64,000 nt of DNA from NCBI GenBank assembly GCA_041658285.1, contig JBBAAP010000001.1:260916-324915 (forward strand). Reading direction: 5' to 3'. How positions within the stretch are numbered: the first letter of the stretch is position 1; the number at the start of each line of letters is the position of its first letter. Positions 1-64,000 of the stretch are shown in pieces. A program made the position numbers and the translations under genes. Under the pieces are notes generated by a model. That model did not search any database, was not told where the DNA came from, and saw only the letters and a list, made by a program, of their open reading frames with translations. Source of the DNA: Candidatus Brocadiia bacterium (GTDB taxonomy: Bacteria > Planctomycetota > MHYJ01 > JACQXL01).

Positions 1-1627
1 GGAAGACCTTAACGATGGTGACGCCAAACATGACAAAGGACAGCCAGCGGACCAGCGCCGATTTCCGGGCGATGCCGATGACCAACAGCGCCAGCGCGTA
101 AACGGCCCATTCGACCGAAAGAGTCCGAAGCATCATCGATTCGGGCAACACCTTGCCGCAATAGCGGTACCAGGCCACGGTCTCCATAGTCATCATCCAG
201 AATCCCAGGCCGACGCTGAGCACCAGCAAGAGCGGCACCATAACATTGCGTTCGGTCCGGGCCGGGGCGCGCCGCATATATATGTAAGCCGCGCCCAGAT
301 ATCCAGCCAGGGCTATAAGGAAGGTGATGAATCGCTCGTTGATGATAGCCATGAAGCCGACGGCGTTGACGTTCATCGATTCGTATCCGGCCAGCCGGAT
401 GAATACCAGGAATACCAGAATCAGGATGCCGCCGACGCGGGTGGCCCAGGAACCGGTCTGGAAGCCTATCCATACCAGGCCGACGGCCTCAACTACCCAG
501 GCGATGGTTATCCATTTGTGCGACAGCTGGATGGGCACGACCAGGGTCAGGAAGGTCAGGGCGATGCCCAACAGAATCAGCACCAGGTATTTGTCCTCTT
601 TATTACGCATCTGGGCCAGACGGCCCAGGCCCATATAAACCCCGGTCATCAGCAGGGTGAATATGCCCATATAGGCCTCGTAATCTGACCAGAGCAGGCC
701 CAGACTGGCGCCGTAATACAGGAACGGCACAAATATCAGCAAGAACAGGTCGCCGAAGCCGGTCTTCTTGCGATTAACGATATTATAGAAGAATGACAGG
801 AAGGCAAATATCAGGAAGAACAGGGACATGAATAACTCGGTCCGGGGCAGTTTCTCAATATGGTAATGCTGGGCGGCCCAGCCGATGAACAGACCGATGG
901 TGAAGAAAAATGCCAGGTAATCCAGAAACTTCCAGCGCTTGAAATAGGCCGTGGCCAGGATGCCGATGTCAAGAATGGCGATGTAGGAAAACAGGGCAAT
1001 CTGGTTATCGATGCCGGTGGAAAGCATTATCGGGGTCAGGAATCCGCCGATAAGAGCCAGCACGGCGATGGGCGCGGCCGAATACCGGACCGACAGGATT
1101 ATGCCTATGAGCGTGACCAGTATCATGAATCCGAAGGCCGGCCTCTGCCCTATCAAGCCGTAGAAGGAGAATGCCGCAAAGACGGACAGGTAAAGTATGG
1201 CCAGCCCGCCGCCCATCAATCCGAAGGCCGGCCCGCGGAACTTGCGTAATACCGCGAAGTGGCCGATGGTTATCAGTCCCAACCCGCCGATGATGCCCAG
1301 TACCACCCGGCCGGTCTCGCCTATCCATTTATTGTCGAAGGCGTATTTGAGGAAGAACCCGGCGCCGATAATCAGGGCGAAGATGCCTATCCAGTTGGCG
1401 TACTTCATTCCGATTTTGGTTTCGATGCTATCGCCGGCCGGCTTGGGCTCGGCTGTAACCGTGGTCGGCTGTGATTCCATAACCTTGGCTACGACCGTTT
1501 CCACTTGGGCTTGTTCCGCCGGCTCAGGCGCTTTTTCGATGCCCAGTTGTTTTTCTATCCGGGCCAGGCGCTCGGCCAGCTCGTCAATCCGATGGGACAG
1601 GTTTTCATCAAAGGGTTTGTCTGCCAT
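1..1627 (-). CDS. DUF2339-like polytopic membrane protein; C-terminal part runs off the window start.
   Basis: I translated the reverse complement by hand from the ATG at 1625-1627 and the frame stays open to position 1. The N-terminal soluble segment (MADKPFDENLSHRIDELAERLARIEKQLGIEKAP...) is followed by many TM helices (ANWIGIFALIIGAGFFLKYAFDNKWIGETGRVVLGIIGGLGL...), which is the DUF2339 architecture. It is absent from the ORF track because the stop codon lies outside the window. Confidence 0.7.
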   Translation of the reverse strand, partial: MADKPFDENLSHRIDELAERLARIEKQLGIEKAPEPAEQAQVETVVAKVMESQPTTVTAEPKPAGDSIETKIGMKYANWIGIFALIIGAGFFLKYAFDNKWIGETGRVVLGIIGGLGLITIGHFAVLRKFRGPAFGLMGGGLAILYLSVFAAFSFYGLIGQRPAFGFMILVTLIGIILSVRYSAAPIAVLALIGGFLTPIMLSTGIDNQIALFSYIAILDIGILATAYFKRWKFLDYLAFFFTIGLFIGWAAQHYHIEKLPRTELFMSLFFLIFAFLSFFYNIVNRKKTGFGDLFLLIFVPFLYYGASLGLLWSDYEAYMGIFTLLMTGVYMGLGRLAQMRNKEDKYLVLILLGIALTFLTLVVPIQLSHKWITIAWVVEAVGLVWIGFQTGSWATRVGGILILVFLVFIRLAGYESMNVNAVGFMAIINERFITFLIALAGYLGAAYIYMRRAPARTERNVMVPLLLVLSVGLGFWMMTMETVAWYRYCGKVLPESMMLRTLSVEWAVYALALLVIGIARKSALVRWLSFVMFGVTIVKVF

Positions 1628-1767
1628 ATGCGGGTAATTTATTACCGAATGAGGTAATTGTCAACGAAATATAACCATATTTGACTGGGATTAAACTTAT
1701 TGTCCCGACGGAATAGTCGGGATAACGTGGCAGATAACTCGCTTCGCTCGAACTGTCACTAACGAGC

Positions 1768-2364
1768 TTATTTAGCGTCTGCAGAACTGCCGCTGATACC
1801 GGCCGAGACGATGAACTTCATCACCTCCGGGCCGTTCTTGTTTATGGGCGTGACCTGGTCTTTGCAGACTATTATCAGGTTGCCGGCGAAGTTATATGCC
1901 TGGGGCACATAGACCGCGACGTGGTCCTTAAGGTCCAACCCTGCCTGTCCCGTTGGGCGGGACGCAGACAGGCCCAGCTCGGCCAGGTCGTCACGGGTGA
2001 TAAAGCCTAATACTCTAACACTTGACTCAGAAGATAAAGATACCAGCACCGGGCGGTCAAACATCTTCTTTTCTCCGGTAAAGGCGCCGGTCAGGTCCTT
2101 GATGGATGTATATATCAGTTTTATCAGTGGGATGTGCTTGAAGGCCCTGTCAATCAGGTTCAATATGCTCCCGGCAAAAATGCCCGAAAGCAAATACCCC
2201 ACCGCCGTGACCAGCAGAATGGTGGCTACAAACCCAACACCGGGCAGAGGGATATGCAAAAGGCCATCAACCCAGTTAAAGACCAGATAGAGCACGTAAA
2301 CCGTAGCGGCTATCGGGACGATGAACAACAGGCCTTTGATAAAGTAACCGAGCATTTTTTTCAT
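1768..2364 (-). CDS. DUF502 family membrane protein
   Basis: 198 aa. The N-terminus (MKKMLGYFIKGLLFIVPIAATVYVLYLVFNWVDGLL) and the IPLIKLIYTSIKD motif are typical of DUF502. Confidence 0.75.
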   Translation of the reverse strand: MKKMLGYFIKGLLFIVPIAATVYVLYLVFNWVDGLLHIPLPGVGFVATILLVTAVGYLLSGIFAGSILNLIDRAFKHIPLIKLIYTSIKDLTGAFTGEKKMFDRPVLVSLSSESSVRVLGFITRDDLAELGLSASRPTGQAGLDLKDHVAVYVPQAYNFAGNLIIVCKDQVTPINKNGPEVMKFIVSAGISGSSADAK

Positions 2365-2444
2365 AGGTTTACCTTTACCACAAAGACACTAAGGACACAA
2401 AGAATAATTTACCTTCGTGCTCTTTGTGCCTTTGTGGTTAATTA

Positions 2445-5105
2445 TTACTCTTTAAGCGCCGCATGCGCCGCCGCCAGCCGGGCGATAGGCACGCGGTAAG
2501 GCGAAGCGCTGACGTAATCCAGTCCGACCTTATGGCAGAAATGGATGGATTGCGGGTCGCCGCCGTGTTCGCCGCATATGCCGATGCGGATGCCCTTACG
2601 GGCTTTGCGGCCCTTGGCCGCGGCCATAGCTATCAACTGGCCGACGCCGTCTTCGTCTATGCTGACGAACGGGTCGTAAGGAAGTATTTTATTGGCTACG
2701 TAGTATTTGATGAACCGGCCGGCGTCGTCGCGCGAGAAACCGAAGGTCATCTGAGTCAGGTCGTTGGTGCCGAACGAAAAGAACTCGGCCTCGAGCGCGA
2801 TTTTCTCGGCCGTCAGCGCCGCCCGGGGGATTTCTATCATCGTTCCGACCTTGTAATGGACCCGGATGCACTGCTCTTTCATTACCTGTTCGGCCACGCG
2901 GACCGCGATGGCCTTCTGGTCCTTGATTTCGTTGACGTGCCCGACTATGGGAATCATTATTTCGGGCTGGACCTTCTTGCCCTTCTTGGCCACGGCGCAG
3001 GCGGCCTCGATAATGGCCCGGACCTGCATCTCGGTTATCTCCGGATAGGTGATGCCCAGCCGGCAGCCACGGTGGCCCATCATAGGGTTGAACTCGGACA
3101 GCTCTTCGACGCGCTTGAGCAGTTTTTCCTTGGCCACGATTTCATCAGGTTCGCGGCTGCCTTCGAACTTGATGGTGGTGATTTCAACCATCAATTCCTC
3201 GCGCTTGGGCAGGAACTCGTGCAACGGCGGGTCTATCATCCGGATGGTCACCGGATAGCCCTTCATTATGTCAAAGAGCCTGAAGAAATCGTCTCTTTGC
3301 AGTGGCAAAAGCTTGTTCAGCGCTTTGCGGCGGAGTTCTTCGGTTTCAGCCAGAATCATTTCCTGGACAATGGGCAGGCGGTCCGGCGCGAAGAACATAT
3401 GTTCGGTTCGGCACAGGCCGATGCCCATGGCGCCGAATTTTATGGCCATATCGGCGTCGCGCGGGATGTCGGCGTTGGCTTCGACGCCCAGCGTGCGGAA
3501 CTTGTCGGCCCAGCTCAGGAGCTTGTTGAAATCCTGGAACATCTTTGATTTCTCAGGCGCCAGAGTCCCCTTGACCACCTGCATTATTTCCGAATCGTTG
3601 GTCTTGATGTCGCCCAGAAACACCTCGCCGGTCGAGCCGTCAATGGATATGAAATCGCCTTCCTTGACGGTAACGTTGCCGGAAGTAAATCTCTTATGCT
3701 TTTCGCTGACCTTGATGACCGAACAACCAACCACGCAGGGCTTGCCCATCTGGCGGCCGACCACGGCGGCGTGCGAGGTCATTCCGCCGGTGGCGGTCAG
3801 AACGCCCCTGGCCTTTATCATGCCCTCGACGTCGTCCGGCGACGTCTCCATCCTGACCAGCACCACCCGCTCGCCTTTCTGCGCCTGGTGCACGGCGTCA
3901 ACGGCGTTGAACACTGCCTTGCCGGAAGCCGCGCCGGGTGAGGCGTTAAGCCCTTTGGCGATGACCTTGGCCTTTTTCCTTGCTTCCAAATCGAATATCG
4001 GATGCAAGACCTGGTTAATCTGGTCCGGTTCTATCCTTAAAACGGCTTCTTTAATACTTATCAATTTTTCCTCGACCATATCCACGGCGATGCGCATGGC
4101 GGCGTAGCCGGTACGCTTGCCGTTCCTGGTCTGGAGCATATAGAGCTTGCCTTTTTCGATGGTGAATTCAAAATCCTGGATGTCACGGTAGTGTTTTTCC
4201 AGGCGGTCGGTGATACCGCGCAGTTGCTTGAAGGCCTCGGGCATTTCGTCAGCCAGCTTGGTAATCGGCTGGGGCGTACGGATGCCGGCCACCACGTCCT
4301 CGCCCTGGGCGTTGGTCAGGTATTCGCCGTAGAACTTTTTCTCTCCGTTAGCCGGATTGCGGGTGAAACCAACGCCGGTGGCGCTGGTCATGCCCAAATT
4401 GCCGAAAACCATGGTCTGGATATTTACGGCCGTGCCGATTTCTTCGGGTATCTTGTACATAGCCCGGTAGGCGTTGGCCCGGGGATTGCGCCAGGAACGG
4501 AATACGGCGTCGCGGGCCATCGACAGCTGGACCAGCGGGTCCTGCGGGAACGGCTTGCCTGAGCGCTCCAGTATCAGTTTCTTAAGCTTGGCAACCTTAT
4601 CTTTATTGCTGCCTTCGGACATACCCAGGTTCTTGGCGTATTCGATTTCTAAAACCACCTCACCGAACATCATCAGCAGGCGGCGGTAGCAGTCATAGGC
4701 AAAATCGGGGTTATTGGTCAGCTTGGCCAGCCCTTCGACGGTCTGGTCGTTCATGCCGACGTTAAGGATGGTGTCCATCATACCGGGCATGGAAAACTTG
4801 GCGCCAGAACGGACCGAAACCAGCAGCGGATTGACCGGGTCGCTGAACTTCTTGCCGGTGGCCGATTCGAGCATCTGGATATATTTAATGTATGTCTTTT
4901 CCAGGGCCGGCGGGAATTTCTGGCCGCTTTCATAATACAAGCGGCAAACTGCGGTGGATATGGTGAATCCCGGAGGAATCGGCACGCCCAACCGGGACAT
5001 CTCGGCTAGGTTAGCGCCCTTGCCGCCCAGGATGTCTTTCATCGCACCCTTGCCTTCGGTCTTCTTACCGCCGAAGAAATACAAATACTTTTTACTGTCA
5101 ACCAT
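2445..5105 (-). CDS. ppdK: Pyruvate, phosphate dikinase
   Basis: 886 aa. It has the PEP-utilizing enzyme phospho-His domain (GGMTSHAAVV), the N-terminal ATP-grasp domain and a C-terminal PEP-binding TIM barrel. The match is full-length and colinear with PPDK. Confidence 0.95.
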   Translation of the reverse strand: MVDSKKYLYFFGGKKTEGKGAMKDILGGKGANLAEMSRLGVPIPPGFTISTAVCRLYYESGQKFPPALEKTYIKYIQMLESATGKKFSDPVNPLLVSVRSGAKFSMPGMMDTILNVGMNDQTVEGLAKLTNNPDFAYDCYRRLLMMFGEVVLEIEYAKNLGMSEGSNKDKVAKLKKLILERSGKPFPQDPLVQLSMARDAVFRSWRNPRANAYRAMYKIPEEIGTAVNIQTMVFGNLGMTSATGVGFTRNPANGEKKFYGEYLTNAQGEDVVAGIRTPQPITKLADEMPEAFKQLRGITDRLEKHYRDIQDFEFTIEKGKLYMLQTRNGKRTGYAAMRIAVDMVEEKLISIKEAVLRIEPDQINQVLHPIFDLEARKKAKVIAKGLNASPGAASGKAVFNAVDAVHQAQKGERVVLVRMETSPDDVEGMIKARGVLTATGGMTSHAAVVGRQMGKPCVVGCSVIKVSEKHKRFTSGNVTVKEGDFISIDGSTGEVFLGDIKTNDSEIMQVVKGTLAPEKSKMFQDFNKLLSWADKFRTLGVEANADIPRDADMAIKFGAMGIGLCRTEHMFFAPDRLPIVQEMILAETEELRRKALNKLLPLQRDDFFRLFDIMKGYPVTIRMIDPPLHEFLPKREELMVEITTIKFEGSREPDEIVAKEKLLKRVEELSEFNPMMGHRGCRLGITYPEITEMQVRAIIEAACAVAKKGKKVQPEIMIPIVGHVNEIKDQKAIAVRVAEQVMKEQCIRVHYKVGTMIEIPRAALTAEKIALEAEFFSFGTNDLTQMTFGFSRDDAGRFIKYYVANKILPYDPFVSIDEDGVGQLIAMAAAKGRKARKGIRIGICGEHGGDPQSIHFCHKVGLDYVSASPYRVPIARLAAAHAALKE

Positions 5106-5147
5106 TTTTTTCTCCTATAGTCTTATTATAAAGTACACAATTAATGC

Positions 5148-5684
5148 TTATTCGCCTTCTTTCGTGGTTGCATTTTTAGTTGGCGGCGGGAACAAGCGGT
5201 CCTCGTCCTCCTGGGGCATTTCCAGTATGCCGGCCAGGGTGAAATCAACCCGCCAGGCCAGCGCCTTGGTCTCAGCCGATGCCGGCTCATACACGAAAGT
5301 AAATGTCTTGGAATATTCCGGATATTTCCAATGCCGCAGAACTACTTTGGCTTTCTGAACGTCTAGTCCAGTCCGACTGTCCTTTTCGTTATAATAATCG
5401 ATTGATTGCGTTTCCCAGTTTATCATCAAACTCCGGATAAGCACTCCGAAAATGGTCCATTTCATCATCATGTTGAAATCGCCGTATTTATAGCGGCTGC
5501 GGGTATTTTCCGACATACAGTAATAAGCCGTGCCGTAGTCTTCCTTTTCCAGGGCATCACGGAATATCTGCAGGTTCTTTTCCGGCGTCTCAATCGGGGC
5601 AATCGGCGGCCGGGGCGGGCAGGAAGCGCCCGGCAGCATAATAAGAAACACCGCGACCAATAATATTATTTGGTAAATTTTCAT
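5148..5684 (-). CDS. Hypothetical secreted protein, probably a lipoprotein
   Basis: The ORF track gives 5148..5735. I prefer the internal Met at 5684 because it starts the signal peptide MKIYQIILLVAVFLIMLPGASC (lipobox-like GASC). The mature part is rich in Trp and Tyr and matches no recognisable family. Confidence 0.5.
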   Translation of the reverse strand: MKIYQIILLVAVFLIMLPGASCPPRPPIAPIETPEKNLQIFRDALEKEDYGTAYYCMSENTRSRYKYGDFNMMMKWTIFGVLIRSLMINWETQSIDYYNEKDSRTGLDVQKAKVVLRHWKYPEYSKTFTFVYEPASAETKALAWRVDFTLAGILEMPQEDEDRLFPPPTKNATTKEGE

Positions 5685-5771
5685 AATTAACTGGCTGATT
5701 GTATAGCCATTAAGCCTGATGTCAAGAGAAATCAATAGGTTTAACTAATAAAGCTATTTATATTCAAATGG

Positions 5772-6641
5772 TTATTTAGATAAAGTCCGCATCGCACGGG
5801 TCAGGTATTTTAAGAGGTCCGAGGCTATCAACGAGTGCTGGCCGAGGTCTTTGGCGGCCAGGTCTCCAGCCTTGCCATGCAGGTAGACAGCCAGCTGGGT
5901 AGCCTGGAAATCGGGCAGCTTCTGGCCAAGTAAACCGGCGATGATTCCGGTCAGGACATCGCCCGAACCGGCCGTAGCCATGCCCGGGTTGCCGGTATCA
6001 TTAATGTAAATACGCTTGCCGTCGGTGACTATGGTCTGATAGCCCTTGAGGGCTATGATAATGCGGTGTTTCTTAGCGGTTTCTACGGATACTTTTTGGC
6101 GGTTGTGCTGGACATAAGCGCCGGACTTATTAATCAGACGGGCCATTTCGCCGGCGTGCGGAGTTAGAATAATGGAATTAGCTATGGACTTGACCATCCT
6201 GGGAATATATTCAGCATCGGATATGGCGTTAAGACCGTCGGCGTCAATCACTACTGGTTTCCGGCAGGCCAGCAGGAAATCCTGAACCAGCTTGATGGTC
6301 TCGTTGTTGCGCGATATGCCCGGACCGACCACGACAACATCAATATCCCTAGCCAGAGAAACCAGGCGCTCTTTGGCTTTATAAGCAAAGGTGCCGTCGT
6401 AGGTCTCGGGCATCGGAAAGGTAATAACCTCGGTCAGTTTGGAAGCCAGGATAGGCTGCTGTGATTTAGGCACGGCCAGGTAGACCAGCCCGGCGCCGGA
6501 CCTCAAAGCACCCATAGAACAGAGGTAGGCCGCGCCGGACATACCGGTAGAACCGGCCACCATCAGTATCTTGCCGTTATCGCCCTTATGGCAGTCGGGC
6601 CGACGGCAAGGCATTTCGGGTAATGTATCTATCAGTTTCAT
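5772..6641 (-). CDS. nnrD: ADP-dependent NAD(P)H-hydrate dehydratase (YjeF C-terminal domain family)
   Basis: 289 aa. It carries HKGDNGKILMVAGS and the GSGDVLTG ribokinase-like motifs typical of YjeF-C / Nnr2. Confidence 0.85.
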   Translation of the reverse strand: MKLIDTLPEMPCRRPDCHKGDNGKILMVAGSTGMSGAAYLCSMGALRSGAGLVYLAVPKSQQPILASKLTEVITFPMPETYDGTFAYKAKERLVSLARDIDVVVVGPGISRNNETIKLVQDFLLACRKPVVIDADGLNAISDAEYIPRMVKSIANSIILTPHAGEMARLINKSGAYVQHNRQKVSVETAKKHRIIIALKGYQTIVTDGKRIYINDTGNPGMATAGSGDVLTGIIAGLLGQKLPDFQATQLAVYLHGKAGDLAAKDLGQHSLIASDLLKYLTRAMRTLSK

Positions 6642-6733
6642 ATTTTTTATTATACGTATTCTATATTTTGCATTTGGAAAATCAACTTTTTATTGACATT
6701 AATGCAAATATGCTATAAATGGGAACTTAAATT

Positions 6734-7165
6734 ATGGCAATGAAACTTCCAGGTAAAAGCCGTATATCAGCGGCCGCTCATAAGGCGCCAGAGGTAAAAA
6801 AGGCACCGGAGCCCGCGGCACCGCCCTCACCGTCCGCCTATCCGATGAAGACGGCCATAACCTTCGGCGTGCTCCATGTAATATTCGCTTTATCTGTCAC
6901 CGTCTGGAACTTTAACCTGAGCATTTTGCAACCCAACAGCGCCGATTGGATTATCAGATTACTGGAAATCCCGGGCGCCCTGTTTGTCAGCCTGATCGGA
7001 CAGGCCGATAATGTCAACTCATTCCTGCCCTATCTTATTGTTTACCTCATCAATACACTTATCTATGCTGCCATAGGCTATGGCGTCGGCATCCTTATAA
7101 TAAAATATAAGATAGACGAGGAATTAAAAACCATCCTCCATCTGGAGGAAGAAGCATATCAATAG
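6734..7165 (+). CDS. Hypothetical small membrane protein
   Basis: 143 aa with a Pro/Ala-rich N-terminus followed by 3 predicted TM helices. A possible TTGACA...TATAAAT promoter lies at 6693-6719. Confidence 0.5.
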   Translation: MAMKLPGKSRISAAAHKAPEVKKAPEPAAPPSPSAYPMKTAITFGVLHVIFALSVTVWNFNLSILQPNSADWIIRLLEIPGALFVSLIGQADNVNSFLPYLIVYLINTLIYAAIGYGVGILIIKYKIDEELKTILHLEEEAYQ

Positions 7166-7213
7166 TTCCGGATTGCATCCGCTGATAATATTTTTACTGA
7201 AAGGAGAATTTAT

Positions 7214-8269
7214 ATGTTCAAAAGATTAACCATAGCAACCGTAATAGCCGTACTCATCGGAGGATTTTATATGAATATCCACAGCGAAGAAAACGATAAC
7301 GCTAATATCAAAACAACAACACCGGTTCTTAAAGTATCCATAGAAATTCCCAAGAGTATGGTCAATCTGGGCGAAAATGTTGACATAAACTTTACTTTGG
7401 CCAACCTTTCCCAGCAAAAGACCGATGTTATCAAGCCGATATTGGATGTTGACTCGGTTTCGTTCGAACTATCCCATACGCCGGACCAGGGTAAACCGTA
7501 CAGCTTCACTTATACCATTATAAATCCTTCTGTTTACGAGCATTCCCGCGATAAGATGGAAAAAATAACTCTGGATAAGTTCGGGCTGCCCGGCAGCACA
7601 AATAAGATAACATTTTCCATTCCGGCCATAAAACAGGGGCGATGGACAGCCAAAGCTTTTTATAAAGGCGGGCCTAACACTGTCAACTCAGAGGTAGCCT
7701 CATTCGCATCCCTGCCGCCGGCCCAGGATGCGGCCAAGGCCGGTATGAAATCAAACAACAACGAAGTGACCGCTACTATCGAAACCAACAAAGGCAATAT
7801 GACCCTTCGTTTCTTCCCTGAGGACGCGCCGAACCATGTAATAAATTTCATCCAACTGGCCAGGAAGGGCTTCTATAATAACCTGATTTTCCACCGGGTC
7901 ATCAAGGATTTTATGATTCAGGGCGGCTGTCCGGAAAAAACCGGCCGGGGCGGTCCGGGATATAATGTAAAAGGCGAATTTAACCAGCGTCAGCATCTCA
8001 AGGGAACGCTTTCAATGGCCAGAAGTAAGAGCAACGACAGCGGCGGCAGTCAGTTTTTCATCTGTCTGGAAGCAAGACCTGACTTGGATAGAAATTACAC
8101 CGTATTCGGCGAGATACTGGAAGGCATCAACGTGCTGGAAACCATCGGAAATGCCCCGACCAGCGGATCACAGGGTAAAACGCCAGACCGGCCGCTGGAA
8201 GATATGGTAATCAAGAATGTTACCGTCCAGACCAGGCCGGTGGTTGAACCAGCGCCATCCGGCAAATAA
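7214..8269 (+). CDS. Peptidyl-prolyl cis-trans isomerase, cyclophilin type, with an N-terminal beta-rich extension
   Basis: The C-terminal 170 aa is a cyclophilin fold (FHRVIKDFMIQGGCP, GTLSMARSKSNDSGGSQFFI). A strong SD (AAAGGAG) precedes the ATG, and the N-terminus is a signal/TM segment. Confidence 0.9.
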   Translation: MFKRLTIATVIAVLIGGFYMNIHSEENDNANIKTTTPVLKVSIEIPKSMVNLGENVDINFTLANLSQQKTDVIKPILDVDSVSFELSHTPDQGKPYSFTYTIINPSVYEHSRDKMEKITLDKFGLPGSTNKITFSIPAIKQGRWTAKAFYKGGPNTVNSEVASFASLPPAQDAAKAGMKSNNNEVTATIETNKGNMTLRFFPEDAPNHVINFIQLARKGFYNNLIFHRVIKDFMIQGGCPEKTGRGGPGYNVKGEFNQRQHLKGTLSMARSKSNDSGGSQFFICLEARPDLDRNYTVFGEILEGINVLETIGNAPTSGSQGKTPDRPLEDMVIKNVTVQTRPVVEPAPSGK

Positions 8270-8368
8270 ACAGGTCCCTCTCTTTGCGCCTGCTTGTATA
8301 ATAAACTCTGCGGCAGTCTGGGAATTTTTCTTGACAGAATGCCTGATTTTGATTACTATAACGTGTCT

Positions 8369-9184
8369 ATGAAAGTCACTTTTCTTGGTTCCGGAACAGG
8401 GATACCTTATACTCGGCGTGCTTCGCCCGGGATACTGGTTGAGTCAGGTAACATCCGTTTGCTTATGGACTCCGGCCCCGGCGCCTTAAGGCAGCTGGCT
8501 CAGCTGGGCATCAATTCACATCAGATTAGCCACCTGCTTTATACCCATTTTCACCCGGACCATACCAGCGACCTGATTACGTTCCTGTTCACAGCCCGTT
8601 ACCAGATAACATCGCCCTTAAAAAACGGTCTGACCCGAGCAACACAAAAGTTCATTAATAGCCATAAAACCGGATTTCGAACCGCCCCGCTGACAATCAT
8701 CGCGCCTAAGGGATTGAATAAATTCTACCGGAATATCCTTAACCTCTATTATAAGTGGATCGTACCCACTACCTATAAATTGACACTTAAAGAAGTACTG
8801 GAAAGTTCCTTCAAAGTCGGCAATCTCAATATCAAATCATCTGAGATGAAGCACGAAAAGTACAGCGTAGGTTATCGGCTGACAACTCCTGGCGGAAAAA
8901 GCCTGGTTTATTCAGGCGATACTGAATACTGCCCGAACATCGTACGGCTGGCCAAGAACTCCGATGTTCTGGTCTTAGAGGCCTCGGCTCCGGATGAAGT
9001 AGCTATGCCCTACCATCTCAGACCGCTGACCTCGGCCCGGATAGCATCCGAAGTAAACCCGAGAAAGCTTATTCTGACCCATCTTTATCCGGTCTGCGAC
9101 GAACATAACATTACCAATCAGGTGCATAGTCATTGGCCCGGCAAAGTGGAAACAGCATTGGATTTCAAGAGTTTTAAACTGTAA
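8369..9184 (+). CDS. MBL-fold metallo-hydrolase (RNase Z-like)
   Basis: It has the HxHxDH motif (HFHPDHTSDL). The tracked ORF begins at TTG 8294; the in-frame ATG at 8369 (MKVTFLGSGTG) matches the canonical MBL N-terminus. Confidence 0.75.
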   Translation: MKVTFLGSGTGIPYTRRASPGILVESGNIRLLMDSGPGALRQLAQLGINSHQISHLLYTHFHPDHTSDLITFLFTARYQITSPLKNGLTRATQKFINSHKTGFRTAPLTIIAPKGLNKFYRNILNLYYKWIVPTTYKLTLKEVLESSFKVGNLNIKSSEMKHEKYSVGYRLTTPGGKSLVYSGDTEYCPNIVRLAKNSDVLVLEASAPDEVAMPYHLRPLTSARIASEVNPRKLILTHLYPVCDEHNITNQVHSHWPGKVETALDFKSFKL

Positions 9185-9211
9185 TATTTTATATTAATAG
9201 GAGGAATCAAC

Positions 9212-10957
9212 ATGTCAAAGAATGTAGTTTTCGATGAACAGATACGGCTTTTGCTTAAAAAAGGCGTAGACAAAACGGTCCGGGCGGTTAAATACACCTA
9301 TGGCCCGGCCGGACGGGCGGTGATGATTGACAAGGGCTGGGGCAGCCCGTCCGTTACCCGGGACGGGGCCAGCGTAGCAGACGAAATCGATCTGATTGAC
9401 CCGCAAGAAAATCTGGGAGCCCAGATGGTCAAAGCGGCCGCCTCTAAAACAAATGACGATACCGGCGACGGCTCAACCACTACCGTTATCCTGGTCGGTG
9501 CGATATTCACCGAAGGGCTCAAACACGTCACCGCCGGCGGCAACGCCATGGCCATAGGCCGGGGGATCAAAAAGGCTGTCGCCAAACTGACCGAAGAAAT
9601 TAAAAAGATATCAGAACCGGTCAAGGTCGAACGCAGCAAAACCAACAAAATAATCAACCAGATAGCCACTGTGGCGGCCGGCAACGACCCGGTCATCGGG
9701 AAATTCATAGCTGACGCCATGGACAAGGTCTTGGCCGACGGCGTCATTACCATCGAAGAAGGCAAAGGCACCGAAACCGATGTCAAAATCGTCGAGGGTA
9801 TGCAATTCGACCGCGGTTTCGTGTCGCCCTACTTCATAACTAACCAGGAAAAGATGGAAGTTATCCTGAACAACCCATACATTCTTATCTACGAAGACAA
9901 AATCTCCAACCAGAATGATTTAATCCCGCTGATGGAGTCGCTCATCAAGGAAAAACGCCCGCTTCTTATTATCGCCGAGGACATTGAAGGCGATGCCCTG
10001 GCTACGCTGGTCGTCAATAAAGTTAAAGGCACGCTGGAATGCGCCGCGGTCAAAGCGCCCGGTTACGGCGACCGCCGGAAGGAAATGATTGAAGACATCG
10101 CTATAATGACCGGCGGCAAGGCCGTATTCAAAGACCTGGGCGTAAACATCAAGAAACTGCCTAAGGAATACCTGGGCACAGCCCGCAAGGTCATTATCGA
10201 TTCGGAAAATACCACCATCGTCGAAGGCGCCGGAACTTCCAAGGAAATTAAAGCACGTACCGAAAAAATAAGGTCAGAGATGGCCAAAAGCGATTCCGAT
10301 TACGACCGGGAAAAACTCCAGGAACGACTGGCCCGGTTCAGCGGCGGAATCGCACAGATAAACATAGGCGCGTCCACCGAAACCGAACTCAAGGGCAAGA
10401 AAGAGCGGGCTGAGTCGGCACTGTCAGCCGTTAAGGCGGCCCTGGAAGAAGGCGTAGTCACGGGCGGCGGAATTGCGCTGCTCCGTATCACCAGCGCGCT
10501 GGATAAACTTAAGTTCGAAGGCGACGAACAGATTGGCGTCGAGGTCATCAGAAAAGCCCTGGAACTGCCCTTCCGCCAACTCATTGAAAACAGCGGACGC
10601 GAACCGTCATCAATACGACGCAAACTCAACTTATCCACTAAACCAGACTGGGGATTTGATATCCAAGCCGGCGAAATCCGCAACATGACCGAAGCAGGCA
10701 TCCTGGACGCCACCAAGGTAGTTCGGACTGCATTACAAAACGCGGCCAGCGTAGCTGAACTGCTTTTAACCACCAACGCCGCAATCACCGATATCAAGGA
10801 AAAAAATGGGGGCGGACCGCAGATGCCTCCGGGCGGAATGCCCGGCATGGGCGGTATGCCTGGTATGGGTGGAATGCCCGGAATGGGTGGTATGCCCGAT
10901 ATGGGTGGTATGCCCGATATGGGTGGCATGGATATGCGCGGAATGGGTATGGATTAA
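9212..10957 (+). CDS. groEL: Chaperonin GroEL paralog 1 (Cpn60) with a C-terminal GGM repeat tail
   Basis: 581 aa, colinear with GroEL (GPAGRAVMIDKGWGSP, TGDGSTTTVIL, GGGIALLR). A strong SD (AGGAGGA) precedes it and no groES gene lies immediately upstream. The C-terminus carries GGMPGMGGMPGMGGM repeats. Confidence 0.93.
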   Translation: MSKNVVFDEQIRLLLKKGVDKTVRAVKYTYGPAGRAVMIDKGWGSPSVTRDGASVADEIDLIDPQENLGAQMVKAAASKTNDDTGDGSTTTVILVGAIFTEGLKHVTAGGNAMAIGRGIKKAVAKLTEEIKKISEPVKVERSKTNKIINQIATVAAGNDPVIGKFIADAMDKVLADGVITIEEGKGTETDVKIVEGMQFDRGFVSPYFITNQEKMEVILNNPYILIYEDKISNQNDLIPLMESLIKEKRPLLIIAEDIEGDALATLVVNKVKGTLECAAVKAPGYGDRRKEMIEDIAIMTGGKAVFKDLGVNIKKLPKEYLGTARKVIIDSENTTIVEGAGTSKEIKARTEKIRSEMAKSDSDYDREKLQERLARFSGGIAQINIGASTETELKGKKERAESALSAVKAALEEGVVTGGGIALLRITSALDKLKFEGDEQIGVEVIRKALELPFRQLIENSGREPSSIRRKLNLSTKPDWGFDIQAGEIRNMTEAGILDATKVVRTALQNAASVAELLLTTNAAITDIKEKNGGGPQMPPGGMPGMGGMPGMGGMPGMGGMPDMGGMPDMGGMDMRGMGMD

Positions 10958-11001
10958 AATTATTCTCCCCGCCATTAGCCGGGGGTCAAAGGAGATTAAA
11001 T

Positions 11002-11289
11002 ATGAATATCAGACCGTTAGAAGACAGAATCGTGATAAAACCACTTGAGGAAAAAACTACCACTGCCGGCGGAATCATCCTGCCGGATACAGTCAAGGAA
11101 AAACCCCAGAGGGGCGAGGTCGTAGCGGCCGGCTCCGGTAAAATTATGACCAGCGGTAAAAAAGCTCCTCTGATCCTAAAAAAAGGAGATACCGTCATAT
11201 TCGGCAAATACGCCGGAACAGAAATCAAGGTCGACGAGAAAACTTACATCATAATGAAGGAAGACGAAATCCTGGCCCGGATAGAATAA
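11002..11289 (+). CDS. groES: Co-chaperonin GroES
   Basis: 95 aa (MNIRPLEDRIVIKPLEE...AGGIILPDT...GEVVAAG). The SD is AAAGGAG. Confidence 0.95.
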   Translation: MNIRPLEDRIVIKPLEEKTTTAGGIILPDTVKEKPQRGEVVAAGSGKIMTSGKKAPLILKKGDTVIFGKYAGTEIKVDEKTYIIMKEDEILARIE

Positions 11290-11377
11290 TAATAAAAGTC
11301 TGCGGGTAACGAGTTCATCGGCTCGAAAATGAACTATCTTATGAACTCGTAAACCCATGAACCTGAAGGAGTAAACT

Positions 11378-13000
11378 ATGTCTAAGCAACTAATGTTCGA
11401 TTACGAAGCGCACCAAAAAATACTTAAAGGCGCCAAGTCCCTGGCCGATACACTCAGAATAACCCTTGGCCCGACCGGGCGGAACGTCCTGCTGGATAAG
11501 TCGTTCGGTAACCCGGAAATCATCAAGGACGGCAATGCCATATCTAAAGAGGTAGAACTACCCGATCCGTTCGAGAACATGGGAAGCAAAATGATCAGCG
11601 AGGCCGCTTCCAAAACTTCCGACGTCATAGGCGACGGCGCATCTGTCTCGGCCCTGCTGGCTTACGCCATATACGAATCCGGACTTAAATACCTGACTTC
11701 GGGCGCTAATCCGGTCGGGCTCAAAAACGGCATAGAAAAAGCCACGTCCACAATAGTAGACACGCTTAAAGAAATGTCCAGACCGGCCACCGAAAAATCA
11801 GATTACCAGAATATTGCTACCGTTTCGGCCAATCGGGATGAGAAAATCGGCAAGCTTATCGCCGAAGCGATGACTAAAGTCGGCAAAGAAGGCGTGATTA
11901 CGGTCGATGAAGGCAAAGGCCGGGAAACCACCCTGGAATTCACCGAAGGGCTATCGTTTGACAAGGGCTACATCTCGCCGTATTTCGTAACCAACCCGGA
12001 GAATCTGACCTGCGTCTTGAACGACTGCTATATCCTGCTCTACGAAAAAAAGATTACCAATCTGCAGGAAATGCTGCCGCTTCTGGAGCAGGTGGTCCAG
12101 ACCGGAAAATCAATATTAATAGTGGCCGAGGAAATCGAAGGCGAGGCGCTTACGGCCCTGGTCATCAACAAACTCCAGGGCAGCTTGAAATGCTGCGCCG
12201 TCAAGACGCCGGCTTTCGGAGACCGCAAGAAAGCCATTATGGAAGATATCGCCATAGTCACCGGCGGACAGTTCTTCTCCGAGGAACTGGGAGCTAAGCT
12301 AGAAGAAATATCGGTCAATAACCTAGGCAAGGCTAAAAGTATCAAAATCGATAAAGACAATACCTACATCGTCGAAGGCGCCGGCGCTAAGAAGAAAATC
12401 GAGGCACGCGTGGCTCAGATACGCAACCTGATTAAAACCACCACCTCGGATTATGACCGGGAAAAATATGAGGAACGGCTGGCTAAATTAGTCGGCGGCG
12501 TAGCGGTCATTAAGGTCGGCGCGCTGATGGAAACGATGATAAAAGAGAAGAAATCGGTCATTGAAAACGCGGTAAACTCGGCTCGAGCGGCCCGGGATGA
12601 AGGTTATCTGCCGGGCGGCGGACTGGCTTACCTAAAATGCCTGCCGGCGCTGGAAGACCTGAAAGAGAAAACATCAAACCCGGACGAACGTATGGGCATA
12701 ACTATCGTAGCCCAGGCAATGGAAATACCGCTCCGCCAGATTGCCGACAACAGCGGCCGCGACGGCGCCATGATCGTGGAAGACCTCAAAGAGAAATCAA
12801 AGGATGACGACCCCATCGGGTTTGACGCCTTCTCGGGCGAATATACCCATATGATCAAGGCCGGTATCGTCGACCCGACCAAGCTCCTGAGAAGCGCCAT
12901 CCAGAATGCTTCGAGCATCGCCGGACTGATGCTTTCTTCACGGACATTAATCACCGATTTCAAGGAGAAGGAAAAAACTATCGAAGGCAGTATCCAGTAA
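11378..13000 (+). CDS. groEL: Chaperonin GroEL paralog 2 (no GGM tail; degenerate nucleotide-binding loop)
   Basis: 540 aa, colinear with GroEL (TLGPTGRNVLLDKSFGNPEIIKDGN). The canonical GDGTTTATVL loop reads GDGASVSALL. Confidence 0.9.
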   Translation: MSKQLMFDYEAHQKILKGAKSLADTLRITLGPTGRNVLLDKSFGNPEIIKDGNAISKEVELPDPFENMGSKMISEAASKTSDVIGDGASVSALLAYAIYESGLKYLTSGANPVGLKNGIEKATSTIVDTLKEMSRPATEKSDYQNIATVSANRDEKIGKLIAEAMTKVGKEGVITVDEGKGRETTLEFTEGLSFDKGYISPYFVTNPENLTCVLNDCYILLYEKKITNLQEMLPLLEQVVQTGKSILIVAEEIEGEALTALVINKLQGSLKCCAVKTPAFGDRKKAIMEDIAIVTGGQFFSEELGAKLEEISVNNLGKAKSIKIDKDNTYIVEGAGAKKKIEARVAQIRNLIKTTTSDYDREKYEERLAKLVGGVAVIKVGALMETMIKEKKSVIENAVNSARAARDEGYLPGGGLAYLKCLPALEDLKEKTSNPDERMGITIVAQAMEIPLRQIADNSGRDGAMIVEDLKEKSKDDDPIGFDAFSGEYTHMIKAGIVDPTKLLRSAIQNASSIAGLMLSSRTLITDFKEKEKTIEGSIQ

Positions 13001-13047
13001 ATATCATCCCGACAAGCGGGACTAACTGATTCCGAACGGAGGATTAT

Positions 13048-14097
13048 ATGAACGATACCACAAATACCGGGATGATCCAGCCCGAAATACGCAAAGGAAA
13101 AACAGCTAGCTTCTGGATATCAATAATCCTGGGCATACTGCTGGTATTCAGCGCACTGGGTAATTTTATCCTGCTTATCGCATTAGCAGCTAAAGTCGGA
13201 AGCGTCGGGCAGTATAACAAAAGCGATTTCAATGAAACCTTCGTTCACGGCGACAACTCGGCCGACCACAAGATAGTCTGCATCACCGTGTCCGGCCCAA
13301 TTATAAGAGATTCAGCTCCATCGATGTTCAACCAGAGATTAGACCCGGTCAGCACGGTCATGGAATCCCTGGAAATGGCCAAGAATGACCATGATGTCAA
13401 AGCGATTATACTTGAAGTCAACAGCCCGGGCGGCGGCATAACCGAAAGCGACCAGATTTATAACGAACTGTTGCGGTTCAAAAAAGCACGTCCCGAAGTT
13501 AAAATCATCACTTCCATGGACAGCGTAGCCGCATCGGGCGGTTATTATATCTCTATGGCTACAGACCGGGTGGTCGCCCGGCCGACAACCATCACCGGCA
13601 GTATCGGCGTGATTATGGGGCTGATTAATATGGAAGAGCTCTTCAAGAAAATCGGCGTCAAGGAAGTCATCTTCAAATCCGGCGCCAAGAAGGATATGTT
13701 CTCACCCACTCGACAGATAACCGATGAGGAGAAACAGATTGCCCAAGCCATCATCAAGGAGATGTACGACCGATTCGTATCCGTGGTAGTCGAGGGACGC
13801 AAGAACCTGGACAAGGAAAAAATACTCCAGCTGGCCGACGGCCGCATCTATACGGGACAACAGGCTTTCGAACACGGGCTGGTCGATGAACTGGGTGACT
13901 TTAATGACGCATTTGAAGCGACCAAGAAGCTGGCCAACCTGACTAATGCCCGGGTAATCCGCTATAAAAAACGCTGGTCGTTCGGCGAGCTGTTCCTTTC
14001 AGAAATGCAGAATTTAAAACCGTCTATCAGCCTGCTGCCTGAAAATTCCGGACTTTCAATGGATACGCCCAGGTTCATGTATCTGTGGACATATTAA
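13048..14097 (+). CDS. sppA: Signal peptide peptidase SppA (36K type)
   Basis: It has an N-terminal TM segment and a ClpP/crotonase-fold S49 peptidase domain with IILEVNSPGGG and SMDSVAASGGYY motifs. Confidence 0.9.
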   Translation: MNDTTNTGMIQPEIRKGKTASFWISIILGILLVFSALGNFILLIALAAKVGSVGQYNKSDFNETFVHGDNSADHKIVCITVSGPIIRDSAPSMFNQRLDPVSTVMESLEMAKNDHDVKAIILEVNSPGGGITESDQIYNELLRFKKARPEVKIITSMDSVAASGGYYISMATDRVVARPTTITGSIGVIMGLINMEELFKKIGVKEVIFKSGAKKDMFSPTRQITDEEKQIAQAIIKEMYDRFVSVVVEGRKNLDKEKILQLADGRIYTGQQAFEHGLVDELGDFNDAFEATKKLANLTNARVIRYKKRWSFGELFLSEMQNLKPSISLLPENSGLSMDTPRFMYLWTY

Positions 14098-14131
14098 TAC
14101 CACTAACTCCCTTCGGTCGAAGTGGCCTAAC

Positions 14132-14248
14132 CCCATACACTTCGTGTATGGGATAAAAACCAGTAACTCGCTTTGCTAGCTCTAACCCAGTTATTTCTTT
14201 GAAATAACTGGATAAGTGCCAGTACGTCGCTTCGCTCCTACTGGCACT
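14132..14248. terminator. Three consecutive stem-loops between convergent sppA and the membrane-paralog gene
   Basis: The first is CCCATACAC-TTC-GTGTATGGG at 14132-14152 (9-bp stem). The second is CAGTTATTTC-TTT-GAAATAACTG at 14188-14210 (10-bp stem). The third is AGTGCCAGTA-14 nt-TACTGGCACT at 14215-14248 (10-bp stem, overlapping the TAG stop of the minus-strand gene). Confidence 0.6.
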
Positions 14249-15167
14249 AATTATGGCCACCGCTCAGGAAGAAGTAGATTGTCAGGATAGAGCCCAGAAT
14301 GCTCAACACCGCAAAGGCCTTGCTAGATATCTTGTTCTTGCCGCTGCCTACACCTTTGATAAGTATCAGTATAACCACCCAATAGACGAATATCATCAGG
14401 CTCTTATTATCCACGTCATTAGGGTCCATCACCTCGGGTATGCCGGTCCAGGGCCGACCGTAGGCAACATAGGCTACGTAACATCCTATCGGGAAGCTGG
14501 TAATGAAGAAAAACAGGTTAGCCCAAAACGAGGAAAGAACCGCCTTCATTATCGGGAATTGGCTGGTAGCCAGATGCATCAACCCGTAATATAATATATG
14601 CAGCAGGAACAATACGGTCATGACCATCATGGCGATATGAAGCGCGGTCACCCACAAAACACTCTCTCTTCGGAAAGTAATATTTTCTATCTTGGCGTCC
14701 GGGGCATCGGCGCCTTTGGGATAAATGTGGCTGGCGCCGGCATCATCGGTCATGATAATGTAAAAATAATACTGCTCATCCATTTTCATCCCGACTAAGG
14801 TTGCCGTATAAAATCCCGTATTACCGGCCGGGTACATGGGCGCCAGGTTAAACGGTTTTTTGGGCGCCGGCGTCTTGAAAACCATAGTCGGCCGGGCTTC
14901 TTCAACGTTAAGGCTGTAATAGGCCAGCTTCACATCCTTGGGCTTATTATCTGAAGTAACCAAAAGGTTTATGATGGCATCTTTACCCTCATAAAACTCT
15001 CCCCGGTTGCTGTATTCCATCTTGAATGAACCGACATCCTTGGTCTTGTGGCGGCTGGTCACGGCCATAAGCATTCCAAACGAATAGACAAAACCGATAA
15101 GCAAACCTATCCCTAACGTTACATAAAGCGGCCAGCGCGGGAATTTCTTTGTGGTTTCTTCTGACAT
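14247..15167 (-). CDS. Hypothetical membrane protein (tandem paralog A): N-terminal TM, ~150-aa periplasmic domain, 4 C-terminal TM helices
   Basis: 306 aa. It is clearly paralogous to the next gene, with shared blocks HI..M...LF.LH..YY and G.W.EYE.YG..WTG.P. Confidence 0.6.
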   Translation of the reverse strand: MSEETTKKFPRWPLYVTLGIGLLIGFVYSFGMLMAVTSRHKTKDVGSFKMEYSNRGEFYEGKDAIINLLVTSDNKPKDVKLAYYSLNVEEARPTMVFKTPAPKKPFNLAPMYPAGNTGFYTATLVGMKMDEQYYFYIIMTDDAGASHIYPKGADAPDAKIENITFRRESVLWVTALHIAMMVMTVLFLLHILYYGLMHLATSQFPIMKAVLSSFWANLFFFITSFPIGCYVAYVAYGRPWTGIPEVMDPNDVDNKSLMIFVYWVVILILIKGVGSGKNKISSKAFAVLSILGSILTIYFFLSGGHN

Positions 15168-15198
15168 AATTCCTCCTGTATTTTATATTATTTAATTA

Positions 15199-16101
15199 TT
15201 AAATATCACCATGCCCTATTGCAAACCTGACAACCATAGTCAGAATTCCGCCCAGCACGGTCAGCCAGGCAAAAGTCTTGTAGCTGACCAGGTTCTTCTG
15301 GGGGTTATTGGAAAAGACCGAACCCTTTACCAGGATTATTACAACAAACCAATAAGCAAAATTAAACAGCGTCTTGCTGTCGGTCATATCCCAACCCAGC
15401 GGGAAACCGGTCCAGTATGTCCCGTACTTTTCGTACTCGATCCAGATGCCCAGTGGGAATGCCGAAATACCATAACATAAAAGACCCCAAGCGATACCGG
15501 AAACCGCCTTATTGAAGCTCCAGTCAACCTTGTTCCACAGATAATTGAAGGCATAATAGAACCCGTGTAACAAGAAGAACAACGCCACAATCATCAGCAG
15601 GATATGCACGGTCAAACCAAAGGTATTTGGATCCTGTTTAAACGACACGTGATAAGGCACCTTGGTGGTCAGGAAGCTCTCGGGCATAACAACCACGTTA
15701 TTCTGGCTGTCCGTAACCTCGATAAAGAAATATGTTTTGTGGTTCTTTTCCATAGTCGGCAGCTGGTGCGCATAAAACCTGCCCTTTTCGGTCGGGCTCA
15801 TTAATTCAATCTTGAAATCAGATTTCTGGATATTGGGATACTTGGCCTTGAATTCCTCGTCCTTAAGCCAGTAAACCTTGGCGCCATCCAGCGGTATCTG
15901 CCCCTTCTGGGTCGAGGCGTTGATGAAGAAGCGGTACTGGTAACCCGCGTCCTCTTCCTTGTAGTGGTTATAAACCACTTTCAGGTCGCCCTTGACGGCC
16001 ATATCCGGCTTGCGTTTGGCCAACATCTCATAGCAGGCAAACGTCAACACCAGGCTCAAGAGCGTGACAAAGATATACATCGGCATCTTGGAATAACTCA
16101 T
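15199..16101 (-). CDS. Hypothetical membrane protein (tandem paralog B)
   Basis: 300 aa with the same architecture and conserved blocks as 14247..15167. Confidence 0.6.
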   Translation of the reverse strand: MSYSKMPMYIFVTLLSLVLTFACYEMLAKRKPDMAVKGDLKVVYNHYKEEDAGYQYRFFINASTQKGQIPLDGAKVYWLKDEEFKAKYPNIQKSDFKIELMSPTEKGRFYAHQLPTMEKNHKTYFFIEVTDSQNNVVVMPESFLTTKVPYHVSFKQDPNTFGLTVHILLMIVALFFLLHGFYYAFNYLWNKVDWSFNKAVSGIAWGLLCYGISAFPLGIWIEYEKYGTYWTGFPLGWDMTDSKTLFNFAYWFVVIILVKGSVFSNNPQKNLVSYKTFAWLTVLGGILTMVVRFAIGHGDI

Positions 16102-16241
16102 AATCGCTCCTTCACAAAATGAATAGTTTAATTAATAAAGGCAATAATTCCGTTCCGGGAAGAATCTTGATAGCAGGGGCGCCTCCGGCATTATGCCGGA
16201 GGCCGCGCCCTGATGATGGTCTTAGGGTATTTATCCTTAAA

Positions 16242-16397
16242 TTACTTGGCCTTGCCCATGATTCTGAACATGCCTGTGCCGCAGGTCGGGCATTTGCCCT
16301 TCATAGCCTGTCTCTTGTTCTTCATCGTCACCACTTTGGCGTCCTTGATGTCTCTTTTAGCCTTGCATTTCACGCAATAACCTTTTTCTGTCGCCAT
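16242..16397 (-). CDS. Small zinc-ribbon protein (DUF5679-like), 51 aa; missing from the ORF track
   Basis: Hand translation of the minus strand gives MATEKGYCVKCKAKRDIKDAKVVTMKNKRQAMKGKCPTCGTGMFRIMGKAK. A perfect SD (AAAGGAG) sits 8 nt upstream, there are two CxxC pairs, and a GC-rich hairpin (16176-16203) lies downstream. Confidence 0.7.
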   Translation of the reverse strand: MATEKGYCVKCKAKRDIKDAKVVTMKNKRQAMKGKCPTCGTGMFRIMGKAK

Positions 16398-16507
16398 ATT
16401 CGCGCTCCTTTACTTGCTGTCAGTTAACCGGCGCCGCGGCTTATTACCGCGGGGACGGAATACCGACATTTCTGAACTATAAACTATTAAGGCCCCCAAA
16501 TTACTGA

Positions 16508-17899
16508 TTATTTATTCGAAGTCAAGAAATATATCGTGTCTAATTTGAGTTTCCGGGCCGCCGCGGCCACGTCATCCTTGCTGACAGCGTCAATCCGCCC
16601 GATGATATCCTTGATGGAAATACCGGTCCGGCCGTTCAGGATAAGCTCCTGGTAAAAATTAATCATGGCCGATGCCGTGTCTTCAACCGATTTTAGGCGG
16701 GTGATAATGGACTTCTTGGTGTCGGACAACTCCTTGTCCGGAATGTCTGCCTGCTTCAATGCCTCAATCTGCTCCTTAATGATGGCTACAGCCTGATCGA
16801 ACTTGTCATGGTTAATGCCGGCCTTGATCATCATCAATCCCTTGGTCCGTTCGATTATGGAAAAGACGAAATAAGCCAGCCCGGCCTTTTCCCTGACATT
16901 GCGGAATAGTTTGGAATGCGGGAATCCGCCCAACACGCCATTGGCCACCATAAGATTAAATACATCGTCGTCCTTCCAGGTCGTATCCGTCCTCAATCCC
17001 ATAACCAGCTTGCCCTGGTCAATCGGCTGATTCTCCTTGATGACCCGCGGCTCGGCCGGCGCCGGCGGGTTCTTGATTGTTATTTTGGTATCTTTAATAT
17101 CCTTATGAAGCGATTTGAACGGCTTGAGAATAGAAACCACGGCCTTGGCCAGCTGTTCCGGCTTAAACTGCCCGACCGCGAATATCTCTATGGGCGCGCT
17201 AACCAATACCTTGCGGTGGTGTTGGTATAATAACTCCGGGGTTACCCGGGCAATGTCTTCAATCGTGCCGTATTCGAATATCCCGTACGGCTCAGTCTTA
17301 CACATCTCCTGGGTGCAGCGCTCCTCGGCAAAGGACATCTTGTCGTCGAACAAGCCCTCGATAAAGTCCTTGAGCTGCTGCTGTTCCTGTTTGCAGTAAT
17401 CCGGCCGGAGCTTCTTGCCTTCAGTCAGCGGGTTAAGAAGCATATCCTTAATGAACCCAAACGCCTTCTGGGTCATCTTGGAGCGTAAAACGCGCGACTG
17501 GACAAAACTCGGGCTGAGGAACTCGATGTAATATTCCAGGATGGAGTATTCGCCTATCTTGGAGATATCGCTGCCGAATGAGGCGCCGTAAAGCGACTCC
17601 ATAAATACGCTCATCTTGCGCATCGAGGGGAATTTACCGGAACCGCGCGACATCACCCTCAAGAGCATGGCGTTCAGGGTCGCCTCAAAGCTATTAACCA
17701 GCGGCTGGCGGACGAAAAGCTTGGCCACGATGGTCTTAAACTTATCCGTCGGATGAAGATGCAGGGTCACTCCGGGCAGGATGTCTTTAATGGTCGTAAA
17801 CATATTCAATTTGGTATCACATACGGACCGGACTGTCCAGAAAATAAGGTCTTTACTGTCCGCGGCGATAAAATCATTGACACCCGCACTATTATTCAT
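16508..17899 (-). CDS. M16 (pitrilysin) family peptidase-like protein, probably a non-catalytic subunit
   Basis: It shows M16 N- and C-domain architecture (LPGVTLHLHPTDKFKTIV, ...GLAYFVFS...), but I could not find an HxxEH motif. I prefer the start at the Met at 17899 (MNNSAG); the tracked ORF extends to 17920. Confidence 0.65.
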   Translation of the reverse strand: MNNSAGVNDFIAADSKDLIFWTVRSVCDTKLNMFTTIKDILPGVTLHLHPTDKFKTIVAKLFVRQPLVNSFEATLNAMLLRVMSRGSGKFPSMRKMSVFMESLYGASFGSDISKIGEYSILEYYIEFLSPSFVQSRVLRSKMTQKAFGFIKDMLLNPLTEGKKLRPDYCKQEQQQLKDFIEGLFDDKMSFAEERCTQEMCKTEPYGIFEYGTIEDIARVTPELLYQHHRKVLVSAPIEIFAVGQFKPEQLAKAVVSILKPFKSLHKDIKDTKITIKNPPAPAEPRVIKENQPIDQGKLVMGLRTDTTWKDDDVFNLMVANGVLGGFPHSKLFRNVREKAGLAYFVFSIIERTKGLMMIKAGINHDKFDQAVAIIKEQIEALKQADIPDKELSDTKKSIITRLKSVEDTASAMINFYQELILNGRTGISIKDIIGRIDAVSKDDVAAAARKLKLDTIYFLTSNK

Positions 17900-18997
17900 A
17901 TGCTGTCCTCGATGAAACAATTATTATCAATCCTGATAGTTATGATATTCCTCTGGCCCGGGCTTATCCTGGCCGAGGAGAAAAAAGCGCCGGCCAAACC
18001 CGACCCCAAGGCCGAGCGCGAAGCCAAAATCAAGGAGCTGGTCAAGCAACTCAGCGACCGCGATACCGACGTCCGGGTATCGGCCGCAAAATCGCTGGGC
18101 GAGATGGACGCCAAGGAATCAGCGCCGGATATCCGAAAACTGATATTCTCGGAAAAGATAATCGATGTGCGCGTGGCTGCGGTCCGGGCGCTGGGCGATA
18201 TGGATGCCAAAGACAAAGATTCTGTCAACGACCTGATAAAACTGCTTAAAGACGATGACTACGAGGTCAAACTGGCCGCCATGTCCGTGATGGGACAGCT
18301 AAAATCACAGAAGTTCAGCCCGGAACTCTACAAACTCTTTAAGGAAGAGATGTCCGAGGACATGAAAAAGGCCGCCGTCAACGCCCTGTCAAAGATGGGC
18401 GTCAAGGACTACAATACCGAACTGACCAAGATGCTCGATGATAAGAACATCGATACGCTCATGAAACGTAACGTTGTTTACGCCTTGGGTAAATTAGGCG
18501 CCAAGGAATCAACCATGAAGATAACCAAGCTGGCCAAGAACCCGGAAGAGCACGCCACCATCCGCCAGGCAGCGCTGGGGGCGCTGGGCGACCTGGGCGC
18601 GCGCGATATGGTGCCCGATATGATAAAGCTACTGTCCGACCGCGATGTCGATATCAGGAAAACCGTGGTCCGGGCGCTGGGCAAACTCAACGCCCGCGAG
18701 GCCATCCCCGACCTCTTGAATATTCTCAAGACCGACGCCTTTGTCCGGAGCATGGCCGCCCTGGCCCTGGGCGATATGAACGCCAAAGACGCCATACCGG
18801 ACCTGATAGCTTTGCTCAAGGATAAAAGCCAGCAATTGCGCGGCATCGCCGGGATAGCGCTGGTGGCGTTAAAGCAGAAAGACCAGGTGCCAAAGGAAAA
18901 CATCGCCGATATCAAAGCCCTGCTGGATATCCACGACGACGACCTGATAACCCGGGCCCAAAAAGCGCTCCAGGCCTTAAGCGTGGAGAATAAGTAA
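17900..18997 (+). CDS. HEAT / PBS-lyase repeat protein with signal peptide
   Basis: It has repeated D.D..VR..AA.ALG.M....A.P.L..LL.D units. The tracked ORF starts at 17753, but the signal peptide (MLSSMKQLLSILIVMIFLWPGLILA) begins at the ATG at 17900. That ATG shares the CATATG hexamer with the divergent upstream gene. Confidence 0.7.
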   Translation: MLSSMKQLLSILIVMIFLWPGLILAEEKKAPAKPDPKAEREAKIKELVKQLSDRDTDVRVSAAKSLGEMDAKESAPDIRKLIFSEKIIDVRVAAVRALGDMDAKDKDSVNDLIKLLKDDDYEVKLAAMSVMGQLKSQKFSPELYKLFKEEMSEDMKKAAVNALSKMGVKDYNTELTKMLDDKNIDTLMKRNVVYALGKLGAKESTMKITKLAKNPEEHATIRQAALGALGDLGARDMVPDMIKLLSDRDVDIRKTVVRALGKLNAREAIPDLLNILKTDAFVRSMAALALGDMNAKDAIPDLIALLKDKSQQLRGIAGIALVALKQKDQVPKENIADIKALLDIHDDDLITRAQKALQALSVENK

Positions 18998-19003
18998 AAT
19001 ATC

Positions 19004-20767
19004 CTACCTCTTAAAGAACTTGCCTATCTGGTCTTTAGTCAGCTTATATATGGCCGGGCGGCCGTGCGGACAGGTGGCTTTGTAGCCGCTCTTTTCAGCC
19101 AAATCCAACAGAGCTTTTATCTCTTGCCCGGACATCGGGTCGCCGGCCTTGATGGCCGCCTTGCAGGCCATCATCTTGACCATCTTGTCCAGGACCTTGG
19201 TTCGGTCTGATTTTGATATGTCATCATCAGCCAGCTCGTCCAGCAGTGATTTGATAAACTCGGCCATATCAATCTTTGTCAGCAACGCCGGCACGGCCAG
19301 TATCCGAACGGTATTCCTGCCGAACTCCTCGACCTCCAGCCCGATATCCTTCAGATACTCCGCCGCCTCGCGGACCAGCAGGAACTGCTTATGGGTCAGC
19401 TCGACCGACTGCGGCAGCAATAACCGCTGTTTTAGGACGCTGCCGGCCGAGAACTGTTCCATAAACGCCGTATAAAGCAGGCGCTCGTGCAGGGCGTGCT
19501 GGTCTATTATGGCCATGCCGTCCGGGACTTCCATTATAATGTAAGAGTTGTGGATTTGTATGAAAGGCAGCCGAGCGGTCCATCGATTCTCTTGCCCGCT
19601 GGTCTCTGTGTCCGGATATGAACTAACCGGCTGACCAACATCCTTGCCTCCGAAAAAATCCATCATCGCTTTCATTGTCCCGCTCTGTACTGATTCCTGA
19701 GGTATCACGCCGCCCGGCTCTATGGTGTTAATCCCCTCTAAAGGCCGGCCATCATTTGTCTGATGTGTCTGTGTCTCGCCAACCAGTTTGCCCCTGATAG
19801 TCGAGATAATCCGGTCGTGTAGCTGCCAGGCGTTGCGGAAACGCACCTCTATCTTGGTCGGGTGGGCGTTAACGTCCACCTGCGACGGGTCGATATCGAT
19901 AAACAAGACCACGAACGGGTACTGGCCGGACGGTATCAGCGAATAATACGACTGCCCGATAGCCCGGCTGATGACTCGGTCGCGGATGTAACGGCGGTTT
20001 ACGTAATAGAACTGGTATTTGGAATTAGGCCGGTTATATTCCGGGCGCGACATATACGCCCTGATGCTTAGGCCTTCGGACCGGTATTCGACGTATTCCA
20101 GCTGGCCGGCCGTGTCAGTGCCGAAAAACTGCCTGATGCGCTCCATCAAATCATCGGTCGCCGGCAGGTTGATTAACTGCTTATCCTGATGCTTGAGCAA
20201 AAAGCGCACCTCCGGGTGCGACAGTGCAAAACGGGTGACCGCGTCGGTGATATGCCCCAGCTCCACGGGCGGGCTTTTGAGGAACCGGCGCCGGGCCGGG
20301 GTATTGAAAAATATGTTCTCCACGGTGATGCTTGTGCCGGGCGCGCCGGCTGTCGGCTTGGGTTCGGTCACCTGTCCGCCTGATGCGGTAATCTCGTATG
20401 CCTCGGTCCGGTCAGCCGTCCGGGACACCAGCCTGACCTGCCCGATGGCGCCGATGCTGGCCAGCGCCTCGCCCCGAAACCCGAATGTCCGGACGGCAAA
20501 CAGGTCTTCCTCGGTATCTATCTTGCTGGTCGAATGCTGTTTGAATACCAGCGGCAGGTCGTCCGGCAGGATACCCCGTCCGTCATCGGTGATGCGGATG
20601 ACCCGCTTGCCGCCCTCTTCGACATAGACCTCGATGGACCGGGCGCCGGCGTCGAGCGAGTTCTCTATCAACTCCTTGACCACCGAGGCCGGGCGCTCGA
20701 TAACCTCACCAGCCGCTATTTTGTCTGCCAGCAGCTGTGATAATACTTTTATCCTATTTGAATCCAT
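19004..20767 (-). CDS. mutL: DNA mismatch repair protein MutL
   Basis: It has the GHKL ATPase N-terminus (LADKIAAGEVIERPASVVKELIENSLDAGA) and a C-terminal dimerisation domain. Confidence 0.95.
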   Translation of the reverse strand: MDSNRIKVLSQLLADKIAAGEVIERPASVVKELIENSLDAGARSIEVYVEEGGKRVIRITDDGRGILPDDLPLVFKQHSTSKIDTEEDLFAVRTFGFRGEALASIGAIGQVRLVSRTADRTEAYEITASGGQVTEPKPTAGAPGTSITVENIFFNTPARRRFLKSPPVELGHITDAVTRFALSHPEVRFLLKHQDKQLINLPATDDLMERIRQFFGTDTAGQLEYVEYRSEGLSIRAYMSRPEYNRPNSKYQFYYVNRRYIRDRVISRAIGQSYYSLIPSGQYPFVVLFIDIDPSQVDVNAHPTKIEVRFRNAWQLHDRIISTIRGKLVGETQTHQTNDGRPLEGINTIEPGGVIPQESVQSGTMKAMMDFFGGKDVGQPVSSYPDTETSGQENRWTARLPFIQIHNSYIIMEVPDGMAIIDQHALHERLLYTAFMEQFSAGSVLKQRLLLPQSVELTHKQFLLVREAAEYLKDIGLEVEEFGRNTVRILAVPALLTKIDMAEFIKSLLDELADDDISKSDRTKVLDKMVKMMACKAAIKAGDPMSGQEIKALLDLAEKSGYKATCPHGRPAIYKLTKDQIGKFFKR

Positions 20768-21188
20768 TTTTGTAAGCAGATTAAGCTGATTTATCTGATT
20801 TTAATCAAGTATTAATTTAGATTAGTAGACCGCTTATGTCAACCAAATTTCCTACACCCGAATACTTCAAATATAACCACTAAAACTACTGATTTTTAAT
20901 TTTACCACGAAGACACGAAAGTAAGAAAGCACTAAATTTCGTGTTTTGATAGTTTGGCTGTTAGAACATAGTGAGTTATCAGCCGACTATACCTAGCAGT
21001 CCATCGGCTGTTAGCGACAAAGGAGCGTTACAGCCGAGGATACCCAGCAGTAATTCACTAACGTTCAAACTGCTGGAGTATAATTCGCTAACACTCAAAC
21101 TGCCAGAGTACTGTTTCGAGTTTTCGTGGTATATTAATAAAATAATCAGTGTTCTCAGTGCCCTCAGTGGTTTAATATGGCGGATTTC
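20768..21188. repeat. Intergenic region composed of CAC-NNA-G family repeat modules
   Basis: It contains TACCACGAAGACACGAAAGTAAGAAAGCACTAAATTTCGTGTTTTG and GAGTTTTCGTGGTATATTAATAAAATAATCAGTGTTCTCAGTG. Its segments 20950-21000 and 21090-21110 recur as reverse complements at 23950-24040. Confidence 0.75.
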
Positions 21189-22451
21189 TTAAACAGTATC
21201 AGCCAATACGCTAATGGCGTGGCGGACCTTGACCCGGCCCTTATCAGCCGAACCGAGCAGGTATTCCAATTGCATCATACAGCCCGGGCAGTTGGTGACC
21301 ACAACATCGGGATTGGATTTGACAATACCGTCCAGCCGGGCTTGGCCGATGCGCCGGGACAGCTCCGGATACTTAAAACCGAACAACCCGCCCCCGCCGC
21401 AGCACAGGTCGGCCTCGGATTCACGATAGGCAGTTTCCTTGCGCAGGAACGACCTTATCATCTCCGGCGAATTATTCCAGGTGGAATGGCAAGGCTCGTG
21501 GTATAATGTAGAGTTCGGAGCGCTGGGTTTGGAGTAATTAATTCTATTCTCAGCCAGGCAGAATTCCATCACATCCATTATCTCAGGATGGCTCTGTGTC
21601 CTCTGAGCCTCCGTAGCTAGTAACAAAGGATACTCCGTTTTAAGCATCCGGCCGCAGGTAGCGCAAGCGGTCAGGACGATGTCAGCGTCCTTAAGCGCTT
21701 TGATATTATGTTGGGCCAGCTTCCGGGCGGTCCGGACATCACCCGAAAGCAATGCCGGCAGTCCGCAGCATAACTGGTCCTGCGGAATATAGTAATACAC
21801 GCCCATCTTATCCAGCACCTTGATGATATCGCCCAGCACTTCAGGGTAGATATAATTTATGGCACATCCGACGAATATAGCCACCTTTGGCTTATTGCCT
21901 CTGTGGCTCTGTGGCAAATATGAATCCAGCGCCGGTTTCTTAGCCAGCCGCGGTATCTTGGCAGTCAGCTCGCCCAGCGCCAGAGGCAGGTGCCGGAGCG
22001 GCGGACGGGCATACCCTGTAGAGGCAGGCCTCGCGCCTGCCTTATTTCGGGCAACCGCAAGGGTTGCCCCTACAAATTTCCAAATAGGAATAATCCGACT
22101 CATTACCCAAATCGACAGGTCATAGAGCCAGCGGTGCGGCAGAATCCAGTTAAACCCGAGCCATACCGGCAGAGGCAGTCCCTTTTGACGGACCGCCCGG
22201 GCCCGGCCGGACTTGAAGGCCTTGCCGGTCTCAACCAATGACGGGCAATTATCCTCACAGCGCAGGCACATCAGGCAGGAGTTGATAATCTCACGGGACC
22301 GGCTGGAATGGATGGGCAGTTGTTCCTTAAGGAAGGCAATGCGTCCGCGTGCCACCAGGGCTTCATCTTTAAGCGCGGCGAATACCGGGCAGACCGACCG
22401 GCACTGGCCGCATTTAGCGCACTGTTCTAAAACTTGAGGGTCTAATCTCAT
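21189..22451 (-). CDS. glcF: (Fe-S)-binding oxidoreductase, GlcF/GlpC-like, with two 4Fe-4S motifs and CCG domains
   Basis: It has CAKCGQCRSVCP and CLMCLRCEDNCP ferredoxin motifs followed by cysteine-rich CCG domains (CCGLPA, CCGGGG). Confidence 0.8.
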   Translation of the reverse strand: MRLDPQVLEQCAKCGQCRSVCPVFAALKDEALVARGRIAFLKEQLPIHSSRSREIINSCLMCLRCEDNCPSLVETGKAFKSGRARAVRQKGLPLPVWLGFNWILPHRWLYDLSIWVMSRIIPIWKFVGATLAVARNKAGARPASTGYARPPLRHLPLALGELTAKIPRLAKKPALDSYLPQSHRGNKPKVAIFVGCAINYIYPEVLGDIIKVLDKMGVYYYIPQDQLCCGLPALLSGDVRTARKLAQHNIKALKDADIVLTACATCGRMLKTEYPLLLATEAQRTQSHPEIMDVMEFCLAENRINYSKPSAPNSTLYHEPCHSTWNNSPEMIRSFLRKETAYRESEADLCCGGGGLFGFKYPELSRRIGQARLDGIVKSNPDVVVTNCPGCMMQLEYLLGSADKGRVKVRHAISVLADTV

Positions 22452-22502
22452 TATTAATTAGCCACGAATAAACTCGAATTAACACTAAATTATTCGTGTT
22501 TA

Positions 22503-23906
22503 TTAGTGTGCATTCGTGGTTTCAGCGGGGAATATTTTGCCGGAATTCATTATCCCCTTGGGGTCAAAGAGTGTTTTCAACTGCTTCATCAGCTCTATCT
22601 CGGCGGCGCTCAGCTCCAGCGCCAGGAAACGCGACTTGGTCAGCCCGATGCCGTGCTCGCCTGAAAGCGTTCCGCCGCACTTAACGGTCTCGGTAAAGAG
22701 TTCGTCCAACGCCTTTTCCAACGATGTTTTGTGTGCCTCGTTAGAGATAAGGAAATTAACGTGCAGGTTGCCGTCGCCCAGATGGCCGAAGGTGGCAATG
22801 GGGATTCCGTATTTTGATTCTATGGACTTAATCACGGCCAGGATATGGGTGATTTGGTCACGCGGCACGCAGATGTCCTCACTGGCCTTCTGGGCGGTGA
22901 TGGAATAAAGCGCCGGAGAAACGGCCTTGCGGATGGCCCAGAGCGATTTGGCTTCTTCCGGGCCGTTTGCCCGGAGCATCTTGCCCGGCCTTGACTGGCT
23001 GATTAATTCCTCCAGCGCCTTGGCTTGGCCGGCCAAGTCGTTCGGGTCGCCGTCCAGCTCTATCAAAATCCCGCTCCCAATTTCGGATTTCGGATTTCGG
23101 ATTTCGGATTTACCAAAATCAATATCTTTAAGATATGCTGTAACCGCCTTGAGCGATGAAGCGTCCATAAACTCTATGGCCCGGGGCAATATCCGTTTGG
23201 CCAGCGTATCCAACCCCAGCTTTACGGCCGCCGGTTCATTATCGTAAAATATAAAGAAAGTCGCCTCGGACTGCGGTTTGGGCACCAGCCGCAGGATTAT
23301 CTGGGTGATGATGCCCAGGGTTCCCTCGGAACCGATAAACAGGCGGGCCAGGTCGTAGCCGGTCGAGCGCTTGAGCGTCTTGCGTCCGGTATGGATGATT
23401 TGACCGCTGGGCAGGACAGCTTCCAGCCCAAGCACGTAATCCCTGGTGGTGCCGTATTTGATACAGCGCAGGCCTCCGGCGCCGCAGGCAACATTGCCGC
23501 CCAGGGTGCAGAAATCGGCGCTGGCCGGGTCAGGCGGGTAAAACAGGCCGTGCCGGCTGACCGCCTTCTGAAAATCAGCGCAGACCACACCCGGCTCAAC
23601 CACGGCCGTGAAGTTAACCGGATTAATCTCTATGATACGGTTCATTAAAGACAGGTCTATGACAATCCCGCCCTTGACCGGCACGGCCGAGCCGGTAACG
23701 GAACTGGCCGCACCCCGCGGGTAGACCGGGGTAGCGTGCTCCGAGGCAATCTTAAGGACATCGGATATCTCGGCGGCATTAAGCGGCTTAACAACTATGT
23801 CCGGCAGATGCTGGAGTTTGGAGGCGTCGTAAGACGCGGCTAACCGGTCCTCAGGCAACCTGGAAATCCGTTCCGCCGAGATTATTTTTCTTAGTTTGTC
23901 GTACAT
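22503..23906 (-). CDS. glcD: FAD-linked oxidase, GlcD / D-lactate dehydrogenase-like
   Basis: It has the FAD-binding PCMH domain (PRGAASSVTGSAVP...) and the conserved C-terminal GTLSGEHGIG motif. It contains an in-frame heptanucleotide repeat insert. Confidence 0.85.
   Translation of the reverse strand: MYDKLRKIISAERISRLPEDRLAASYDASKLQHLPDIVVKPLNAAEISDVLKIASEHATPVYPRGAASSVTGSAVPVKGGIVIDLSLMNRIIEINPVNFTAVVEPGVVCADFQKAVSRHGLFYPPDPASADFCTLGGNVACGAGGLRCIKYGTTRDYVLGLEAVLPSGQIIHTGRKTLKRSTGYDLARLFIGSEGTLGIITQIILRLVPKPQSEATFFIFYDNEPAAVKLGLDTLAKRILPRAIEFMDASSLKAVTAYLKDIDFGKSEIRNPKSEIGSGILIELDGDPNDLAGQAKALEELISQSRPGKMLRANGPEEAKSLWAIRKAVSPALYSITAQKASEDICVPRDQITHILAVIKSIESKYGIPIATFGHLGDGNLHVNFLISNEAHKTSLEKALDELFTETVKCGGTLSGEHGIGLTKSRFLALELSAAEIELMKQLKTLFDPKGIMNSGKIFPAETTNAH
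23080..23111. repeat. Heptanucleotide microsatellite (ATTTCGG) x4.6 inside the glcD-like coding sequence
   Basis: Copies start at 23080, 23087, 23094 and 23101, followed by a partial copy. On the minus strand it encodes KSEIRNPKSEIG, an insert relative to E. coli GlcD in the loop before the conserved ELDG. Confidence 0.85.
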
Positions 23907-24190
23907 ATTAATTAGTTTACTTAGGATTATGTATAAATCAAGACATTTAAGAAAGTATACTCTGGCAGTTTGATGGCGTCTTTGGCGCCAGAATTACTGC
24001 CAAGTATCCTGGGCTAATAACTCACTGCATTCTAACAGCCCACGGATAATTAAAGTTGAGTTCTGGCCAAATAAATTGACACTTCCGGATAAAATGACTT
24101 AATATGATTTAAGGAAAATAAAATCAGGCAAAAGGAAATAGACGCGAACGGGTGTGTTTCCAACCCAAATAATAATGATGGAGGCTAAAT

Positions 24191-26014
24191 ATGGGTTTAT
24201 TTGCGTCAATAATTCATTTACGAGATGTTGAGCAAAACCAGGTAATCAAAGAAATTGATAAGCGTATGAGTGAGTCAGGGTATCGCAGGAGTGAATTATT
24301 GTCTATTCCCCAAAGTGGTCCTTCCACACTCCCCGACCACAAAAAATGGATGAACGATGGCAAGTACTACTTAGTTTCGCCTAAACAAGGTAATTGGGTA
24401 ACCATTATTGAGTCGCCACTTGTAACTACCGAACCATATGGAAGCGGCCTTGCCAACATGTTAAGCAAAACATTATCCACATACTCATTAGCGTTAAGTG
24501 TCCACGATAGTGATATCTTCTTCTACAATTTAGATTATAAGGGAGTCCCCAAAGACGGGTATAACAGTTATCCTCAGTACTTTGAGGATGCGCGACTCAG
24601 TAATGCTAAGGTAAAAGAACAAAGGCATACGCCGGAAGAGTTTCAACCAATTTTACCTCAAGGCGTAACAATGGAGCAATTAAAAAACATTTTAAATGCC
24701 GGCTGGTGGAATGAATTTGATACGGGTTCTTTAGGTAATGATGGCGCAGTCACCGGAAATGATGAGTATTTTGGTTCAGAGGAAAATAGAATGACCGATT
24801 TTGGCACCTTACTACAATTAGGTGGCAAAGTGACTAAATATCCATATGCGTTTTGGGATGGGTCGGAAGATATTCTATGGAAGGAATTCAAGGCTATTAG
24901 ATACTTAAAACAGAAAAATAGCTGTATGATATTTTTCGATAATGAAATCCAGGAGAACTCAACTTATGCACAAAGGTTTTTTTCCTTATGCATTGATTTC
25001 AGCACATTTTTATTATTAGCATTAATTTGTACACTAGCGCCTGAGCCATACGATACAATTTCCGCATTTACCTTGATTGTATGGTATATTGTATGGCATA
25101 AAATATTCCGAAAAACAGGACAAACCATTGGAACAAAGTTAATGAGAATAAGAGTTGTTCCGATGTATGGGTCTAAATTATCTTTTATAGCCCCGTTTTA
25201 CCGAATATTTTTAAGCGCTCCTCAATTTGCTCTTTTTGCGGCATACGAAAACATAGACCGGCATGAAGACCAATCTATCCTTGATAAGGTATCGCATACA
25301 TATACAATTAAACTAAAAAATAAAATCGTTAGCAAAGGGACCGTTTCTACCGGCGGAGATGCTGCAACCCAGGGACAAAAAATCTTTACAGGCAGAAATA
25401 AATACCGCCAAGCGAGCATTCAACGACTGAGCAAGTTTGGTATCAAAATTCCCGGACACCTACCTTTAATCGAGAATAATTCGGAGTTGAATCCTAGAAG
25501 TAAGGATGAGGTAATAGGCAAAATATGCGCCTTTGGATATGTCATTGGCATGGGGTACACTGATAAAACAGATGATTTGATTGCCAGTATAGATAAATAC
25601 AAACTTTGGCCATATGTCAGTCAGTTCCAGGCCAAGTGCCTTAAAAATCCGGGTAGTATAACAAAACAGGACAAGACAAATTTTATGTGGCTGGCCGAGT
25701 GCGTTTATGCATTTGCTTGGTGTCTGAAGATTGTTGAACTGGATTGCACTAAAACCTGCCCTGATAATCTGGCTGATTTAACCGTTCCAGGCCATACGCC
25801 GGATGAATTCATGAAGAACAAGGAAATGAGGAGCCTTGAAGAAATACAACAAGAAGCGGATTTTCATTACTGCTTACATTGGTATGAGCAACAATGCCGT
25901 ATAGATGGCAAAAAGGGGTTAGTTGGAGAAGGGGTAATCTGGGAAAGAAGAAGAGCATTGGATTGGACGATTGGCGTTTCTAACGACTGGGATGATATGC
26001 CAAGCGATACCTAA
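24191..26014 (+). CDS. Hypothetical protein with a central RDD-family membrane domain (low-GC islet)
   Basis: 607 aa with GGAGG as SD. The central TM pair carries the RDD-like motif (GQTIGTKLMRIRVV). The C-terminal ~250 aa contain FMWLAECVYAFAWCLKIVE ... ERRRALDWTIGVSNDWDDMPSDT, which resembles DUF4272-type C-terminal domains. GC content is markedly lower than in the flanking DNA. Confidence 0.6.
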   Translation: MGLFASIIHLRDVEQNQVIKEIDKRMSESGYRRSELLSIPQSGPSTLPDHKKWMNDGKYYLVSPKQGNWVTIIESPLVTTEPYGSGLANMLSKTLSTYSLALSVHDSDIFFYNLDYKGVPKDGYNSYPQYFEDARLSNAKVKEQRHTPEEFQPILPQGVTMEQLKNILNAGWWNEFDTGSLGNDGAVTGNDEYFGSEENRMTDFGTLLQLGGKVTKYPYAFWDGSEDILWKEFKAIRYLKQKNSCMIFFDNEIQENSTYAQRFFSLCIDFSTFLLLALICTLAPEPYDTISAFTLIVWYIVWHKIFRKTGQTIGTKLMRIRVVPMYGSKLSFIAPFYRIFLSAPQFALFAAYENIDRHEDQSILDKVSHTYTIKLKNKIVSKGTVSTGGDAATQGQKIFTGRNKYRQASIQRLSKFGIKIPGHLPLIENNSELNPRSKDEVIGKICAFGYVIGMGYTDKTDDLIASIDKYKLWPYVSQFQAKCLKNPGSITKQDKTNFMWLAECVYAFAWCLKIVELDCTKTCPDNLADLTVPGHTPDEFMKNKEMRSLEEIQQEADFHYCLHWYEQQCRIDGKKGLVGEGVIWERRRALDWTIGVSNDWDDMPSDT

Positions 26015-26103
26015 GAGCCCTTGGGGACAGTCCCGCATTCGAGAGCCCTTGGGGACAGTCCCGCATTCGGCAAGAGCCCTTGGGGACAGTCCCGCATTCG
26101 GCA
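26014..26103. repeat. Tandem array A: 3 copies of a 28-31-bp unit (AGAGCCCTTGGGGACAGTCCCGCATTCG) containing the GGGACAGTCCC palindrome
   Basis: The copies start at 26014, 26042 and 26073 with no spacers. The first copy overlaps the stop codon of the 607-aa gene. Confidence 0.85.
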
Positions 26104-26180
26104 AACGCTGTTTTTATAGCCATTCCAAGGCGTTATTTTCTAAAAATAACCCTCTTTTAGCCTTGGAGAGTATTATATAG

Positions 26181-26311
26181 GAGCTGTGTTAGTCAACACC
26201 GGAGCTATGTGATATAACATAAGAGCTGTGTGATATAACATAAGAGCTGTGTGATATAACATAAGAGCTGTGTGATATAACATAAGAGCAATATGACATC
26301 ATATTGCTCTT
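26181..26311. repeat. Tandem array B: 5 copies of a 21-bp unit (GAGCTGTGTGATATAACATAA) followed by a perfect 11-bp-stem hairpin
   Basis: The copies start at 26181 (degenerate), 26202, 26223, 26244 and 26265. The hairpin AGAGCAATATG-ACAT-CATATTGCTCT follows at 26284-26311. Confidence 0.85.
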
Positions 26312-26458
26312 GGGGCCCGGATAAACCAAGTAATTAAGCCCATTTAAGAGCATCATTTTCTCAAACCCGCCCTATTCCACCTCAAAAACGAATATAACGC
26401 ACTTCCAGCCAGGGGGGGGTATCCCCCCCATACTATACCCCCTCCCCCCGGATACTAC

Positions 26459-26580
26459 ATACCTTGTGAGGTGGTTATATATACCTTGTGAGGTGGTTAT
26501 ATATACCTTGTGAGGTGGTTATATATACCTTGTGAGGTGGTTATACATACCTTGTAAGGTGGTTATATATACCTTGCATC
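26459..26580. repeat. Tandem array C: 5.5 copies of a 22-bp unit (ATACCTTGTGAGGTGGTTATAT), preceded by G8 and C7 homopolymer tracts at 26412-26429
   Basis: The copies start at 26459, 26481, 26503, 26525 and 26547, with a partial copy at 26569. The array abuts the suhB stop. Confidence 0.85.
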
Positions 26581-26584
26581 TTAC

Positions 26585-27391
26585 CTACCCCCTATTTATG
26601 ACCCGGACCATCTCGTTATGTATCAATCCGTTGGAGGCAAGAATCTCTCTCTTGCCAAACAACCGGAACGGCCCGCCCTTGAAGTCGCTGACCTTGCCGC
26701 CGGCCTCCTGCGCGATAAGCGCTCCGGCCGCCGTATCCCAGGGCTTTAATTCCCGTTCCCAGAACCCGTCCAGCCGACCCATAGCTAAATAGCATAAATC
26801 CAAAGCGGCCGCCCCAGCCCGGCGCACCGCCTGGGCCGTCAGGCAGAAGCGTTGGAAGTTCCTAAAGTTATCACCAGGCTTCTGTCTTATAATGTAAGGA
26901 AACCCGGTGCAGAGCATGCCGCTGGTCAGGCGTTTGACCTTTGATACCTTTATTCTTCCATCATTAAGCCACGCGCCCTTTCCTTTGACGGCTGAGAATA
27001 ACTCGTCCAGGGCCGGACTATAGACCGCGCCGATAAGCGGCGTCTGGCCTTGCACCAGGGCTATGGACACGCAATAGAACGGGAATGAGTGCGAGAAGTT
27101 TGTAGTGCCGTCCAAAGGGTCGATGACCCAACATAATGATGAATTATGAGTTATAAATTCTGAATTATAACGCCTTATCGAACCAGCGTCTTCTTCGGAC
27201 AAGATTTGGTGCTGTGGAAAGCGCTTGCGGATGGCGCTGATAATCAGCTTCTCGGAGAGCTTGTCGGCTTTGGTGACCAGGTCAAGCTCGGTGGACTTGG
27301 TTTTGGCAGAACATCTGCCTTCGAGACTGTGTATTAACCGCCCAGCCCGACGGGCAAGAACCCTGGCAAATTGGAGATATTCGTTCATCAT
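26585..27391 (-). CDS. suhB: Inositol monophosphatase family protein (SuhB-like)
   Basis: It has the WVIDPLDGTTNF and GAAALDLCYLA... IMPase motifs. Confidence 0.85.
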   Translation of the reverse strand: MMNEYLQFARVLARRAGRLIHSLEGRCSAKTKSTELDLVTKADKLSEKLIISAIRKRFPQHQILSEEDAGSIRRYNSEFITHNSSLCWVIDPLDGTTNFSHSFPFYCVSIALVQGQTPLIGAVYSPALDELFSAVKGKGAWLNDGRIKVSKVKRLTSGMLCTGFPYIIRQKPGDNFRNFQRFCLTAQAVRRAGAAALDLCYLAMGRLDGFWERELKPWDTAAGALIAQEAGGKVSDFKGGPFRLFGKREILASNGLIHNEMVRVINRG

Positions 27392-27459
27392 ATAAAGTTA
27401 TTTTAATAATACCCTCTTAGGGCCGGACTGTCAAAACAATCTTATTACCCGTCTTCGCC

Positions 27460-27610
27460 ATATTAAACCACTAAGTGCACTAAGAACACTGATTGTTTCA
27501 TTAATATACCACGAAAACTCGAAATAACCAAAACACAAAATTTAGTGTTTTCTTACTTTCGTGCCTTCGTGGTAAGATTGAAAATCAGTGATTTCAGTGT
27601 TCTCAGTGGT
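27460..27610. repeat. Mosaic palindromic intergenic repeat (CAC-NNA-G family), full copy
   Basis: The left arm AACCACTAAG..AACACTGA pairs with the right arm TCAGTGTTCTCAGTGGTT. The inner module ...CCACGAAAACTCGAAAT...CTTACTTTCGTGCCTTCGTGGTAAG is the reverse complement of the module at 28963-29040. Confidence 0.8.
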
Positions 27611-27616
27611 TGTATT

Positions 27617-28933
27617 TTAAGTATTAGGTTTTAACCGGCTGTTGAGCTGTTTTGCCTTGTCTTTGATAGCCTCTAAATCATCAAAACCAACGCCGGGCAT
27701 ACGGCAGGAGTAAACCGATTTGTTGTGCAGGAGCGGTTCGGCAGTTATCTGAGGAAGTTCTTTGGCCGCCTTGAGGAAATCTGGCGTGCCGGGAACCGGG
27801 GCGTATTGGGCCATCTTGATTATCCCGCCGCTTTTATGGACGAACTCGATGCTTTGGTCCACTTCCTCGAGCGCCTGGCCGGGCAGTCCCATCAGGACAT
27901 AAACGCCGACATCAACCGGCTTGAATCCGGATTGGTAAAGATAGCCCAGCGTCCGGGGCAGGTCGGCCGAAGCGGTCTTGCGCGACGAATCTTCCTGCCG
28001 ACTGACGCTCTCGAACCCGAGCCTGATGGTCTTGAATCCGGCCCGGCATAACTTGCCGGCCAGCTGTTTGTCTATCAAACTTATATGCAACCCGTTGGGC
28101 GTATGGAAACGCGCTTTTTGGTTAAGCCCCCGGCTGATGATGCCGTCAATAATCGGTTCGATATGCTTATGGCTGTCGAACAACAGGGCGTCATCGTAAA
28201 AGGCGATATCCTCAACGCCCAAATCCGAAATATAATAATTTATTTCATCGATTACCTGACTGGGTTCCCGGCAAGTATAGCCGTCGTTAAGCTCTGCGCT
28301 GGCGCAGTATGAACAGCGGAACGGGCATCCGCGCGAGGTAATCATCGCCGCGGATTTCAATCCCGGATAAAGATGATAGGCCGGATAGGATTCTGTATTT
28401 GGAGTATTGGATACGGGATTTATTCCGATTGTCTTAACTAATTCCAGGACCTGCTCCTCGCCCGGCCCGGTGATGACATAATCAGCCCCGGAGTTCCGGC
28501 GGGCGTGTTCGGCGCAGAGCGTGGCATATACCCCGCCCAAAGCTATGGGCGATTTCGGATAGGCTTTCCGGATAACAGCGATGATCTCAGCCACGCCGGT
28601 GTACCAGTAGGTCATCATCGAGGTGACCAGAACCAGGTCCGGTTCGGACGGCAATGCCTTGAGCCGGCCGGCTAATTCCGCGGGCGTGATGCCGTAACGT
28701 TTGTACTTGCGCGGTATCCCGGAAAAACAGTCCGGCTTGGCGATTACCTGGCTCCGGAAATGGCCGCAGTTATACGGGCCGGAAGACTCTACGCCCTCGG
28801 CCAGGCAATCAATCAGGCTGATTGGGTAACCGCGCTGCTCCAGGAATCCGCCCAGATACAAAAGGCCAAGCGGCTTCATCCACAGGTCATAGGCGGCGAA
28901 GTCGTGTATCCAGGGATTGACCAGAAGAATCAT
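27617..28933 (-). CDS. B12-binding domain / radical SAM protein
   Basis: It has an N-terminal cobalamin-binding Rossmann domain and a CPFRCSYC radical SAM cluster motif. Confidence 0.8.
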   Translation of the reverse strand: MILLVNPWIHDFAAYDLWMKPLGLLYLGGFLEQRGYPISLIDCLAEGVESSGPYNCGHFRSQVIAKPDCFSGIPRKYKRYGITPAELAGRLKALPSEPDLVLVTSMMTYWYTGVAEIIAVIRKAYPKSPIALGGVYATLCAEHARRNSGADYVITGPGEEQVLELVKTIGINPVSNTPNTESYPAYHLYPGLKSAAMITSRGCPFRCSYCASAELNDGYTCREPSQVIDEINYYISDLGVEDIAFYDDALLFDSHKHIEPIIDGIISRGLNQKARFHTPNGLHISLIDKQLAGKLCRAGFKTIRLGFESVSRQEDSSRKTASADLPRTLGYLYQSGFKPVDVGVYVLMGLPGQALEEVDQSIEFVHKSGGIIKMAQYAPVPGTPDFLKAAKELPQITAEPLLHNKSVYSCRMPGVGFDDLEAIKDKAKQLNSRLKPNT

Positions 28934-28940
28934 AGATTAA

Positions 28941-29045
28941 TCCAAATACAACCACTAAGAACACTGAAATCACTGATTTCAATCTTACCACGAAGGCACG
29001 AAAGTAAGAAAGCACTAAATTTCGAGTTTTCGTGGTATATTAATA
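28941..29045. repeat. Mosaic palindromic intergenic repeat (CAC-NNA-G family), inverted relative to the copy at 27460-27610
   Basis: The sequence is AACCACTAAGAACACTGAAATCACTGATTTCAATCTTACCACGAAGGCACGAAAGTAAGAAAGCACTAAATTTCGAGTTTTCGTGGTATATTAATAAAA. Its terminal 30 bp are identical to 21116-21145. Confidence 0.8.
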
Positions 29046-29070
29046 AAACTTTACCGTGAAATCAGATGAA

Positions 29071-29754
29071 TCAGCGGTTTCTTTTTATGACAAACACCCA
29101 TAAGGGAGGAACGAACATTATCAGCAGTAATACTGCAGCCAGCCCGATATTTATTGGCTGGCTGAGGATGGCGTATGATTTGTCGATATTAGGCCGGGTC
29201 AACTGCCAGACCTGGGGCAGGCTGTTCATTGTTACCAATCTAAGATAGAAGAATATTATCAGGCTCATCACCCTGAGAAACCGCCACTGTTCCAGGTGCT
29301 TGGTTATCTGGACCCAGCTGAACTGCCCGTTGGCCGGGATATTGCTCGGCCACAGGCGCGGGATGATGCGCGGCACTTTTTGGCAGTAGGCGTCATAATC
29401 CGCTCCGAAACGCTGGCGCAGGAATGTTTCCTCCTTGCGGATGCGCCAGTTGATGACGCCCAAATAGAAAATAACCATATAGGCAACGGTGATATAAATA
29501 TTGAGCGAGATGATGCAAAGCCCGGCATCGAGCAGGATATTGGCGAAGTAAAACGGGTTGCGGACAAACCGGTACGGCCCGGCGGTGATGAGCTGTTCCT
29601 GCTTGACCAGGTAACCGGACGAGATGAAGTGTATGACCTGTCCGACGAATATGAGCGCCCCGCCGATTACCAGCGAGGTAACGCTGGGATAAGACCAGAC
29701 CAGCAGGGACAGGATGAATAACTTGCGGACATTGGTCCGGAGCTTGAATTTCAT
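29071..29754 (-). CDS. Isoprenylcysteine carboxyl methyltransferase (ICMT)/PEMT-family membrane methyltransferase
   Basis: It has the GPYRFVRNPFY and EE..L...FG..Y..Y motifs of the ICMT/PEMT family. Confidence 0.75.
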   Translation of the reverse strand: MKFKLRTNVRKLFILSLLVWSYPSVTSLVIGGALIFVGQVIHFISSGYLVKQEQLITAGPYRFVRNPFYFANILLDAGLCIISLNIYITVAYMVIFYLGVINWRIRKEETFLRQRFGADYDAYCQKVPRIIPRLWPSNIPANGQFSWVQITKHLEQWRFLRVMSLIIFFYLRLVTMNSLPQVWQLTRPNIDKSYAILSQPINIGLAAVLLLIMFVPPLWVFVIKRNR

Positions 29755-29756
29755 AT

Positions 29757-30389
29757 CTATTTAATATCGTCCGACGGCCGGTAGTTCTTGCGGCTGAATA
29801 TCCAGAGCCGCCTGACCCGCCAGAACCATTTCATGAATTTCTTGTCTTCATTAGTCATCTTGGCCGGGAAATAGCGGTTCTTGAATTTGAGCAGGCTGGC
29901 CCGGTCAATCAGGCAAAGATAATTAAAAATCTGCTTGAAACCGAAGGCGCGCCGGCGGAAATACAGGGCGTTGGCAAAATCTATCAGGTAAGGCTTCATA
30001 TCCGGCCCGACCAGGATATTGCGTTTCTGGGCCAAGTCAAGATGGACCACGCCTTTGGCGTGGATGGCCGAGATAAGCGCCTCGATTCTAGGTATTATTT
30101 CGTAAGGCAGTTTTTCTTTGAACCGGCCCAGCGGTTCGCCTTGGATATATTCTGTTATCAGGCCGGAGTCGGTGCGGTCAATCAGGACCGGGATGCCGCT
30201 GATGCCGCGGAGATGCTTCATGACCGCGACTTCGTTGCCGATAAGGGTATTGCCCCAGACGGTCCGGGTCAGGCCGGGGCATTCGGAATAATCCTTGAGC
30301 ACGGCTTTCCGGCCCCGGTAGTCGATTATCTTCACCACCGGGGTAAATGGGGTTGATTTCTTTATGACTTCAATGACCTTGTATTCCAT
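29757..30389 (-). CDS. Protein kinase-like fold protein (Kdo/WaaP lipopolysaccharide kinase or RIO-like)
   Basis: It has VHLDLAQKRNILV (catalytic-loop-like) and LIDFANA (DFG-like) motifs. I prefer the start at MEYKV (30389), which leaves 4 bp to the upstream gene. Confidence 0.6.
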   Translation of the reverse strand: MEYKVIEVIKKSTPFTPVVKIIDYRGRKAVLKDYSECPGLTRTVWGNTLIGNEVAVMKHLRGISGIPVLIDRTDSGLITEYIQGEPLGRFKEKLPYEIIPRIEALISAIHAKGVVHLDLAQKRNILVGPDMKPYLIDFANALYFRRRAFGFKQIFNYLCLIDRASLLKFKNRYFPAKMTNEDKKFMKWFWRVRRLWIFSRKNYRPSDDIK

Positions 30390-30393
30390 TATT

Positions 30394-30990
30394 TTATAAT
30401 ATCCAGGGCTTGCCGACAATCAAGGCCGTTCCGATAAGCACCGCGATACCCACCTGTATCTCCTGGTTCCCCCGGAACACGGACCACTGCCAGGACTTGA
30501 GGGTTCTTTTTTCATACGGCGTCAGGCGGCGGGGTATATAATCCGGCACGTTTTTATCATAGTCGGCGTAGTCCTGGCCGAACTTTTCCAGAAGGCGTGT
30601 CTTTTCTATACGGTTCTTGGCCGGCACATACTGGAACAGGAACGCGGCTAACTCAATAGCCAGTATGTAATAAATATAAGGATTGATGGCCAGGATATTA
30701 CAGCCGAGCATAATGATGAAAGTGCCGGCATACATCGGGTTCTTGATGTAGGCATAAGGGCCGCTGGTGGTAAGCGACTTGTTCTTTTCCAGGTGGCCAG
30801 TGGCCCAGATGCGGATAATCTCGCCGATGGCCACCAAAGCCAGGCCGCTGGCCAAGAACGGCAGGTAATCTATGCCGCTTTTTGTCTTAGGCAATCCGGG
30901 CTCGGCGAACCAGACCAGCACACCGAAGATGGCCAGAACAGATAAGAACCTGAGATTAATCTTCTGAATCCGCTTCTTCAAACTTGACAT
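30394..30990 (-). CDS. ICMT/PEMT-family membrane methyltransferase (second paralog)
   Basis: It has GPYAYIKNPMY plus a C-terminal FG.DY..Y motif. Confidence 0.75.
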   Translation of the reverse strand: MSSLKKRIQKINLRFLSVLAIFGVLVWFAEPGLPKTKSGIDYLPFLASGLALVAIGEIIRIWATGHLEKNKSLTTSGPYAYIKNPMYAGTFIIMLGCNILAINPYIYYILAIELAAFLFQYVPAKNRIEKTRLLEKFGQDYADYDKNVPDYIPRRLTPYEKRTLKSWQWSVFRGNQEIQVGIAVLIGTALIVGKPWIL

Positions 30991-32009
30991 AATATCCTTT
31001 CCATCTGACTGACGGAATTATCCCATCGGAACTTTTGGGACATCTGGTAACCGTTTTCCGAGATACTCTTGAGCAAATCCCGGTCTTTTAGAAGCCTTAT
31101 TATACTTTCGGCTAATTCGGCCGGATTCTTTGGCGCAGAAACAAGAGCCGTCCGGTTATGGATTGCATAATCACGGCAACCTCCGTTGTCGGTAGTCGCC
31201 AGCGCCGTGCCGCAGGCCATGGCTTCGAGTCCGGGCAGACCGAACCCTTCATACCAGCTCGGGCAGATGAATACATCGCACGAAGAATAAATATTGCGCA
31301 ATACCGCACCATCAGCGTTTTGGAAATAATCGTATTTGAATCCGGCCTGATTGAATGCCGGCCTTCGGTTCCGGGCGCCGAATAATACCACCTTAACATC
31401 AGGGAATGATTCAAACGCCTTGTTTATCGCTTCCACGCCATCAGCCAGCCCTTTCCAATCAGCCGTATGGTAAAGCATGCCCAACCGCAGGGTCCCATAA
31501 GTTTTACCGGACGGAAAGAATTCCTGCTCATCGATGGCATTAGGCACGTAATCTGACGGCTGGCCGTATTTATTCTTAAGCTCATCCCTAAGCCATCCGG
31601 AAACGGCTATTTTCCGGAAAGGCATGGCATAGGTGGCCTCGACCTGTTTCAGGTCTGCCGGCTCAACCAGGCCTTCCATATGCTGGATCAGGTAAAATTT
31701 GCGCCCTTTGGAGTCCGGGATGTTATTAAGCTCGGCCGCAGTTTTCCAGGAGCTGGCCATAATGATATCGGCATCAGGGATATAATCGGACTCGAAAGAC
31801 GGCACGAATATAATCCGGACAGGTTTGAGGTCAATCCATCCAATCGTATCAATTAAAGAATGAGTCGCGTTGCGCAACCAGCTCAAGCGCGGCTGCTTGA
31901 CAACCAGAGTCACTTTATGATTAAGTCTGGCCAACCGCCGGGCATATTCGCAGATAATCTTAACCCCACCGCTTATTTTAATATGTGGCGCCAGAAATGT
32001 TATGCGCAT
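30978..32009 (-). CDS. Glycosyltransferase family 4 (GT1 fold)
   Basis: It has the EGFGLPGLEAMACG motif and a GT-B fold. Confidence 0.85.
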   Translation of the reverse strand: MRITFLAPHIKISGGVKIICEYARRLARLNHKVTLVVKQPRLSWLRNATHSLIDTIGWIDLKPVRIIFVPSFESDYIPDADIIMASSWKTAAELNNIPDSKGRKFYLIQHMEGLVEPADLKQVEATYAMPFRKIAVSGWLRDELKNKYGQPSDYVPNAIDEQEFFPSGKTYGTLRLGMLYHTADWKGLADGVEAINKAFESFPDVKVVLFGARNRRPAFNQAGFKYDYFQNADGAVLRNIYSSCDVFICPSWYEGFGLPGLEAMACGTALATTDNGGCRDYAIHNRTALVSAPKNPAELAESIIRLLKDRDLLKSISENGYQMSQKFRWDNSVSQMERILCQV

Positions 32010-32010
32010 A

Positions 32011-32538
32011 TCATTCTTTGACCAGGACGGTATAAACCTCCCAGTATTTATAAGGCAGGATTTTCAGGAACTTTTCGCCGCGCCGCTGTTTGATATTAAG
32101 CAGCCATTCCAGGAAGCTGTCAAACAGGCTGGGCTTATGCCAGTTGCGGTCTACCTGTATGCGGGATGACTTAAAATTGAAATGAAAATCACGGTAATAA
32201 GATTTAGTATGAGCCCGGTCGTAATTACGGAATGTCTCGAAGTTAAAATACCGGCAATGGGTCGGGTCGCCGAAGGCGCTCGGGCTGAAACAATGCGGTA
32301 CTCGAATTATCAGCTGCCCGCCCGGGCTGAGCACCCGATGGAATTCTTTCATGACTGCTTCCAGGTCAGTAATGTGTTCCAGGACGTGAGCGCAGTAAAT
32401 CTCTTCAACGCTGTTATCCTTAATTGATGGCAATCCCTGGCGGATATCGCAAACGATATCCACCCCGGGCAGTTTAGCCACGTCAACCCCGGTATAACCA
32501 TCGCGCTTTTTATTACCGCATCCTATATCTAATTTCAT
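32011..32538 (-). CDS. Class I SAM-dependent methyltransferase
   Basis: It has LDIGCGNKKRDGYTGVDV (motif I) and VLSPGGQLII motifs. Confidence 0.8.
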   Translation of the reverse strand: MKLDIGCGNKKRDGYTGVDVAKLPGVDIVCDIRQGLPSIKDNSVEEIYCAHVLEHITDLEAVMKEFHRVLSPGGQLIIRVPHCFSPSAFGDPTHCRYFNFETFRNYDRAHTKSYYRDFHFNFKSSRIQVDRNWHKPSLFDSFLEWLLNIKQRRGEKFLKILPYKYWEVYTVLVKE

Positions 32539-33518
32539 TTCAAAACCTCTTTGATGATATCCAACAGTTTCGGCGCATTGGCATTTATGGAATATCCCTG
32601 CTCCACTGTGGCCCGGCCGGCCAGCCCTAGGTTCCGGCGCAATTCAATACTCTCTACTAAACGGCTGATTTGATCAAACCATTCCTGGTCTGTTTTGGCA
32701 AGAAAGCCGTTGATATTTTCCTTGATTATCTGGTTATGGACGCCAACCGGCGAAGCTACGGCCGGCAGACCGGCGGCCATACATTGAAGCAGCTTAGTGG
32801 CGCATTTGCCGCGCGACCATAAGTCGTCAGGCAACGGCGCCAGGCCGATATCAAAACTCAAGATGTCGTTAACCTCTTCCAACTCGCTCCACTGTTTTTT
32901 CATTACCGGCATTCCGGCGCAGTCGAAGAAATCATTACAGACTATTTTAAGCCTGGTCGTTTTATGTTTATCGTGTATCCGGTCAAGCACATCGCTGAGT
33001 TTCTTCAGGAATACCAGAGACTTCCTGCCGCCAATCCAGCCCAAAGTAACCGTATCATTCGGGTGATGCTCTTTAACAGAATACTTCTTCGTTTCTATGG
33101 AGGTAGGAATAACCCAAACTCTGGAATTATGAGGCAACGCCAGTGATTGGAGATAATCGTTTCCGGCAATGACTCCGTCCACATTGCTGACGGTATTGAT
33201 AAAATGTTTCATCCGGGCAGGTGAATCGGGCGAATCGTGCCGGGAGCTGTTGAACATAACCGCATCGTCAAAATCATATATCAGGCGGCTATTTTTACGA
33301 AGGTGCTTGAGCCAGAACGGCGTGACCCGTTTTTTCTGGATAAAAACAACATCCCAGTTCCCGGCTTTACGCGTCAACTGCCACCATTTCCAGATTGATT
33401 TCGGCGCAGTCATTACATCTGTCTGAATGCCGTGCTCGTTCAAATAATCCAGGTACTGGGCAACCCGATAACGCGGCGCCGGGTGGTTCTTGTCTCTGAC
33501 CAGAAAGAGTATCTTCAT
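32535..33518 (-). CDS. Glycosyltransferase family 4 (GT1 fold)
   Basis: It has a GT-B fold with a C-terminal nucleotide-sugar binding region (GLPAVASPVG). It overlaps the downstream gene by 4 bp, which fits an operon. Confidence 0.8.
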   Translation of the reverse strand: MKILFLVRDKNHPAPRYRVAQYLDYLNEHGIQTDVMTAPKSIWKWWQLTRKAGNWDVVFIQKKRVTPFWLKHLRKNSRLIYDFDDAVMFNSSRHDSPDSPARMKHFINTVSNVDGVIAGNDYLQSLALPHNSRVWVIPTSIETKKYSVKEHHPNDTVTLGWIGGRKSLVFLKKLSDVLDRIHDKHKTTRLKIVCNDFFDCAGMPVMKKQWSELEEVNDILSFDIGLAPLPDDLWSRGKCATKLLQCMAAGLPAVASPVGVHNQIIKENINGFLAKTDQEWFDQISRLVESIELRRNLGLAGRATVEQGYSINANAPKLLDIIKEVLK

Positions 33519-33528
33519 AATCTGCCAA

Positions 33529-36500
33529 TTATTTAGGCGCGGGAGACCTACCCGGATGTCCCCGGCCGGTACGTGGCGGCGAGACTTCTATATCCTTGGG
33601 CTCGGGGAATTTGATGTCGGAACCGGCTATGGCCAAGGCTGCCTGATAGACCAGCGTGGCTATTTGCGACATCTTATCAGGCATCAATTTATCAGCCGTA
33701 TCGCCGATGGTATGTTCTTCCTCAAACGGACCGGAGGTGAAATTCAGGGCCGGCACCTTGGCCTGGTGGAACGAGGCGTGATCCGAACCGTATTTAAACA
33801 GGAAATCAATATTAGTCTTGAGATTCAAGCTCAGTGATGCATTAGCTTTATTGACCACTTCAAACAATTCCGGGTTAAATGCCTTACCCATAATAAACAA
33901 CTCACCCAGATTCCCGCGGCCAATCATATCCAAATTGAGCATGGCCGTTTTTTTATAATCCATCATAGCGCGCGAGGAATCTATTTTAGAAAAAGGATTC
34001 GCTGAAGAAATACCGGCCGCGAATTTAGAACCCCATAACCCTGATTCTTCGCCGCCGAATGCAATGAAAATAATCGTGCGTTTAGACGGTTTCTTTGCCA
34101 AGGCTTCGGCGATGGCCAACAGTCCGCCGACGCCGGAGGCATTATCATTTCCTCCTGCAAATGCTTTACCCTCATAATTCAAACCCAGATGGTCATAATG
34201 AGCGCCGATAATCAACGCTTCCCCTTTTAGCAAGGGGTCATTCCCTTCCAGTATGCCTATTACATTAGCAGTATTGACGACCTCTTCCCAAGCAGTGTGT
34301 ATTTTAATAGTCACCCGACGGTTTTCTTTAGAATCATCGGGATTCAAATTAACCAACAGCGCAGGTATTGGAAAAGGCTGAAGCCGTGACTGGCTGGAAA
34401 GAGTCATCGAACGCAGGGAGACATTTCTTTGCTTCGGCTCATCGGAAGCGACTCTTTGCTGGATTGCCTGTGACGGGAATTCTTCCCAGGCAATGTCCGG
34501 GGAATCCAGCCCCTTAATACTGTAAATTAATACCGCTTTGGCCCCGTGCTTTCCCGCATTAGTCACTTTAGAGAGCACCGAAGCATATTTGGTGGTAGTA
34601 ACCGGAAAAGCATCTGGTAATCCATCCTTTATCAGCACTACCTTATCTTTAACATCTTTATTGGCATAATCATCACGTTGATGTTCGGGGGCAGATATGC
34701 CGTACTCAACGAATACGGCCGGACAATTTTGGATATCAATATCCGCATTACCCGAGAAGTTATAAGGGAGAAAATCCTTGCCTAAAACCAATTGTTTGCC
34801 GTCAATCTCAAGCAGGGTATTTTTCCCTAATTTCCTGAAAGGTATGGGAAACGATTCAAGGTATGAATTACTTTTTAGGGGCGGCTTTAATCCATATTTC
34901 CGGAACTCGCCGGCAATATACTCGGCAGATAGTTTATCGCCTTTGCTGCCAGGCGCCCGGCCTCCCATATCAACGGATGCCAGATATTCCGCGTGTTTCT
35001 TTATGATATTACCGTCAATAGCTGATGAAGATTGTCCAGCGTCCTGGAACCGGTGTTCCAGCGCGTTATATGGCGGATTGAAATCGCCTTTCTGGGCCAT
35101 CCGACCGGCGCTGAATAGCACATACTGATCCCAGCGGTAGAAAAATATTGTCCGCCCCGGCCGTTCAACCGCATCTTTGGACAACCCCATAAATACGGTT
35201 ACGTATTTATCCTTATTGAACGGGTTACGCTCGGAAACCATCAGTGCATATTTCGATTCATTGTATGAAGCACCCATAATACTAAAACTATTCTCCTTAA
35301 CTTGCAAAGCACCGGAAGACGATAATTTTAACGCAACACTATTAATCGCCGGACCGCCTAAAATCAATAGGGAATTCCCATCCAACTCATTTTCGGTTAC
35401 GTCTTTATCCATCTTAACCGCTGCCGTCCTGGTTGAGGCTACCCGCTCGGCTATTTTCTGATAAATACTATTCTCATCAGCTACACCTTTGGTCGGACAA
35501 ATTATTATTAAATTCTGGTCGGAAAGAGTCATCCCCAGGCAAGGCGAAAGCTCCTGCCGGCTGAATTTACGGAAGATATTGTATTCAGGGTCAAACACCA
35601 AAGATATGACTTTAGTTGATCCTTTCGGCGCCGGTAAAGTCGCCCTTTGGGTTGAGCCTATAATATCCAAAGTATTGGTAAGCTGCCCCTGGTCAGTGGT
35701 TAAAACGAACGGAATAGAAAACCTGTATGACTCTTTGGCTGATTGCTTTATGGCAAAAGATACTTGTTGCGAACCATCCGCCCCGTTGCTTAAAGCGACA
35801 TCTTCGATAGAAATAACCGGGGCTCCGGTTCGTTCCAACCATTGGGCAAAAAACCATTTCAGGTCACCGGCTTTTTTACCGGATGACTTTTCGAATGCGG
35901 CCTGAAAATCACTCCAGGAAGCCTTGCCTGCACCATGTTCTTTTATAACCAGGCGTAACGCATCGAAGAATGCCTGGTCGCCTATGGTCTGGCGCATCAT
36001 ATGGAACACCATCGATGCCTTGCCATAACCGATTTCACTGTCCTGCTCGCCCATTTTTGATATGAATCTACGGGCCGGGTAATCGTTAGAATCATTCACA
36101 TAAGCCGAAAACTTAACATACGTATTGCGGCGGTAATTTATGGCGTCCTGCTTGGTCTTTTTTAACTCAAGATAGTAATAATTGGAGCAATAAGAAGTCA
36201 ACCCTTCGCACCAATTACCGTCTTTTTCATCCACATTTACGTAATTTCCCCACCAGCAGTGCATAATCTCGTGGCCAAGACCGCCCTCATTTGCATGCCG
36301 GCCGCTCATGATAACATCCTTGCCAAGCAAAGTATATGAAGGCATGCCATAACCGGTGGTGAAAAAGTTTTCCACAATGGAAAAAGACTTGAACGGATAC
36401 GGTGTCAACGCCTGCGAATAAAGAGTGATAAATTCCTTGGCAGCGTCAATATGCATCTGGGCAAATTGTTGAGACTCCTTGGAAAAATAAGTGGCTATTC

Positions 36501-37242
36501 TTACGCCCTGATGATTCTCCTCGGTCACAATATACGGCCCGGCCACCAAGCTATAAGAATCAAAAGCAACCTGGCTGGTCCAAGTGGTTTTAATCCGATC
36601 TTTCTTCTCGCCGATTTCGATACGTTCTTTAAGTTCATTCTGCCCGACCACTTCCCATCCTTTTGGCGTTATGGCTGTTACTTCAAAAAGCATCATCGGC
36701 GATAATCCTGTCCGGGGATACCAGCCGGTACCGTGATGCAGATAGATGCCTTTTTCGCTGATGATACCCGATGTTAATCCCCCGCGGATAAATCCAAGAG
36801 ATTGCTCGCCTTGGACTTCATCATATATCTTCCCCTCGTAAACACACTCGAGAAACTCAACCCCGGCTGTGATATTAAATGTATAAATCGTCAGCTGGTC
36901 CGGAGACGCAAAAGCATTGTATTTAATCTTCTCTGATTTACCCTGATTAATTACTGAAAGAGATTTCAAGGTTACCTGTGGATGCAAGGCAAAATAAATC
37001 GGCGTAACCGAATTTATATCTTTGGGTATTTCTATGCTCATTACATCCCGGCCCTTTATGGTATGCCCCGCCGGATCGAGCTCCACATTAAGAGTATGCT
37101 TTTTTATATCCAGAGCCAAAGCCATCGGCGGCGTTCCCGAAGATGAACTTGGACCAACATCTACTTTTCCGCCTTTGGCCGCACAGCTTGCCACCAGTAT
37201 AAGAATCGTCAAAACCGCTATTACATTAAATCTGCTAAACAT
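33529..37242 (-). CDS. Secreted lipoprotein fusing an M1 aminopeptidase N-like domain to a C-terminal M28 aminopeptidase domain
   Basis: 1237 aa. The lipoprotein signal is MFSRFNVIAVLTILILVASC. The M1 zinc motif is HEIMHCWWGN ... WCEGLTSY (HExxH-x18-E). The C-terminal M28 motifs are GAHYDHLG, GGNDNASGV and GGEESGLWGS. Confidence 0.8.
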   Translation of the reverse strand: MFSRFNVIAVLTILILVASCAAKGGKVDVGPSSSSGTPPMALALDIKKHTLNVELDPAGHTIKGRDVMSIEIPKDINSVTPIYFALHPQVTLKSLSVINQGKSEKIKYNAFASPDQLTIYTFNITAGVEFLECVYEGKIYDEVQGEQSLGFIRGGLTSGIISEKGIYLHHGTGWYPRTGLSPMMLFEVTAITPKGWEVVGQNELKERIEIGEKKDRIKTTWTSQVAFDSYSLVAGPYIVTEENHQGVRIATYFSKESQQFAQMHIDAAKEFITLYSQALTPYPFKSFSIVENFFTTGYGMPSYTLLGKDVIMSGRHANEGGLGHEIMHCWWGNYVNVDEKDGNWCEGLTSYCSNYYYLELKKTKQDAINYRRNTYVKFSAYVNDSNDYPARRFISKMGEQDSEIGYGKASMVFHMMRQTIGDQAFFDALRLVIKEHGAGKASWSDFQAAFEKSSGKKAGDLKWFFAQWLERTGAPVISIEDVALSNGADGSQQVSFAIKQSAKESYRFSIPFVLTTDQGQLTNTLDIIGSTQRATLPAPKGSTKVISLVFDPEYNIFRKFSRQELSPCLGMTLSDQNLIIICPTKGVADENSIYQKIAERVASTRTAAVKMDKDVTENELDGNSLLILGGPAINSVALKLSSSGALQVKENSFSIMGASYNESKYALMVSERNPFNKDKYVTVFMGLSKDAVERPGRTIFFYRWDQYVLFSAGRMAQKGDFNPPYNALEHRFQDAGQSSSAIDGNIIKKHAEYLASVDMGGRAPGSKGDKLSAEYIAGEFRKYGLKPPLKSNSYLESFPIPFRKLGKNTLLEIDGKQLVLGKDFLPYNFSGNADIDIQNCPAVFVEYGISAPEHQRDDYANKDVKDKVVLIKDGLPDAFPVTTTKYASVLSKVTNAGKHGAKAVLIYSIKGLDSPDIAWEEFPSQAIQQRVASDEPKQRNVSLRSMTLSSQSRLQPFPIPALLVNLNPDDSKENRRVTIKIHTAWEEVVNTANVIGILEGNDPLLKGEALIIGAHYDHLGLNYEGKAFAGGNDNASGVGGLLAIAEALAKKPSKRTIIFIAFGGEESGLWGSKFAAGISSANPFSKIDSSRAMMDYKKTAMLNLDMIGRGNLGELFIMGKAFNPELFEVVNKANASLSLNLKTNIDFLFKYGSDHASFHQAKVPALNFTSGPFEEEHTIGDTADKLMPDKMSQIATLVYQAALAIAGSDIKFPEPKDIEVSPPRTGRGHPGRSPAPK

Positions 37243-37290
37243 ATCTTATCCTTTCATTCTTTGGTTTATTTATTACCGGCAGGATATAAA

Positions 37291-38286
37291 TCATCTTTCT
37301 AAAGACGGCATCCACAAATACATAAATCTGCCGGTGCCGCCCTGAAGAAAAGCCTCACGTAACGGTAAAATAACGCTGGCCAGAGCAAACATCTCATTAG
37401 ACGGTGATTCAATCCTGAAGGCCGTTTCCAAAACACCTTTTTTCTTCTTATAGCGAATTACTTTAGCTTCGGTTATTTTAGACATTTCTTTAGCTTTGAC
37501 AAATGCATCAGTCAGGTAACCGGTAGCGTCAATCAATTTAGCCTGAACCGCCTGTTCTCCGGTCAGCACGCGTCCGTCAGCTATTTGCAGCAATTCAGCG
37601 CGGCTAAGAACCGATTTCCGGTTGGCATAGACAGTATCAATGAATCTATTATACATCTGGTCGATAATATTCTGCATGAACTCCTTCTCTGAAGAAGTCA
37701 TTTTACGGAAAGGAGAACCGATGTCTTTAGCCTGGCCTGATTTGACAACTACTGTTTCCACGCCTATTTTACCCAATAAATCTTCGATGGTAACAAATAC
37801 CGAAATAACGCCAATGCTGCCCGTTATCGATGTCGGGTGCGCAATCAGGTAATCCGCGGTCATGGCGATATAATAACCACCGGAAGCAGCCGTATCCTTC
37901 ATCAAAGCGATTACCGGCCTGCCGGGAAAACGTATTTTATATTCACTGAGTGTTTTATGAATAATATCGCTGGCTGTCACCCCACCGCCGGGGCTGTCAA
38001 TTTCCAGTATAATCGCTTTAATTGTATCATCCTTCTCTGATCTCATCAGGAGCTCTTTGATTTTCTCCGGAGTCACCGCATCCTGCCGCGCAAGCACTGA
38101 ATAATCATCCGAGCTCATTATCAAACCGGATACGGGAATTATAAGGATTTTATTGGGGCTTTCTTCTTCGCCGCACACAAAGACTTCTTCAACCTCTTCT
38201 TTAGGCTTGAGGTCCATTGAAAAAACCGTGCATCCGGAAATTAACAGCCCCGCAAAGACGGCCAGAATAAATATTCTAGTATTCAT
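37291..38286 (-). CDS. sppA: Signal peptide peptidase SppA (second paralog, lipoprotein)
   Basis: It has a LISGC lipobox and ILEIDSPGGG and DTAASGGYY motifs. Confidence 0.85.
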   Translation of the reverse strand: MNTRIFILAVFAGLLISGCTVFSMDLKPKEEVEEVFVCGEEESPNKILIIPVSGLIMSSDDYSVLARQDAVTPEKIKELLMRSEKDDTIKAIILEIDSPGGGVTASDIIHKTLSEYKIRFPGRPVIALMKDTAASGGYYIAMTADYLIAHPTSITGSIGVISVFVTIEDLLGKIGVETVVVKSGQAKDIGSPFRKMTSSEKEFMQNIIDQMYNRFIDTVYANRKSVLSRAELLQIADGRVLTGEQAVQAKLIDATGYLTDAFVKAKEMSKITEAKVIRYKKKKGVLETAFRIESPSNEMFALASVILPLREAFLQGGTGRFMYLWMPSLER

Positions 38287-38434
38287 GCTAATTAATCATT
38301 AAGCTTCTTTGATAATATTTTATATATTAAAAAAACACGGCGATAATGTCAATAAAATCTGTTGACAGGGAAATTCAATATGGTAAGCTGATGTTTTATT
38401 TAATTGTTCCCCGGGCATGTAATTTTACTTATCT

Positions 38435-39880
38435 ATGTGCGGTGTTATAGGCATATGCGGACGCCCCAATGTCGTCAATTACCTCTACCAGGGGCTGGGA
38501 GCTCTCCAGCATAGAGGCCAGGATGCGGCCGGAATCATCACCTATGACAACCAATTTCACCTGAAAAAAGGTGATGGTTTAGTCCAGACTGTTTTTAACC
38601 CCAAAAATATATCCAGGCTGACCGGCGCCACGGGACTAGCTCATGTCCGCTATCCCACAGTCGGAGCCGGTTCGGCCGAAGATGCCCAGCCGATTTATGT
38701 CAACACCCCTTTTGGCATTGCCATGGCCCATAACGGCAATGTCACGAATTATTTCGAGCTCAAGGATGACTTATACACAAAAAACCTCAGGCATCTTAAC
38801 TCCGGCTGCGACATTGAAGTCATCCTTAATGTATTCGCCGATGAATTGACAAAGCAAAATCTTCATAAATTCACCCCTGAAACAGTTTTCAAGGCTGTCC
38901 ACGGAGTTTTCCGCCGGGTTCAGGGCAGCTATTCGGTCGTCGGCATTATTGCCGGAAAAGGCATGTTTGCTTTCCGTGACCCGCACGGTATAAAGCCCCT
39001 GATCTTCGGTCGCAAGGACGAAAGCTATATTTTCGCTTCCGAAAGCGTGCCTTTGGACATATTAGGATATAAAATAGAACGAGACGTCCAACCAGGTGAG
39101 GCTATTTTTATAAGCGAGCAGAATGCCTTTTTCAAGGCCAGCCGCCAGTTTCACAGCAAACGATTAGTAAAAGCCAAGCATACACCCTGCATCTTTGAAT
39201 GGGTTTATTTTGCCCGTCCTGATTCTGTCATGGATGGCATCAGCATATACGAAGCCAGATTAAGATTGGGACAGGAGCTTTCCAAGGAAGTAAGAAAAGC
39301 CGGGTTAAAAGCGGATGTGGTCGTTCCCGTTCCGGATAGCTCCAAGCCGGCCGCTTCGTGCATGGCGACAGAGCTGGACCTGCCTTACCGGGAAGGATTA
39401 GTCAAAAACCGCTATATCGGCCGAACATTCATTATGCCTCTCCAGGAAGCGCGTGAAGTATCGGTTCGGCAAAAACTCAATCCGGTAAAAAGCGAAATCA
39501 GAGGCAAGAAGATATTACTGGTTGATGACAGCATCGTGCGCGGAACCACCTCGCGCGAAATAATAAACCTGGTCCGCGATGCCGGCGCCAAAGCGATTTA
39601 CTTTGCGGTTACCTGCCCGCCCCTGAAATTCCCCTGTGTTTACGGGATTGACATGCAGACTAAACAAGAATTCATCGCCCGCAACAAAACCGTTAAAGCC
39701 ATCTCCAAAGAAATTATGTCGGACGAATTGATTTATCAAACGTTACCCGGACTTGTCCGGGCCGTCAGCCCTAATCATAAGTTCTGCACGGCCTGCTTCT
39801 CGGGCATCTATCCGACCAAGATTTCCGACCGGATGTTCAAGCAGATAGAAGAAGACCGTATGTGCCTGGCTAAGTGCTGA
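38435..39880 (+). CDS. purF: Amidophosphoribosyltransferase
   Basis: It has the MCGVIGI N-terminal nucleophile Cys and a PRTase domain (VDDSIVRGTTS). Confidence 0.95.
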   Translation: MCGVIGICGRPNVVNYLYQGLGALQHRGQDAAGIITYDNQFHLKKGDGLVQTVFNPKNISRLTGATGLAHVRYPTVGAGSAEDAQPIYVNTPFGIAMAHNGNVTNYFELKDDLYTKNLRHLNSGCDIEVILNVFADELTKQNLHKFTPETVFKAVHGVFRRVQGSYSVVGIIAGKGMFAFRDPHGIKPLIFGRKDESYIFASESVPLDILGYKIERDVQPGEAIFISEQNAFFKASRQFHSKRLVKAKHTPCIFEWVYFARPDSVMDGISIYEARLRLGQELSKEVRKAGLKADVVVPVPDSSKPAASCMATELDLPYREGLVKNRYIGRTFIMPLQEAREVSVRQKLNPVKSEIRGKKILLVDDSIVRGTTSREIINLVRDAGAKAIYFAVTCPPLKFPCVYGIDMQTKQEFIARNKTVKAISKEIMSDELIYQTLPGLVRAVSPNHKFCTACFSGIYPTKISDRMFKQIEEDRMCLAKC

Positions 39881-40001
39881 TACAATCTCACCACACATCG
39901 CACAGACGCGTAAAGATCCAATATAAAGTTATCTTTTATATGGATTTTCTTGATTTCCTTTGTTCAATTAGTTAAATCCTTTTGCTTTTGTTTTATCTTG
40001 C

Positions 40002-40083
40002 GCCGGGATGGTGGAATTGGCAGACACATACGTTTGAGGGGCGTATGCTGAAAAGCGTGCGAGTTCGAGTCTCGCTCCCGGCA
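40002..40083 (+). tRNA. tRNA-Leu (anticodon GAG), type II with long variable arm
   Basis: I folded it by hand: acceptor stem GCCGGGA/TCCCGGC with discriminator A; D-arm GTG-(GAATTGGCAGA)-CAC; anticodon stem TACGT/GCGTA with loop TTGAGGG (anticodon GAG, G37); a 13-nt variable arm; T-arm GCGAG-TTCGAGT-CTCGC. Confidence 0.85.
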
Positions 40084-40146
40084 TATTTTCTTTTATCCCA
40101 AAGAATTGAAGCACACAAATAATCCTCAGCGTTTTTGCGGTGAATA

Positions 40147-41067
40147 ATGCGCCGATACTACTCCTTTAACGCATACTTAAAAGACAAATTCCCCGGCCTG
40201 CGTGTTTATAAAATCGCGCTGGATGCCGGGTTTACCTGCCCCCATCGTTCCGGACCGGACAGAACCGGTGGCTGTATTTACTGCGAGAACCGCTCTTTCA
40301 GCCCGAATGCCCGCCTCGACCCGCGCCCGTCCATATCAGAACAACTCCGGATGGGCATGGATTTTTACCGCCGTAAATACCAAGCGGATAAATTCATCGC
40401 CTACTTCCAGGCATACAGCAATACGCTGGGGCCAATAGAACTGCTCAAGCAACGCTATGACGAAGCACTGTCCGGCACTGACGTGGTCGGCCTGGATATC
40501 GGCACCCGGCCGGATTGCATATCCGATGAAGCCATAAACCTGATTGCCTCATATACCGATAAATACACGGTCTGGGTGGAATACGGCCTGCAATCCGCTG
40601 ACGACAAAACACTGGCATTAATCAATAGAGGGCATACTTATGCGGATTTCGAGTCGGCCGTTAAGCGAACCCGCAATAAAAATATCGCCATCGGCACCCA
40701 CCTGATTATCGGGCTGCCCGGCGAGACAAATGACACCATAATTAATTCCGCCCGAAAGGTCGCGGGACTCGGCATAGACAGCGTAAAATTACATCATCTT
40801 TATATTGCCAAGAATACCGAGCTTGCTAATTTATATGGTTCGGGCAAGGTGCAAATTATGTCCCTGGCCCAGTACATCCCGCTGGTGTGCGATATACTGG
40901 AAATTCTGCCGCCACAAATGATAGTCCAGCGGCTAACCGGAGAATTAAGCGGAGAATACCTGATTGCGCCCAAATGGGAAGCCAGCAAAAATACTATCAT
41001 CGGAATGATAGAAAAAGAATTGGAAAGAAGGAATTCGTATCAAGGCTGCAAATATAAACAACCTTAA
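40147..41067 (+). CDS. Radical SAM protein, TIGR01212 (YhcC-like) family
   Basis: It has FTCPHRSGPDRTGGCIYC near the N-terminus and a TIM-barrel radical SAM core. Confidence 0.8.
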   Translation: MRRYYSFNAYLKDKFPGLRVYKIALDAGFTCPHRSGPDRTGGCIYCENRSFSPNARLDPRPSISEQLRMGMDFYRRKYQADKFIAYFQAYSNTLGPIELLKQRYDEALSGTDVVGLDIGTRPDCISDEAINLIASYTDKYTVWVEYGLQSADDKTLALINRGHTYADFESAVKRTRNKNIAIGTHLIIGLPGETNDTIINSARKVAGLGIDSVKLHHLYIAKNTELANLYGSGKVQIMSLAQYIPLVCDILEILPPQMIVQRLTGELSGEYLIAPKWEASKNTIIGMIEKELERRNSYQGCKYKQP

Positions 41068-41086
41068 AAACCGATAAATTCAACAA

Positions 41087-43927
41087 ATGAGCAATAATAA
41101 CATTATTTCCATACACGGCGCGCGCGAACACAACCTCAAAAATATCAGCCTGGACATCCCCCGCGATAAAATGGTTGTCATCACCGGTGTATCCGGTTCG
41201 GGCAAGTCATCCTTGGCCTTTGACACCATATACGCCGAAGGCCAGCGACGCTACATTGAAAGCCTTTCGGCTTACGCCCGGCAGTTCCTGGAACAAATGG
41301 AAAAACCAGATGTAGAGGAAATTAAAGGCCTGCCGCCGACCATATCTATCGGACAACGCTCCGGCGTAGGCACGCCCCGCTCCATCGTAGCCACGACCAC
41401 TGAAATTTATGACTACCTCAGGGTCCTTTTCGCCCGTTGCGGGCAAGCGTACTGTTATAAATGCAACCGCCTGATTACACGACAATCAGCCCAACAGATT
41501 ATCCAGCAAATCAGAAACCTGCCGGCCGGGTCGCGCATTGCCATTCTGGCGCCGATTATCCGGGGTAAAAAAGGCGAATCAAAAGACGTCTTTAGCCGAA
41601 TCAGGCGAGAAGGATTTATCCGGCTCAGGGTTGATAATAAAATAATCGAACTGGGCACCCGTAAACTCTACCCCAAAATAGACAAGAACAAGAAACATAA
41701 TATTGATATCGTCGTCGACCGACTGACGCTCGAAGGCGATCTTAAAACACGCCTGTCCGATTCCGTTGAACTGGCCCTGAGGCTGGGTGAAGGACTGATT
41801 ATTGTCAATGTAGAAAAAGGCCGCTCTTCGAAAGACACCGTCTTCAGCGAACATTACGCCTGCGTCGAATGCGGGATTTCCATATCGGAGTTCAGCCCGC
41901 GGATGTTTTCATTTAACAGCCCTTACGGCGCCTGCCCGACCTGCAACGGACTGGGCACGCGCATGGAACTGGATGCCAACCTGATTGTGCAGGACGAATC
42001 ATTGACGCTGACTAACGGCGCCATAGACGCCTGGCGCAAGTCCGGTAAACGGATGGCTATCTACTATCACCAGATTCTCCGTGATTTCGCCCGCACCTTT
42101 GATGTCAACATGGATATCCCTTTTTATAAACTGCCTGAGGAAAAGCGGAAAATACTGCTGTTCGGAACCTCACCGGCTGAAGAACAAAAATATCACAGCT
42201 ATTTCACCGGCGTCATCCCCGACCTGGAAAAAAGGTTCCACAAAACCACCAGCGAATACGTCAAGAAACGGATTCACCAGTATATGAGCGAGCTTTCCTG
42301 CCCCACCTGCAAAGGCAGCCGCCTGAAAAAGGAAATCCTAGCCGTGAGTTTGGGCGGGAAAAATATCCACGAAATCATCCATATGAACGTGGAAGAGTCA
42401 TTGAATTTCTTCAATAGCCTGGTCCTGACTAATGAACAGATAATAATCGCGGCTTCGCTTCTGAAGGAAATAAAAAGCCGCCTATCCTTCCTGTTGGACG
42501 TGGGCTTATCCTATCTGACCTTGGACCGGCGCAGTCTCACCCTGGCCGGCGGCGAATCACAGCGCATCAGGCTGGCCTCCCAGGTCGGTTCCGGGCTGGT
42601 CGGCGTATGCTACGTTCTGGACGAACCGACCATAGGTTTGCATCAGCGCGATAACCAGAAACTGCTCAATACTTTAAAGAAACTCCGTAATATCGGCAAT
42701 TCCGTAATCATCGTCGAGCACGACGAAGAAACCATTCATGCAGCCGATTACCTGATTGATATCGGCCCGGGTGCCGGCCGTAAAGGAGGCCAAGTAGTCC
42801 TGGCCGCCAAGCTCGAAGACGCACTCAAAGACGAAAACTCTCTGACCGTCAAATACCTGACCGGCAAACTTAAAATAGAACTGCCCCAAAAAAGAAGGTC
42901 GCTGGAAGACCGGCTCTGGCTTGAAGTCAAAGGAGCATCGGAGCATAATCTCAAGAATATAGACGTTCGTTTCCCTCTCGGCTGTTTCTGCTGTGTCACC
43001 GGAGTTTCCGGCTCGGGCAAATCCACCATCGTCGAAGACGTCCTTTACCGCGGCCTGATGCGCCAGATTTACAAAAGCCGAATCAGCACCGGCGCATTCA
43101 AGGAAATCACCGGCAGCAATAACCTGGATAAAGTCATCATCATCGACCAGTCGCCTATCGGCAAAACGCCCCGGTCGAACCCGGCCACCTATACCGGGGT
43201 CTTCGACGAAATCCGCGACGTCTTCGCCGCCACTAAAGAAGCCCGGATGCGCGGCTACCAGTCATCACGCTTCAGCTTCAACCTCAAAGGCGGCCGATGC
43301 GAACCCTGCCAGGGCCAGGGCACTAAACTCATTGAAATGCATTTCCTGCCCGATGTCTACGTCACCTGCGACGAGTGCAAAGGAAAGCGTTATAACCGTG
43401 AAACCCTCGAAGTAACCTATCGCGGCAAAAATATCGCCGATGTGCTTGATATGGAATGCTCCACCGCGCTGGAGTTCTTCCAGAATTTCCCAAAAATAAT
43501 CAGGATGCTCAAGATTCTTGATGATGTCGGCCTGGGCTATGTCACCCTGGGCCAATCCAGCATCACCCTTTCGGGCGGCGAAGCCCAGCGCATCAAGCTG
43601 GCAGCCGAATTGGGCAAGCTTTCCACCGGCAGCACCCTTTACATATTAGATGAACCGACTACCGGACTCCATTTCTCGGATATCAACAAACTCATTAATG
43701 TGCTCAACCGGCTGGTGGATATGGGCAACACCGTCATCATGATAGAGCACAATATGGACGTCATAAAGATGGCCGATTACATCCTCGACCTCGGACCGGA
43801 AGGCGGCAACGAAGGCGGCTCTGTCGTAGCCGAAGGTCCTCCGGAAAACATCATCAAAGTGGAGAAATCCCACACCGGCAGAATACTCAAAAAATACCTG
43901 TTGAATAACTCGGCCAAACCAAAATAG
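41087..43927 (+). CDS. uvrA: Excinuclease ABC subunit A
   Basis: 946 aa with two ABC ATPase modules ([22 protein letters not shown]) and zinc fingers (CVECG...[14 protein letters not shown]...CDECKGKR). Confidence 0.97.
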
Positions 43928-43972
43928 ACTGCTGCCGGCGTCTCCGCTCTCTTTTAAGTTATGGGTGTTTTC

Positions 43973-44001
43973 TTGACATCAACGCCAATGCTTTATATAA
44001 A
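43973..44001 (+). promoter_or_regulatory. Sigma70-like promoter (TTGACA-17 nt-TATAAA) immediately upstream of nfeD; it would give a near-leaderless transcript
   Basis: TTGACA lies at 43973-43978 and TATAAA at 43996-44001, with the ATG at 44011 and no SD between them. Confidence 0.5.
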
Positions 44002-44010
44002 TAAGCCCCT

Positions 44011-45492
44011 ATGAAGAAAATACTTGCGGTTCTGTTCCTGATGCTGCTAGTCGGATTACCGGTCGCCTGGTCCGCCCCGGACAACGCGCCGGCCAGCCCG
44101 ACCAATACATCAAGCGTCAAACAGCTGGTCTATGTCATCCCCATAAAAGGCGCCATCATGGATTGGGGGCTGAACTACTTCGTCAAACGCTCCATCGAAA
44201 CAGCCAAATCAAATAACGCCGCGCTTATCATATTCGACATCGACACGCCCGGCGGACGGGTGGATATCAGCATTGAATTATGCAATATCATAGAGAACGC
44301 CGCGCCCATAACAACCGTGGCTTATGTGGACAAATGGGCCGTCTCGGCCGGCTCGCTCATCTCTATCGCGGCTGATAAAATAATAATGAAAGACGGCGCT
44401 ATCATCGGCTCGGCCGAAGTGGTCGGCGCGCCGGTCGGCCACGAGGAAAAATACGCTTCGGTGATGAGAACCGAGTTCAAGGCCCGGGCCCAGAAAAAGG
44501 GCTACCCCCATAATCTGATGATGGCCATGGTCGACAAGGATATGGAGGTCTTCGAGGTTAAGGTCGACGGCAAACGCGACTTCCTTACCCGCGACGAGAT
44601 AAAAAACCTGTCCATGCAGGGCAAAGAGGTGGCCGAAATCGGGCTGGTCATCGGCAAAGGTAAACTCCTCAACCTGACCGCCCGCGACGCCCTCAACTAC
44701 GGCCTGGCCACGGCCATCAAGGATAACCGCGATGAAATCCCGGCGCTCTTTGATATTAAATCATTCAAAATAACAGAAGCATCCCAAACCTGGTCGGAAT
44801 ACCTGGTCGCCTTCTTAGCCGACCAGACGGTCACGCTTATCCTCGTCGCCGTCGGTTTGATAGCCGGCTATTCGGCGTTCCAGATGCCGGGCACAGGACT
44901 GCTGGAAGCTATCGCCGTCCTCTGCTTCGGCATAATATTCTTCAGTCAGTACCTAGTCGGCCTGGCGCAGGTAACAGAAATACTGCTTTTTATTCTCGGC
45001 ATAGGATTAATCGGAGTGGAAATCTTCTTACTGCCCGGATTCGGGGTGGCCGGCATCAGCGGCGCAATCCTTATCTTCGTCAGCCTGATATTATCCATGC
45101 AAAACTTCACACTGCCGGACATAGAAAAAGCCCCCTGGCAATGGACCATACTCCAGCATAATTTTGTCACAGTCGGCGCGGCGCTTATCATCTCCATAGT
45201 TATATTAATCATCATCGCCCGGTTCCTGCCTTCGATGCCCATATTCAACCGGATGATACTGCCCACGGCGCTGGCCACCCCGGCCGGAATCACCGTTTCC
45301 GGGATAGACGCCGGCACGCTGGTCGGCAATAAAGGGATTGTCTTGACGGACCTCAGGCCTTCGGGTAAGATACGCCTCGATAACAGCGAAGAAACACTGG
45401 ATGTGGTCACCGACGGCGACTTCATCAACAAAGGCGAATCCGTCGTCATCGACGCGGTCGAAGGCAGTCGGATTGTCGTTAGAAAGGCATAA
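44011..45492 (+). CDS. nfeD: NfeD-like membrane-bound serine protease (long form: ClpP-class domain + TM + OB-fold)
   Basis: It has a signal peptide, a ClpP/crotonase-like domain (IIFDIDTPGGRVD, WAVSAGSLISIAAD), a block of 5+ TM helices, and a C-terminal OB domain (GIVLTDLRPSGKIRL). Confidence 0.8.
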   Translation: MKKILAVLFLMLLVGLPVAWSAPDNAPASPTNTSSVKQLVYVIPIKGAIMDWGLNYFVKRSIETAKSNNAALIIFDIDTPGGRVDISIELCNIIENAAPITTVAYVDKWAVSAGSLISIAADKIIMKDGAIIGSAEVVGAPVGHEEKYASVMRTEFKARAQKKGYPHNLMMAMVDKDMEVFEVKVDGKRDFLTRDEIKNLSMQGKEVAEIGLVIGKGKLLNLTARDALNYGLATAIKDNRDEIPALFDIKSFKITEASQTWSEYLVAFLADQTVTLILVAVGLIAGYSAFQMPGTGLLEAIAVLCFGIIFFSQYLVGLAQVTEILLFILGIGLIGVEIFLLPGFGVAGISGAILIFVSLILSMQNFTLPDIEKAPWQWTILQHNFVTVGAALIISIVILIIIARFLPSMPIFNRMILPTALATPAGITVSGIDAGTLVGNKGIVLTDLRPSGKIRLDNSEETLDVVTDGDFINKGESVVIDAVEGSRIVVRKA

Positions 45493-45556
45493 TAGCCACA
45501 GAGTCACAGAGGACACGGAGTAATACTAATGGTTTTGTCCCCTGTAGTTTTATAGA

Positions 45557-45925
45557 ATGGACATTAACCAACTTACGGAAAAAATTATCGGATGTGCGAT
45601 TGAAGTTCATCGATATCTTGGACCAGGGTTGCTTGAAAATATCTATGAATCCGCTCTCTGTATTGAGTTAGAAGCGGCTAAGTTAAAATATGGCCAACAG
45701 GTAGTTATACCGGTTATTTATAAAGGGAAACAAATTGGAGAAAACAGGATCGATTTAATAGTGGAAAATGAGGTCGTAGTTGAAATAAAGAGTGTGGAAA
45801 GATTTGATCCGGTTTTTGAAGCACAGGTTTTGACATATTTAAAAATAACTGGTAAAAAAGTTGGGTTATTGATTAATTTTAACAGTCGATTGCTTAAAGA
45901 CGGAATAAAAAGATTCATATTATGA
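45557..45925 (+). CDS. GxxExxY protein (PD-(D/E)XK nuclease superfamily, TIGR04256-like)
   Basis: 122 aa with G-LLENIY and D.IVE..VVVEIK motifs. It is low-GC and sits inside a palindromic intergenic repeat. Confidence 0.85.
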   Translation: MDINQLTEKIIGCAIEVHRYLGPGLLENIYESALCIELEAAKLKYGQQVVIPVIYKGKQIGENRIDLIVENEVVVEIKSVERFDPVFEAQVLTYLKITGKKVGLLINFNSRLLKDGIKRFIL

Positions 45926-46026
45926 TTCTCCGTGAACTCTATGTTTCTGTTAAAAGACGGGAATAGGAAAAATTATATTATGATTCTCTGTGAACTCTGC
46001 GCCTCAGTGGCAAAGACAAGGTATTT

Positions 46027-46485
46027 ATGAGTCTGGAACTGATTATTTTAATCTACGCCCTGGCGCTGGCAATATTGGTGGTCGAAGCCTTTGTGCCCAG
46101 CGGCGGCATCCTGGCTTTGGTCGGCGGCATCGGGCTGGTCGTCAGCCTTTATTACTCATTCACCAAATACGGCGCCCTGCTCGGCTCGGCCCAGTCTATC
46201 ATCGCGCTTATACTCATACCACTGGTCATTTACATCGGCTTCAGGAAAATGACCTTGAAGAAAAACCTGGATACCTCCGAAGGCTTCACTTCGGAAAAAG
46301 CCGGGCTGGACCAACTGCTCAATAAGGAAGGCATAGCTCATACAAACCTCAGGCCCTCCGGCACCGCCGTCATCGAAGGCAAAAAGATTGACGTCGTCAC
46401 CGAAGGCGATATGATCGACAAGGACACCCAAATCAAAGTAATAAAGGTCGAAAGTAACAGAGTTATTGTAAGGATAAAATCTTAA
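46027..46485 (+). CDS. NfeD short-form protein (membrane anchor + OB-fold)
   Basis: 152 aa with two TM helices and a C-terminal OB fold (NLRPSGTAVIEGKKIDVVTEGDMI). It directly precedes floA. Confidence 0.8.
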   Translation: MSLELIILIYALALAILVVEAFVPSGGILALVGGIGLVVSLYYSFTKYGALLGSAQSIIALILIPLVIYIGFRKMTLKKNLDTSEGFTSEKAGLDQLLNKEGIAHTNLRPSGTAVIEGKKIDVVTEGDMIDKDTQIKVIKVESNRVIVRIKS

Positions 46486-46497
46486 TAGGAGGTTTTT

Positions 46498-47517
46498 ATG
46501 GAACTGACAACTATCGGAATCGGCATAGGCTTGCTTGTCTTGATTGTGGTGGGAATAATCGTGTCCAAGTTCTTCTTCCTGTGGCTCCAGGCCCTGCTTT
46601 CCGGCGCGCCGGTAAAACTGCTGGACCTGGTCGGTATGTGGTTCCGGAAAGTCGACTCATACACCATCGTCGTCAACCGGATTAACGCCGTCAAGGCCGG
46701 GCTGAACATCCCCACCGACAAGCTCGAAGCCCACTACCTGGCCGGCGGCAACGTCACCAACGTAGTCCGGGCGCTTATCGCCGCCAATAAGGCGGGCATT
46801 CCCCTGATTACCGAACGGGCCATGGCCATCGACCTGGCCGGACGGGACGTGCTCGGCGCCGTCCATACCAGCGTTCTGCCCAAGGTCATCGACTGCCCCA
46901 AACAATCCGAAGGCACCCGCGCCACCATTGACGCCGTAGCCAAGGACGGCATCCAGCTCCGGGCCCGGGCCAGGGTCACCGTCCGGACCAACCTGGACCG
47001 CCTGGTCGGCGGCGCTACCGAGGAAACCATCATCGCCCGCGTCGGCGAAGGCATCGTCACCACCATCGGCTCGGCTGATACATATAAAATGGTCCTGGCC
47101 AGCCCGGACAGCATCTCCAAGAAGGTACTGGAAAAAGGGCTCGATGCCGGCTCGGCTTTTGAAATCCTGTCCATAGACATTGCCGACGTCGATGTCGGCG
47201 ATAACATCGGCGCCAAACTCCAGACCGACCAGGCCGCGGCCGACCTCAAGATCGCCCAGGCCAAGGCCGAAACCCGGCGCGCTATGGCTGTGGCGTCCGA
47301 GCAGGAAATGAAGGCCAAGACCCAGGAAATGAGAGCCAAAGTCGTGGAGGCCGAATCCGAGGTGCCCAAAGCCCTGGCCTACGCCTTCCGCGAAGGCAAA
47401 CTCGGCGTGATGGATTATTACAACATAAAGAATATCCAGGCCGATACGGAGATGCGCCATTCCATCGCCGAACCCAAACAGCCCGAAAAGGGAAATCCCG
47501 AAAAACACAACCACTAA
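46498..47517 (+). CDS. floA: Flotillin-like protein FloA (UPF0365/YqfA family)
   Basis: It has an N-terminal TM segment and an SPFH-like region ([28 protein letters not shown]...). Confidence 0.85.
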
Positions 47518-47586
47518 TTAACGATATTTCATACCGGCCTTTCCCCGGACAGGGGAAAGGCCGGTTCTCTGATTAAAGAGTAAGCC

Positions 47587-49041
47587 GTGCTCATCAAACA
47601 AAGGACCAAAAACCTAATCCCCGCACTCCTGCTTATCCTCTGCCTTGCCCTGCCCAGCGCCGTAATATTAGCCGCCTCGCCGACGACGGACATCGCCGGC
47701 CGGATTGACTCGTTGGTGGTCAAGCACCACCTGACCAAGTCGCACCTGGGCGTCAAGATAATCTCCTGGCCCGAACGCCAGGTCGTCTACGAAAAGAACC
47801 CCGACTATCTTATGGCCGTGGCCTCCAATATGAAACTCATCACCACCGGCGTGGCACTGTGCAAACTCGGGCCGGACTTCCAGTTCGCCACCTCGCTTTA
47901 TTACGACGGCGTTATACAGAACGAAACTCTCCAGGGCAACCTGGTGGTCAAGAGCAACGGCGACCCCAATATCTCCGGCCGGTTCTACAACGACAAACCG
48001 CTGGCCGTATTCGAGCAATGGCGTAATAAGCTGGCCGGGCTGGGCGTTACCAACGTCCAGGGCAATATCATCCTCGACGATACCGCATTCGACCGCGACT
48101 ACGTCAACGACTACTGGCCCAGCAACCAGCTCAACTGCTGGTACTGCGCCCCGGTCTCGGGCATCGCCTTCAACGACAACTGCATCGACATCACTGTCCG
48201 CCCGGCCGAAAATACCAAAGCCGCGACATCGCCCCCGACCAAATACGTCAGCCTCATCAACAACAGCTATCCGGGCTCCAGAAATACCCTGACCTTCTGC
48301 CGCCTGCCCGGCACCAACGTCATCACCGTCAAAGGCGCCATCTCCGGCGATATACTCTGCCACAAGGAATCAGTTCCGGTGGACAACCCGGTTTTATTCT
48401 TCGGCACGGTCCTTTCGGAAACGATGACCAAGAACATAACCATCAGCGGCAAGGTCGTCCTGGCCGAACGCGCCTACGACCCCAAGGCCGACCGGCTGAC
48501 CGAAATCTGCCGGAACAGCACCGACCTCAAGAAGACCATCACCGTCACCAACCAGCGCAGCCAGAACCTCTACGCCGAACAGATATTCAAACTGCTCGGA
48601 TGCCAGTTCAAGGGCAAAGGCACATTCGAGACCGGCGCCGCCGCCGTCGGCGATTTCCTGGACCGGCAGGTCAATATCCCCAGCAATACTTACCTGATAT
48701 CGGACGGCTCAGGCCTGGCCCGGAGCAACTGGGTCGCCCCCGGCCAGATGGTCCAGTTCCTGAGCTATATGGCCGGCCACAAGTATTTTAACGATTACCG
48801 CGACTCGCTCAACAACCGCGCCTGGCCCGAAGGCAACAACAAGAAGAAATCACGCATCTGGGCCAAGACCGGCACCATCAACAACGTTAAATGCCTGTCC
48901 GGATACGTCTGCGGCGACAACGGCAAGCCCAGGTATATATTTTCCATAATGAACAACGGGCTAGAATACGTGCCCGAAGGCCCCTACGGCGCGCTCGAAT
49001 TCCAGAACGAGGTGGCGAAATTATTAGCCGAAGAAAAATAG
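47587..49041 (+). CDS. dacB: D-alanyl-D-alanine carboxypeptidase/endopeptidase (PBP4, S13 family)
   Basis: It has a signal peptide, an SxxK motif (SNMK) and overall PBP4 architecture. Confidence 0.85.
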   Translation: MLIKQRTKNLIPALLLILCLALPSAVILAASPTTDIAGRIDSLVVKHHLTKSHLGVKIISWPERQVVYEKNPDYLMAVASNMKLITTGVALCKLGPDFQFATSLYYDGVIQNETLQGNLVVKSNGDPNISGRFYNDKPLAVFEQWRNKLAGLGVTNVQGNIILDDTAFDRDYVNDYWPSNQLNCWYCAPVSGIAFNDNCIDITVRPAENTKAATSPPTKYVSLINNSYPGSRNTLTFCRLPGTNVITVKGAISGDILCHKESVPVDNPVLFFGTVLSETMTKNITISGKVVLAERAYDPKADRLTEICRNSTDLKKTITVTNQRSQNLYAEQIFKLLGCQFKGKGTFETGAAAVGDFLDRQVNIPSNTYLISDGSGLARSNWVAPGQMVQFLSYMAGHKYFNDYRDSLNNRAWPEGNNKKKSRIWAKTGTINNVKCLSGYVCGDNGKPRYIFSIMNNGLEYVPEGPYGALEFQNEVAKLLAEEK

Positions 49042-49254
49042 CCACTGAGGCACAGAGAACACCGAGAATTAATTATATTTAATCTCTATGAACTCTGAGT
49101 CTCTGTGGCTTAACTTATGAGAAAAGAAGAATACACCACAGACAAGCTCGAATACAATCTGGTTTTATAAGGAATCCAAGAGAACAAGAATAATTATTTT
49201 TCCTGAATTCCTGGTCTCCTTATAAATAGAATTCTCAGTGCTCTCTGTGCCTCT

Positions 49255-50136
49255 GTGGCAAAGATTTATATGAGATATGAAGGCAACATCATCCGCCCGC
49301 CCAGCGAGGCAGACAGTTATCTGCTCCAGATAACCTACGGCTGTTCGCACAACAAATGCGCCTTCTGCGGCACCTACGACCAGAAATTCCGCGTCCGCCC
49401 GCTCGAAGACGTCCTGACCGACATCGCACTGGCCGGCAAATGCGTGCCCCACACCCGGCGTGTGTTCCTGTGCGACGGCGACGCTATGATTCTGCCCAAC
49501 AGCCAGCTCCTGAAAATACTCAAAGCGCTGGCTATGGTTTTCCCCGAGCTCCAACGGGTTGGCATCTACGCCAACGCCCGCGATATAATCAAGAAGACCG
49601 ACTCCGAGCTGGCCGAGCTGGCTGAACACAAGCTGACCATCGCCTATATCGGGCTGGAAAGCGGCAACGACGAAGTGCTCCGCCGTGTCAACAAAGGCGC
49701 CACCGCATCGGATATGATAACAGCCGTTAAGAAAGCACAGGCCAACGGCATAAAGATGTCCGTCATCGGGCTGATTGGGCTGGGCGGTAAAGAGCTCTCC
49801 CAACCGCACGCGCTGGACACGGCCAAAGCCGTCAACCTGATGAACCCGCGTTATTTCAGCCTGCTTACATTAATGATAGTAAACGGCACGCCGCTGGCCG
49901 ATGATTATAAGTCAGGCAAGTTCGAACTGCCCGAAGCCGAGGATATGGTCAAAGAAATCCGGCTGGTAGTCGCCAACATAGACAGCAACCAGACCATCTT
50001 CCGAGCCAACCACGCATCCAATTACGCGCCGCTGGCCGGCACCTTCAACAAAGACAAAGCCCGACTACTGGCCGAGATAGACAGCTACCTTAAGGGCGAC
50101 AACAACTTCCGCCCCGAGTTCATGCGCGGATTGTAG
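49255..50136 (+). CDS. Radical SAM protein
   Basis: It has a GCSHNKCAFCGTY cluster motif (C-x4-C-x2-C variant). Confidence 0.7.
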   Translation: MAKIYMRYEGNIIRPPSEADSYLLQITYGCSHNKCAFCGTYDQKFRVRPLEDVLTDIALAGKCVPHTRRVFLCDGDAMILPNSQLLKILKALAMVFPELQRVGIYANARDIIKKTDSELAELAEHKLTIAYIGLESGNDEVLRRVNKGATASDMITAVKKAQANGIKMSVIGLIGLGGKELSQPHALDTAKAVNLMNPRYFSLLTLMIVNGTPLADDYKSGKFELPEAEDMVKEIRLVVANIDSNQTIFRANHASNYAPLAGTFNKDKARLLAEIDSYLKGDNNFRPEFMRGL

Positions 50137-50242
50137 ATTAGTGTTACTTTGAGCAAAGCGAATTAGTAACACTTATCCCCGAAACGAAGTGGAGTGGGAG
50201 TTACTGCCACGTTATCCAGTGCGAAGCACTGGAAAAACAAAC

Positions 50243-50270
50243 AAGGGGCGACCATTACTGGTCGCCCCTT
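50243..50270. terminator. Bidirectional rho-independent terminator between convergent genes
   Basis: It is a perfect 12-bp stem (AAGGGGCGACCA / TGGTCGCCCCTT) with loop TTAC. T-rich tracts lie on both sides (GAAAAACAAAC upstream, TAGTTTGTG downstream). Confidence 0.75.
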
Positions 50271-50351
50271 TAGTTTGTGCTTAGTGCCGGTTCGAGCCTG
50301 CGAGTTACCCGGCACATTATCCCTTCGCGCCAGCGAATGGGACACTTCCCG

Positions 50352-51158
50352 CTAGACGGTAATGCCTACCTGGATGTGCAGGTAGAGCAGGCCGGTCGGG
50401 TCGAGCACCCAAGCGCAGAAGCACTTATCCGGCGTTGGAGTTGCTACAAAGGCATCGGCCCTGGTGGCGTCCCTTAACTTGGTTAAGAGCGATGCATTGA
50501 CCGCATTCTCCGACGCGATGAGGTCAGCGTGATACTCACTGTTGACTATCAGCTGTCCGCCCTGCATAAGCCTCTGCTGGAGAGCCGCCTTGAGCGCGTT
50601 CATCTCCCTGGGGCTGGTGATGTTGTAAGGCGCCCCGTCAGCCAGGTCAGCTTCCCTGATCCAGCCCTGGGCCCTTTCATCTCCGGCCAGGTAGAACGCC
50701 GCAATCGGCGCCACCGAGCGTCCCCGGATTCGGTCTCCGGTGAACCTCAAGGTCTTGTCCCCTATCTTGATGGCCCAACGGTCCTTGGCGTTGTCAACCG
50801 CATCCTTGAAGACCTTGGCAACCACCCCGTTAACCGTGGCAAACGCCTGGTTAATCTTGGTGTTCCAATCGTCAAAGGCCTTCTTGAGGTTCTCGGTATG
50901 AGAACCCCTGATACCTTCGGCAGACCGGCCTCGCTTGGAGACATAACCGCCCGGCACATAAAGGGCATAGCCCTTGGATGCCGGAGTGGCCATCCGGTTG
51001 ATAAACGTCCCGTCATCCGGGATTTTGGCCTGTCGGCGGTCGTTGATGCGTTCGGCATTGTTCTTCAAACCCTCAGCCCACCGGTCAGGCATATCGCCGG
51101 CAACTTCCCAGGTGGCCGGGACAAACAGTTTCAGTTCAAACTTCTTTTGGAATGGCAT
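50352..51158 (-). CDS. Hypothetical soluble protein (high GC)
   Basis: 268 aa with no TM segments and no family I can recognise. Coding is inferred from a long ORF with codon usage matching the host GC. Confidence 0.5.
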   Translation of the reverse strand: MPFQKKFELKLFVPATWEVAGDMPDRWAEGLKNNAERINDRRQAKIPDDGTFINRMATPASKGYALYVPGGYVSKRGRSAEGIRGSHTENLKKAFDDWNTKINQAFATVNGVVAKVFKDAVDNAKDRWAIKIGDKTLRFTGDRIRGRSVAPIAAFYLAGDERAQGWIREADLADGAPYNITSPREMNALKAALQQRLMQGGQLIVNSEYHADLIASENAVNASLLTKLRDATRADAFVATPTPDKCFCAWVLDPTGLLYLHIQVGITV

Positions 51159-51729
51159 AAATCACCTCTTACTCGCTGTTAGCCTTCAGACATCCCGAAA
51201 GCATTCGGGAGGGCTGAGGCGTTACAGCCGAGTTAGATCCCGTCTGTTCCGACGGGATAATCCTTGCAGAATTCTATCTCGTTATACGGATACAGTGTCC
51301 GAATTCCACCCAAGAAACCCATATTCGCAGGAGACAAGGGCAACCCTTTGGCCAAGGAAACCCGGGGCAACCCGGCATCCCTGCCCGACTGGTCAGCCAC
51401 CCCTACCAACCCGGTCAGGCGGGCTTACGGATACCCCGGAGGGTGCGTTTCCTGTGCCCGAGGGCGCCCTTGCCCTCCACTATATACTCTGCCGGACCCC
51501 CACCCCTTTTGGGGAAAAATCCGGGAATTCCGGAAAGAAAGTTTAGCCAGAGCAAAACCTCCTGTAAGGACGGATTAACACGGATAAATATGGCTATAAT
51601 TAAATCTGTGTAATCAGTGGCTAAAACTTGACAGCCCCACGGAAATGGTATATTAGAGGCTTATTAATTATTAATTGAAGTTGTGGCAAAGTCAAGCAGG
51701 TAAAATAATCGTATTAAAGGATGCGTTGT

Positions 51730-52515
51730 ATGAATGAAGCCAGCAGGTTCCTTCGTTATGTATTGCCTAGTTTAATAATGTTACTAGAGTTTTTTATATA
51801 CCTATGTATTTCTAACTTTGGGGATGCGAAAAAATTACTAGAATATATACGTGGTGACATAGGAATAGCTATTATTTCTTTCTTGGGCGTCGGCGCTATG
51901 GGATATTTTTTATCAATGTTTTATTATTCCCTTTGCCCTCTAGTAGATTATCGCCCCCTTATTAAGGCTTGTACGGAATGGAATTTGTTAAGATTACAAG
52001 ATAGAAGTACACACAAACCTATAGATGTTGATAAGATTTCGCGTGATGGCGCGTGGCGAATAGCAGTTACGCTCTGGCAGGAAAATAAGATGAAAGACGA
52101 GGGGATAAAAGGAGCAGATGATAGGCAAGAAAGGTTTAGCGATATACTTAATAGTCACGGTGTAGCTTTAATTGGCGCAATTATAGGAATCCTTGGATGG
52201 TTTGCTTATATCACGTATACTGGGTTTATTAGGTCTCCAGTTTTTTGGGACAAGTGGCCTTTTATTATTTCGGTACCTATGCTAATAATACTTTTGCACA
52301 TATCTAATTTTAAGAATGCTCGTGAAACTGCTCTAACAATAGGGGAAACTGTATTATTTAATGCATTATCGAATAACTTTAAAATACCTTCAGAATTATA
52401 TGTCGAAAATAAAATACCAGAAGAGGAAAGAAGAAAAATAAATGCTAAGAAAATCTTTAGCATTAATTTTGGCAAGTATAACAAAGTAACATTTGAACGG
52501 TTTTATAATAATTAA
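51730..52515 (+). CDS. Hypothetical 4-TM membrane protein (low-GC islet); possible membrane effector
   Basis: It has two TM hairpins (residues ~13-70 and ~157-205) separated by a charged soluble loop. The tracked start is 51721; I prefer the ATG at 51730 because of the upstream AAAGG. Confidence 0.55.
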   Translation: MNEASRFLRYVLPSLIMLLEFFIYLCISNFGDAKKLLEYIRGDIGIAIISFLGVGAMGYFLSMFYYSLCPLVDYRPLIKACTEWNLLRLQDRSTHKPIDVDKISRDGAWRIAVTLWQENKMKDEGIKGADDRQERFSDILNSHGVALIGAIIGILGWFAYITYTGFIRSPVFWDKWPFIISVPMLIILLHISNFKNARETALTIGETVLFNALSNNFKIPSELYVENKIPEEERRKINAKKIFSINFGKYNKVTFERFYNN

Positions 52516-52529
52516 TCAAGGGTTATCAG

Positions 52530-53546
52530 ATGACTATAAATTGTTTATTCTGTAATCAACCACTTACCCAAGATGCTCAAATTCTCACGACATGGATTTA
52601 TTTAGATAGCTGTAAAGAATGTGGGCTTTATTATAAAGACCAACGAGCCGATGTTACCACTAAAATCAATGCCGATGATAAAGTTCGTATTGCATCGTAC
52701 CTGCAAACAAAGAAGCTGAATAATTCACAAATAAGACCAGTTATTACTGACTTTAAAAACAAATCAGGAACAATTGAGGAATTAGAAGATAATGGAATAA
52801 ATCCTAATAAAATAACGCTAATTACAATTGAAGAAATGATAGATCAGTTCCCTAAAAGAATTGATGAGAAACTAAATAAGGCATTACAGAACTTAGGAAA
52901 ACTATCTCATTACTTAGGTGAACCAATTACTGTGGGTTTAAACTACCAACCAATTTTGTATGCGTTAAACTCAGGGGAATTTGAGGCAATATTATTCGCT
53001 TTGCGTGATGATGGCTATATAAAATGTACGTGGGATGGTATTGCTGGAACTAACCTCATTGTAATAACCCCTAAAGGTTATGAACGTATTTATGAATTAG
53101 GCAAGGTTAACCCGACCTCTCATCAGGCGTTTGTGGCGATGTGGTTTCCTGATCCTGTGAAAAATGAGACGGAGCATAACTTTTTGGATAATGTCTATAA
53201 AGAAGGGTTCGCAAAAGCAATTGATAATGCTGGCTATAAGCCTCAATTAATAAAGAATAAGGAATTCCTCGGCGAGATACACGATGAAATTATTGCAGAG
53301 ATAAAAAGGAGCAGGTTTTTAGTGGCCGATTTTACAGGCCAAAGAGGCGGGGTTTATTATGAGGCCGGATTTGCCCATGGATTAAATATCCCAGTCATAT
53401 ATACCTGTCACTGTGATTATATGAAGGACTGTCACTTCGACACCAATCACTATAATCATATCGTCTGGAAAGATGAGGCAGATTTATATACCCAATTATT
53501 GAATAGGATAAGGGCAACCATTGGACAGGGACCAAAAACAAATTAA
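52530..53546 (+). CDS. Zinc-ribbon / winged-helix / nucleoside 2-deoxyribosyltransferase-like (NDT/SLOG-type Rossmannoid) protein
   Basis: It has an N-terminal CxxC-x17-CxxC ribbon (CLFCNQ...CKECG). The middle is wHTH-like (AILFALRDDGYIKC...LIVITPKGYERIYEL). The C-terminus has FVAMWF (NDT beta1, cf. YFGAGWF) and RFLVADFTGQRGGVYYEAGFAHGLNIPVIY (NDT active-site region, cf. GLGMELGYALSQGKYV). Confidence 0.6.
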   Translation: MTINCLFCNQPLTQDAQILTTWIYLDSCKECGLYYKDQRADVTTKINADDKVRIASYLQTKKLNNSQIRPVITDFKNKSGTIEELEDNGINPNKITLITIEEMIDQFPKRIDEKLNKALQNLGKLSHYLGEPITVGLNYQPILYALNSGEFEAILFALRDDGYIKCTWDGIAGTNLIVITPKGYERIYELGKVNPTSHQAFVAMWFPDPVKNETEHNFLDNVYKEGFAKAIDNAGYKPQLIKNKEFLGEIHDEIIAEIKRSRFLVADFTGQRGGVYYEAGFAHGLNIPVIYTCHCDYMKDCHFDTNHYNHIVWKDEADLYTQLLNRIRATIGQGPKTN

Positions 53547-53699
53547 GCATTTTCCATCTTAATTCTTCCACCCTTCCTCCGTATTTTTTACCCATTCCTT
53601 CGTGCTTGCCCCCCGGAAAACCGCCTGAATCGCCATTTAATTGCCTTTCTGGCACATAGGGGGTGGCATCCCCCCTACCCCACACCATCCCTACCATAC

Positions 53700-54065
53700 C
53701 CTCAAGCCCATCCATATCTACCCAGGGCTTGGGGGTGCTTATACCTCCAACCCACCCATATCTACCTAGGGCTGGACCGTCATCCACCCTGGGATTGACC
53801 GTAATCCACCCAGGGCTTGAGGGTCATTATACCTCCAGCCCACCTACATCTTACCTCCAACCCATCCACATCTACCCAGGGCTTGACCGTCATCCACCCT
53901 GGGCTTGACCGTAATCCACCCAGGGCTTGGGGGGCATTATACCTCCATACCACCCACATCTTACCTCCAACCCATCCACATCTACCCAGGGCTGGACCGA
54001 CATCCACCTAGGGCTTGACCGTAATCCACCCAGGGCTTGAGGGTAATTATACCTGGTATGGAGGG
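53700..54065. repeat. Minisatellite: ~110-bp unit, ~3.3 tandem copies with nested 22-bp sub-repeats
   Basis: TCTACC(C/T)AGGGCT recurs at 53761, 53871 and 53981 (period 110), and ATCCACCCAGGGCTTGACCGT-like subunits recur within each unit. The ORFs called here (53395..54090, both strands) are repeat artefacts. Confidence 0.8.
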
Positions 54066-54203
54066 TAAGGCACCTTCGGAGTACTCGCAAATATTTTGAC
54101 TTATTTTATGTTTTAACCTATATTAAAACACGAAGCAGACGAATAATCTTTAATGCCACGAATAAGATTCGTGGGATTCGTTCTATTAGTGAGATTCGTG
54201 TTT

Positions 54204-54884
54204 ATGGATAACAGACCAGATGAGCAATTGACCGCGGCATATGTGTCCGGTGAACAGCCGGCATTCGACCACCTGGTCCACCGCTGGCAACCGAGGCTGT
54301 TCGGGTTCGCCTGCCGTAAGCTTTCCTGCATCGAACTCTTCGTGCCCGATACCAAACGAGGCGAAAGTAAAATCAACTCCGACGCCGACGAGGTGTCTGA
54401 GTCAACCATCGTATCCACCTGGAAAAACATCCGGCGCTTTAACGACACCCGGAAATTCTCGTCCTGGATTTATAAAATCTGCAAGGACGAGTGTTATATG
54501 TTCACCCGGTCCGAAGCGCGCCGGAACAAACATTGCGTGCCCCTGCCTGAGGATATCGACAAACTCAGATACGGCAAGGTGCGTGAATACGCCGAGGCCA
54601 AAATCACGATGGACTGCATCCTGGCTATCCTGAACCACCGACAGCACCGCTTGTTCGACCTGATTGTCGAGGACGGACGGCATTACGAGGCCATCCTGCA
54701 GGAGGACGAACTGTTCCGGGCAAATAACGAGCCGGAGCTGAGGGACGAATTCGCCGTGCTGATGGAAATGCTCTGGCTCAAACGGCAGAAGGAGATTGAC
54801 AACCTGCATAAGCACGACACCGAGTTCAGGGATATCAGCCTGCGGTACCACGCCGACGGCCCGCATATAAAGAAGGATAATTAG
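54204..54884 (+). CDS. RNA polymerase sigma factor, ECF-like
   Basis: Region 2 is present (AFDHLVHRWQPRLFGFA ... STWKNIRRF ... FSSWIYKICKDE). The tracked start is 54153; I prefer the ATG at 54204 (MDNRPDEQL). Confidence 0.65.
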   Translation: MDNRPDEQLTAAYVSGEQPAFDHLVHRWQPRLFGFACRKLSCIELFVPDTKRGESKINSDADEVSESTIVSTWKNIRRFNDTRKFSSWIYKICKDECYMFTRSEARRNKHCVPLPEDIDKLRYGKVREYAEAKITMDCILAILNHRQHRLFDLIVEDGRHYEAILQEDELFRANNEPELRDEFAVLMEMLWLKRQKEIDNLHKHDTEFRDISLRYHADGPHIKKDN

Positions 54885-55036
54885 CTAAGAAGAATTAGCC
54901 ACGAATGGACACGAATAAACACGAATATCACGGATTAAATTAATACTAGGAGAATTTACCACGAAGGCTCGAAACTATTAAAGCACGGAATATTTCGGGT
55001 TTTCGCTATTTCGTGGTTTCGTGGTAAAGGACTTAT

Positions 55037-55564
55037 ATGAACAAACGGCCTATTATTATAAAGATAATTCTAATCCTGCTTATCTGGGAAAACCTTGTAT
55101 TCGTCTTAGGCCTGGCTGATACATTTATTGTGCACAAATCATGGAGTTCATTTCTCATTCCAAGTATAATTCTCCTCGCTTACGCATACATTGCGGGTTT
55201 ACTGTCTTTGGTTTCGACCATAGGCGTTTGGCGCGCTAAGAAATGGGGCTGGTGGACCGGCGCTTTGTATTTCATATTTCTCGTAATAATAAATATAAGT
55301 TTATTTATTCCCTTGCCCGGGTTTATTGGAATGTTCAGTCAATCCCCTCTTGGAATATCTTTTTATATTGAGCGTGTGTGTTGGGGCCTATTTAGCGCCT
55401 TGATATTCCTGGCTTTCTTCAAGGATAACGTGCTGGAATATTTCGGCTTTCAACAACTGCCCAAAACAAAGGTAATTGCCATCTTATCTTTAACCGCCCT
55501 GTTAATTTTATTGATACTTGTCATACTGATGGCGAAATTTACTCCTTATCTAAACAGAATATAA
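55037..55564 (+). CDS. Hypothetical 4-TM membrane protein (paralog 1, low GC)
   Basis: 175 aa. Its start MNKRPIIIKIILILLIW and the block GVWRAKKWGWWTGAL are shared with the next gene. Confidence 0.6.
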   Translation: MNKRPIIIKIILILLIWENLVFVLGLADTFIVHKSWSSFLIPSIILLAYAYIAGLLSLVSTIGVWRAKKWGWWTGALYFIFLVIINISLFIPLPGFIGMFSQSPLGISFYIERVCWGLFSALIFLAFFKDNVLEYFGFQQLPKTKVIAILSLTALLILLILVILMAKFTPYLNRI

Positions 55565-55583
55565 ATACAAAATGGGAGCGTAT

Positions 55584-56105
55584 ATGAACAAGCGGCCTCT
55601 TATTATAAAGATAATCCTCTTCCTGCTTATCTGGGGATGTGCCTTATCTATTTTCAAGCTAAGTTATTTATTTATTTTGTATGGTAAAAATATTATCTAC
55701 GCGGATACGTTCAGCTTCGTTTATATATACATAGCTCTTATGGGATTACTGTCTTTAATTTCAGCAGTCGGTATCTGGCGCGCTAAGAAATGGGGCTGGT
55801 GGATAGGTGCTTTACGTTTTATGTGTAACGCATTATGGAATGCAAATAGATTTATTTGGATACCCCTCGGGTTTATTGGAACAGCCAGTAAATATTCTTC
55901 TGCGAAATATTGCCTTGAATATGGTGGTTTTGGGCTAGTTTCCGCCTTTTTATTCATGCTTTTCTTCAATAAGAATGCACTGGAATATTTCGGCCTGCAA
56001 CAACAACCTAAAATAAAGGCAATAGTTATCTTGTTTGTAATAGCTCTGACAATTGTAGCTGTGTTAAATATGCCATCGTTGATATTTATTTACCGCCATA
56101 TTTAA
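55584..56105 (+). CDS. Hypothetical 4-TM membrane protein (paralog 2, low GC)
   Basis: It has MNKRPLIIKIILFLLIW and GIWRAKKWGWWIGAL. I prefer the ATG at 55584, which has a GGGAG SD; the tracked start is 55572. Confidence 0.6.
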   Translation: MNKRPLIIKIILFLLIWGCALSIFKLSYLFILYGKNIIYADTFSFVYIYIALMGLLSLISAVGIWRAKKWGWWIGALRFMCNALWNANRFIWIPLGFIGTASKYSSAKYCLEYGGFGLVSAFLFMLFFNKNALEYFGLQQQPKIKAIVILFVIALTIVAVLNMPSLIFIYRHI

Positions 56106-56169
56106 GATAATACTTATAATTTCTGATTTTTACTATTTCGTGTTTTCGTGGTAAGGCAAGGGAGCTTAT

Positions 56170-57576
56170 ATGAAAGATTGCGCTAAATTCAAGGCCGACA
56201 TCACCGATTACGCCCGGGGCGCGCACGAGCATATCAAGGATTTCGACGCCTTGTTCGACCACCTGCGCCAATGCGAAGACTGCCGGAACAAGCTCTTCGG
56301 GCTGGAGGAAACATTCACGCATCTCAAATCCAAAGGCAAGAAGAAGCAATCCCTGGATGAATTAAAGCAGATATTCCGAAAAGGCCTGCCGCCGGAGCGC
56401 AAGCCGACCGAGGCCGAGGGTATGCTCAGGCAAGGCATCAGCGCCTTTAAGGAAGGTAAATTCCCGGCCGCCCGGATTCTGCTCAATATCGCCGTCAAGC
56501 TCCTACCGGAGGATGACAAGCTGTCGGACACGGACAGACAGACCAAGGCCGACGCCTATTACCACCTGGGGCTGGTGCACCAGGCGGACAACAACCTGGA
56601 CGGCGCGCTCTACACATTTTCACGGGCCATCGAGCTGGACCCGGACGACGCCGACGCCCATTTCTACCGGGCCGGTATCTACCACAATTACAACCAGCTC
56701 AAGGCGGCGCTCAAGGATTACAGCGCGGCTATCGAGCTCAACCCCGATTACACCGAGGCCCTGCGTGAGCGGGCCAGCCTGCTCTTCGACATCCGGCAGT
56801 TCCAGCCGGCCGTGGCCGATGCCGACCGGCTTATCGAATTGGAGCCGGCCAACGGCTGGCATTATTTCCTGCGGGCTATGATTTACGAAACGATGGGCCG
56901 GCTTGAGGAGGCCATCTCGGACTGCACCAAGGCTTTGGAACTTCAGCCGCCGGAGCACGAGCCCTTACAGGGTAAAATCCCCCCGGCCTTGAACGCACTG
57001 GCCTACACCATACGGGGACGGAGCTACGGGCTGATGGGCGAGCTGGCCAAGGCCCGGGCAGATTTCGACCGGCTGATTAAGCTGGAGCCGGACAACCCGG
57101 ACGCATATTTCTACCGGGGCGTGATGTTCGCCCAGGGGGCGCAGATGATGTCGGAATCGGACCAATACCAGGCGTTGCTGGCCAAGGCCGTGGCCGATTT
57201 CAGGCAGTCGCTCAAGCTCAAGCCGGGCGACCGGACCACCAACGATTACCTGGTCCAGGCCGAGCAGGAACTGGCCGGACGGCAGATGGAGGCCAAAATC
57301 CGGGACATCCAGAACGAGATAGCATCGCGTTACCAGAAAGACAGCGCCAAACTGCAGGACAAATACGAGGCCGAGATAACCCTGCTTAAGAAAGAGATAG
57401 AGCTGTTAAAGGAGCACGTCAAGGTGATAGCCGAAATCTCCAAGCAGAAGCCGGAGTACCATTACCATATCGAGACGCCTATGCCTGTAATAAAACCGAT
57501 GCGGGATATTTTCCAACAACCGCCGGCCCATCCGATTAGCCCGACCGACATAAAGATTCCGCCGAAGAAGGATTAA
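56170..57576 (+). CDS. Putative anti-sigma factor: N-terminal zf-HC2 (H-x3-C-x2-C), TPR repeats, C-terminal coiled coil
   Basis: It has HLRQCEDCRNK near the N-terminus, multiple TPR units (AYYHLGLVHQADNNLDGALYTFSRAIELDP...) and a heptad-rich tail. Confidence 0.6.
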   Translation: MKDCAKFKADITDYARGAHEHIKDFDALFDHLRQCEDCRNKLFGLEETFTHLKSKGKKKQSLDELKQIFRKGLPPERKPTEAEGMLRQGISAFKEGKFPAARILLNIAVKLLPEDDKLSDTDRQTKADAYYHLGLVHQADNNLDGALYTFSRAIELDPDDADAHFYRAGIYHNYNQLKAALKDYSAAIELNPDYTEALRERASLLFDIRQFQPAVADADRLIELEPANGWHYFLRAMIYETMGRLEEAISDCTKALELQPPEHEPLQGKIPPALNALAYTIRGRSYGLMGELAKARADFDRLIKLEPDNPDAYFYRGVMFAQGAQMMSESDQYQALLAKAVADFRQSLKLKPGDRTTNDYLVQAEQELAGRQMEAKIRDIQNEIASRYQKDSAKLQDKYEAEITLLKKEIELLKEHVKVIAEISKQKPEYHYHIETPMPVIKPMRDIFQQPPAHPISPTDIKIPPKKD

Positions 57577-57585
57577 CAATCAACT

Positions 57586-58191
57586 ATGCCGACCATTCCG
57601 ACGCACGCGTTTATGGGTTATGTGGTGGCCAGCCTGGGCAGTGGTTATGTCCCGGCCGAGCGGCGGCACAGTTACGGCGTTACAGTTATGGCGCTTTCGG
57701 TCCTGCCGGATGCCGATGCCCTGTTTATGAAATGGATTCCTTACGGGAATATGCTCGGCCACCGGGGATTGAGCCATTCACTGGTCTTTGCCGGACTGCT
57801 GGCATTGGCCGCCGTTTTCATCCTGCGCGATGTCCGCCGGAACTTCCCCGGCGGGGTCTGGGGACTGTTCGGTCTTTTCTGGATAGCCTTTGCCATGCAC
57901 GGCGTGCTGGACGCATTGACGAACGGCGGGCTGGGCGTGGGATTCTTCATACCGTTTGATAACAGCCGCTTCTTCTTCCCGATTCATCCGATACCGGTAT
58001 CGCCGATTGGCATAGGAACCCTTTTACATCTGTGGTGGAGCATAGAATGCTTTGCCGCGGAATTCCTGATGCTCTGGACTATCGGCTTGGGCGTGATTAT
58101 TTTAGCACGCGGCAGGTTCAGATATCGCTCGGCGGTTTCAGCAATACTTATCTTAATCGGTATCGTTTCCTGGATTAGCCGGATATTTTAG
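57586..58191 (+). CDS. Membrane-bound metal-dependent hydrolase, YdjM family
   Basis: It has LPDADAL and HRGLSHSL motifs and 4-5 TM helices. Confidence 0.7.
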   Translation: MPTIPTHAFMGYVVASLGSGYVPAERRHSYGVTVMALSVLPDADALFMKWIPYGNMLGHRGLSHSLVFAGLLALAAVFILRDVRRNFPGGVWGLFGLFWIAFAMHGVLDALTNGGLGVGFFIPFDNSRFFFPIHPIPVSPIGIGTLLHLWWSIECFAAEFLMLWTIGLGVIILARGRFRYRSAVSAILILIGIVSWISRIF

Positions 58192-58250
58192 GCACTACTG
58201 GCAGTCAACAGACAGACTCCTACTAACTTCAATAATATATATAAAATTAT

Positions 58251-58278
58251 TTGACATTTTCTGCTGTCCGGGTATAGT
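58251..58278 (+). promoter_or_regulatory. Sigma70-like promoter (TTGACA-16 nt-TATAGT) driving the pseudopilin operon through a ~180-nt structured leader
   Basis: TTGACA lies at 58251-58256 and TATAGT at 58273-58278. Two 75-nt direct repeats follow (58309-58383 and 58384-58458), each with two hairpins, then a GAGGAGG SD. Confidence 0.6.
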
Positions 58279-58462
58279 CACCCTCGTAGAAGTAACTGCA
58301 ATTATATGTATCCTGCTAAACTACGTTTAGCTGGATTTGAGTCGCTAGAGCGACTAAAGCCCAACAGCGATGGGAAATGTAGTTATCCTGCTAAACTACG
58401 TTTAGCTGGATCTAAGTCGCTGTAACGACTAAAGTCTAACAGCGACTAAGAGGAGGAGTTAT

Positions 58463-59002
58463 ATGAAACACAGCAATAATAGCAAGGGCGGGTTTACGTT
58501 GATTGAACTGCTGGTGGTTATCGCCATTATCGGCATCCTGGCCAGCCTGGTCCTGCCGGGCGTGGCTAACGCCAAGTTCAGGGCTAATATGCTCAAGTGC
58601 AGCCGCAACCTGACCAGCCTTTACGCCGGTCTGCTCCAGTATGAAATGTCAATGGGCGGCTACCCCAGAGGCGATACTTATAAGGGCGCCGGGTTCTGGA
58701 ACGTCCTGCGCCAGATGCCCACCCCGGAAACATCGGCCCTGGGCACCAAGAACCACGATAAGTTCGTCTGCCCGTTGGTCGGAGATGCCCCGGGCGACGG
58801 CGTCTGCAATTACCGCGGTCCTAATTTCACCATCACCGCGGCTACGGATGAAAGCCGCCCCATCGGCGCCGATAGAACAACCAACCACGACCCGGAAAAC
58901 AGCCAGAAGGATATCAACGTCCTTTATTTCGGCGGACAGGTCATCGCGGTCAAGGCCAGCTCGGCCGATTGGACCGACGCGGATTCCAGATTGCAGGATT
59001 AA
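58463..59002 (+). CDS. Prepilin-type N-terminal cleavage/methylation domain protein (DUF1559 / H-X9-DG-like pseudopilin)
   Basis: It has GFTLIELLVVIAIIGILASLVLP and a C-terminal NVLYFGGQV motif (cf. NVLFADGHV). Confidence 0.85.
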   Translation: MKHSNNSKGGFTLIELLVVIAIIGILASLVLPGVANAKFRANMLKCSRNLTSLYAGLLQYEMSMGGYPRGDTYKGAGFWNVLRQMPTPETSALGTKNHDKFVCPLVGDAPGDGVCNYRGPNFTITAATDESRPIGADRTTNHDPENSQKDINVLYFGGQVIAVKASSADWTDADSRLQD

Positions 59003-59054
59003 CCGATAAGAAAGATTACCGCCTCCGATTTCGGAGCCGGCAAGGATAGTGCTT

Positions 59055-60059
59055 ATGAGTTATCGCCAGGCCGTCAGGTTCGTACTCATCGTCGTCATCG
59101 GGTTAATCATATCGATGCCGGTATCGGCCGAGGACACCTCGCCCCTGCCCAAGTTGAAACAGCGCTGGGAACTGGACATCACTTACCAGCCGCTAAAGAT
59201 TTTCACCTTTACCGACCCGGCCGGCGCCAATTCTTATTACTGGTTCTTCAAGTATACGCTGACCAACAACACCAAGGAATCAATCAAGCTCAATCTCGAT
59301 GTCTGCCTAAAGGCCGATATCCGCCTTAAAACGGATGAGAAGCTGTCCGGATATTTCCCGCAACTGGCCAGCCGGTTCTACCAGGATTCCATCTACCCGG
59401 TTGTCGAGCGGGAACTGATTTCGGCCGAGGAAAAGCTGGCCGGTTTCCCGGCCGCCATGCGCGAGGACACCATCATCAAGTATAAAAAGGGCCTGCGCTA
59501 TATGAACTGCAAGGACCTGAGGGAGAAACGTGAAATCCTGGCCGGCGAGAAAATCGAGGCCATGGCCATCTTCACCGACGTCGACGCCCGGGCCGACCAG
59601 GTGGAGTTATTCATCGGCGGGCTGTTCGATGTGGTCAAGTCGTCCTACCGCAAGGAGGACAAGCAGTTCACCCAGGAATACGAATCCAAAATACTCCGGC
59701 TGGTTTTCTCCTGCCAGGGCGACGAGTTCTCCAAGCAGTTCGCCTCGCCCCAGCTGGAATCGAAGGAATGGATTGTCAACACCTACGGCCCGATCGGCGA
59801 CAAGAATACGGTCGACAACCTGATTAAAGGGCTGGCTGACGAGAACCCGGCCGCGCGCTGGATTGCCTGGTGGCTACTGCGCCGGATGACCGACAAGACG
59901 CTGGAATACAACCCGGACCTGGACGCCGAAGCCAACAAGGATTCCATCGAGAACTGGAAGGAATGGTGGTATTGCACCAAGGAGAAACTGGAATACAACC
60001 AGAACCTGAACAAGTTCGAACCCAAACCGGCGCCGACGGCTGAGCCAGAAACCAAGTAA
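59055..60059 (+). CDS. Hypothetical secreted protein
   Basis: It has a signal peptide and no recognisable family. An AAGGA SD lies 8 nt upstream of the ATG at 59055; the tracked GTG is at 59049. Confidence 0.55.
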   Translation: MSYRQAVRFVLIVVIGLIISMPVSAEDTSPLPKLKQRWELDITYQPLKIFTFTDPAGANSYYWFFKYTLTNNTKESIKLNLDVCLKADIRLKTDEKLSGYFPQLASRFYQDSIYPVVERELISAEEKLAGFPAAMREDTIIKYKKGLRYMNCKDLREKREILAGEKIEAMAIFTDVDARADQVELFIGGLFDVVKSSYRKEDKQFTQEYESKILRLVFSCQGDEFSKQFASPQLESKEWIVNTYGPIGDKNTVDNLIKGLADENPAARWIAWWLLRRMTDKTLEYNPDLDAEANKDSIENWKEWWYCTKEKLEYNQNLNKFEPKPAPTAEPETK

Positions 60060-60138
60060 TCCAACCAAGCTGAGATAAAACATTCCACGCTGATTTTTTG
60101 CTTGACTGATTCTATTTCTTCCCTATAATACCGTGGTT

Positions 60139-63100
60139 ATGGAACAGATTAACCAACTGACCGGCCGGCTGGCCGGGGTGCGGGCCAGGATCAGGATGCT
60201 TTTCCTGGCGGACGGCCTGTCCCGGATAGTCATCTACGCGGCCGCGTTCGCGGCGCTGACCTTCGCCATCGACTGGTCAATGCCGGAACTGCCGCCGGCT
60301 GTAAGGCTGGTCTTCCTGGGCGCCGGCGCCGTTGGCCTGTTCTGGCTGGCCTACCGCTACGTCATCTACCCGCTCCGAACGACCATATCCGACGACTCGC
60401 TGGTGATATACCTGGAACGCAAATATCCGCAGCTTAAGGAACGACTGCTCAGCGCGCTGCAGTTATCCATTTCGGCGCCGCCGACCCAATCGCCTGAGCT
60501 GATACAGGCGCTGGTCAACGAGGCTTTTGACAGCTCCAGGGAGATGAACTTCAACGCCATAATCAATTCCAAACACCAAAAACGGCTGGCATTGTCAGGC
60601 ATTGCGCTGGCGGCTTTGTGCGGGCTTTACATTATATCATACCCCGGGATGGCCGGCATCTGGCTGAACCGTCTGTTCGGCGGCGAGGCCCGCTGGCCCA
60701 AGCGGACTAACATCGCAATCGAGGTCAGGAACGCGCCCGACAATATCGCGGCCCGTGACCGGGACGTGGCCGTACTGGCCAAAGTGGTCAAGGGCTCCAT
60801 ATCAAAGGCTTACATCAATTACCGCGTCATAACCGCGGATAAACCAACAACGGACATACAGACGGAACGGATGTCGATGTCGGAGAAGGACGTCTTCCGG
60901 TTCGACTTCCTGCGGGTCAAGGAATCATTCGAGTTTTATGTCACCGGCGGCGACGACCGGACTAATCCTATTGTCATCAAGGTGCTGTCCCCGCCCGGGC
61001 TGGAGCGCATTTACTGCCAATACGAATACCCCGAATACATCAGGTCATCGACCGGTCTGAAGAACACCGGGCGCATCGAAGGCGGCAACGTCAAGGCGCC
61101 GGTCGGGACCGCGGTAACGATTATCGCACTGGCCAACATCGACATCGGCAAGGCCGATATGTCAATCAGCTCCGATACCGGCAACAAGCAGGCCGGCATA
61201 CCGGCCCAGTTGATAACGATGGCGCTGGCCAAAGACGCCGAGGGCAGGCCGCGCCAGGTCGAGGGCCGGTTTACGGCAATGAATGACGGCGCTTACGCCA
61301 TCAAGCTGACCGGACTGAACAGCCTGTCCAACCACCAGCCGATAGAGTATCCCATAAGCGTCACGCGCGATACGGCTCCGGTAATCAAGGTGCAGGAGCC
61401 AACGGTTGAATACAAATACGTCACGCCCGACGCGTCGGTGCCGATGGCGCTATTGGTCACGGACGATTACGCCGTGGCCAGGATATGGATGGGCTACAGC
61501 CTGGCGGGCGAATCCGGAAGCGACGCCACGGCCGAGCGCCAGCTGCCCATGTTCGAATCAGCCACGCCGGCCCAACAGTCCAAGGTGGAAACCTCGCACG
61601 TCTTCGAGCTGGCTGAAATCAAGCCCAAGGACGGCGACGTCATCAGGTATTATTTCGGCGCGGAGGACAACTGCGCCATTCCCCGGCCCAACCAGTCGCG
61701 CACCGGCGATTACCGGCTGATTGTCATCAGCCCGGTCCAGATGGAAAAGAAGATGGACGAAATGATGCTCCGCATCAAGGACGACCTGCGCCGGGTCAAG
61801 GACCTGCAGGAGCGCGAGCTGGCCGAATCAACCAAGATAGACCCGTCGGCCGACGACAAGAGATGGAGCGAGCAGACCGCCCCGACCATCAACCAGCGCA
61901 TCTCGAACCAGCGGCGCGTCGGCCAGGAATCGGAGCGCATGTCCAAGGATTTATCGCAGGCGTTTAAGGACGCATCGGCCAATAAGATTTGGGACGAGGC
62001 GGCCAAGAAGAAACTGCAGGAGATGAGCCAGCTGATGAAGGATATATCGGCCGAGAAATCGCCTGAGGCGGTAAAGTCGCTGAACCAGGCCAAGGACGGC
62101 AAGGACGCGGAATCGCGCAAGGACAACCTGGAAAACAGCCGGGCCGCCCAGCAGGACATCGCCGATGACCTTAAGGACGCCCTGTCCCGGATGGAGCAGT
62201 GGGAGGATTTCCAAGAAATCGTGCGCCTGACCAAGGACATTCTCCAGCGCCACAAGAAAGCGCTGGAAGACATAAAGCAGACCACGGCCGACACGCCATC
62301 GGCCAAGGAAGCGGTCAAGGAATCCGAGAAATCGGTGCAGAAGGACATCGAGACGCTCGAGTCCAAGATGCAGCGGGTCAGCCAGAAGCTCCAGGAATCA
62401 CAGCCCTATTACGCCCAGAAGCTGGACCAGGCGCAGGCGATGATGAGCCAGAACCTGCTCAAGGAAAATATGCGCGAGGCGGTCGAGGCCTTAAACCAGA
62501 ATATGGGCGGCAAAGCCATCGACAAGGCCAACCAGGTCGAGTCCGGGCTGTCACAGCTGTTATCATTCCTGGAAGACAAGGTCTCGCGCGACGAGCTGTC
62601 CCAGAAGCTGGAGCGTCTGGAATCGCGGATGAACGAGTTGAACCAGCTCAAGGACGAGGAGTCGAAGATAGACGAGAAGGCCGGCCAGCTCAGCCAGGAC
62701 GAGCAGAAATCGCCTGATAAATCGCTGACTCCAGAGCAGAAGAAAGAACTGGAGCGGCTGAAACAGCGCCAGAAGGAACTGGAGAAAAAGGCCAACGCAC
62801 TGGCCGATGAACTAGAAAAGGAGAAGGAGAAGAAAGCGGCCAAGGGTATGAAAGCCGCTTCCGGCAAGATGGGCTCGGCTTCGGAGAATATGTCACAGGG
62901 CAAGCCCAAATCGGCCAAGGAGGACACCGAAGAAGCATTAAAGGAACTGGAACGCGTCTACGAACTTATGCGCGAGAAAGCCGACCAGCTCCAAGACCAG
63001 GAAAGACAGCAAAAACTGGATGAACTGGAGCAGATGCTGCGCGATATCCGCGAGAAAGAGGACATCATCCACCAGGATACGGCCGAGCTGGACCAAAAGC

Positions 63101-63690
63101 GCCCGGCCGACAACCAGTGGCCGCGCGAGAACATCATCACCCTGAAGAAACTCGGCAAGGACCAGACCGAATTGGCCCGGCTGACGGCCGAGGTGGAACA
63201 GAAGCTTAAGGCCGAAAACTCCATCGTCTTCACCCAGGCGCTGGCGCTTATCGGCGACGATATGAACAAGGTCGGCAAATTCCTGGCCGACGAATACCGG
63301 ACCGACCGCTACACCCTGGCCATAGAGGAAGACATCATCCGCCGCCTGGACGAACTGATTAAAGCCTTTAAGAACGAGAAACTAAGGCGCAAAGCCCCCC
63401 TGCAAAAGGGAGGAAGCGGCGGAGGCGGAGGCGGGCAGGACTCATTGCTCCCGCTCATCGTCGAGCTCCGAATGCTCAAAACGCTGCAGGAAGGACTCAA
63501 GTCCGACACGGATAAGTTCAAGAAGAACAACGCCGGCGGGCAGACCGCCGGGTTCAACTCGGCCCAGCAGATGATACTGCGCCGGCTGAGCGAACAGCAG
63601 GGAATCCTGGCCGATATGGCGGCCAAGTTCGCCGAGAAGATGCGGGCGCTGGATAATATGAAACCGCCCGAGAAACCCAAAGAGGAATAA
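60139..63690 (+). CDS. Large membrane-anchored coiled-coil protein, DUF4175-like
   Basis: The N-terminal double TM (RIVIYAAAFAALTFAIDW...LVFLGAGAVGLFWLAYRYVIYPL) followed by LERKYPQLKERLLSALQL matches the DUF4175 N-terminus. A >600-aa K/E/Q-rich coiled coil follows, and a Gly run (GGSGGGGGGQ) lies near the C-terminus. Confidence 0.65.
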   Translation: MEQINQLTGRLAGVRARIRMLFLADGLSRIVIYAAAFAALTFAIDWSMPELPPAVRLVFLGAGAVGLFWLAYRYVIYPLRTTISDDSLVIYLERKYPQLKERLLSALQLSISAPPTQSPELIQALVNEAFDSSREMNFNAIINSKHQKRLALSGIALAALCGLYIISYPGMAGIWLNRLFGGEARWPKRTNIAIEVRNAPDNIAARDRDVAVLAKVVKGSISKAYINYRVITADKPTTDIQTERMSMSEKDVFRFDFLRVKESFEFYVTGGDDRTNPIVIKVLSPPGLERIYCQYEYPEYIRSSTGLKNTGRIEGGNVKAPVGTAVTIIALANIDIGKADMSISSDTGNKQAGIPAQLITMALAKDAEGRPRQVEGRFTAMNDGAYAIKLTGLNSLSNHQPIEYPISVTRDTAPVIKVQEPTVEYKYVTPDASVPMALLVTDDYAVARIWMGYSLAGESGSDATAERQLPMFESATPAQQSKVETSHVFELAEIKPKDGDVIRYYFGAEDNCAIPRPNQSRTGDYRLIVISPVQMEKKMDEMMLRIKDDLRRVKDLQERELAESTKIDPSADDKRWSEQTAPTINQRISNQRRVGQESERMSKDLSQAFKDASANKIWDEAAKKKLQEMSQLMKDISAEKSPEAVKSLNQAKDGKDAESRKDNLENSRAAQQDIADDLKDALSRMEQWEDFQEIVRLTKDILQRHKKALEDIKQTTADTPSAKEAVKESEKSVQKDIETLESKMQRVSQKLQESQPYYAQKLDQAQAMMSQNLLKENMREAVEALNQNMGGKAIDKANQVESGLSQLLSFLEDKVSRDELSQKLERLESRMNELNQLKDEESKIDEKAGQLSQDEQKSPDKSLTPEQKKELERLKQRQKELEKKANALADELEKEKEKKAAKGMKAASGKMGSASENMSQGKPKSAKEDTEEALKELERVYELMREKADQLQDQERQQKLDELEQMLRDIREKEDIIHQDTAELDQKRPADNQWPRENIITLKKLGKDQTELARLTAEVEQKLKAENSIVFTQALALIGDDMNKVGKFLADEYRTDRYTLAIEEDIIRRLDELIKAFKNEKLRRKAPLQKGGSGGGGGGQDSLLPLIVELRMLKTLQEGLKSDTDKFKKNNAGGQTAGFNSAQQMILRRLSEQQGILADMAAKFAEKMRALDNMKPPEKPKEE

Positions 63691-63695
63691 TATTA

Positions 63696-63999
63696 TGCGT
63701 TACGGAATGATACTGGCGCTGACGGCGTTCTTTGCGGGCTGGCTCTACGCGGCCGCCGAGAATGCCGATTCCGACCGCGATACCGAGAAGATAGAGCGGC
63801 TTATCGAAGAGCTGGACCGCGAGCTCAAGCCGGCGCCGGTGCAGGAACAGGTCAAGCCGACCGAGATACTCCAGAAGGTGGCTGAGAAGATGGCCCGGGC
63901 CGAGGATTACCTGTCGCGCTCGTCCGTTTACGGGCCGAAAAACCCTTTGCCCGGCAACGACCAGTCCCAGTCGGAGGCCATCAAGGAAATAAACCGGCT
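63696..63999 (+). CDS. Hypothetical protein; N-terminal fragment that continues beyond the window
   Basis: The ORF is open from ATG 63696 to the window end. It has a signal-like N-terminus (MRYGMILALTAFFAGWLYAAA). Confidence 0.4.
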
Positions 64000-64000
64000 C

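Follow-up and report, generated by a model that had tools for sequence, protein, structure and literature searches.

Both GroEL proteins encoded in the groEL1-groES-groEL2 operon of a 'Candidatus Brocadiia' MAG (Planctomycetota; a groundwater-type planctomycete) have lost the catalytic aspartate of E. coli GroEL, Asp398 in the intermediate-domain helix M; GroEL1 has Ser in its place, and GroEL2 has Asn. The changes are fixed and under purifying selection, and the sequence, conservation and synteny of the genes and the co-occurrence of both substitutions were observed directly. We put at roughly 55% the probability of the reading developed below, that this is a standard operon, read from a strong sigma-70-type promoter and lacking HrcA/CIRCE control, whose two GroELs both work, hydrolyse ATP slowly and are coupled to one another; the slow hydrolysis and the coupling are what we infer.

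The window, by which we mean the whole 64,000-nucleotide stretch of DNA analysed, contains the three chaperonin ORFs where the earlier note had placed them, each preceded by a strong Shine-Dalgarno sequence. The features discussed here are as follows.

8326-8359, + strand: near-consensus sigma-70-type promoter, TTTTCTTGACA-N17-TACTAT (promoter scan)
8369-9184, + strand: gene for an MBL-fold (metallo-beta-lactamase superfamily) hydrolase (Pfam Lactamase_B_2 and Lactamase_B)
9212-10957, + strand: groEL1, encoding a 581-aa planctomycete chaperonin of EL1 type that ends in a long Gly-Met-Pro tail
9464-9484, + strand: GroEL1 phosphate-binding loop GDGSTTT (E. coli G86-A92), with Ser for T89 (alignment)
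10415-10417, + strand: GroEL1 Ser402, codon TCG, aligned with the catalytic Asp398 of E. coli GroEL
10808-10954, + strand: GroEL1 C-terminal Gly/Met/Pro-rich tail, residues 533-581 (about 49 residues)
11002-11289, + strand: groES (matches to Pfam Cpn10 and NCBIfam GroES), its 95-aa product having the canonical mobile loop GGIILP
11304-11355, + strand: imperfect palindrome/hairpin in the groES-groEL2 spacer, an inverted repeat with 15-nt arms, 87% complementary
11378-13000, + strand: groEL2, 540 aa, EL2-type planctomycete chaperonin without a GGM tail
11630-11650, + strand: phosphate-binding loop of GroEL2, degenerate, with GDGASVS in place of E. coli GDGTTTA (T89A, T90S, T91V)
12566-12568, + strand: GroEL2 Asn397, codon AAC, aligned with the catalytic Asp398 of E. 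coli GroEL
13048-14097, + strand: gene for an S49-family (SppA-like) peptidase (Pfam Peptidase_S49)

Contrary to the earlier note, which had called the gene arrangement atypical, the order groEL1-groES-groEL2 was found in 12 of the 12 planctomycete lineages examined, usually with dnaJ-grpE next, and is the standard chaperone operon of this branch of the Planctomycetota. A close known counterpart is the planctomycete/anammox operon groEL1-groES-groEL2-dnaJ-grpE ('Candidatus Scalindua', GCA_052827725.1; RIFCSPLOWO2_12_FULL_40_19 lineage), which shares with the window the gene order, an EL1 with a C-terminal extension, an EL2 that is about 540 aa long and terminates in ...GSV, one groES between the groELs, and the absence of CIRCE. 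The Scalindua-type orthologs differ in having D398 and GDGTTT in both paralogs and in sharing 58-62% identity with E. coli GroEL, as against about 50% in the window. The groES-groEL2 spacer is about 20 nt there and 88 nt, with a hairpin, here; the window also has an S49 peptidase gene in place of dnaJ-grpE and an MBL-fold gene between the promoter and groEL1.

The promoter hexamers (TTGACA/17/TACTAT) span 8331-8359, and this promoter probably drives an MBL-groEL1-groES-groEL2(-sppA) transcript. The MBL-fold gene was listed as an ORF at 8294-9184, but its likely true start is the ATG at 8369 (MKVTFLGSG...), the context of which, AACGTGTCTATGAAAGT, is also kept in L002, the 90% relative of the window. 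L002 and L096 have this gene upstream of groEL1 and the TTTTCTTGACA...TAnnAT block in the same place; in L005, L086 and L088 the gene does not precede groEL1, and the block lies directly upstream of groEL1. The S49 peptidase gene starts 47 nt 3' of groEL2 on the same strand, and the transcription unit probably ends with it; its position is shared with L002 and L096, and more distant relatives have dnaJ-grpE there.

Both GroELs are full-length members of the family, with TIGR02348 scores of 687 (GroEL1) and 724 bits (GroEL2) against a cutoff of 582 and Pfam Cpn60_TCP1 E-values of 9e-73 and 5e-71. GroEL1 is 49% identical to E. coli GroEL, and its AF2 model (pLDDT 77) has TM values of 0.81-0.83 to the GroES-bound GroEL subunits 4v4o, 8wuw, 3wvl and 1aon; the GroEL2 model (pLDDT 76) has the same order of secondary structures. 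The GroEL1 tail, part of which is encoded by an 18-nt tandem repeat at 10838-10930, is disordered in the model. GroEL2 ends in ...KEKTIEGSIQ; tail-less second GroEL paralogs are common. The GroES and GroEL2 products are identical to MFA5793668.1 and MFA5793669.1, respectively.

The position of Asp398 was determined in a MAFFT alignment of the window GroELs with E. coli GroEL and 240 database homologues, and in separate phmmer alignments of GroEL1 and GroEL2 to solved GroELs. All three agree on Ser in GroEL1 and Asn in GroEL2, just as the earlier note had read them by hand; its alignment at D398 and T89-T91 was not shifted, and its descriptions of the two tails and loops (a GGM tail and near-canonical GDGSTTT in GroEL1, no GGM tail and GDGASVS in GroEL2) are likewise borne out. 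The models place Ser402 and Asn397 in predicted long helices (390-413 and 385-408). Asp398 is otherwise invariant among about 200 canonical homologues sampled, and is replaced in about 7 full-length divergent GroEL paralogs among 150 cluster representatives. The change is hidden by annotation, in which all of these proteins are named plain 'chaperonin GroEL'.

Six genomes (the window, L002, L096, L005, L086 and L088) have Ser in GroEL1 together with Asn in GroEL2. The Ser codon is TCN in all six, with synonymous variation (TCG/TCC/TCA); it is two nucleotide changes from GAY and, judging from the codons, may have arisen through an Ala (GCN) intermediate. The Asn is invariant in a 27-sequence alignment (A1), and its codon also varies synonymously within the clade (AAC/AAT). 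Between the window and its 90% relative dN/dS is 0.064 for groEL1 and 0.060 for groEL2. Nothing was found in favour of an artefact (misalignment, an error in sequencing or assembly, or decaying pseudogenes), although the absence of GroEL1 from the protein database at first seemed suspicious. That gap is shared by the long-tailed GroEL1s of L002 and L086, which were called as genes, have no Pfam record and were not among the near-identical matches. With three independent alignments in agreement, the same residues in six independently assembled genomes, intact ORFs, dN/dS of about 0.06 and functional residues kept, we rejected alignment shift and gene decay, and regard an artefact of any kind as having a negligible chance of being correct.

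In the phosphate-binding loop GroEL1 keeps GDG and has STT for the three threonines, a conservative change. GroEL2 also keeps GDG, and all three threonines are lost (ASV). In GroELs generally the loop contacts the phosphates largely through backbone amides. The ASV loop is confined to the window GroEL2 and that of its 90% relative, the rest of the clade having T-A/V-T/I/L/M.

Elsewhere the functional residues persist. Both GroELs retain D52, D87, G88, G32/P33, G414-416, D495 and the hinge glycines; the nucleotide-site residues T30-P33, D52, G414-G416 and D495 are kept in the two proteins and throughout the two clades; and the apical GroES- and substrate-binding residues (Y199, S201, Y203, F204, L234, L237, L259, V263, V264) are conserved or conservatively replaced. 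Divergence is greatest in the equatorial and intermediate domains, and changes at otherwise universally conserved positions cluster at the nucleotide pocket (50, 54-56, 85, 92, 93, 398, 402, 403), seven such conserved positions being altered in both paralogs (hypergeometric P = 3e-4).

These parallel changes at the same pocket positions could be taken to mean that a remodelled pocket (54, 55, 85, 92, 93, 402, 403) lets D52 and the Ser or Asn position the attacking water, with an essentially normal rate and cycle and a functionally neutral substitution. The strict retention of D52 and D87 would fit such compensation, as would the residual activity of the E. coli D398A mutant, which indicates that D398 enhances the rate and is not indispensable. 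However, no new acidic residue occurs at any conserved pocket position, the rate presumably depends on Asp398 given its invariance in about 200 canonical homologues, and neutrality would not lead one to expect the fixation of two particular residues whose codons go on varying synonymously. We think fully compensated catalysis unlikely.

In textbook accounts the hydrolysis timer of GroEL is set by Asp398, and D398A is a standard laboratory tool for trapping ATP states. The E. coli mutant binds ATP normally, has 3% of wild-type ATPase activity, and still encapsulates and folds proteins (PMC3326522). The window GroELs lack the same carboxylate, which in D398A is lost from an otherwise intact ATP site with normal ATP and GroES binding (PMC3326522); they differ in that the replacements are naturally fixed Ser and Asn, not an engineered Ala, and in having accompanying pocket substitutions and two co-expressed paralogs. 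By analogy with D398A, hydrolysis is probably slow and the binding of ATP and GroES probably kept. No papers on D398S or D398N were found in the literature; hydrolysis could be faster or slower with Asn or Ser than with Ala, and the remaining pocket substitutions might make up for the missing carboxylate. The earlier note had suggested a possibly non-canonical mechanism. Since the D398 carboxylate is lost in both proteins, the GroEL2 loop is degenerate, and the changes are real, fixed and selected, an altered ATPase step is reasonable to infer from the sequences.

The two replacements have the same distribution. Asp is present in both paralogs in six outgroup lineages that share the operon (L089 Scalindua, L090, L092, L093, L094 and L095), and no mixed state (Ser with Asp, or Asp with Asn) was found in the 12 sampled lineages. 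In a neighbor-joining (NJ) tree, the Ser-bearing sequences form a single long-branched clade inside the planctomycete EL1-type group, and the Asn-bearing sequences one inside the EL2-type group. As far as sampling resolves, both replacements fall on the same internode. From this co-occurrence and the NJ tree the two losses appear to be coupled, and because neither was seen without the other, a single cycle is probably shared by the paralogs.

We propose that in one Brocadiia-affiliated subclade both co-operonic GroELs replaced Asp398, EL1 by Ser and EL2 by Asn, with EL2 additionally relaxing the T89-T91 phosphate loop, and that both would still be ring-type chaperonins under selection, able to engage ATP and GroES. 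Encapsulation under the GroES cap would, like ATP binding, still work, and the hydrolysis timer would be slowed by one to two orders of magnitude, giving long-lived folding chambers and low ATP use. The paralogs would share one cycle, perhaps through a common GroES pool or mixed rings, and their hydrolysis rates would need to match.

Several observations could instead indicate that these are specialised auxiliary paralogs, a third canonical groES-groEL elsewhere doing the housekeeping. The operon copies, no longer constrained in their turnover, would then be holdase-like or client-specific and have scarcely any ATPase or none, a role that has been suggested for GroEL2/GroEL3 of chlamydiae. In L002 groEL1 is followed directly by groEL2, with no groES in the operon, and no GroES more than 69% identical to that of the window was found in the database, so that L002 must use another groES. 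In L088 and in the JACQZI subclade neither paralog has a GGM tail, which reportedly is always retained in at least one (PMC11978752). Planctopirus limnophila has three GroELs, all essential (PMC10632474), and the recurrence of D398 replacements in other divergent GroELs (the roughly 7 noted above) points the same way. On the other hand, the window genes are orthologs of the main anammox chaperone operon and have a near-consensus promoter upstream; the residues that bind GroES and substrate, and those that bind ATP outside the phosphate loop, are kept, and dN/dS is 0.06; both proteins pass the GroEL equivalog cutoff; and no third groEL copy is present within the 64-kb window. We consider an auxiliary role possible, though doubtful; being compatible with slow hydrolysis, it competes only in part with the reading we prefer.

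The chlamydial variants are themselves a limited parallel. Like the window proteins, GroEL2 and GroEL3 (NF038370/NF038369) belong to the PVC superphylum, are additional paralogs of GroEL and differ in the regions for ATP binding and hydrolysis (PMC1892554). They are far more divergent than the window GroELs, with altered GroES-binding regions, no induction by heat and no complementation of a temperature-sensitive GroEL mutant (PMC1892554). The NF038370 and NF038369 models, which have a cutoff of 600 bits, gave GroEL1 only 166 and 252-253 bits and GroEL2 214 and 252 bits; in the window, unlike in the chlamydiae, neither operon copy is spared, not even the GGM-tailed one, and the canonical GroEL equivalog is passed. 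Duplicated GroELs of Myxococcus xanthus and mycobacteria resemble those of the window in that several groELs share one groES and the tails differ (PMC5406781, PMC5904260). The window groELs are co-operonic, whereas M. xanthus groEL2 has no neighbouring groES (PMC5406781), and no report of Asp398 loss in the Myxococcus or mycobacterial GroELs was found in the literature.

A stronger version of the proposed slow cycle, which we hold to be rather unlikely, is that the clade has no canonical GroEL at all. Its sole essential system would then lack the Asp398 carboxylate in every subunit, with GroEL1(Ser) and GroEL2(Asn) co-assembling or sharing a GroES-driven cycle that has a much longer timer or D52-centred catalysis. 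If so, the clade would have a natural, selected counterpart of the 'slow' D398A chaperonin, possibly as an adaptation to energy-limited subsurface life. The clade is a natural experiment in how fast the chaperonin cycle must be, whether hydrolysis rates of paralogs sharing one GroES must co-evolve, and how catalysis can be re-tuned, and the Asp-bearing sister operons (Scalindua, JACPTZ) are built-in controls for biochemical comparison.

The absence of CIRCE, which the earlier note had taken as a sign of non-canonical regulation, is real and yet uninformative. No match to TTAGCACTC-N9-GAGTGCTAA with three or fewer mismatches is present in the whole 64 kb, the same search having matched 30 of 80 unrelated groESL loci as a positive control. 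CIRCE is also absent from 12 of 12 planctomycete operon loci, and HrcA is reported absent from Planctomycetes (PMC4989314); a lack of CIRCE is typical of the phylum.

The spacer palindrome also exists, with limits slightly different from the 11300-11345 first given: its arms are 11304-11318 and 11341-11355, with the core CGAGTTCAT / ATGAACTCG. It is not a dispersed repeat, and the hairpin has no Rfam match. An intrinsic (rho-independent) terminator was rejected, the hairpin being followed by CATGAACCTGAAGGAG with no T-run and being unlisted in a + strand terminator scan. As to the idea, in line with the non-canonical regulation suggested in the earlier note, that it is the operator of a novel repressor replacing HrcA/CIRCE, the hexamer ATGAAC occurs there in three direct copies (11329, 11341, 11357) and one inverted (11313), a count reached in 0 of 1000 shuffles, and analogous arrays of other hexamers are present in L086 (GTCAAG) and L088 (ATCAGA). 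But the site lies inside the operon, 3' of two genes, rather than at the promoter; each genome compared has a different sequence, L002 lacking the palindrome and L096 having another, and the palindrome/hexamer array is not significant in L005 or L096. It is thus not a conserved operator, and a repressor site of this kind is very unlikely. As RNA it forms a stable 61-nt hairpin (-18.2 kcal/mol, z = -3.7 against shuffles), and the palindrome is most likely a local mRNA hairpin affecting processing or stability of the groEL2 cistron.

The three chaperonin genes lie on the same strand, and all of them have a strong Shine-Dalgarno sequence in front of the start:

9212-10957, groEL1, Cpn60, 581 aa
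11002-11289, groES, Cpn10, 95 aa
11378-13000, groEL2, Cpn60, 540 aa

Two database proteins from a 467-kb contig of a 'Candidatus Brocadiia bacterium' MAG (Planctomycetota) match the window at every residue: MFA5793668.1 is identical to GroES, and MFA5793669.1 to GroEL2. Both Cpn60 paralogs pass the curated GroEL equivalog model (687 bits for GroEL1 and 724 bits for GroEL2; cutoff 582) and score far lower with the chlamydial variant GroEL2/3 models. The AlphaFold models have pLDDT values of 77 (GroEL1) and 76 (GroEL2), and that of GroEL1 superposes on the subunits of GroES-bound GroEL with TM scores of 0.81–0.83.

MAFFT was used to align both paralogs to E. coli GroEL together with 240 homologues from the database, and HMMER alignments to solved GroEL structures give the same residue assignment:

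Nucleotides 10415-10417, groEL1 strand: codon TCG, Ser402 of GroEL1, equivalent of the catalytic Asp398 of E. coli
Nucleotides 12566-12568, groEL2 strand: codon AAC, Asn397 of GroEL2, equivalent of Asp398
T89-T90-T91 equivalents: STT in GroEL1, ASV in GroEL2

The earlier note had proposed from a hand alignment that Asp398 is Ser in GroEL1 and Asn in GroEL2, and that the T89–T91 loop is near-canonical in the first and replaced in the second; both alignments agree with the former, and the comparison with E. coli GroEL bears out the latter. The remaining site residues D52, D87, G88, T30–P33, G414–416 and D495 are kept in both proteins, and there is no compensating acidic residue near the pocket among the changes at conserved positions.

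The operon was recovered from 12 lineages, including that of the window, in which the state of residue 398 is as follows.

Residue 398 in the EL1-type and EL2-type paralogs (EL1 + EL2) of planctomycete operons
Ser + Asn: the window; JAZDFB01 (L002); ERZ928008 (L096); JAZDMB01 (L005); JACRIK01 (L086); JACQZI01 (L088)
Asp + Asp: Scalindua (L089); RIF40 lineage (L090); Ga0400689 (L092); JACPTZ01 (L093, closest sister); TULL18 (L094); JACRIP01 (L095)

No mixed genome, with Ser and Asp or with Asp and Asn, is present among the 12, and from this sequence comparison the two losses of Asp398 appear to be coupled. In JACPTZ some of the pocket changes (T93V and T403V) are already present, with Asp398 in both paralogs. 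A scan of a genome collection gave three loci only; a metagenome scan with an alignment of the Asn398 clade picked the generic GroEL peptides DPFENMG and QNAxSxAGLM and yielded 80 unrelated canonical loci (51–55% identity), which are uninformative on synteny and were reused as a positive control for the CIRCE search.

In two homologue searches Asp is present at position 398 in 92 of 120 and 109 of 120 sequences, these being all of the sequences outside the two groups. In a neighbor-joining tree the Ser398 proteins form a single clade inside the EL1-type group, and the Asn398 proteins a single long-branched clade inside the planctomycete EL2-type group; all 27 sequences in an alignment of the nearest relatives of GroEL2 have Asn398. 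The codons at this position vary synonymously (Ser TCG/TCC/TCA, Asn AAC/AAT), and in a comparison of the window with the 90% relative (L002) groEL1 has a dN/dS of 0.064 and groEL2 one of 0.060. Among the 193 positions whose conservation in canonical GroELs is 93% or more, the Ser clade has changes at 14 and the Asn clade at 23, with seven changed in both paralogs (P = 3e-4); the changes concentrate at the nucleotide pocket (50, 54–56, 85, 92, 93, 398, 402 and 403). The equatorial and intermediate domains, which constitute the ATPase machinery, are the most divergent. Conservation extends to the apical residues that bind GroES and substrate, to the hinge glycines and to the contacts between the rings. 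Ser or Asn at 398 is a fixed, selected character of the clade and not noise, and we conclude that the catalytic Asp has been replaced clade-wide and in an apparently coupled manner in both GroELs of the standard planctomycete chaperone operon. Asp398 replacement also recurs elsewhere, since about seven full-length proteins among 150 cluster representatives, all unrelated divergent GroEL paralogs, have Asn, Glu or Gly at this position. A literature search found no paper on D398S, D398N or natural Asp398 loss, and such recurring replacement in natural GroELs appears to be undescribed so far.

The E. coli D398A mutant binds ATP normally and has 3% of wild-type ATPase activity, yet still encapsulates and folds substrate (PMC3326522). 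By analogy with D398A, GroEL1 and GroEL2, which keep all of the binding determinants but have Ser or Asn at 398, would be expected to bind both ATP and GroES and to be slow in hydrolysis. That the residue is lost strictly together in the two paralogs, with a single GroES between them, suggests from sequence that both would function in one common cycle.

There are hints that a third, canonical GroEL may be encoded elsewhere in these genomes. The L002 operon has no groES, and a search with the GroES of the window for a relocated or second copy gave no close ortholog; none above 69% identity is present in a collection of 5.8 billion proteins, and two loci followed up from this search are further Asp + Asp operons. 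Neither paralog of the JACQZI subclade has a GGM tail (a Gly-Met-rich C-terminus), and genomes are said always to retain such a tail on one paralog or more (PMC11978752); Planctopirus limnophila has three GroELs, all of them essential (PMC10632474). Within the window tblastn returned just the two known groEL genes, and the accession-bearing entries in the NCBI protein accession blocks of the Ser/Asn-clade genomes include no match with Asp398. Should a third copy exist, the situation would resemble that of the chlamydial paralogs (PMC1892554), although these are much more divergent than the proteins described here; should there be none, this would be an essential chaperonin system without Asp398.

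As the earlier note had stated, GroEL1 has a GGM tail—about 49 residues of Gly, Met and Pro, based on an 18-nt tandem repeat—and GroEL2 has none. The tails of EL1-type proteins differ greatly between lineages: GGM/P repeats are present in the window, L002, L005 and L086, acidic tails in JACQZI (L088) and JACPTZ (L093), and His-rich tails in TULL18 (L094; HMGHGH) and JACRIP (L095; AAHHHDH), the last two being reminiscent of mycobacterial GroEL1. A pseudogene, as a reading of the missing protein-database entry for GroEL1, is rejected, since the contig records include a call for the gene. The long-tailed GroEL1s of the window (9212-10957), L002 and L086 all appear as gene calls on their contigs, yet they lack a Pfam record and the searchable protein collection does not contain them. 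This gap comes from the database and not from biology, and the paralog is therefore under-sampled in homologue searches.

The gene order groEL1-groES-groEL2 is found in all 12 lineages, with the exception of L002, which has no groES, and is thus typical of the lineage rather than atypical as the earlier note had it. No CIRCE element (the HrcA operator) is present upstream of the three genes, as had been noted, nor anywhere else in the 64-kb window or in any planctomycete operon locus examined, and the same search finds it in 30 of the 80 unrelated groESL loci; HrcA is reportedly missing from Planctomycetes (PMC4989314). The earlier observation is confirmed and its interpretation supported in part; both the arrangement of the genes and the missing CIRCE are usual for this lineage. 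The planctomycete operon is usually followed by dnaJ-grpE, in place of which the window's sublineage has an S49 peptidase gene; upstream of groEL1 it has a gene for a metallo-beta-lactamase (MBL)-fold hydrolase. The promoter precedes this gene:

8326-8359, operon strand, near-consensus promoter TTTTCTTGACA-N17-TACTAT, conserved in L002 and L096

In L005, L086 and L088 a promoter of this type lies directly upstream of groEL1. Near-consensus sigma-70-type promoters conserved with L002 are seen at 8326-8372 and 6690-6725. As the first ends about 10 nt before the probable MBL start at 8369, the MBL mRNA would be almost leaderless; the starts given at 8294 (ORF listing) and ~8339 (database gene call) probably lie too far upstream in both cases. 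In relatives that lack the MBL gene, a 5' leader of 84–211 nt separates the conserved promoter from groEL1; it contains GC-rich hairpins (L086 7650-7762; L088 9761-10001), which may act as RNA thermometers or regulate through the leader in another way. Two conserved palindromes of the type TGCCATATTGGCA / ATGTCAAATTGACAT upstream of anammox groEL1 (L089, Scalindua, ~7780-7850; L090, RIF40, ~2690-2760) could be an operator for some regulator in these two Asp-bearing lineages.

The groES-groEL2 spacer contains the palindrome that the earlier note had taken to suggest non-canonical regulation:

11304-11318 and 11341-11355, operon strand, palindrome arms; hairpin of −18.2 kcal/mol, z = −3.7

The palindrome is real, and its hairpin has no T-run. 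A conserved operator is unlikely, since the sequence of the element is different in each other genome and the element is gone, together with groES, from the 90% relative. We read it as a local hairpin in the intercistronic mRNA. Two other readings are rejected: a known RNA family or thermometer (no Rfam match at E ≤ 1 over 6400-14300) and a dispersed REP-like repeat (one other exact 9-mer copy in 64 kb, at 50115). The hexamer ATGAAC occurs in the spacer as three direct copies and one inverted, a count equalled by 0 of 1000 shuffles. Three clade genomes each have a different hexamer, with 4–5 copies in both orientations—ATGAAC (window 11290-11377), GTCAAG (L086 9890-10000) and ATCAGA (L088 12712-12822)—laid out as a single 5' arm and several 3' copies of its complement, and each count is reached by at most 1 of 1000 shuffles. 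Outgroup spacers are 1–30 nt where measured (L089, L092, L094); those of the Asp-bearing sisters L093 (370 nt) and L095 (140 nt) have no significant hexamer arrays. In L002, the closest relative at 90% protein identity (JAZDFB010000089.1, 9916-10003, against window 10955-11380), groEL1 is followed directly by groEL2, with a clean absence of the ~340 nt that contain groES and the spacer with the palindrome.

A cyclophilin-type PPIase whose N-terminus is extended by ~185 residues is encoded at 7214-8269, a short way upstream of the operon in the same orientation, and the neighbourhood is therefore a protein-folding/quality-control cluster of PPIase, MBL-fold hydrolase, GroEL1, GroES, GroEL2 and S49 peptidase. 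Two adjoining membrane-protein ORFs of ~300 aa each, without a Pfam match (14247-15167 and 15199-16101, minus strand), look like tandem paralogs; the pair is also present downstream of the operon in L096. Two patches of low GC content (0.39–0.40, vs ~0.50 elsewhere), at 24001-26000 with a 607-aa RDD/DUF4272 protein and at 52001-54000 with two ORFs lacking a Pfam match and adjoining an ECF-type sigma-factor-like gene (54153-54884), may be acquired islands.

Follow-up and report, generated by a model that had tools for sequence, protein, structure and literature searches.

What does a solitary, AT-rich gene standing among the housekeeping genes of a Brocadiia genome encode, and how did it come to lie there? 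The gene lies in a stretch of 64,000 nucleotides from a contig of a Candidatus Brocadiia bacterium, which was analysed at its full length and is called the window here. From the sequence alone, it had been proposed to be an acquired accessory gene whose product, a membrane protein with an RDD-type pair of transmembrane segments at its centre and a DUF4272-like C-terminus, combined its domains in a way not recognised in any described protein.

The open reading frame is a real gene. It begins with ATG, encodes 607 amino acids, has the C-terminus first quoted for it and includes its stop codon, and the N-termini of homologues agree with its MGLF... start. Over positions 23085-26071 of the window, the Logan assembly of SRR8449812 (L001) agrees at every nucleotide (0 mismatches); the contig, which derives from a MAG, and this assembly may share source reads. 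The features of the locus are collected in Table 1. Both the GGAGG Shine-Dalgarno sequence and the promoter-like TTGACA-17-TTAATA element of the original prediction were found. The promoter candidate matches a sigma-70-like consensus at 10 of 12 positions, but it is statistically undistinctive, as promoter-like sites are not enriched in this AT-rich region (5, against 7.9 ± 2.9 in shuffled sequences).

Table 1. Features of the locus, with positions in the window.
Feature	Position	Strand	Basis or remark
Coding sequence, three-module protein	24191..26014	+	ORF, Pfam matches, database match to itself
Sigma-70-like promoter candidate	24076..24105	+	TTGACA 24076-24081, 17-18 nt spacer, TTAATA/TAATAT
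GGAGG Shine-Dalgarno	24180..24184	+	6 nt 5' of ATG
Module 1, aa 1-250, α/β domain of unannotated family	24191..24940	+	predicted cytoplasmic
Module 2, aa 251-385, complete RDD membrane module	24941..25345	+	Pfam, P0097 alignment, hydropathy
Linker, aa 386-405 (KGTVSTGGDAATQGQKIFTG...)	25346..25405	+	outside all homologue matches listed; low pLDDT at start of C-terminal model
Module 3, aa 406-607, full-length DUF4272 (PF14094), all-helical	25406..26011	+	
Tandem array 1, 28-31 nt x3 (AGAGCCCTTGGGGACAGTCCCGCATTCGGC)	26013..26104	.	begins at stop codon of 607-aa gene
Tandem array 2, 21 nt x4.2 (GAGCTGTGTGATATAACATAA)	26202..26289	.	followed by palindrome
Palindrome, 12-bp stem	26284-26311		after tandem array 2
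Tandem array 3, 22 nt x5.4 (ATACCTTGTGAGGTGGTTATAT)	26459..26576	.	ends 9 nt before SuhB stop
Inferred inserted block	23907..26584	.	GlcD-like start to SuhB stop

The composition of the gene sets it apart from its surroundings, as had been claimed. Its GC content is 0.395 and its GC3 0.380, against means of 0.508 (sd 0.061) and 0.620 (sd 0.125) for the genes of the window. All three modules are low in GC3 (0.30-0.43), and the non-coding parts of the block that contains the gene have a GC content of 0.36-0.44. The flanking genes reach 0.53-0.56; the flanks hold GlcD/GlcF-like, SuhB, radical SAM and MutL genes. Elsewhere in the window, at 51721-53546 and 55037-56105, there are other low-GC genes similar to this one in composition. 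Among the matches listed, the closest relatives of the DUF4272 module (61%) and of the RDD module are both found on low-GC contigs (0.35-0.41).

The closest available relative contig (L029) carries SuhB, GlcD and GlcF genes in one direction. The SuhB C-terminus ends there near nt 221-226 and the GlcD-like match runs from about nt 405, a spacing of approximately 183 bp, with GlcF next. In the window, the same interval measures 2,678 bp and holds the 607-aa gene, on the opposite strand, together with three tandem arrays; an insertion is inferred from this single comparator, at 61-68% amino-acid identity. The L029 spacer has no detectable DNA similarity to the insert, and the breakpoints therefore cannot be placed. 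No gene for an integrase or transposase and no tRNA was found at the locus, nor were direct or inverted repeats found on its flanks; Rfam and tRNA scans of it returned no match. The shift in GC and GC3, the housekeeping flanks and the break in synteny relative to L029 support the interpretation of the gene as an acquired accessory gene. Rather than being common, core-encoded and of known function, the homologues of its modules are sporadic and unannotated, and their neighbourhoods are not conserved. The observations show a compositionally foreign lone gene in a block of about 2.7 kb between otherwise adjacent housekeeping suhB and glcD genes.

Three different tandem arrays do lie to the right of the gene, as originally described. 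The CAC-repeat element reported on its left is absent, both from 23907-24190 and from the next intergenic region (20768-21188); within the window, an array of CCACCC type occurs solely at 53716-54054. Tandem arrays of 22 nt also follow another low-GC gene pair elsewhere in the window.

The N-terminal module belongs to an unannotated family of about 240 aa, found mainly in Planctomycetota, that has a confident predicted fold and for which there is neither a Pfam model nor a close solved structure. Its conserved motifs are MGLF, HD[DS]D, DGYNSxPQYFE, QRHxP, GWW and YPY, and its invariant polar residues include D122, Y124, S126, R145 and H146 in addition to the HD[DS]D motif. The Imm, SUKH and SuFu models of Pfam match neither the 607-aa protein nor any of 34 members of this family. 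No signal peptide was found in the family members, and the N-domain of the 607-aa protein is probably cytoplasmic. Some of these proteins carry fused ankyrin or TPR repeats (P0012, P0043).

The prediction of an RDD-type domain at the centre of the protein held, although the module has three hydrophobic segments and not a transmembrane pair. The Pfam RDD model (PF06271) matches aa 283-341 with a score just above threshold (26.7 bits against a cut-off of 24.1, E 7.7e-6) and over 57 of its 137 positions (45-101). End to end, the module aligns with the standalone RDD protein P0097 (BLASTP, 36% over 150 columns; 45% over the phmmer stretch aa 292-377). The hydrophobic segments span approximately aa 263-285, 290-308 and 331-353; a Kyte-Doolittle plot gives one strong segment (264-282), and the two weaker ones were located by inspection and from the P0097 alignment. 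RDD proteins are characterised by an arginine at the start of the first transmembrane segment, an aspartate in its middle and a second aspartate near the C-terminus (PMC5996927). The corresponding residues here are R262 and D269 in YAQRFFSLCIDF and D368 in SILDKVSHTYTI, which align with FKERFLTLSIDF and SVLDIMSGTYTI of P0097. The loop between the second and third segments (aa 309-330) has a charge of +7, contains GQTIGTKLMRIRVV and is likely to be cytoplasmic. In its three hydrophobic segments and its R, D and C-terminal D, the module resembles the RDD family as represented by the Halobacillus andaensis protein (PMC5996927), and it shares with that family the GQTxGxKxxxxxVV loop and the frequent fusion to other domains, as in VanZ-RDD (PMC12419801). 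It differs in having large uncharacterised soluble domains on both sides, a combination absent from the listed matches.

The DUF4272-like C-terminus was confirmed by a near-complete Pfam match (aa 406-602, profile positions 2-207 of 208) at 122.3 bits, against a cut-off of 27 (E 1.9e-35). In alignments of 47 and 64 members, this family has invariant R/W/D/H/E positions, and its N-terminal LP, W, D..Y..HW, ERR..L.W and C-terminal DWD...DT are all present here; like the family, the 607-aa protein ends in the W-D-D-x-x-x-D-T motif. The domain has no solved structural relative. It usually occurs on its own, as a protein of about 208 aa, unlike the form described here, which is tethered to an RDD module. 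Other members are lipoproteins or carry a signal peptide (6-8 of 146 have either this or a lipobox), or are fused to another N-terminal domain of about 190 aa, and DUF4272 is C-terminal in every multi-domain member seen. The recurrent 190-aa partner was considered as a remote homologue of the N-domain and rejected (hhalign probability 0.2%). If the RDD module crosses the membrane three times, DUF4272 would face the periplasm.

To what extent do these modules occur together in other proteins? A phmmer search of 1.84 billion representative proteins gave 1,220 matches at E <= 0.001, and among the best 150 of these none but the query covers more than one module. A word-indexed search of 5.8 billion clusters with the full protein retrieved only the query, annotated as 'DUF4272 domain-containing protein [Candidatus Brocadiia bacterium]'. 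Within these searches, the domain combination is indeed undescribed. Each module was found elsewhere as a standalone gene, and no two of them co-occurred within ±6-10 kb in the approximately 30 contexts examined; a Rosetta-stone reading, in which the modules would be functionally linked elsewhere, was rejected on this ground. These comparisons show the predicted product to be a mosaic of three modules that are separate, unlinked genes elsewhere. PADLOC-DB yielded 0 defence-protein families at E <= 1, PHROGs and NCBIfam gave no usable match, and PDB sequence searches with the protein and with profiles of both soluble families returned nothing meaningful. A structural search of BFVD produced weak YubB/Api92-like matches (best E 8.7e-4, TM 0.32). 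Within the sensitivity of the patterns used, IMG/VR contigs contained no relatives of the N-domain or of DUF4272, and tblastn searches of plasmids gave no match to the N-domain, P0097 or the toxin end encoded beside it (L109).

The standalone relatives occupy diverse surroundings, which resemble toxin or polyimmunity loci at L002, L012, L013, L009/L010, L015, L109 and partly L018, and do not at L003, L011, L020, L021, L110, L111 and L112. In L002, L012 and L013, the N-domain genes belong to extended arrays of small genes that all run in one direction and mostly lack annotation, with SMI1_KNR4/SUKH, DUF4279, DinB, ParE, BrnT, MqsA and transposases among the members; in one case, a GTDB locus, an N-domain gene has an Imm33 neighbour. 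DUF4272 occurs together with SMI1_KNR4 in a Stieleria array, and its closest relative among the matches listed is in an array behind an ankyrin protein. At L018, a DUF4272 gene adjoins one for an eCIS_core/DUF4157 protein, upstream and not downstream of it. Other contexts are housekeeping or miscellaneous, such as those of L020 and L021 (lipoyl synthase, MraW, RtcB and archease), L011, Rhizobium pRL12 and a Vibrio plasmid. At L112, a lipoprotein-type DUF4272 is encoded near LytTR and an ATPase, and 73 Rhizobium plasmid records show stable retention of DUF4272, which lies beside transport genes on megaplasmids. No conserved operon partner or pathway context was seen for any module in the contexts examined.

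The gene for P0097, the closest RDD relative among the matches listed, starts 38 bp after the stop of an upstream ORF that begins NPLNYIDPDGM. This sequence (P-x4-D-P-x-G-M) fits the motif that ends the core of Rhs proteins, PxxxxDPxGL (PMC3150448). It is followed by a 186-aa C-terminal domain that is glycine-rich (15.6% Gly) and hydrophobic and has no match in Pfam. Because it lies so closely 3' of an Rhs-type toxin C-terminus, P0097 is in the canonical position of an immunity gene; the link comes from one 1,403-bp contig (L109, SRR8302209) that starts at the motif, with the YD-repeat core off the contig.

Colicin immunity proteins provide membrane-embedded immunity to pore-forming or ionophoric toxins. 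Further membrane immunity proteins, the two-TM Imm-CdiI and Imm17, appear in the part of the survey by Zhang et al. drawn on here (2012, Biol Direct 7:18; PMC3482391). P0097 is like such proteins in being small, multi-pass and encoded directly 3' of a glycine-rich hydrophobic toxin C-terminal domain; it has no sequence relationship to them, and the likeness is one of position on one short contig. No description of an RDD protein in such a position was found. According to the same part of the survey, polyimmunity proteins usually lack an adjacent toxin gene, and ankyrin is a frequent partner in them. Compared with that account, the 607-aa protein is similar in several respects: unrelated small modules, each also standalone, are fused; there is no adjacent toxin gene; the distribution is sporadic and looks laterally transferred; and relatives of the modules are found in mixed SUKH/Imm33/ankyrin arrays, one N-domain homologue being fused to ankyrin. 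It departs from the account in other respects. Polyimmunity proteins as described there contain two or more recognised immunity domains, whereas the three modules here are all absent from the catalogue of Imm families; the N-domain and DUF4272 have no known toxin partner, and many homologue contexts are not conflict-related. The integral-membrane RDD centre and the predicted two-compartment layout also have no counterpart in that description.

Together, these observations lead us to favour, tentatively, the reading of the product as an orphan polyimmunity-type membrane protein whose modules would neutralise different toxins, because standalone relatives often sit in SUKH/Imm33/ankyrin/toxin-antitoxin arrays and P0097 lies behind an Rhs-type toxin end. 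The gene, read from its own promoter, would encode three independent toxin-neutralising modules in one polypeptide of 607 aa, and no toxin gene belonging to it lies nearby. Each module would block another of the polymorphic toxins that enter the cell, and would do so in a separate compartment: the N-domain in the cytoplasm, the RDD module in the membrane against membrane-inserting glycine-rich toxins, and DUF4272 in the periplasm. More doubtful is an extension of this reading, in which one RDD subfamily would confer immunity to glycine-rich membrane-inserting Rhs toxins and the 607-aa protein would be a laterally transferred three-compartment polyimmunity shield. Several findings speak against the polyimmunity reading. 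None of the modules belongs to a recognised Imm family, neither PADLOC nor PHROGs gives a match, and many relatives have plainly housekeeping or miscellaneous contexts; the L018 gene is on the wrong side of its eCIS_core neighbour, and the link between Rhs and RDD is a single contig of 1.4 kb from which the YD core is missing. Retention of DUF4272 on the Rhizobium plasmids is atypical of fast-turnover immunity genes, and the N-domain motifs (HD[DS]D, D-x-Y-x-S, R-H) would equally suit a catalytic or ligand-binding site. An RDD-centred sensor or enzyme is nearly as likely as the polyimmunity-type protein, though by itself rather unlikely. Here RDD would bind a ligand, for example a lipid or lipid-linked molecule, in the membrane near its cytoplasmic face, and the N-domain and DUF4272 would be enzymatic or signalling modules that act on it or respond to it on both sides of the membrane. 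The intact R262/D269/D368 signature, the invariant polar residues of the N-domain, as in an active or ligand-binding site, the invariant positions of DUF4272 and the stable retention of the latter beside transport genes on Rhizobium megaplasmids are all consistent with this. The absence of a conserved operon partner or pathway context for any module is not, and modules of one pathway would be expected to be linked somewhere, unlike those seen here in the best 150 matches and about 30 contexts. In addition, no structural match is good enough to support any enzyme class, and the closest listed RDD relative stands behind a toxin end.

The remaining explanations are less probable. That the gene was carried in by a phage or mobile element and encodes an anti-phage or superinfection-exclusion membrane protein, with the arrays as iteron-like or attachment remnants of the element, appears improbable. 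The insertion of a single low-GC gene that has its own promoter would suit this, as would the iteron-like spacing of the downstream 21-22-nt arrays and the second low-GC gene pair that precedes 22-nt arrays, but the locus carries none of the mobility hallmarks sought, PADLOC and PHROGs gave no match, relatives of the two soluble modules are absent from IMG/VR contigs within pattern sensitivity, and the BFVD matches are weak. Ion transport, as by a Na+(Li+,K+)/H+ antiporter of RDD type with added regulatory domains, is decidedly improbable. The H. andaensis RDD protein, the one characterised member that transports, is reported to perform such antiport (PMC5996927), and the signature residues of the family are kept in the 607-aa protein; however, this is a single study of a distant member, which found the family-wide R35 and D42 to be dispensable for transport. 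Furthermore, the Pfam RDD match is weak and partial, three passes are few for a transporter, and neither the flanking domains nor the context show a sign of ion homeostasis. It is highly improbable that the fusion is an artefact or non-functional, whether as an assembly chimera or as a recent accidental read-through of three adjacent genes. The architecture is unique among the matches listed and both assemblies may share reads, yet the ORF is unbroken, all three modules are complete relative to standalone homologues and uniformly low in GC3, the MAG contig and the independent Logan assembly have the same sequence, and modules that are never neighbours in about 30 contexts offer no operon to read through.

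The locus presents a unique fusion, in which an RDD membrane module has an unannotated N-domain family on one side and DUF4272 on the other. If the extended, three-compartment form of the polyimmunity reading is correct, it would provide the first functional assignments for DUF4272 and for the unnamed N-terminal family; should the immunity reading be wrong, the protein would be an ordinary accessory membrane protein that is still uncharacterised. For the very large RDD family, whose role is still described as unknown, the position of P0097 behind an Rhs-type toxin end offers a testable hypothesis of membrane immunity. The host belongs to a poorly sampled, anammox-related Brocadiia lineage, for which this gene illustrates how AT-rich ORFans are inserted one at a time between core genes.

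The ORF was recovered as predicted, with an ATG start and a GGAGG Shine-Dalgarno sequence 6 nt upstream, and homologues share its MGLF... N-terminus, which settles the start codon. An identical protein is recorded, as a DUF4272 domain-containing protein, on a 467-kb MAG contig, and a Logan assembly of SRR8449812 covers the locus with 0 mismatches, stopping within the first tandem array. The promoter-like site is present (TTGACA, then TTAATA/TAATAT 17-18 nt further on), but such sites are not enriched, with 5 at the locus versus 7.9 ± 2.9 in shuffles.

We searched 1.84 billion representatives exhaustively with phmmer and obtained 1,220 matches with E <= 0.001. Each of the 150 best spans one module only: aa 1-240 match standalone proteins of ~235-248 aa (38-46% identity) and a few longer ones, and aa 404-607 match standalone DUF4272 proteins of ~208 aa at <=53% identity, with relatives at up to 61% from an alignment-based search. 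In Pfam, DUF4272 matches at full length over aa 406-602 (E 1.9e-35); RDD matches only weakly and in part, over aa 283-341 (26.7 bits versus a 24.1 cut-off). By phmmer, aa 292-377 match P0097, a 158-aa standalone RDD protein, at 45% identity; BLASTP aligns aa 251-377 with its residues 5-153, essentially end to end. R262 and D269, both within the first hydrophobic segment, and D368, close to the end, fall inside this alignment and correspond to the R/D/D signature of RDD proteins (PMC5996927). The single-module matches, together with the P0097 alignment, show that the protein joins a new domain, a complete RDD protein, a 20-aa linker and a complete DUF4272. As the original prediction supposed, the combination appears to be undescribed: no other protein among the matches listed carries any two of the three modules. 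Within the RDD-family and DUF4272 membrane proteins it is best treated as a new variant, one whose N-terminal domain belongs to a new family.

In every case DUF4272 is the C-terminal module, closing with a conserved W-D-D-x-x-x-D-T motif. A signal peptide or lipobox-type lipoprotein form occurs in 6-8 of 146 members. The domain is also fused to a different, unannotated N-terminal domain of ~190 aa (~160-195; MICT.YS..., YRERA, L.GMY.F) in P0095, P0100, P0113, P0143, P0122, P0142 and P0129, unrelated to the N-domain studied here (hhalign probability 0.2%). Of the predicted RDD-type transmembrane pair, the RDD module stands, but the hydrophobic segments number three (~aa 263-285, 290-308 and 331-353). 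The first loop is short and acidic, and the second, containing GQTIGTKLMRIRVV, is strongly basic (+7); no signal peptide was found in N-domain family members. These features would imply an N-in, loop-in, C-out topology with DUF4272 in the periplasm, a placement that fits the exported variants of this domain.

In composition the gene clearly stands apart, AT-rich as noted earlier: GC is 0.395 and GC3 0.380, against GC3 of 0.63-0.72 in neighbouring genes and window means over 47 ORFs of 0.508 ± 0.061 (GC) and 0.620 ± 0.125 (GC3). All three modules are low in GC3 (0.38, 0.30 and 0.43). Four other ORFs amid high-GC genes are equally AT-rich (GC 0.34-0.39, GC3 0.29-0.44); Pfam gives nothing for three of them and only a sub-threshold DUF2127 hit for the fourth, and all four look to be ORFans or acquired genes as well. 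This Brocadiia genome thus seems prone to carrying AT-rich ORFans strewn between core genes.

When metagenomes were scanned with the GlcD-like neighbour, a single contig proved reasonably close: L029, from Hainich groundwater (amino-acid identity 61% for GlcD, 68% for SuhB and 39% for GlcF). There suhB, glcD and glcF all point the same way, and the SuhB stop is ~183 bp from the GlcD start; in the window suhB and glcD are 2,678 bp apart, and between them lie the 607-aa gene, which is on the opposite strand, and three tandem arrays. The synteny break against this one comparator, with the GC shift, supports insertion of the block, in line with the predicted acquisition; the locus showed no integrase, tRNA or flanking repeat. 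Low-GC contigs (0.35-0.41) carry the closest relatives of DUF4272 (61% identity) and of the RDD module, and N-domain relatives occur on high-GC planctomycete contigs. Among GTDB species genomes, the N-domain occurs at 10 loci, 8 in Planctomycetota (Schlesneria, Gemmataceae, Gemmatales and others) and one each in a Polyangiaceae and a Bacteroidales MAG. We conclude that this is a real, acquired, lone accessory gene.

The three different tandem arrays reported to its right are present and fill the 570-bp 3'-3' spacer to suhB. A palindrome with a 12-bp stem (AAGAGCAATATGA/TCATATTGCTCTT) ends the second and scored as terminator-like in a scan. The CAC-repeat element placed to the left was looked for there and not found; a complex CCACCC-rich array with nested 22-, 88- and 110-nt periods, directly 3' of the low-GC pair 51721-53546, may be what was meant, and it parallels the 21-22-nt arrays 3' of the 607-aa gene. 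The 25-nt motif GAGTTTTCGTGGTATATTAATAAAA occurs three times (0-1 mismatch, 0 expected by chance), always between minus-strand housekeeping genes around the locus. Copies of the 16-nt motif TACTCTGGCAGTTTGA form part of a 30-nt x2 repeat in the MutL/GlcF spacer, and a third lies in the spacer just 5' of the 607-aa gene. Elsewhere, two genes carry short in-frame tandem repeats, and an MBL-fold protein with a weak, sub-threshold match to Anti-Pycsar Apyc1 (25.8 bits versus a cut-off of 50) is probably no more than an ordinary hydrolase of the metallo-β-lactamase fold.

Coordinates of features in the window and on two contigs carrying relatives
Feature	Sequence	Position	Strand
607-aa ORF	window	24191-26014	+
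GGAGG	window	24180-24184	
TTGACA	window	24076-24081	
SRR8449812 match	window	23085-26071	
suhB-glcD gap	window	23907-26584	
Tandem arrays	window	26013-26104, 26202-26289, 26459-26576	
Palindrome (terminator-like)	window	26284-26311	-
CCACCC-rich array	window	53716-54054	
AT-rich ORFs	window	51721-52515, 52530-53546, 55037-55564, 55572-56105	
25-nt motif	window	21118-21142, 27496-27520, 29024-29048	+, -, +
16-nt motif	window	21065-21080, 21095-21110, 23958-23973	-, -, +
ATTTCGG x4.6, GlcD-like gene	window	23080-23111	
18-nt unit x5.2 (MPGMGG-type), near 3' end of gene 9212-10957	window	10838-10930	
MBL-fold protein	window	8294-9184	
DUF4272 gene	L018	9001-9627	
eCIS_core (DUF4157) gene, 503 aa	L018	9721-11232	
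Rhs-type ORF	L109	2-592	
P0097	L109	631-1107	
71-aa two-TM ORF	L109	1132-1347	

No module has a conserved operon partner, and in ~30 contexts no two modules were found together within ±6-10 kb; the fusion is thus mosaic rather than a pathway condensed into one protein. Several contexts hint at conflict between bacteria. N-domain genes occur in long co-directional runs of small genes, mostly without annotation, that include two DUF4279 genes, DinB and SMI1_KNR4/SUKH (L012), DUF6959, TPR, DUF6896 and an IS110 transposase (L002), or ParE, BrnT, an MqsA-like gene and IS481 (L013). At one GTDB locus an Imm33 protein adjoins the N-domain gene, and some N-domain proteins contain ankyrin or TPR repeats. 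DUF4272 accompanies SMI1_KNR4 in a Stieleria array and follows an ankyrin protein on the closest relative's contig. On L018, the gene directly upstream of the one for an eCIS_core protein encodes a DUF4272 with 54% identity to the query domain; eCIS_core marks effector or toxin proteins. Many contexts are miscellaneous or housekeeping (lipoyl synthase and MraW; RtcB and archease; a Vibrio plasmid; LytTR and an ATPase; CorA and RND efflux on Rhizobium pRL12), and 73 records of Rhizobium plasmids show DUF4272 stably retained.

In its passages on polyimmunity proteins, the account of Zhang et al. (PMC3482391) describes fusions of unrelated immunity domains, often with ankyrin repeats and usually encoded without a toxin gene. 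The 607-aa protein matches this pattern in outline and may be a polyimmunity protein, though none of its three modules is a catalogued immunity family. An RDD-centred membrane sensor or enzyme ranks almost level with this reading, given the lack of a catalogued family, the mixed contexts and the plasmid retention, and also because invariant polar residues of the N-domain resemble an active or ligand-binding site and because a recent analysis (PMC12419801) places a conserved, cytoplasm-facing binding site within the membrane part of RDD and reports frequent fusion of RDD to signalling or enzymatic domains. Smaller weight falls to an ion antiporter, to an artefact, and to mobile-element or defence cargo, against which PADLOC, PHROGs and IMG/VR were all negative.

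For polyimmunity, the RDD module offers a further context. P0097, the only close RDD relative among the matches listed, is encoded on the 1,403-bp contig L109 (Logan SRR8302209), starting 38 bp 3' of an ORF whose product begins NPLNYIDPDGM. That start fits PxxxxDPxGL, the motif that demarcates Rhs toxin C-termini (PMC3150448), and is followed by a glycine-rich, hydrophobic domain of 186 aa. The core-end motif and this domain so close upstream put P0097 in the canonical immunity-gene position behind what is probably a membrane-active Rhs toxin, making L109 a candidate toxin-immunity module. This positional link of the RDD subfamily to an Rhs-type toxin end is the most useful lead.

Follow-up and report, generated by a model that had tools for sequence, protein, structure and literature searches.

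Three tandem-repeat arrays beside suhB in a Candidatus Brocadiia chromosome: two of them probable members of a clade-specific family of phased non-coding repeats

Between a low-GC orphan gene and suhB on a contig of Candidatus Brocadiia (Planctomycetota) lie three arrays of tandem repeats, designated A, B, and C, together with a run of eight G and a run of seven C, and the question is what such a dense cluster of repeats represents: an origin or partition site of a plasmid or phage, an array of protein-binding sites, the end of a mobile element, a transcribed RNA, or a product of replication slippage devoid of function. A preliminary description of the locus had placed all these elements in a single intergenic region flanked by a low-GC 607-aa gene and suhB; all of them were recovered there, and the flanks were confirmed by the ORF list, the GC profile, and Pfam searches. 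By the window we mean the whole stretch of DNA that was analysed, 64,000 nucleotides long.

The replicon hosting the region is an ordinary chromosome. The contig is 467 kb long, and the window contains housekeeping genes identified by Pfam (PPDK, two GroEL, MutL, UvrA, and PurF), which together make the context of the region chromosomal. The low-GC ORF (24191-26014, plus strand; GC 0.39, from the ORF list and GC profile) encodes a protein with an RDD domain (Pfam 7.7e-6) and a C-terminal DUF4272 domain (Pfam 1.9e-35). Among 5.8 billion proteins its sole match was to itself, PADLOC gave no match, and a search of metagenome contigs revealed no relative, the gene being found on no other contig. 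On the opposite side the region is bounded by the core gene suhB (inositol monophosphatase family; 26585-27391, minus strand; Pfam 1.4e-71). Further neighbours of the arrays are a radical SAM protein gene and glcD/glcF; the glcD-like FAD-linked oxidase gene (22503-23906, minus strand; assigned by Pfam and by synteny in relatives) is the core gene on the far side of the suhB-glcD insertion, whose accessory cargo is the 607-aa gene.

All three arrays were resolved by TRF into head-to-tail near-identical units (91-98% matches), i.e., they have the structure of minisatellites, and array C also shows the variation in copy number at one locus between genomes that is expected of minisatellites (the window compared with the relative L002); for arrays A and B there is no orthologue with which to make such a comparison. 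Against 100 dinucleotide-shuffled versions of the window none of the three units gave a match, and no further copies were found elsewhere in its 64 kb. The same sequences are present in an independent k-mer assembly (Logan, run SRR8449812), which breaks inside array A (contig L001, stopping after 2.0 copies) and inside array C (contig L082); hence, there is independent support for at least two copies of A and 2.8 of C, the exact copy numbers being uncertain in a metagenome-assembled contig. Small ORFs within the arrays are mechanical and not conserved, and were discarded as genes. The units are contiguous, with a start-to-start spacing equal to the unit length and no spacers, so the locus is not a CRISPR, as had been stated.

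Array A (26013-26104) comprises three copies of a 28/31-bp unit, AAGAGCCCTTGGGGACAGTCCCGCATTCG(GC) (TRF: 3.0-3.1 copies, score 151-163). Its first unit begins within the TAA stop codon (26012-26014) of the 607-aa ORF, and an 11-bp palindrome, GGGACAGTCCC, occupies positions 26024-26034. TRF and the sequence itself thus bear out the earlier account of this array (28-31 bp in three copies, a palindromic core, and an overlap with the upstream stop codon). Exact 20-mers of the unit had no match in GTDB genomes, and the unit is absent from IMG/VR, from the 87 fetched loci, and from the arrays of relatives. Because no relative was found, array A is treated here as a putative private minisatellite of this lineage, abutting the stop of the acquired gene and unrelated to the 22-bp family considered below.

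Array B (26181-26289, plus strand; TRF and a register table) is built of a 21-bp unit, (A)AGAGCTGTGTGATATAACAT, present in four near-perfect copies and one or two degenerate 5' copies. Its core, 26202-26289, has a period of 21, 4.2 copies, 98% matches, and a score of 169 by TRF, the degenerate copies starting upstream, at about 26181; of the five 21-bp copies proposed initially, the period stands and the count becomes 4.2 plus one or two degenerate. The array runs into a perfect inverted repeat, AAGAGCAATATGA/TCATATTGCTCTT, whose arms (26284-26296 and 26299-26311) are 2 nt apart and whose left arm continues the last unit; the stem, previously given as 11 bp, has perfectly complementary arms of 13 nt. 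A consensus scan flagged this hairpin as terminator-like on the minus strand, and the word AAGAGC is common to it, to units A and B, and to position 26346.

The G8 (26412-26419) and C7 (26423-26429) runs are separated by TAT. Taken at first for independent hypermutable tracts, they turned out to be the complementary arms of one hairpin that recurs in relatives, as follows from the sequence, a census of runs, a regex search, and alignment. This GC-hairpin module has the form CAGGGGGGGG-TAT-CCCCCCC then ATACTATACCCCCTCCCCCC (26410-26450, plus strand). Both tracts are non-coding and lie outside any predicted -35/-10 spacer; a phase-variable contingency locus was rejected, as the runs are in neither a coding region nor a promoter spacer and pair with each other. 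Nor does the stem qualify as a canonical intrinsic terminator, since it has no T/U tract (the flank is ATACTATACC on the plus strand and TGGCTGGAAG on the minus strand) and is absent from the terminator scan list.

Array C (26459-26580, plus strand) repeats the 22-bp unit ATACCTTGTGAGGTGGTTATAT and ends some 8 nt away from the stop codon of suhB. TRF places it at 26459-26576 (period 22, 5.4 copies, 96% matches, score 222), in agreement with the 5.5 copies counted before; exact 20-mers of the unit were not found in JGI metagenome contigs. In the relative L002, whose SuhB is 88% identical, the same unit occurs in 2.2 copies (6811-6859) directly after the suhB stop, so that 5.4 copies in the window face 2.2 at the same distance from the gene; the order of unit 1 and unit 2 (TATATATA / TATGTATA) is the same in both genomes, and the window has three extra, mutually identical units beyond the doublet of L002. 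Since L002 keeps the doublet, array C is an old doublet to which three identical units have been added: the two suhB-proximal units are ancestral and the other three a lineage-specific expansion, the extra units having probably arisen through slipped-strand mispairing or through unequal recombination of single units.

The likeness of array C to iterons, noticed in the preliminary description, is geometrically sound, 22 bp being approximately two helical turns. Direct repeats of the iteron type are found both in array C (22 bp in 5.4 copies) and in array B (21 bp in 4.2 copies), and the adjacent gene is of foreign composition (GC 0.39). The gamma origin of the theta-replicating plasmid R6K carries seven 22-bp iterons, and array C would resemble it by analogy, as tandem 22-bp direct repeats with all copies on one helix face. 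Against an iteron-type origin or a centromere-like partition site, whether of an integrated or of an extrachromosomal plasmid or phage, stands, however, the absence of any Rep, Par, integrase, or phage gene in the 64 kb (38 ORFs compared with Pfam). The DnaA box TTATCCACA (one mismatch at most) does not occur in 26014-26584, and its window-wide counts are near chance; the parS sequence TGTTNCACGTGAAACA gave no matches with up to three mismatches, and no ParA/ParB domain was detected among the scanned ORFs. The cumulative GC skew has no turning point here. A search of plasmid and phage collections for the units, which had been suggested as a check of the iteron idea, yielded nothing from phages or IMG/VR, and a lone plasmid match (array B against a Borreliella 17-kb plasmid, 76%, array-on-array) is regarded as spurious. 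Likewise, the metagenome contigs gave a negative answer as to a joint occurrence of the 607-aa gene and the arrays on extrachromosomal contigs, and L002 keeps just the 2.2 units beside suhB, with quite different DNA beyond. Unlike the R6K origin, this locus has no initiator gene, DnaA box, extrachromosomal context, or plasmid/phage similarity, and a relative retains two units. With its chromosomal context taken into account as well, the suggestion of a plasmid or phage origin or a parS-like site had to be given up; we consider it highly improbable and infer that the region is neither an origin of replication nor a partition site.

A different kind of answer comes from a second locus of the window, W2 (53659-54054, plus strand), where, according to TRF and the sequence, a hairpin, GGGGGTGGCATCCCCCC, is followed by about 15 units of 22 bp with a 110-bp super-period. 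It follows two low-GC accessory genes and directly precedes a sigma-70-family gene. The lag-22 autocorrelation of W2, 0.54, exceeds the 99th percentile of its null (0.36); in L085, L087, W2, L083, and L005 taken together it ranges from 0.38 to 0.67, with null 99th percentiles of 0.34-0.45. Arrays orthologous to W2 are present in L085 and L087, and the proteins flanking the W2 locus are 82% (a 268-aa protein) and 70% identical in a relative. In 167 kb of clade DNA, lag 22 marks five regions and each other lag from 15 to 33 none to two, and in 758 kb from other phyla lag 22 is at background level. An exact 22-bp period is found in array C, W2, L085, L087, L083, and L005, array B having 21 bp.

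The hairpin next to array C (W1) has its counterparts at the same places. A regex for it, run over 903 kb, matched only W1, W2, L083, L005, and one unrelated site, and each of the four former hairpins lies beside a 22-bp-periodic array; an adjacent hairpin of a G-run, YAT, and a C-run with a homologous flank is seen at W1, with similar ones in W2, L083, and L005. By local alignment, the W1 module (approximately 26412-26446) matches positions 9438-9468 of L085 with z=8.7. The link of the hairpin to the family, as judged from these comparisons, is strong. Its order relative to the array varies: the array precedes the hairpin in L083, and the hairpin precedes the array in W1, W2, L005, and L085. 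As for the units, that of array C resembles the L083 unit GAGGTGGTTTATATAATACC (p=0.003), and a two-unit query from array B shows weak similarity to the L083 array (p=0.007 by unit shuffling), so units B and C are tied to the family by sequence through the array of one relative (p of about 0.003-0.007). In a comparison of period-22 profiles, unit consensuses of different arrays were not significantly alike save for the orthologous pair of the window and L002, and a PWM derived from the L083 units found nothing above chance in the window. As no common unit motif emerged, what defines the family is its period and its hairpin module, along with a small number of short alignments (p of about 0.003-0.01). 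On these grounds, the G8-TAT-C7 hairpin and arrays B and C resemble one copy, of approximately 400 bp, of a clade-specific non-coding element in which a G-run/C-run hairpin adjoins a degenerate array with an exact period of 22 bp. Other copies keep their positions in relatives, in the suhB-glcD gap and upstream of the orthologous sigma-factor gene. Minisatellites scattered at random, the pattern against which the preliminary description had set its reading, are not what is observed: array C and the W2 locus hold their positions relative to genes.

The arrays could, in principle, be neutral minisatellites (VNTRs) that slippage has produced, without any function, in a large spacer tolerant of insertions in a repeat-rich genome, with the 22-bp period inherited from an ancestral array. 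The near-identity of the units (96-100%), the different copy numbers of array C (5.4 in the window, 2.2 in L002), the confinement of array A to this lineage, and the lack of a unit consensus shared by the loci are all consistent with this explanation, and genomes of Brocadiia are rich in tandem repeats, Kuenenia, a member of the same class, having 260 short ones (PMC5854607). The older units, however, are more conserved than neutrality would predict. Over the 58 nt past the suhB stop, the window and L002 share 53 positions (91%), compared with 78 of 110 (71%) fourfold-degenerate sites (p=1.5e-4); the arrays of L085 and L087 are identical at 93 of 101 positions versus 196 of 246 fourfold sites (p=4e-4). 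In two independent genome pairs, therefore, the older units are conserved above fourfold-degenerate sites, on stretches of 58 and 101 nt, where gene conversion or local differences in mutation rate could also explain the excess. Besides, slippage alone should yield many periods, while a single exact period of 22 dominates the clade, and the arrays recur beside a homologous hairpin module. We therefore regard the neutral explanation as unlikely, albeit deserving serious consideration.

The reading that we favour, and hold to be somewhat probable, is that of a clade-specific family of phased non-coding repeats with recent slippage expansions and a putative function. Constrained old units placed every two helical turns would most likely form a phased, one-face binding or architectural array acting at the DNA level. 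The dense regulator-binding array proposed earlier as an alternative to an origin gains some support from the above-neutral conservation of the older units and the clade-specific 22-bp period, and may in this sense be retained in part. As for the GC hairpin, it would most likely stop transcription in both directions or insulate the core genes from the foreign gene.

Action at the RNA level was considered as well: a G-rich array might be transcribed into the GC hairpin to give a non-coding RNA, e.g., a sponge that would titrate an RNA-binding protein or, via GAGGTG-like words, ribosomes. Such an arrangement, a G-rich array followed by a stable hairpin, is seen at L083 and, on the minus strand, at W2 and L085; the units contain Shine-Dalgarno-like words (GAGGTG/AGGAGG), and the plus strand of 26005-26600 folds better than shuffled sequences (z=-5.3, a value inflated for tandem repeats by their self-complementarity). 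Yet there is no convincing promoter upstream of the arrays, the orientation of the array relative to the hairpin is inconstant, and Rfam gave nothing at gathering thresholds, with chance-level matches only at E up to 1, which leaves this explanation with little probability. A CsrB-like sponge RNA in particular was dismissed on a by-eye reading, GGA motifs being no commoner in L083 than expected.

The preferred reading, a phased non-coding family, leaves the position of the arrays to be considered. The gap between suhB and glcD is 2.68 kb in the window (23907-26584), and in the more distant relatives L003, L005, L007, and L008 glcD follows suhB after 0-70 nt; the region is non-coding DNA in a lineage-specific insertion slot of the chromosomal suhB-glcD-glcF cluster. 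The cargo of the slot is two rve transposases and an MjaI endonuclease in L002, a DUF5677 gene with 1 kb of non-coding DNA in L083, and an HNH gene in L084. At the W2 locus, a 264-aa orphan and a 338-aa protein with a TIR-like match are encoded in the window, and an AAA ATPase, a DUF4276 protein, and an HTH protein in L085. Each copy of the element borders a slot of this kind, in which every genome has its own set of accessory or defence-like genes.

Such a turnover raises the possibility that the locus is what remains of one end of a mobile element, or else a landing pad for recombination. In that case the units would be multiple binding sites of a transposase or recombinase, as in the ends of Tn7 or Mu, and the hairpin a site of cargo exchange. 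Array C does begin about 8 nt past the suhB stop, the last 50 nt or so of suhB are unusually conserved at the DNA level, and the cargo next to conserved arrays varies at two loci and among several genomes; W2 and L085 become homologous again only some 12 nt ahead of the hairpin, and in L002 an insertion sequence lies about 35 nt from the array C units. At the same time, neither the insertion nor any other part of the 64 kb encodes a transposase or integrase, no inverted second end or target-site duplication is present, and the units, as direct near-identical tandem copies, are unlike transposon ends. The only flanking direct repeat, of 13 nt (23927 and 26616, 12/13), is within chance expectation and was rejected as an att core; moreover, the old end of suhB that it implies (…IHNPK*) is unlike the C-terminus conserved in relatives. 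A Tn7-like right end beside suhB was also rejected, there being no tns genes, second end, or TG termini. Overall, we find the explanation by a mobile-element end improbable.

A bolder extension of the preferred reading would make the 22-bp array and the G-run/C-run hairpin an undescribed boundary or landing-pad element of Brocadiia-related Planctomycetota, resident and selectively maintained, which marks integrase-free exchange slots for defence and accessory genes between core genes and perhaps creates them, either by recombining at the hairpin or by binding a phased protein. We put this forward as a speculation of rather low probability.

Among known repeats, VNTRs and mycobacterial MIRUs offer close structural parallels in several respects: their units, tens of base pairs long, are near-identical, head-to-tail, and intergenic, within or between genes of operons, they may abut or overlap stop codons (as in array A), and their copy number at orthologous sites varies between genomes (as in array C). 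In contrast to VNTRs and MIRUs, three unrelated arrays are crowded here within 570 bp, the older units appear constrained, and two of the arrays resemble a family defined by a 22-bp period and a GC hairpin and not by the sequence of the unit. REPs are imperfect palindromes of 20-40 bp with a GTAG or CGTC tag, for which roles in termination, mRNA stability, and DNA architecture have been proposed (PMC3733652). The elements described here share with REPs and BIMEs the lineage-specific, intergenic, non-coding character, the stem-loops, the mosaic clustering, and, at times, the tandem arrangement; they differ in that units A, B, and C are direct repeats, a short palindromic core being present in A only, with no tag at the stem ends. 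Signs of a REP/BIME-type dispersal were not found in the 64-kb window, either as further copies of the units or as a RAYT-like transposase gene. Some insertion sequences target REPs. Dispersed families of non-coding satellites, described in Leptospira interrogans and Methanocella conradii, are rare in prokaryotes according to the survey of Subirana and Messeguer (2019; PMC6749651); there, as here, related non-coding arrays occupy several chromosomal sites of one genome, but those satellites share a repeat sequence, whereas here the period and the hairpin are shared, the units differ, and the positions are conserved between species.

Arrays with an exact period of 22 bp, or approximately two turns of the helix, linked to a conserved GC hairpin and keeping their positions between species, are thus a feature of a little-studied lineage. 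They change more slowly than synonymous sites and border slots in which accessory and defence-like genes are exchanged. If the association with these slots holds genome-wide, it would provide a sequence marker for gene-exchange hot spots of Planctomycetota and a testable candidate for a phased DNA-binding system. On the practical side, such arrays break short-read assemblies and can be used as strain-typing loci.

The three tandem arrays and the G8 and C7 tracts claimed in the preliminary description are all present in the sequence. Array A (26013-26104, three copies with a period of 28/31) does overlap the upstream stop, as had been stated: its first unit starts within the TAA (26012-26014) of the ORF encoding a 607-aa protein. 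Array B (26202-26289) has a period of 21, 4.2 copies and 98% matches, and is preceded from ~26181 on by one or two degenerate copies; the hairpin reported on its 3' side exists, its perfect arms (26284-26296 and 26299-26311) being 13 nt long and not 11. The two homopolymer tracts make up G8-TAT-C7 at 26412-26429, and some 8 nt separate the end of array C (26459-26576, period 22, 5.4 copies, 96% matches) from the suhB stop codon, TAG (26585-26587, minus strand). The units of the three arrays matched neither shuffled sequence nor any other place in the window, and the small ORFs within the arrays are mechanical. An independent k-mer assembly of run SRR8449812 yielded identical flanks, with its contigs L001 and L082 breaking inside arrays A and C; the repeats are thus present in the reads, their exact copy numbers being uncertain. 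The hexamer AAGAGC (25951-26346) opens units A and B, makes up the two arms of the 13-nt inverted repeat, and occurs again at 26346; 8 of the 22 plus-strand copies in the window fall within these 400 nt. It could be a common seeding microhomology or a half-site.

The 607-aa protein is recorded at NCBI under a Candidatus Brocadiia (Planctomycetota) MAG, on a contig of 467 kb, and the surrounding gene content includes PPDK, two GroEL paralogues, MutL, UvrA, PurF, peptidases and glycosyltransferases. A glcD-like oxidase gene follows suhB within 0-70 nt, on the same strand, in four Planctomycetota relatives that are more distant. Here 2.68 kb separate the two genes, a stretch taken up by the low-GC (0.39) 607-aa RDD/DUF4272 gene, whose product matches only itself among 5.8 billion proteins, and then by the arrays. 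The closer relatives, too, carry an insertion after suhB, different each time: two rve transposases and an MjaI endonuclease in locus L002 (SuhB 88% identical), a DUF5677 gene with 1 kb of non-coding DNA in L083 (SuhB 77%), and an HNH-like gene in L084 (SuhB 79%). The region is therefore a slot for variable accessory genes within a conserved cluster. In L002, the closest relative, the two rve-type transposase genes and the MjaI-family restriction endonuclease gene occupy 6878-10127, with candidate inverted repeats at 6896-6912 and 9534-9550. In the window, a 13-nt direct repeat, TTATGTAT(A/C)AATC, brackets the 2.69-kb insertion (23927-23939 and 26616-26628), one copy lying 21 nt upstream of glcD and the other within the conserved 3' end of suhB. 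It was considered as an att site, but it is compatible with chance and the att-site model does not fit.

The G8/C7 tracts themselves proved to be a hairpin homologous to modules in relatives. Runs of six or more G or C are rare in the window: eight were counted, of which six fall either in this region or at 53.6-53.9 kb. The window has just two G5+…C5+ hairpins, at 26412 and 53659. When the pattern G{5,}-N0-8-YAT-C{5,} was scanned across 903 kb of fetched loci, it was found only at these two window loci, in L083 (10489) and in L005 (8329), apart from one unrelated Desulfobacteraceae match; all four modules adjoin a 22-bp-periodic array. At the second window locus (53659-54054) the hairpin GGGGGTGGCATCCCCCC is followed by a 340-bp array of some 15 units of 22 bp that has a super-period of 110 bp; the promoter of a sigma-70-family gene (54153-54884) comes just after it. 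Its orthologous arrays are at 9440-9860 in L085, where the flanking 268-aa protein is 82% and the sigma factor 70% identical, and at 1-130 in L087. The L085 array opens with GGGGGTATACCCC, to which GGGGGTATCCCCCCCATACTATACCCCCTCCC of the window aligns with z=8.7.

The periodicity is both strong and exact: the lag-22 match fraction exceeds the 99th percentile of the null in L085 (0.58 against 0.38), L087 (0.62 against 0.45), the second window locus (0.54 against 0.36), L005 (0.42 against 0.35) and L083 (0.38 against 0.34, with 0.55 at lag 66). Five regions were detected at lag 22 in 167 kb of clade DNA and 0-2 at each of the other lags in the range 15-33. The 758 kb from other phyla has its peaks at multiples of three, with lag 22 no higher than background; the 22-bp period is clade-specific. 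Unit C is similar to the L083 unit GAGGTGGTTTATATAATACC (p=0.003) and two B units align to the L083 array (p=0.007), while unit A had no match among the arrays compared. The period-22 consensus profiles of different arrays are not significantly alike, and a PWM built from the L083 units was uninformative. The members of the family share the period, the hairpin module and a small number of short motifs rather than a binding-site consensus. In L083 hairpin and array follow each other in a different order from the other loci, and array B, with its 21-bp period, departs from the 22 bp of the family.

The genes next to these arrays vary. The second window locus lies downstream of two low-GC orphan genes of 264 and 338 aa (51721-53546, GC 0.33), the latter of which has a TIR-effector-like match at residues 232-318 (PADLOC, 1.6e-8) and could be a defence gene. 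L085 has orthologous flanks, but the DNA from its core gene to the hairpin holds other genes, for an AAA_15/21 ATPase, a DUF4276 protein and an HTH protein. The L005 hairpin and array have glcD on one side and a type IIG restriction-modification gene on the other. In all the cases examined the arrays are resident, and it is the adjacent cargo that changes.

Array C is an old doublet that was later expanded. L002 carries its 22-bp unit in 2.2 copies at an equal distance from the suhB stop, and in both genomes the first two units are the variants TATATATA and then TATGTATA; past them the two sequences are unrelated, the window having three extra units identical to one another. The 58 nt after the suhB stop are 91% identical between the window and L002, as compared with 71% (78/110) at the fourfold-degenerate sites of suhB (binomial p=1.5e-4), so the ancestral units look constrained and the extra ones recent. 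A second comparison agrees with this: the L085 and L087 arrays are identical at 93 of 101 positions and the fourfold sites at 196 of 246 (p=4e-4). The expansion may have proceeded by slipped-strand mispairing or unequal recombination.

As to the function, a plasmid or phage origin or a parS-like partition site, as had been proposed initially, is not supported. The window contains no replication, partition, integrase or phage genes and no parS-like site, there is no DnaA box within 26014-26584, and the cumulative GC skew has no turning point at the array region. The search of the three units against phage genomes and IMG/VR gave no match, and the sole plasmid match, regarded as spurious, was that of array B, at 76%, to an array on a 17-kb Borreliella plasmid. 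The matching sequences are tandem arrays of Borreliella burgdorferi plasmids of ~17 kb (e.g. NC_001849.2, 13159-13238; 76% over 80 nt), probably an array-on-array coincidence. The iteron-like geometry holds for array C and for nothing else of the region. Nor is an RNA gene at the arrays supported by a promoter or by Rfam, where no family matches the region, although the plus-strand RNA of the region has a better fold than shuffled sequences do (z=-5.3). As 22 bp corresponds to roughly two turns of the helix, the phased units may act at the DNA level, as a one-face binding or architectural array, and a phased binding array is still a possible reading. The GC hairpin, which has no U tract and hence is not a canonical terminator, may serve as a stop or insulator that separates suhB from the convergent foreign gene.

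The region behaves like bacterial minisatellites (VNTRs), and at the family level it is similar to REP/BIME interspersed extragenic repeats and to the dispersed non-coding satellite families, which are rare and were reported for Leptospira and Methanocella (PMC6749651). The array region falls outside the REP class, whose definition demands tagged palindromes (PMC3733652). The same class is rich in tandem repeats, 260 having been counted in Kuenenia (PMC5854607); a limited search of the anammox-related literature turned up no account of a 22-bp phased family. The region is best described as a locally amplified copy of a clade-specific element, composed of a 22-bp phased repeat and a GC hairpin, together with one private minisatellite, in an accessory-gene slot. 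The finding would be of more interest if the link to gene-exchange slots holds genome-wide.

Other repeats were seen in the window and in the relatives. A second repeat type of the clade consists of tandem 7-10-nt words (CACGAA.., CGCAGAG.., CACAGAG..), whose inverted pairs give long intergenic hairpins (window 54165-54200, 54900-55025 and 27392-27616, the last corresponding to L082 1-190; L083 8893-8918 and 9805-9830; L005 8105-8225). In L083 such inverted repeats flank the entire DUF5677 gene, as if it had been inserted in the loop of a word-repeat hairpin. A surface loop of SuhB (residues ~68-87) is hypervariable among relatives (window 27135-27168, L002 6213-6245, L083 8229-8264), its DNA consisting of a different short tandem repeat in each of the three genomes (AATTATG-like ×4.9, AAATCTG ×4.7 and CGGTCAGC ×4.5) with the frame kept in each. 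The glcD-like coding region (22503-23906, minus strand) contains a perfect heptamer tract, ATTTCGG ×4.6, at 23080-23111. Finally, the first (9212-10957) of a pair of neighbouring GroEL-type genes has at its 3' end an 18/9-bp tandem repeat (10838-10952), which probably encodes a repeated C-terminal tail rich in Gly, Met and Pro.
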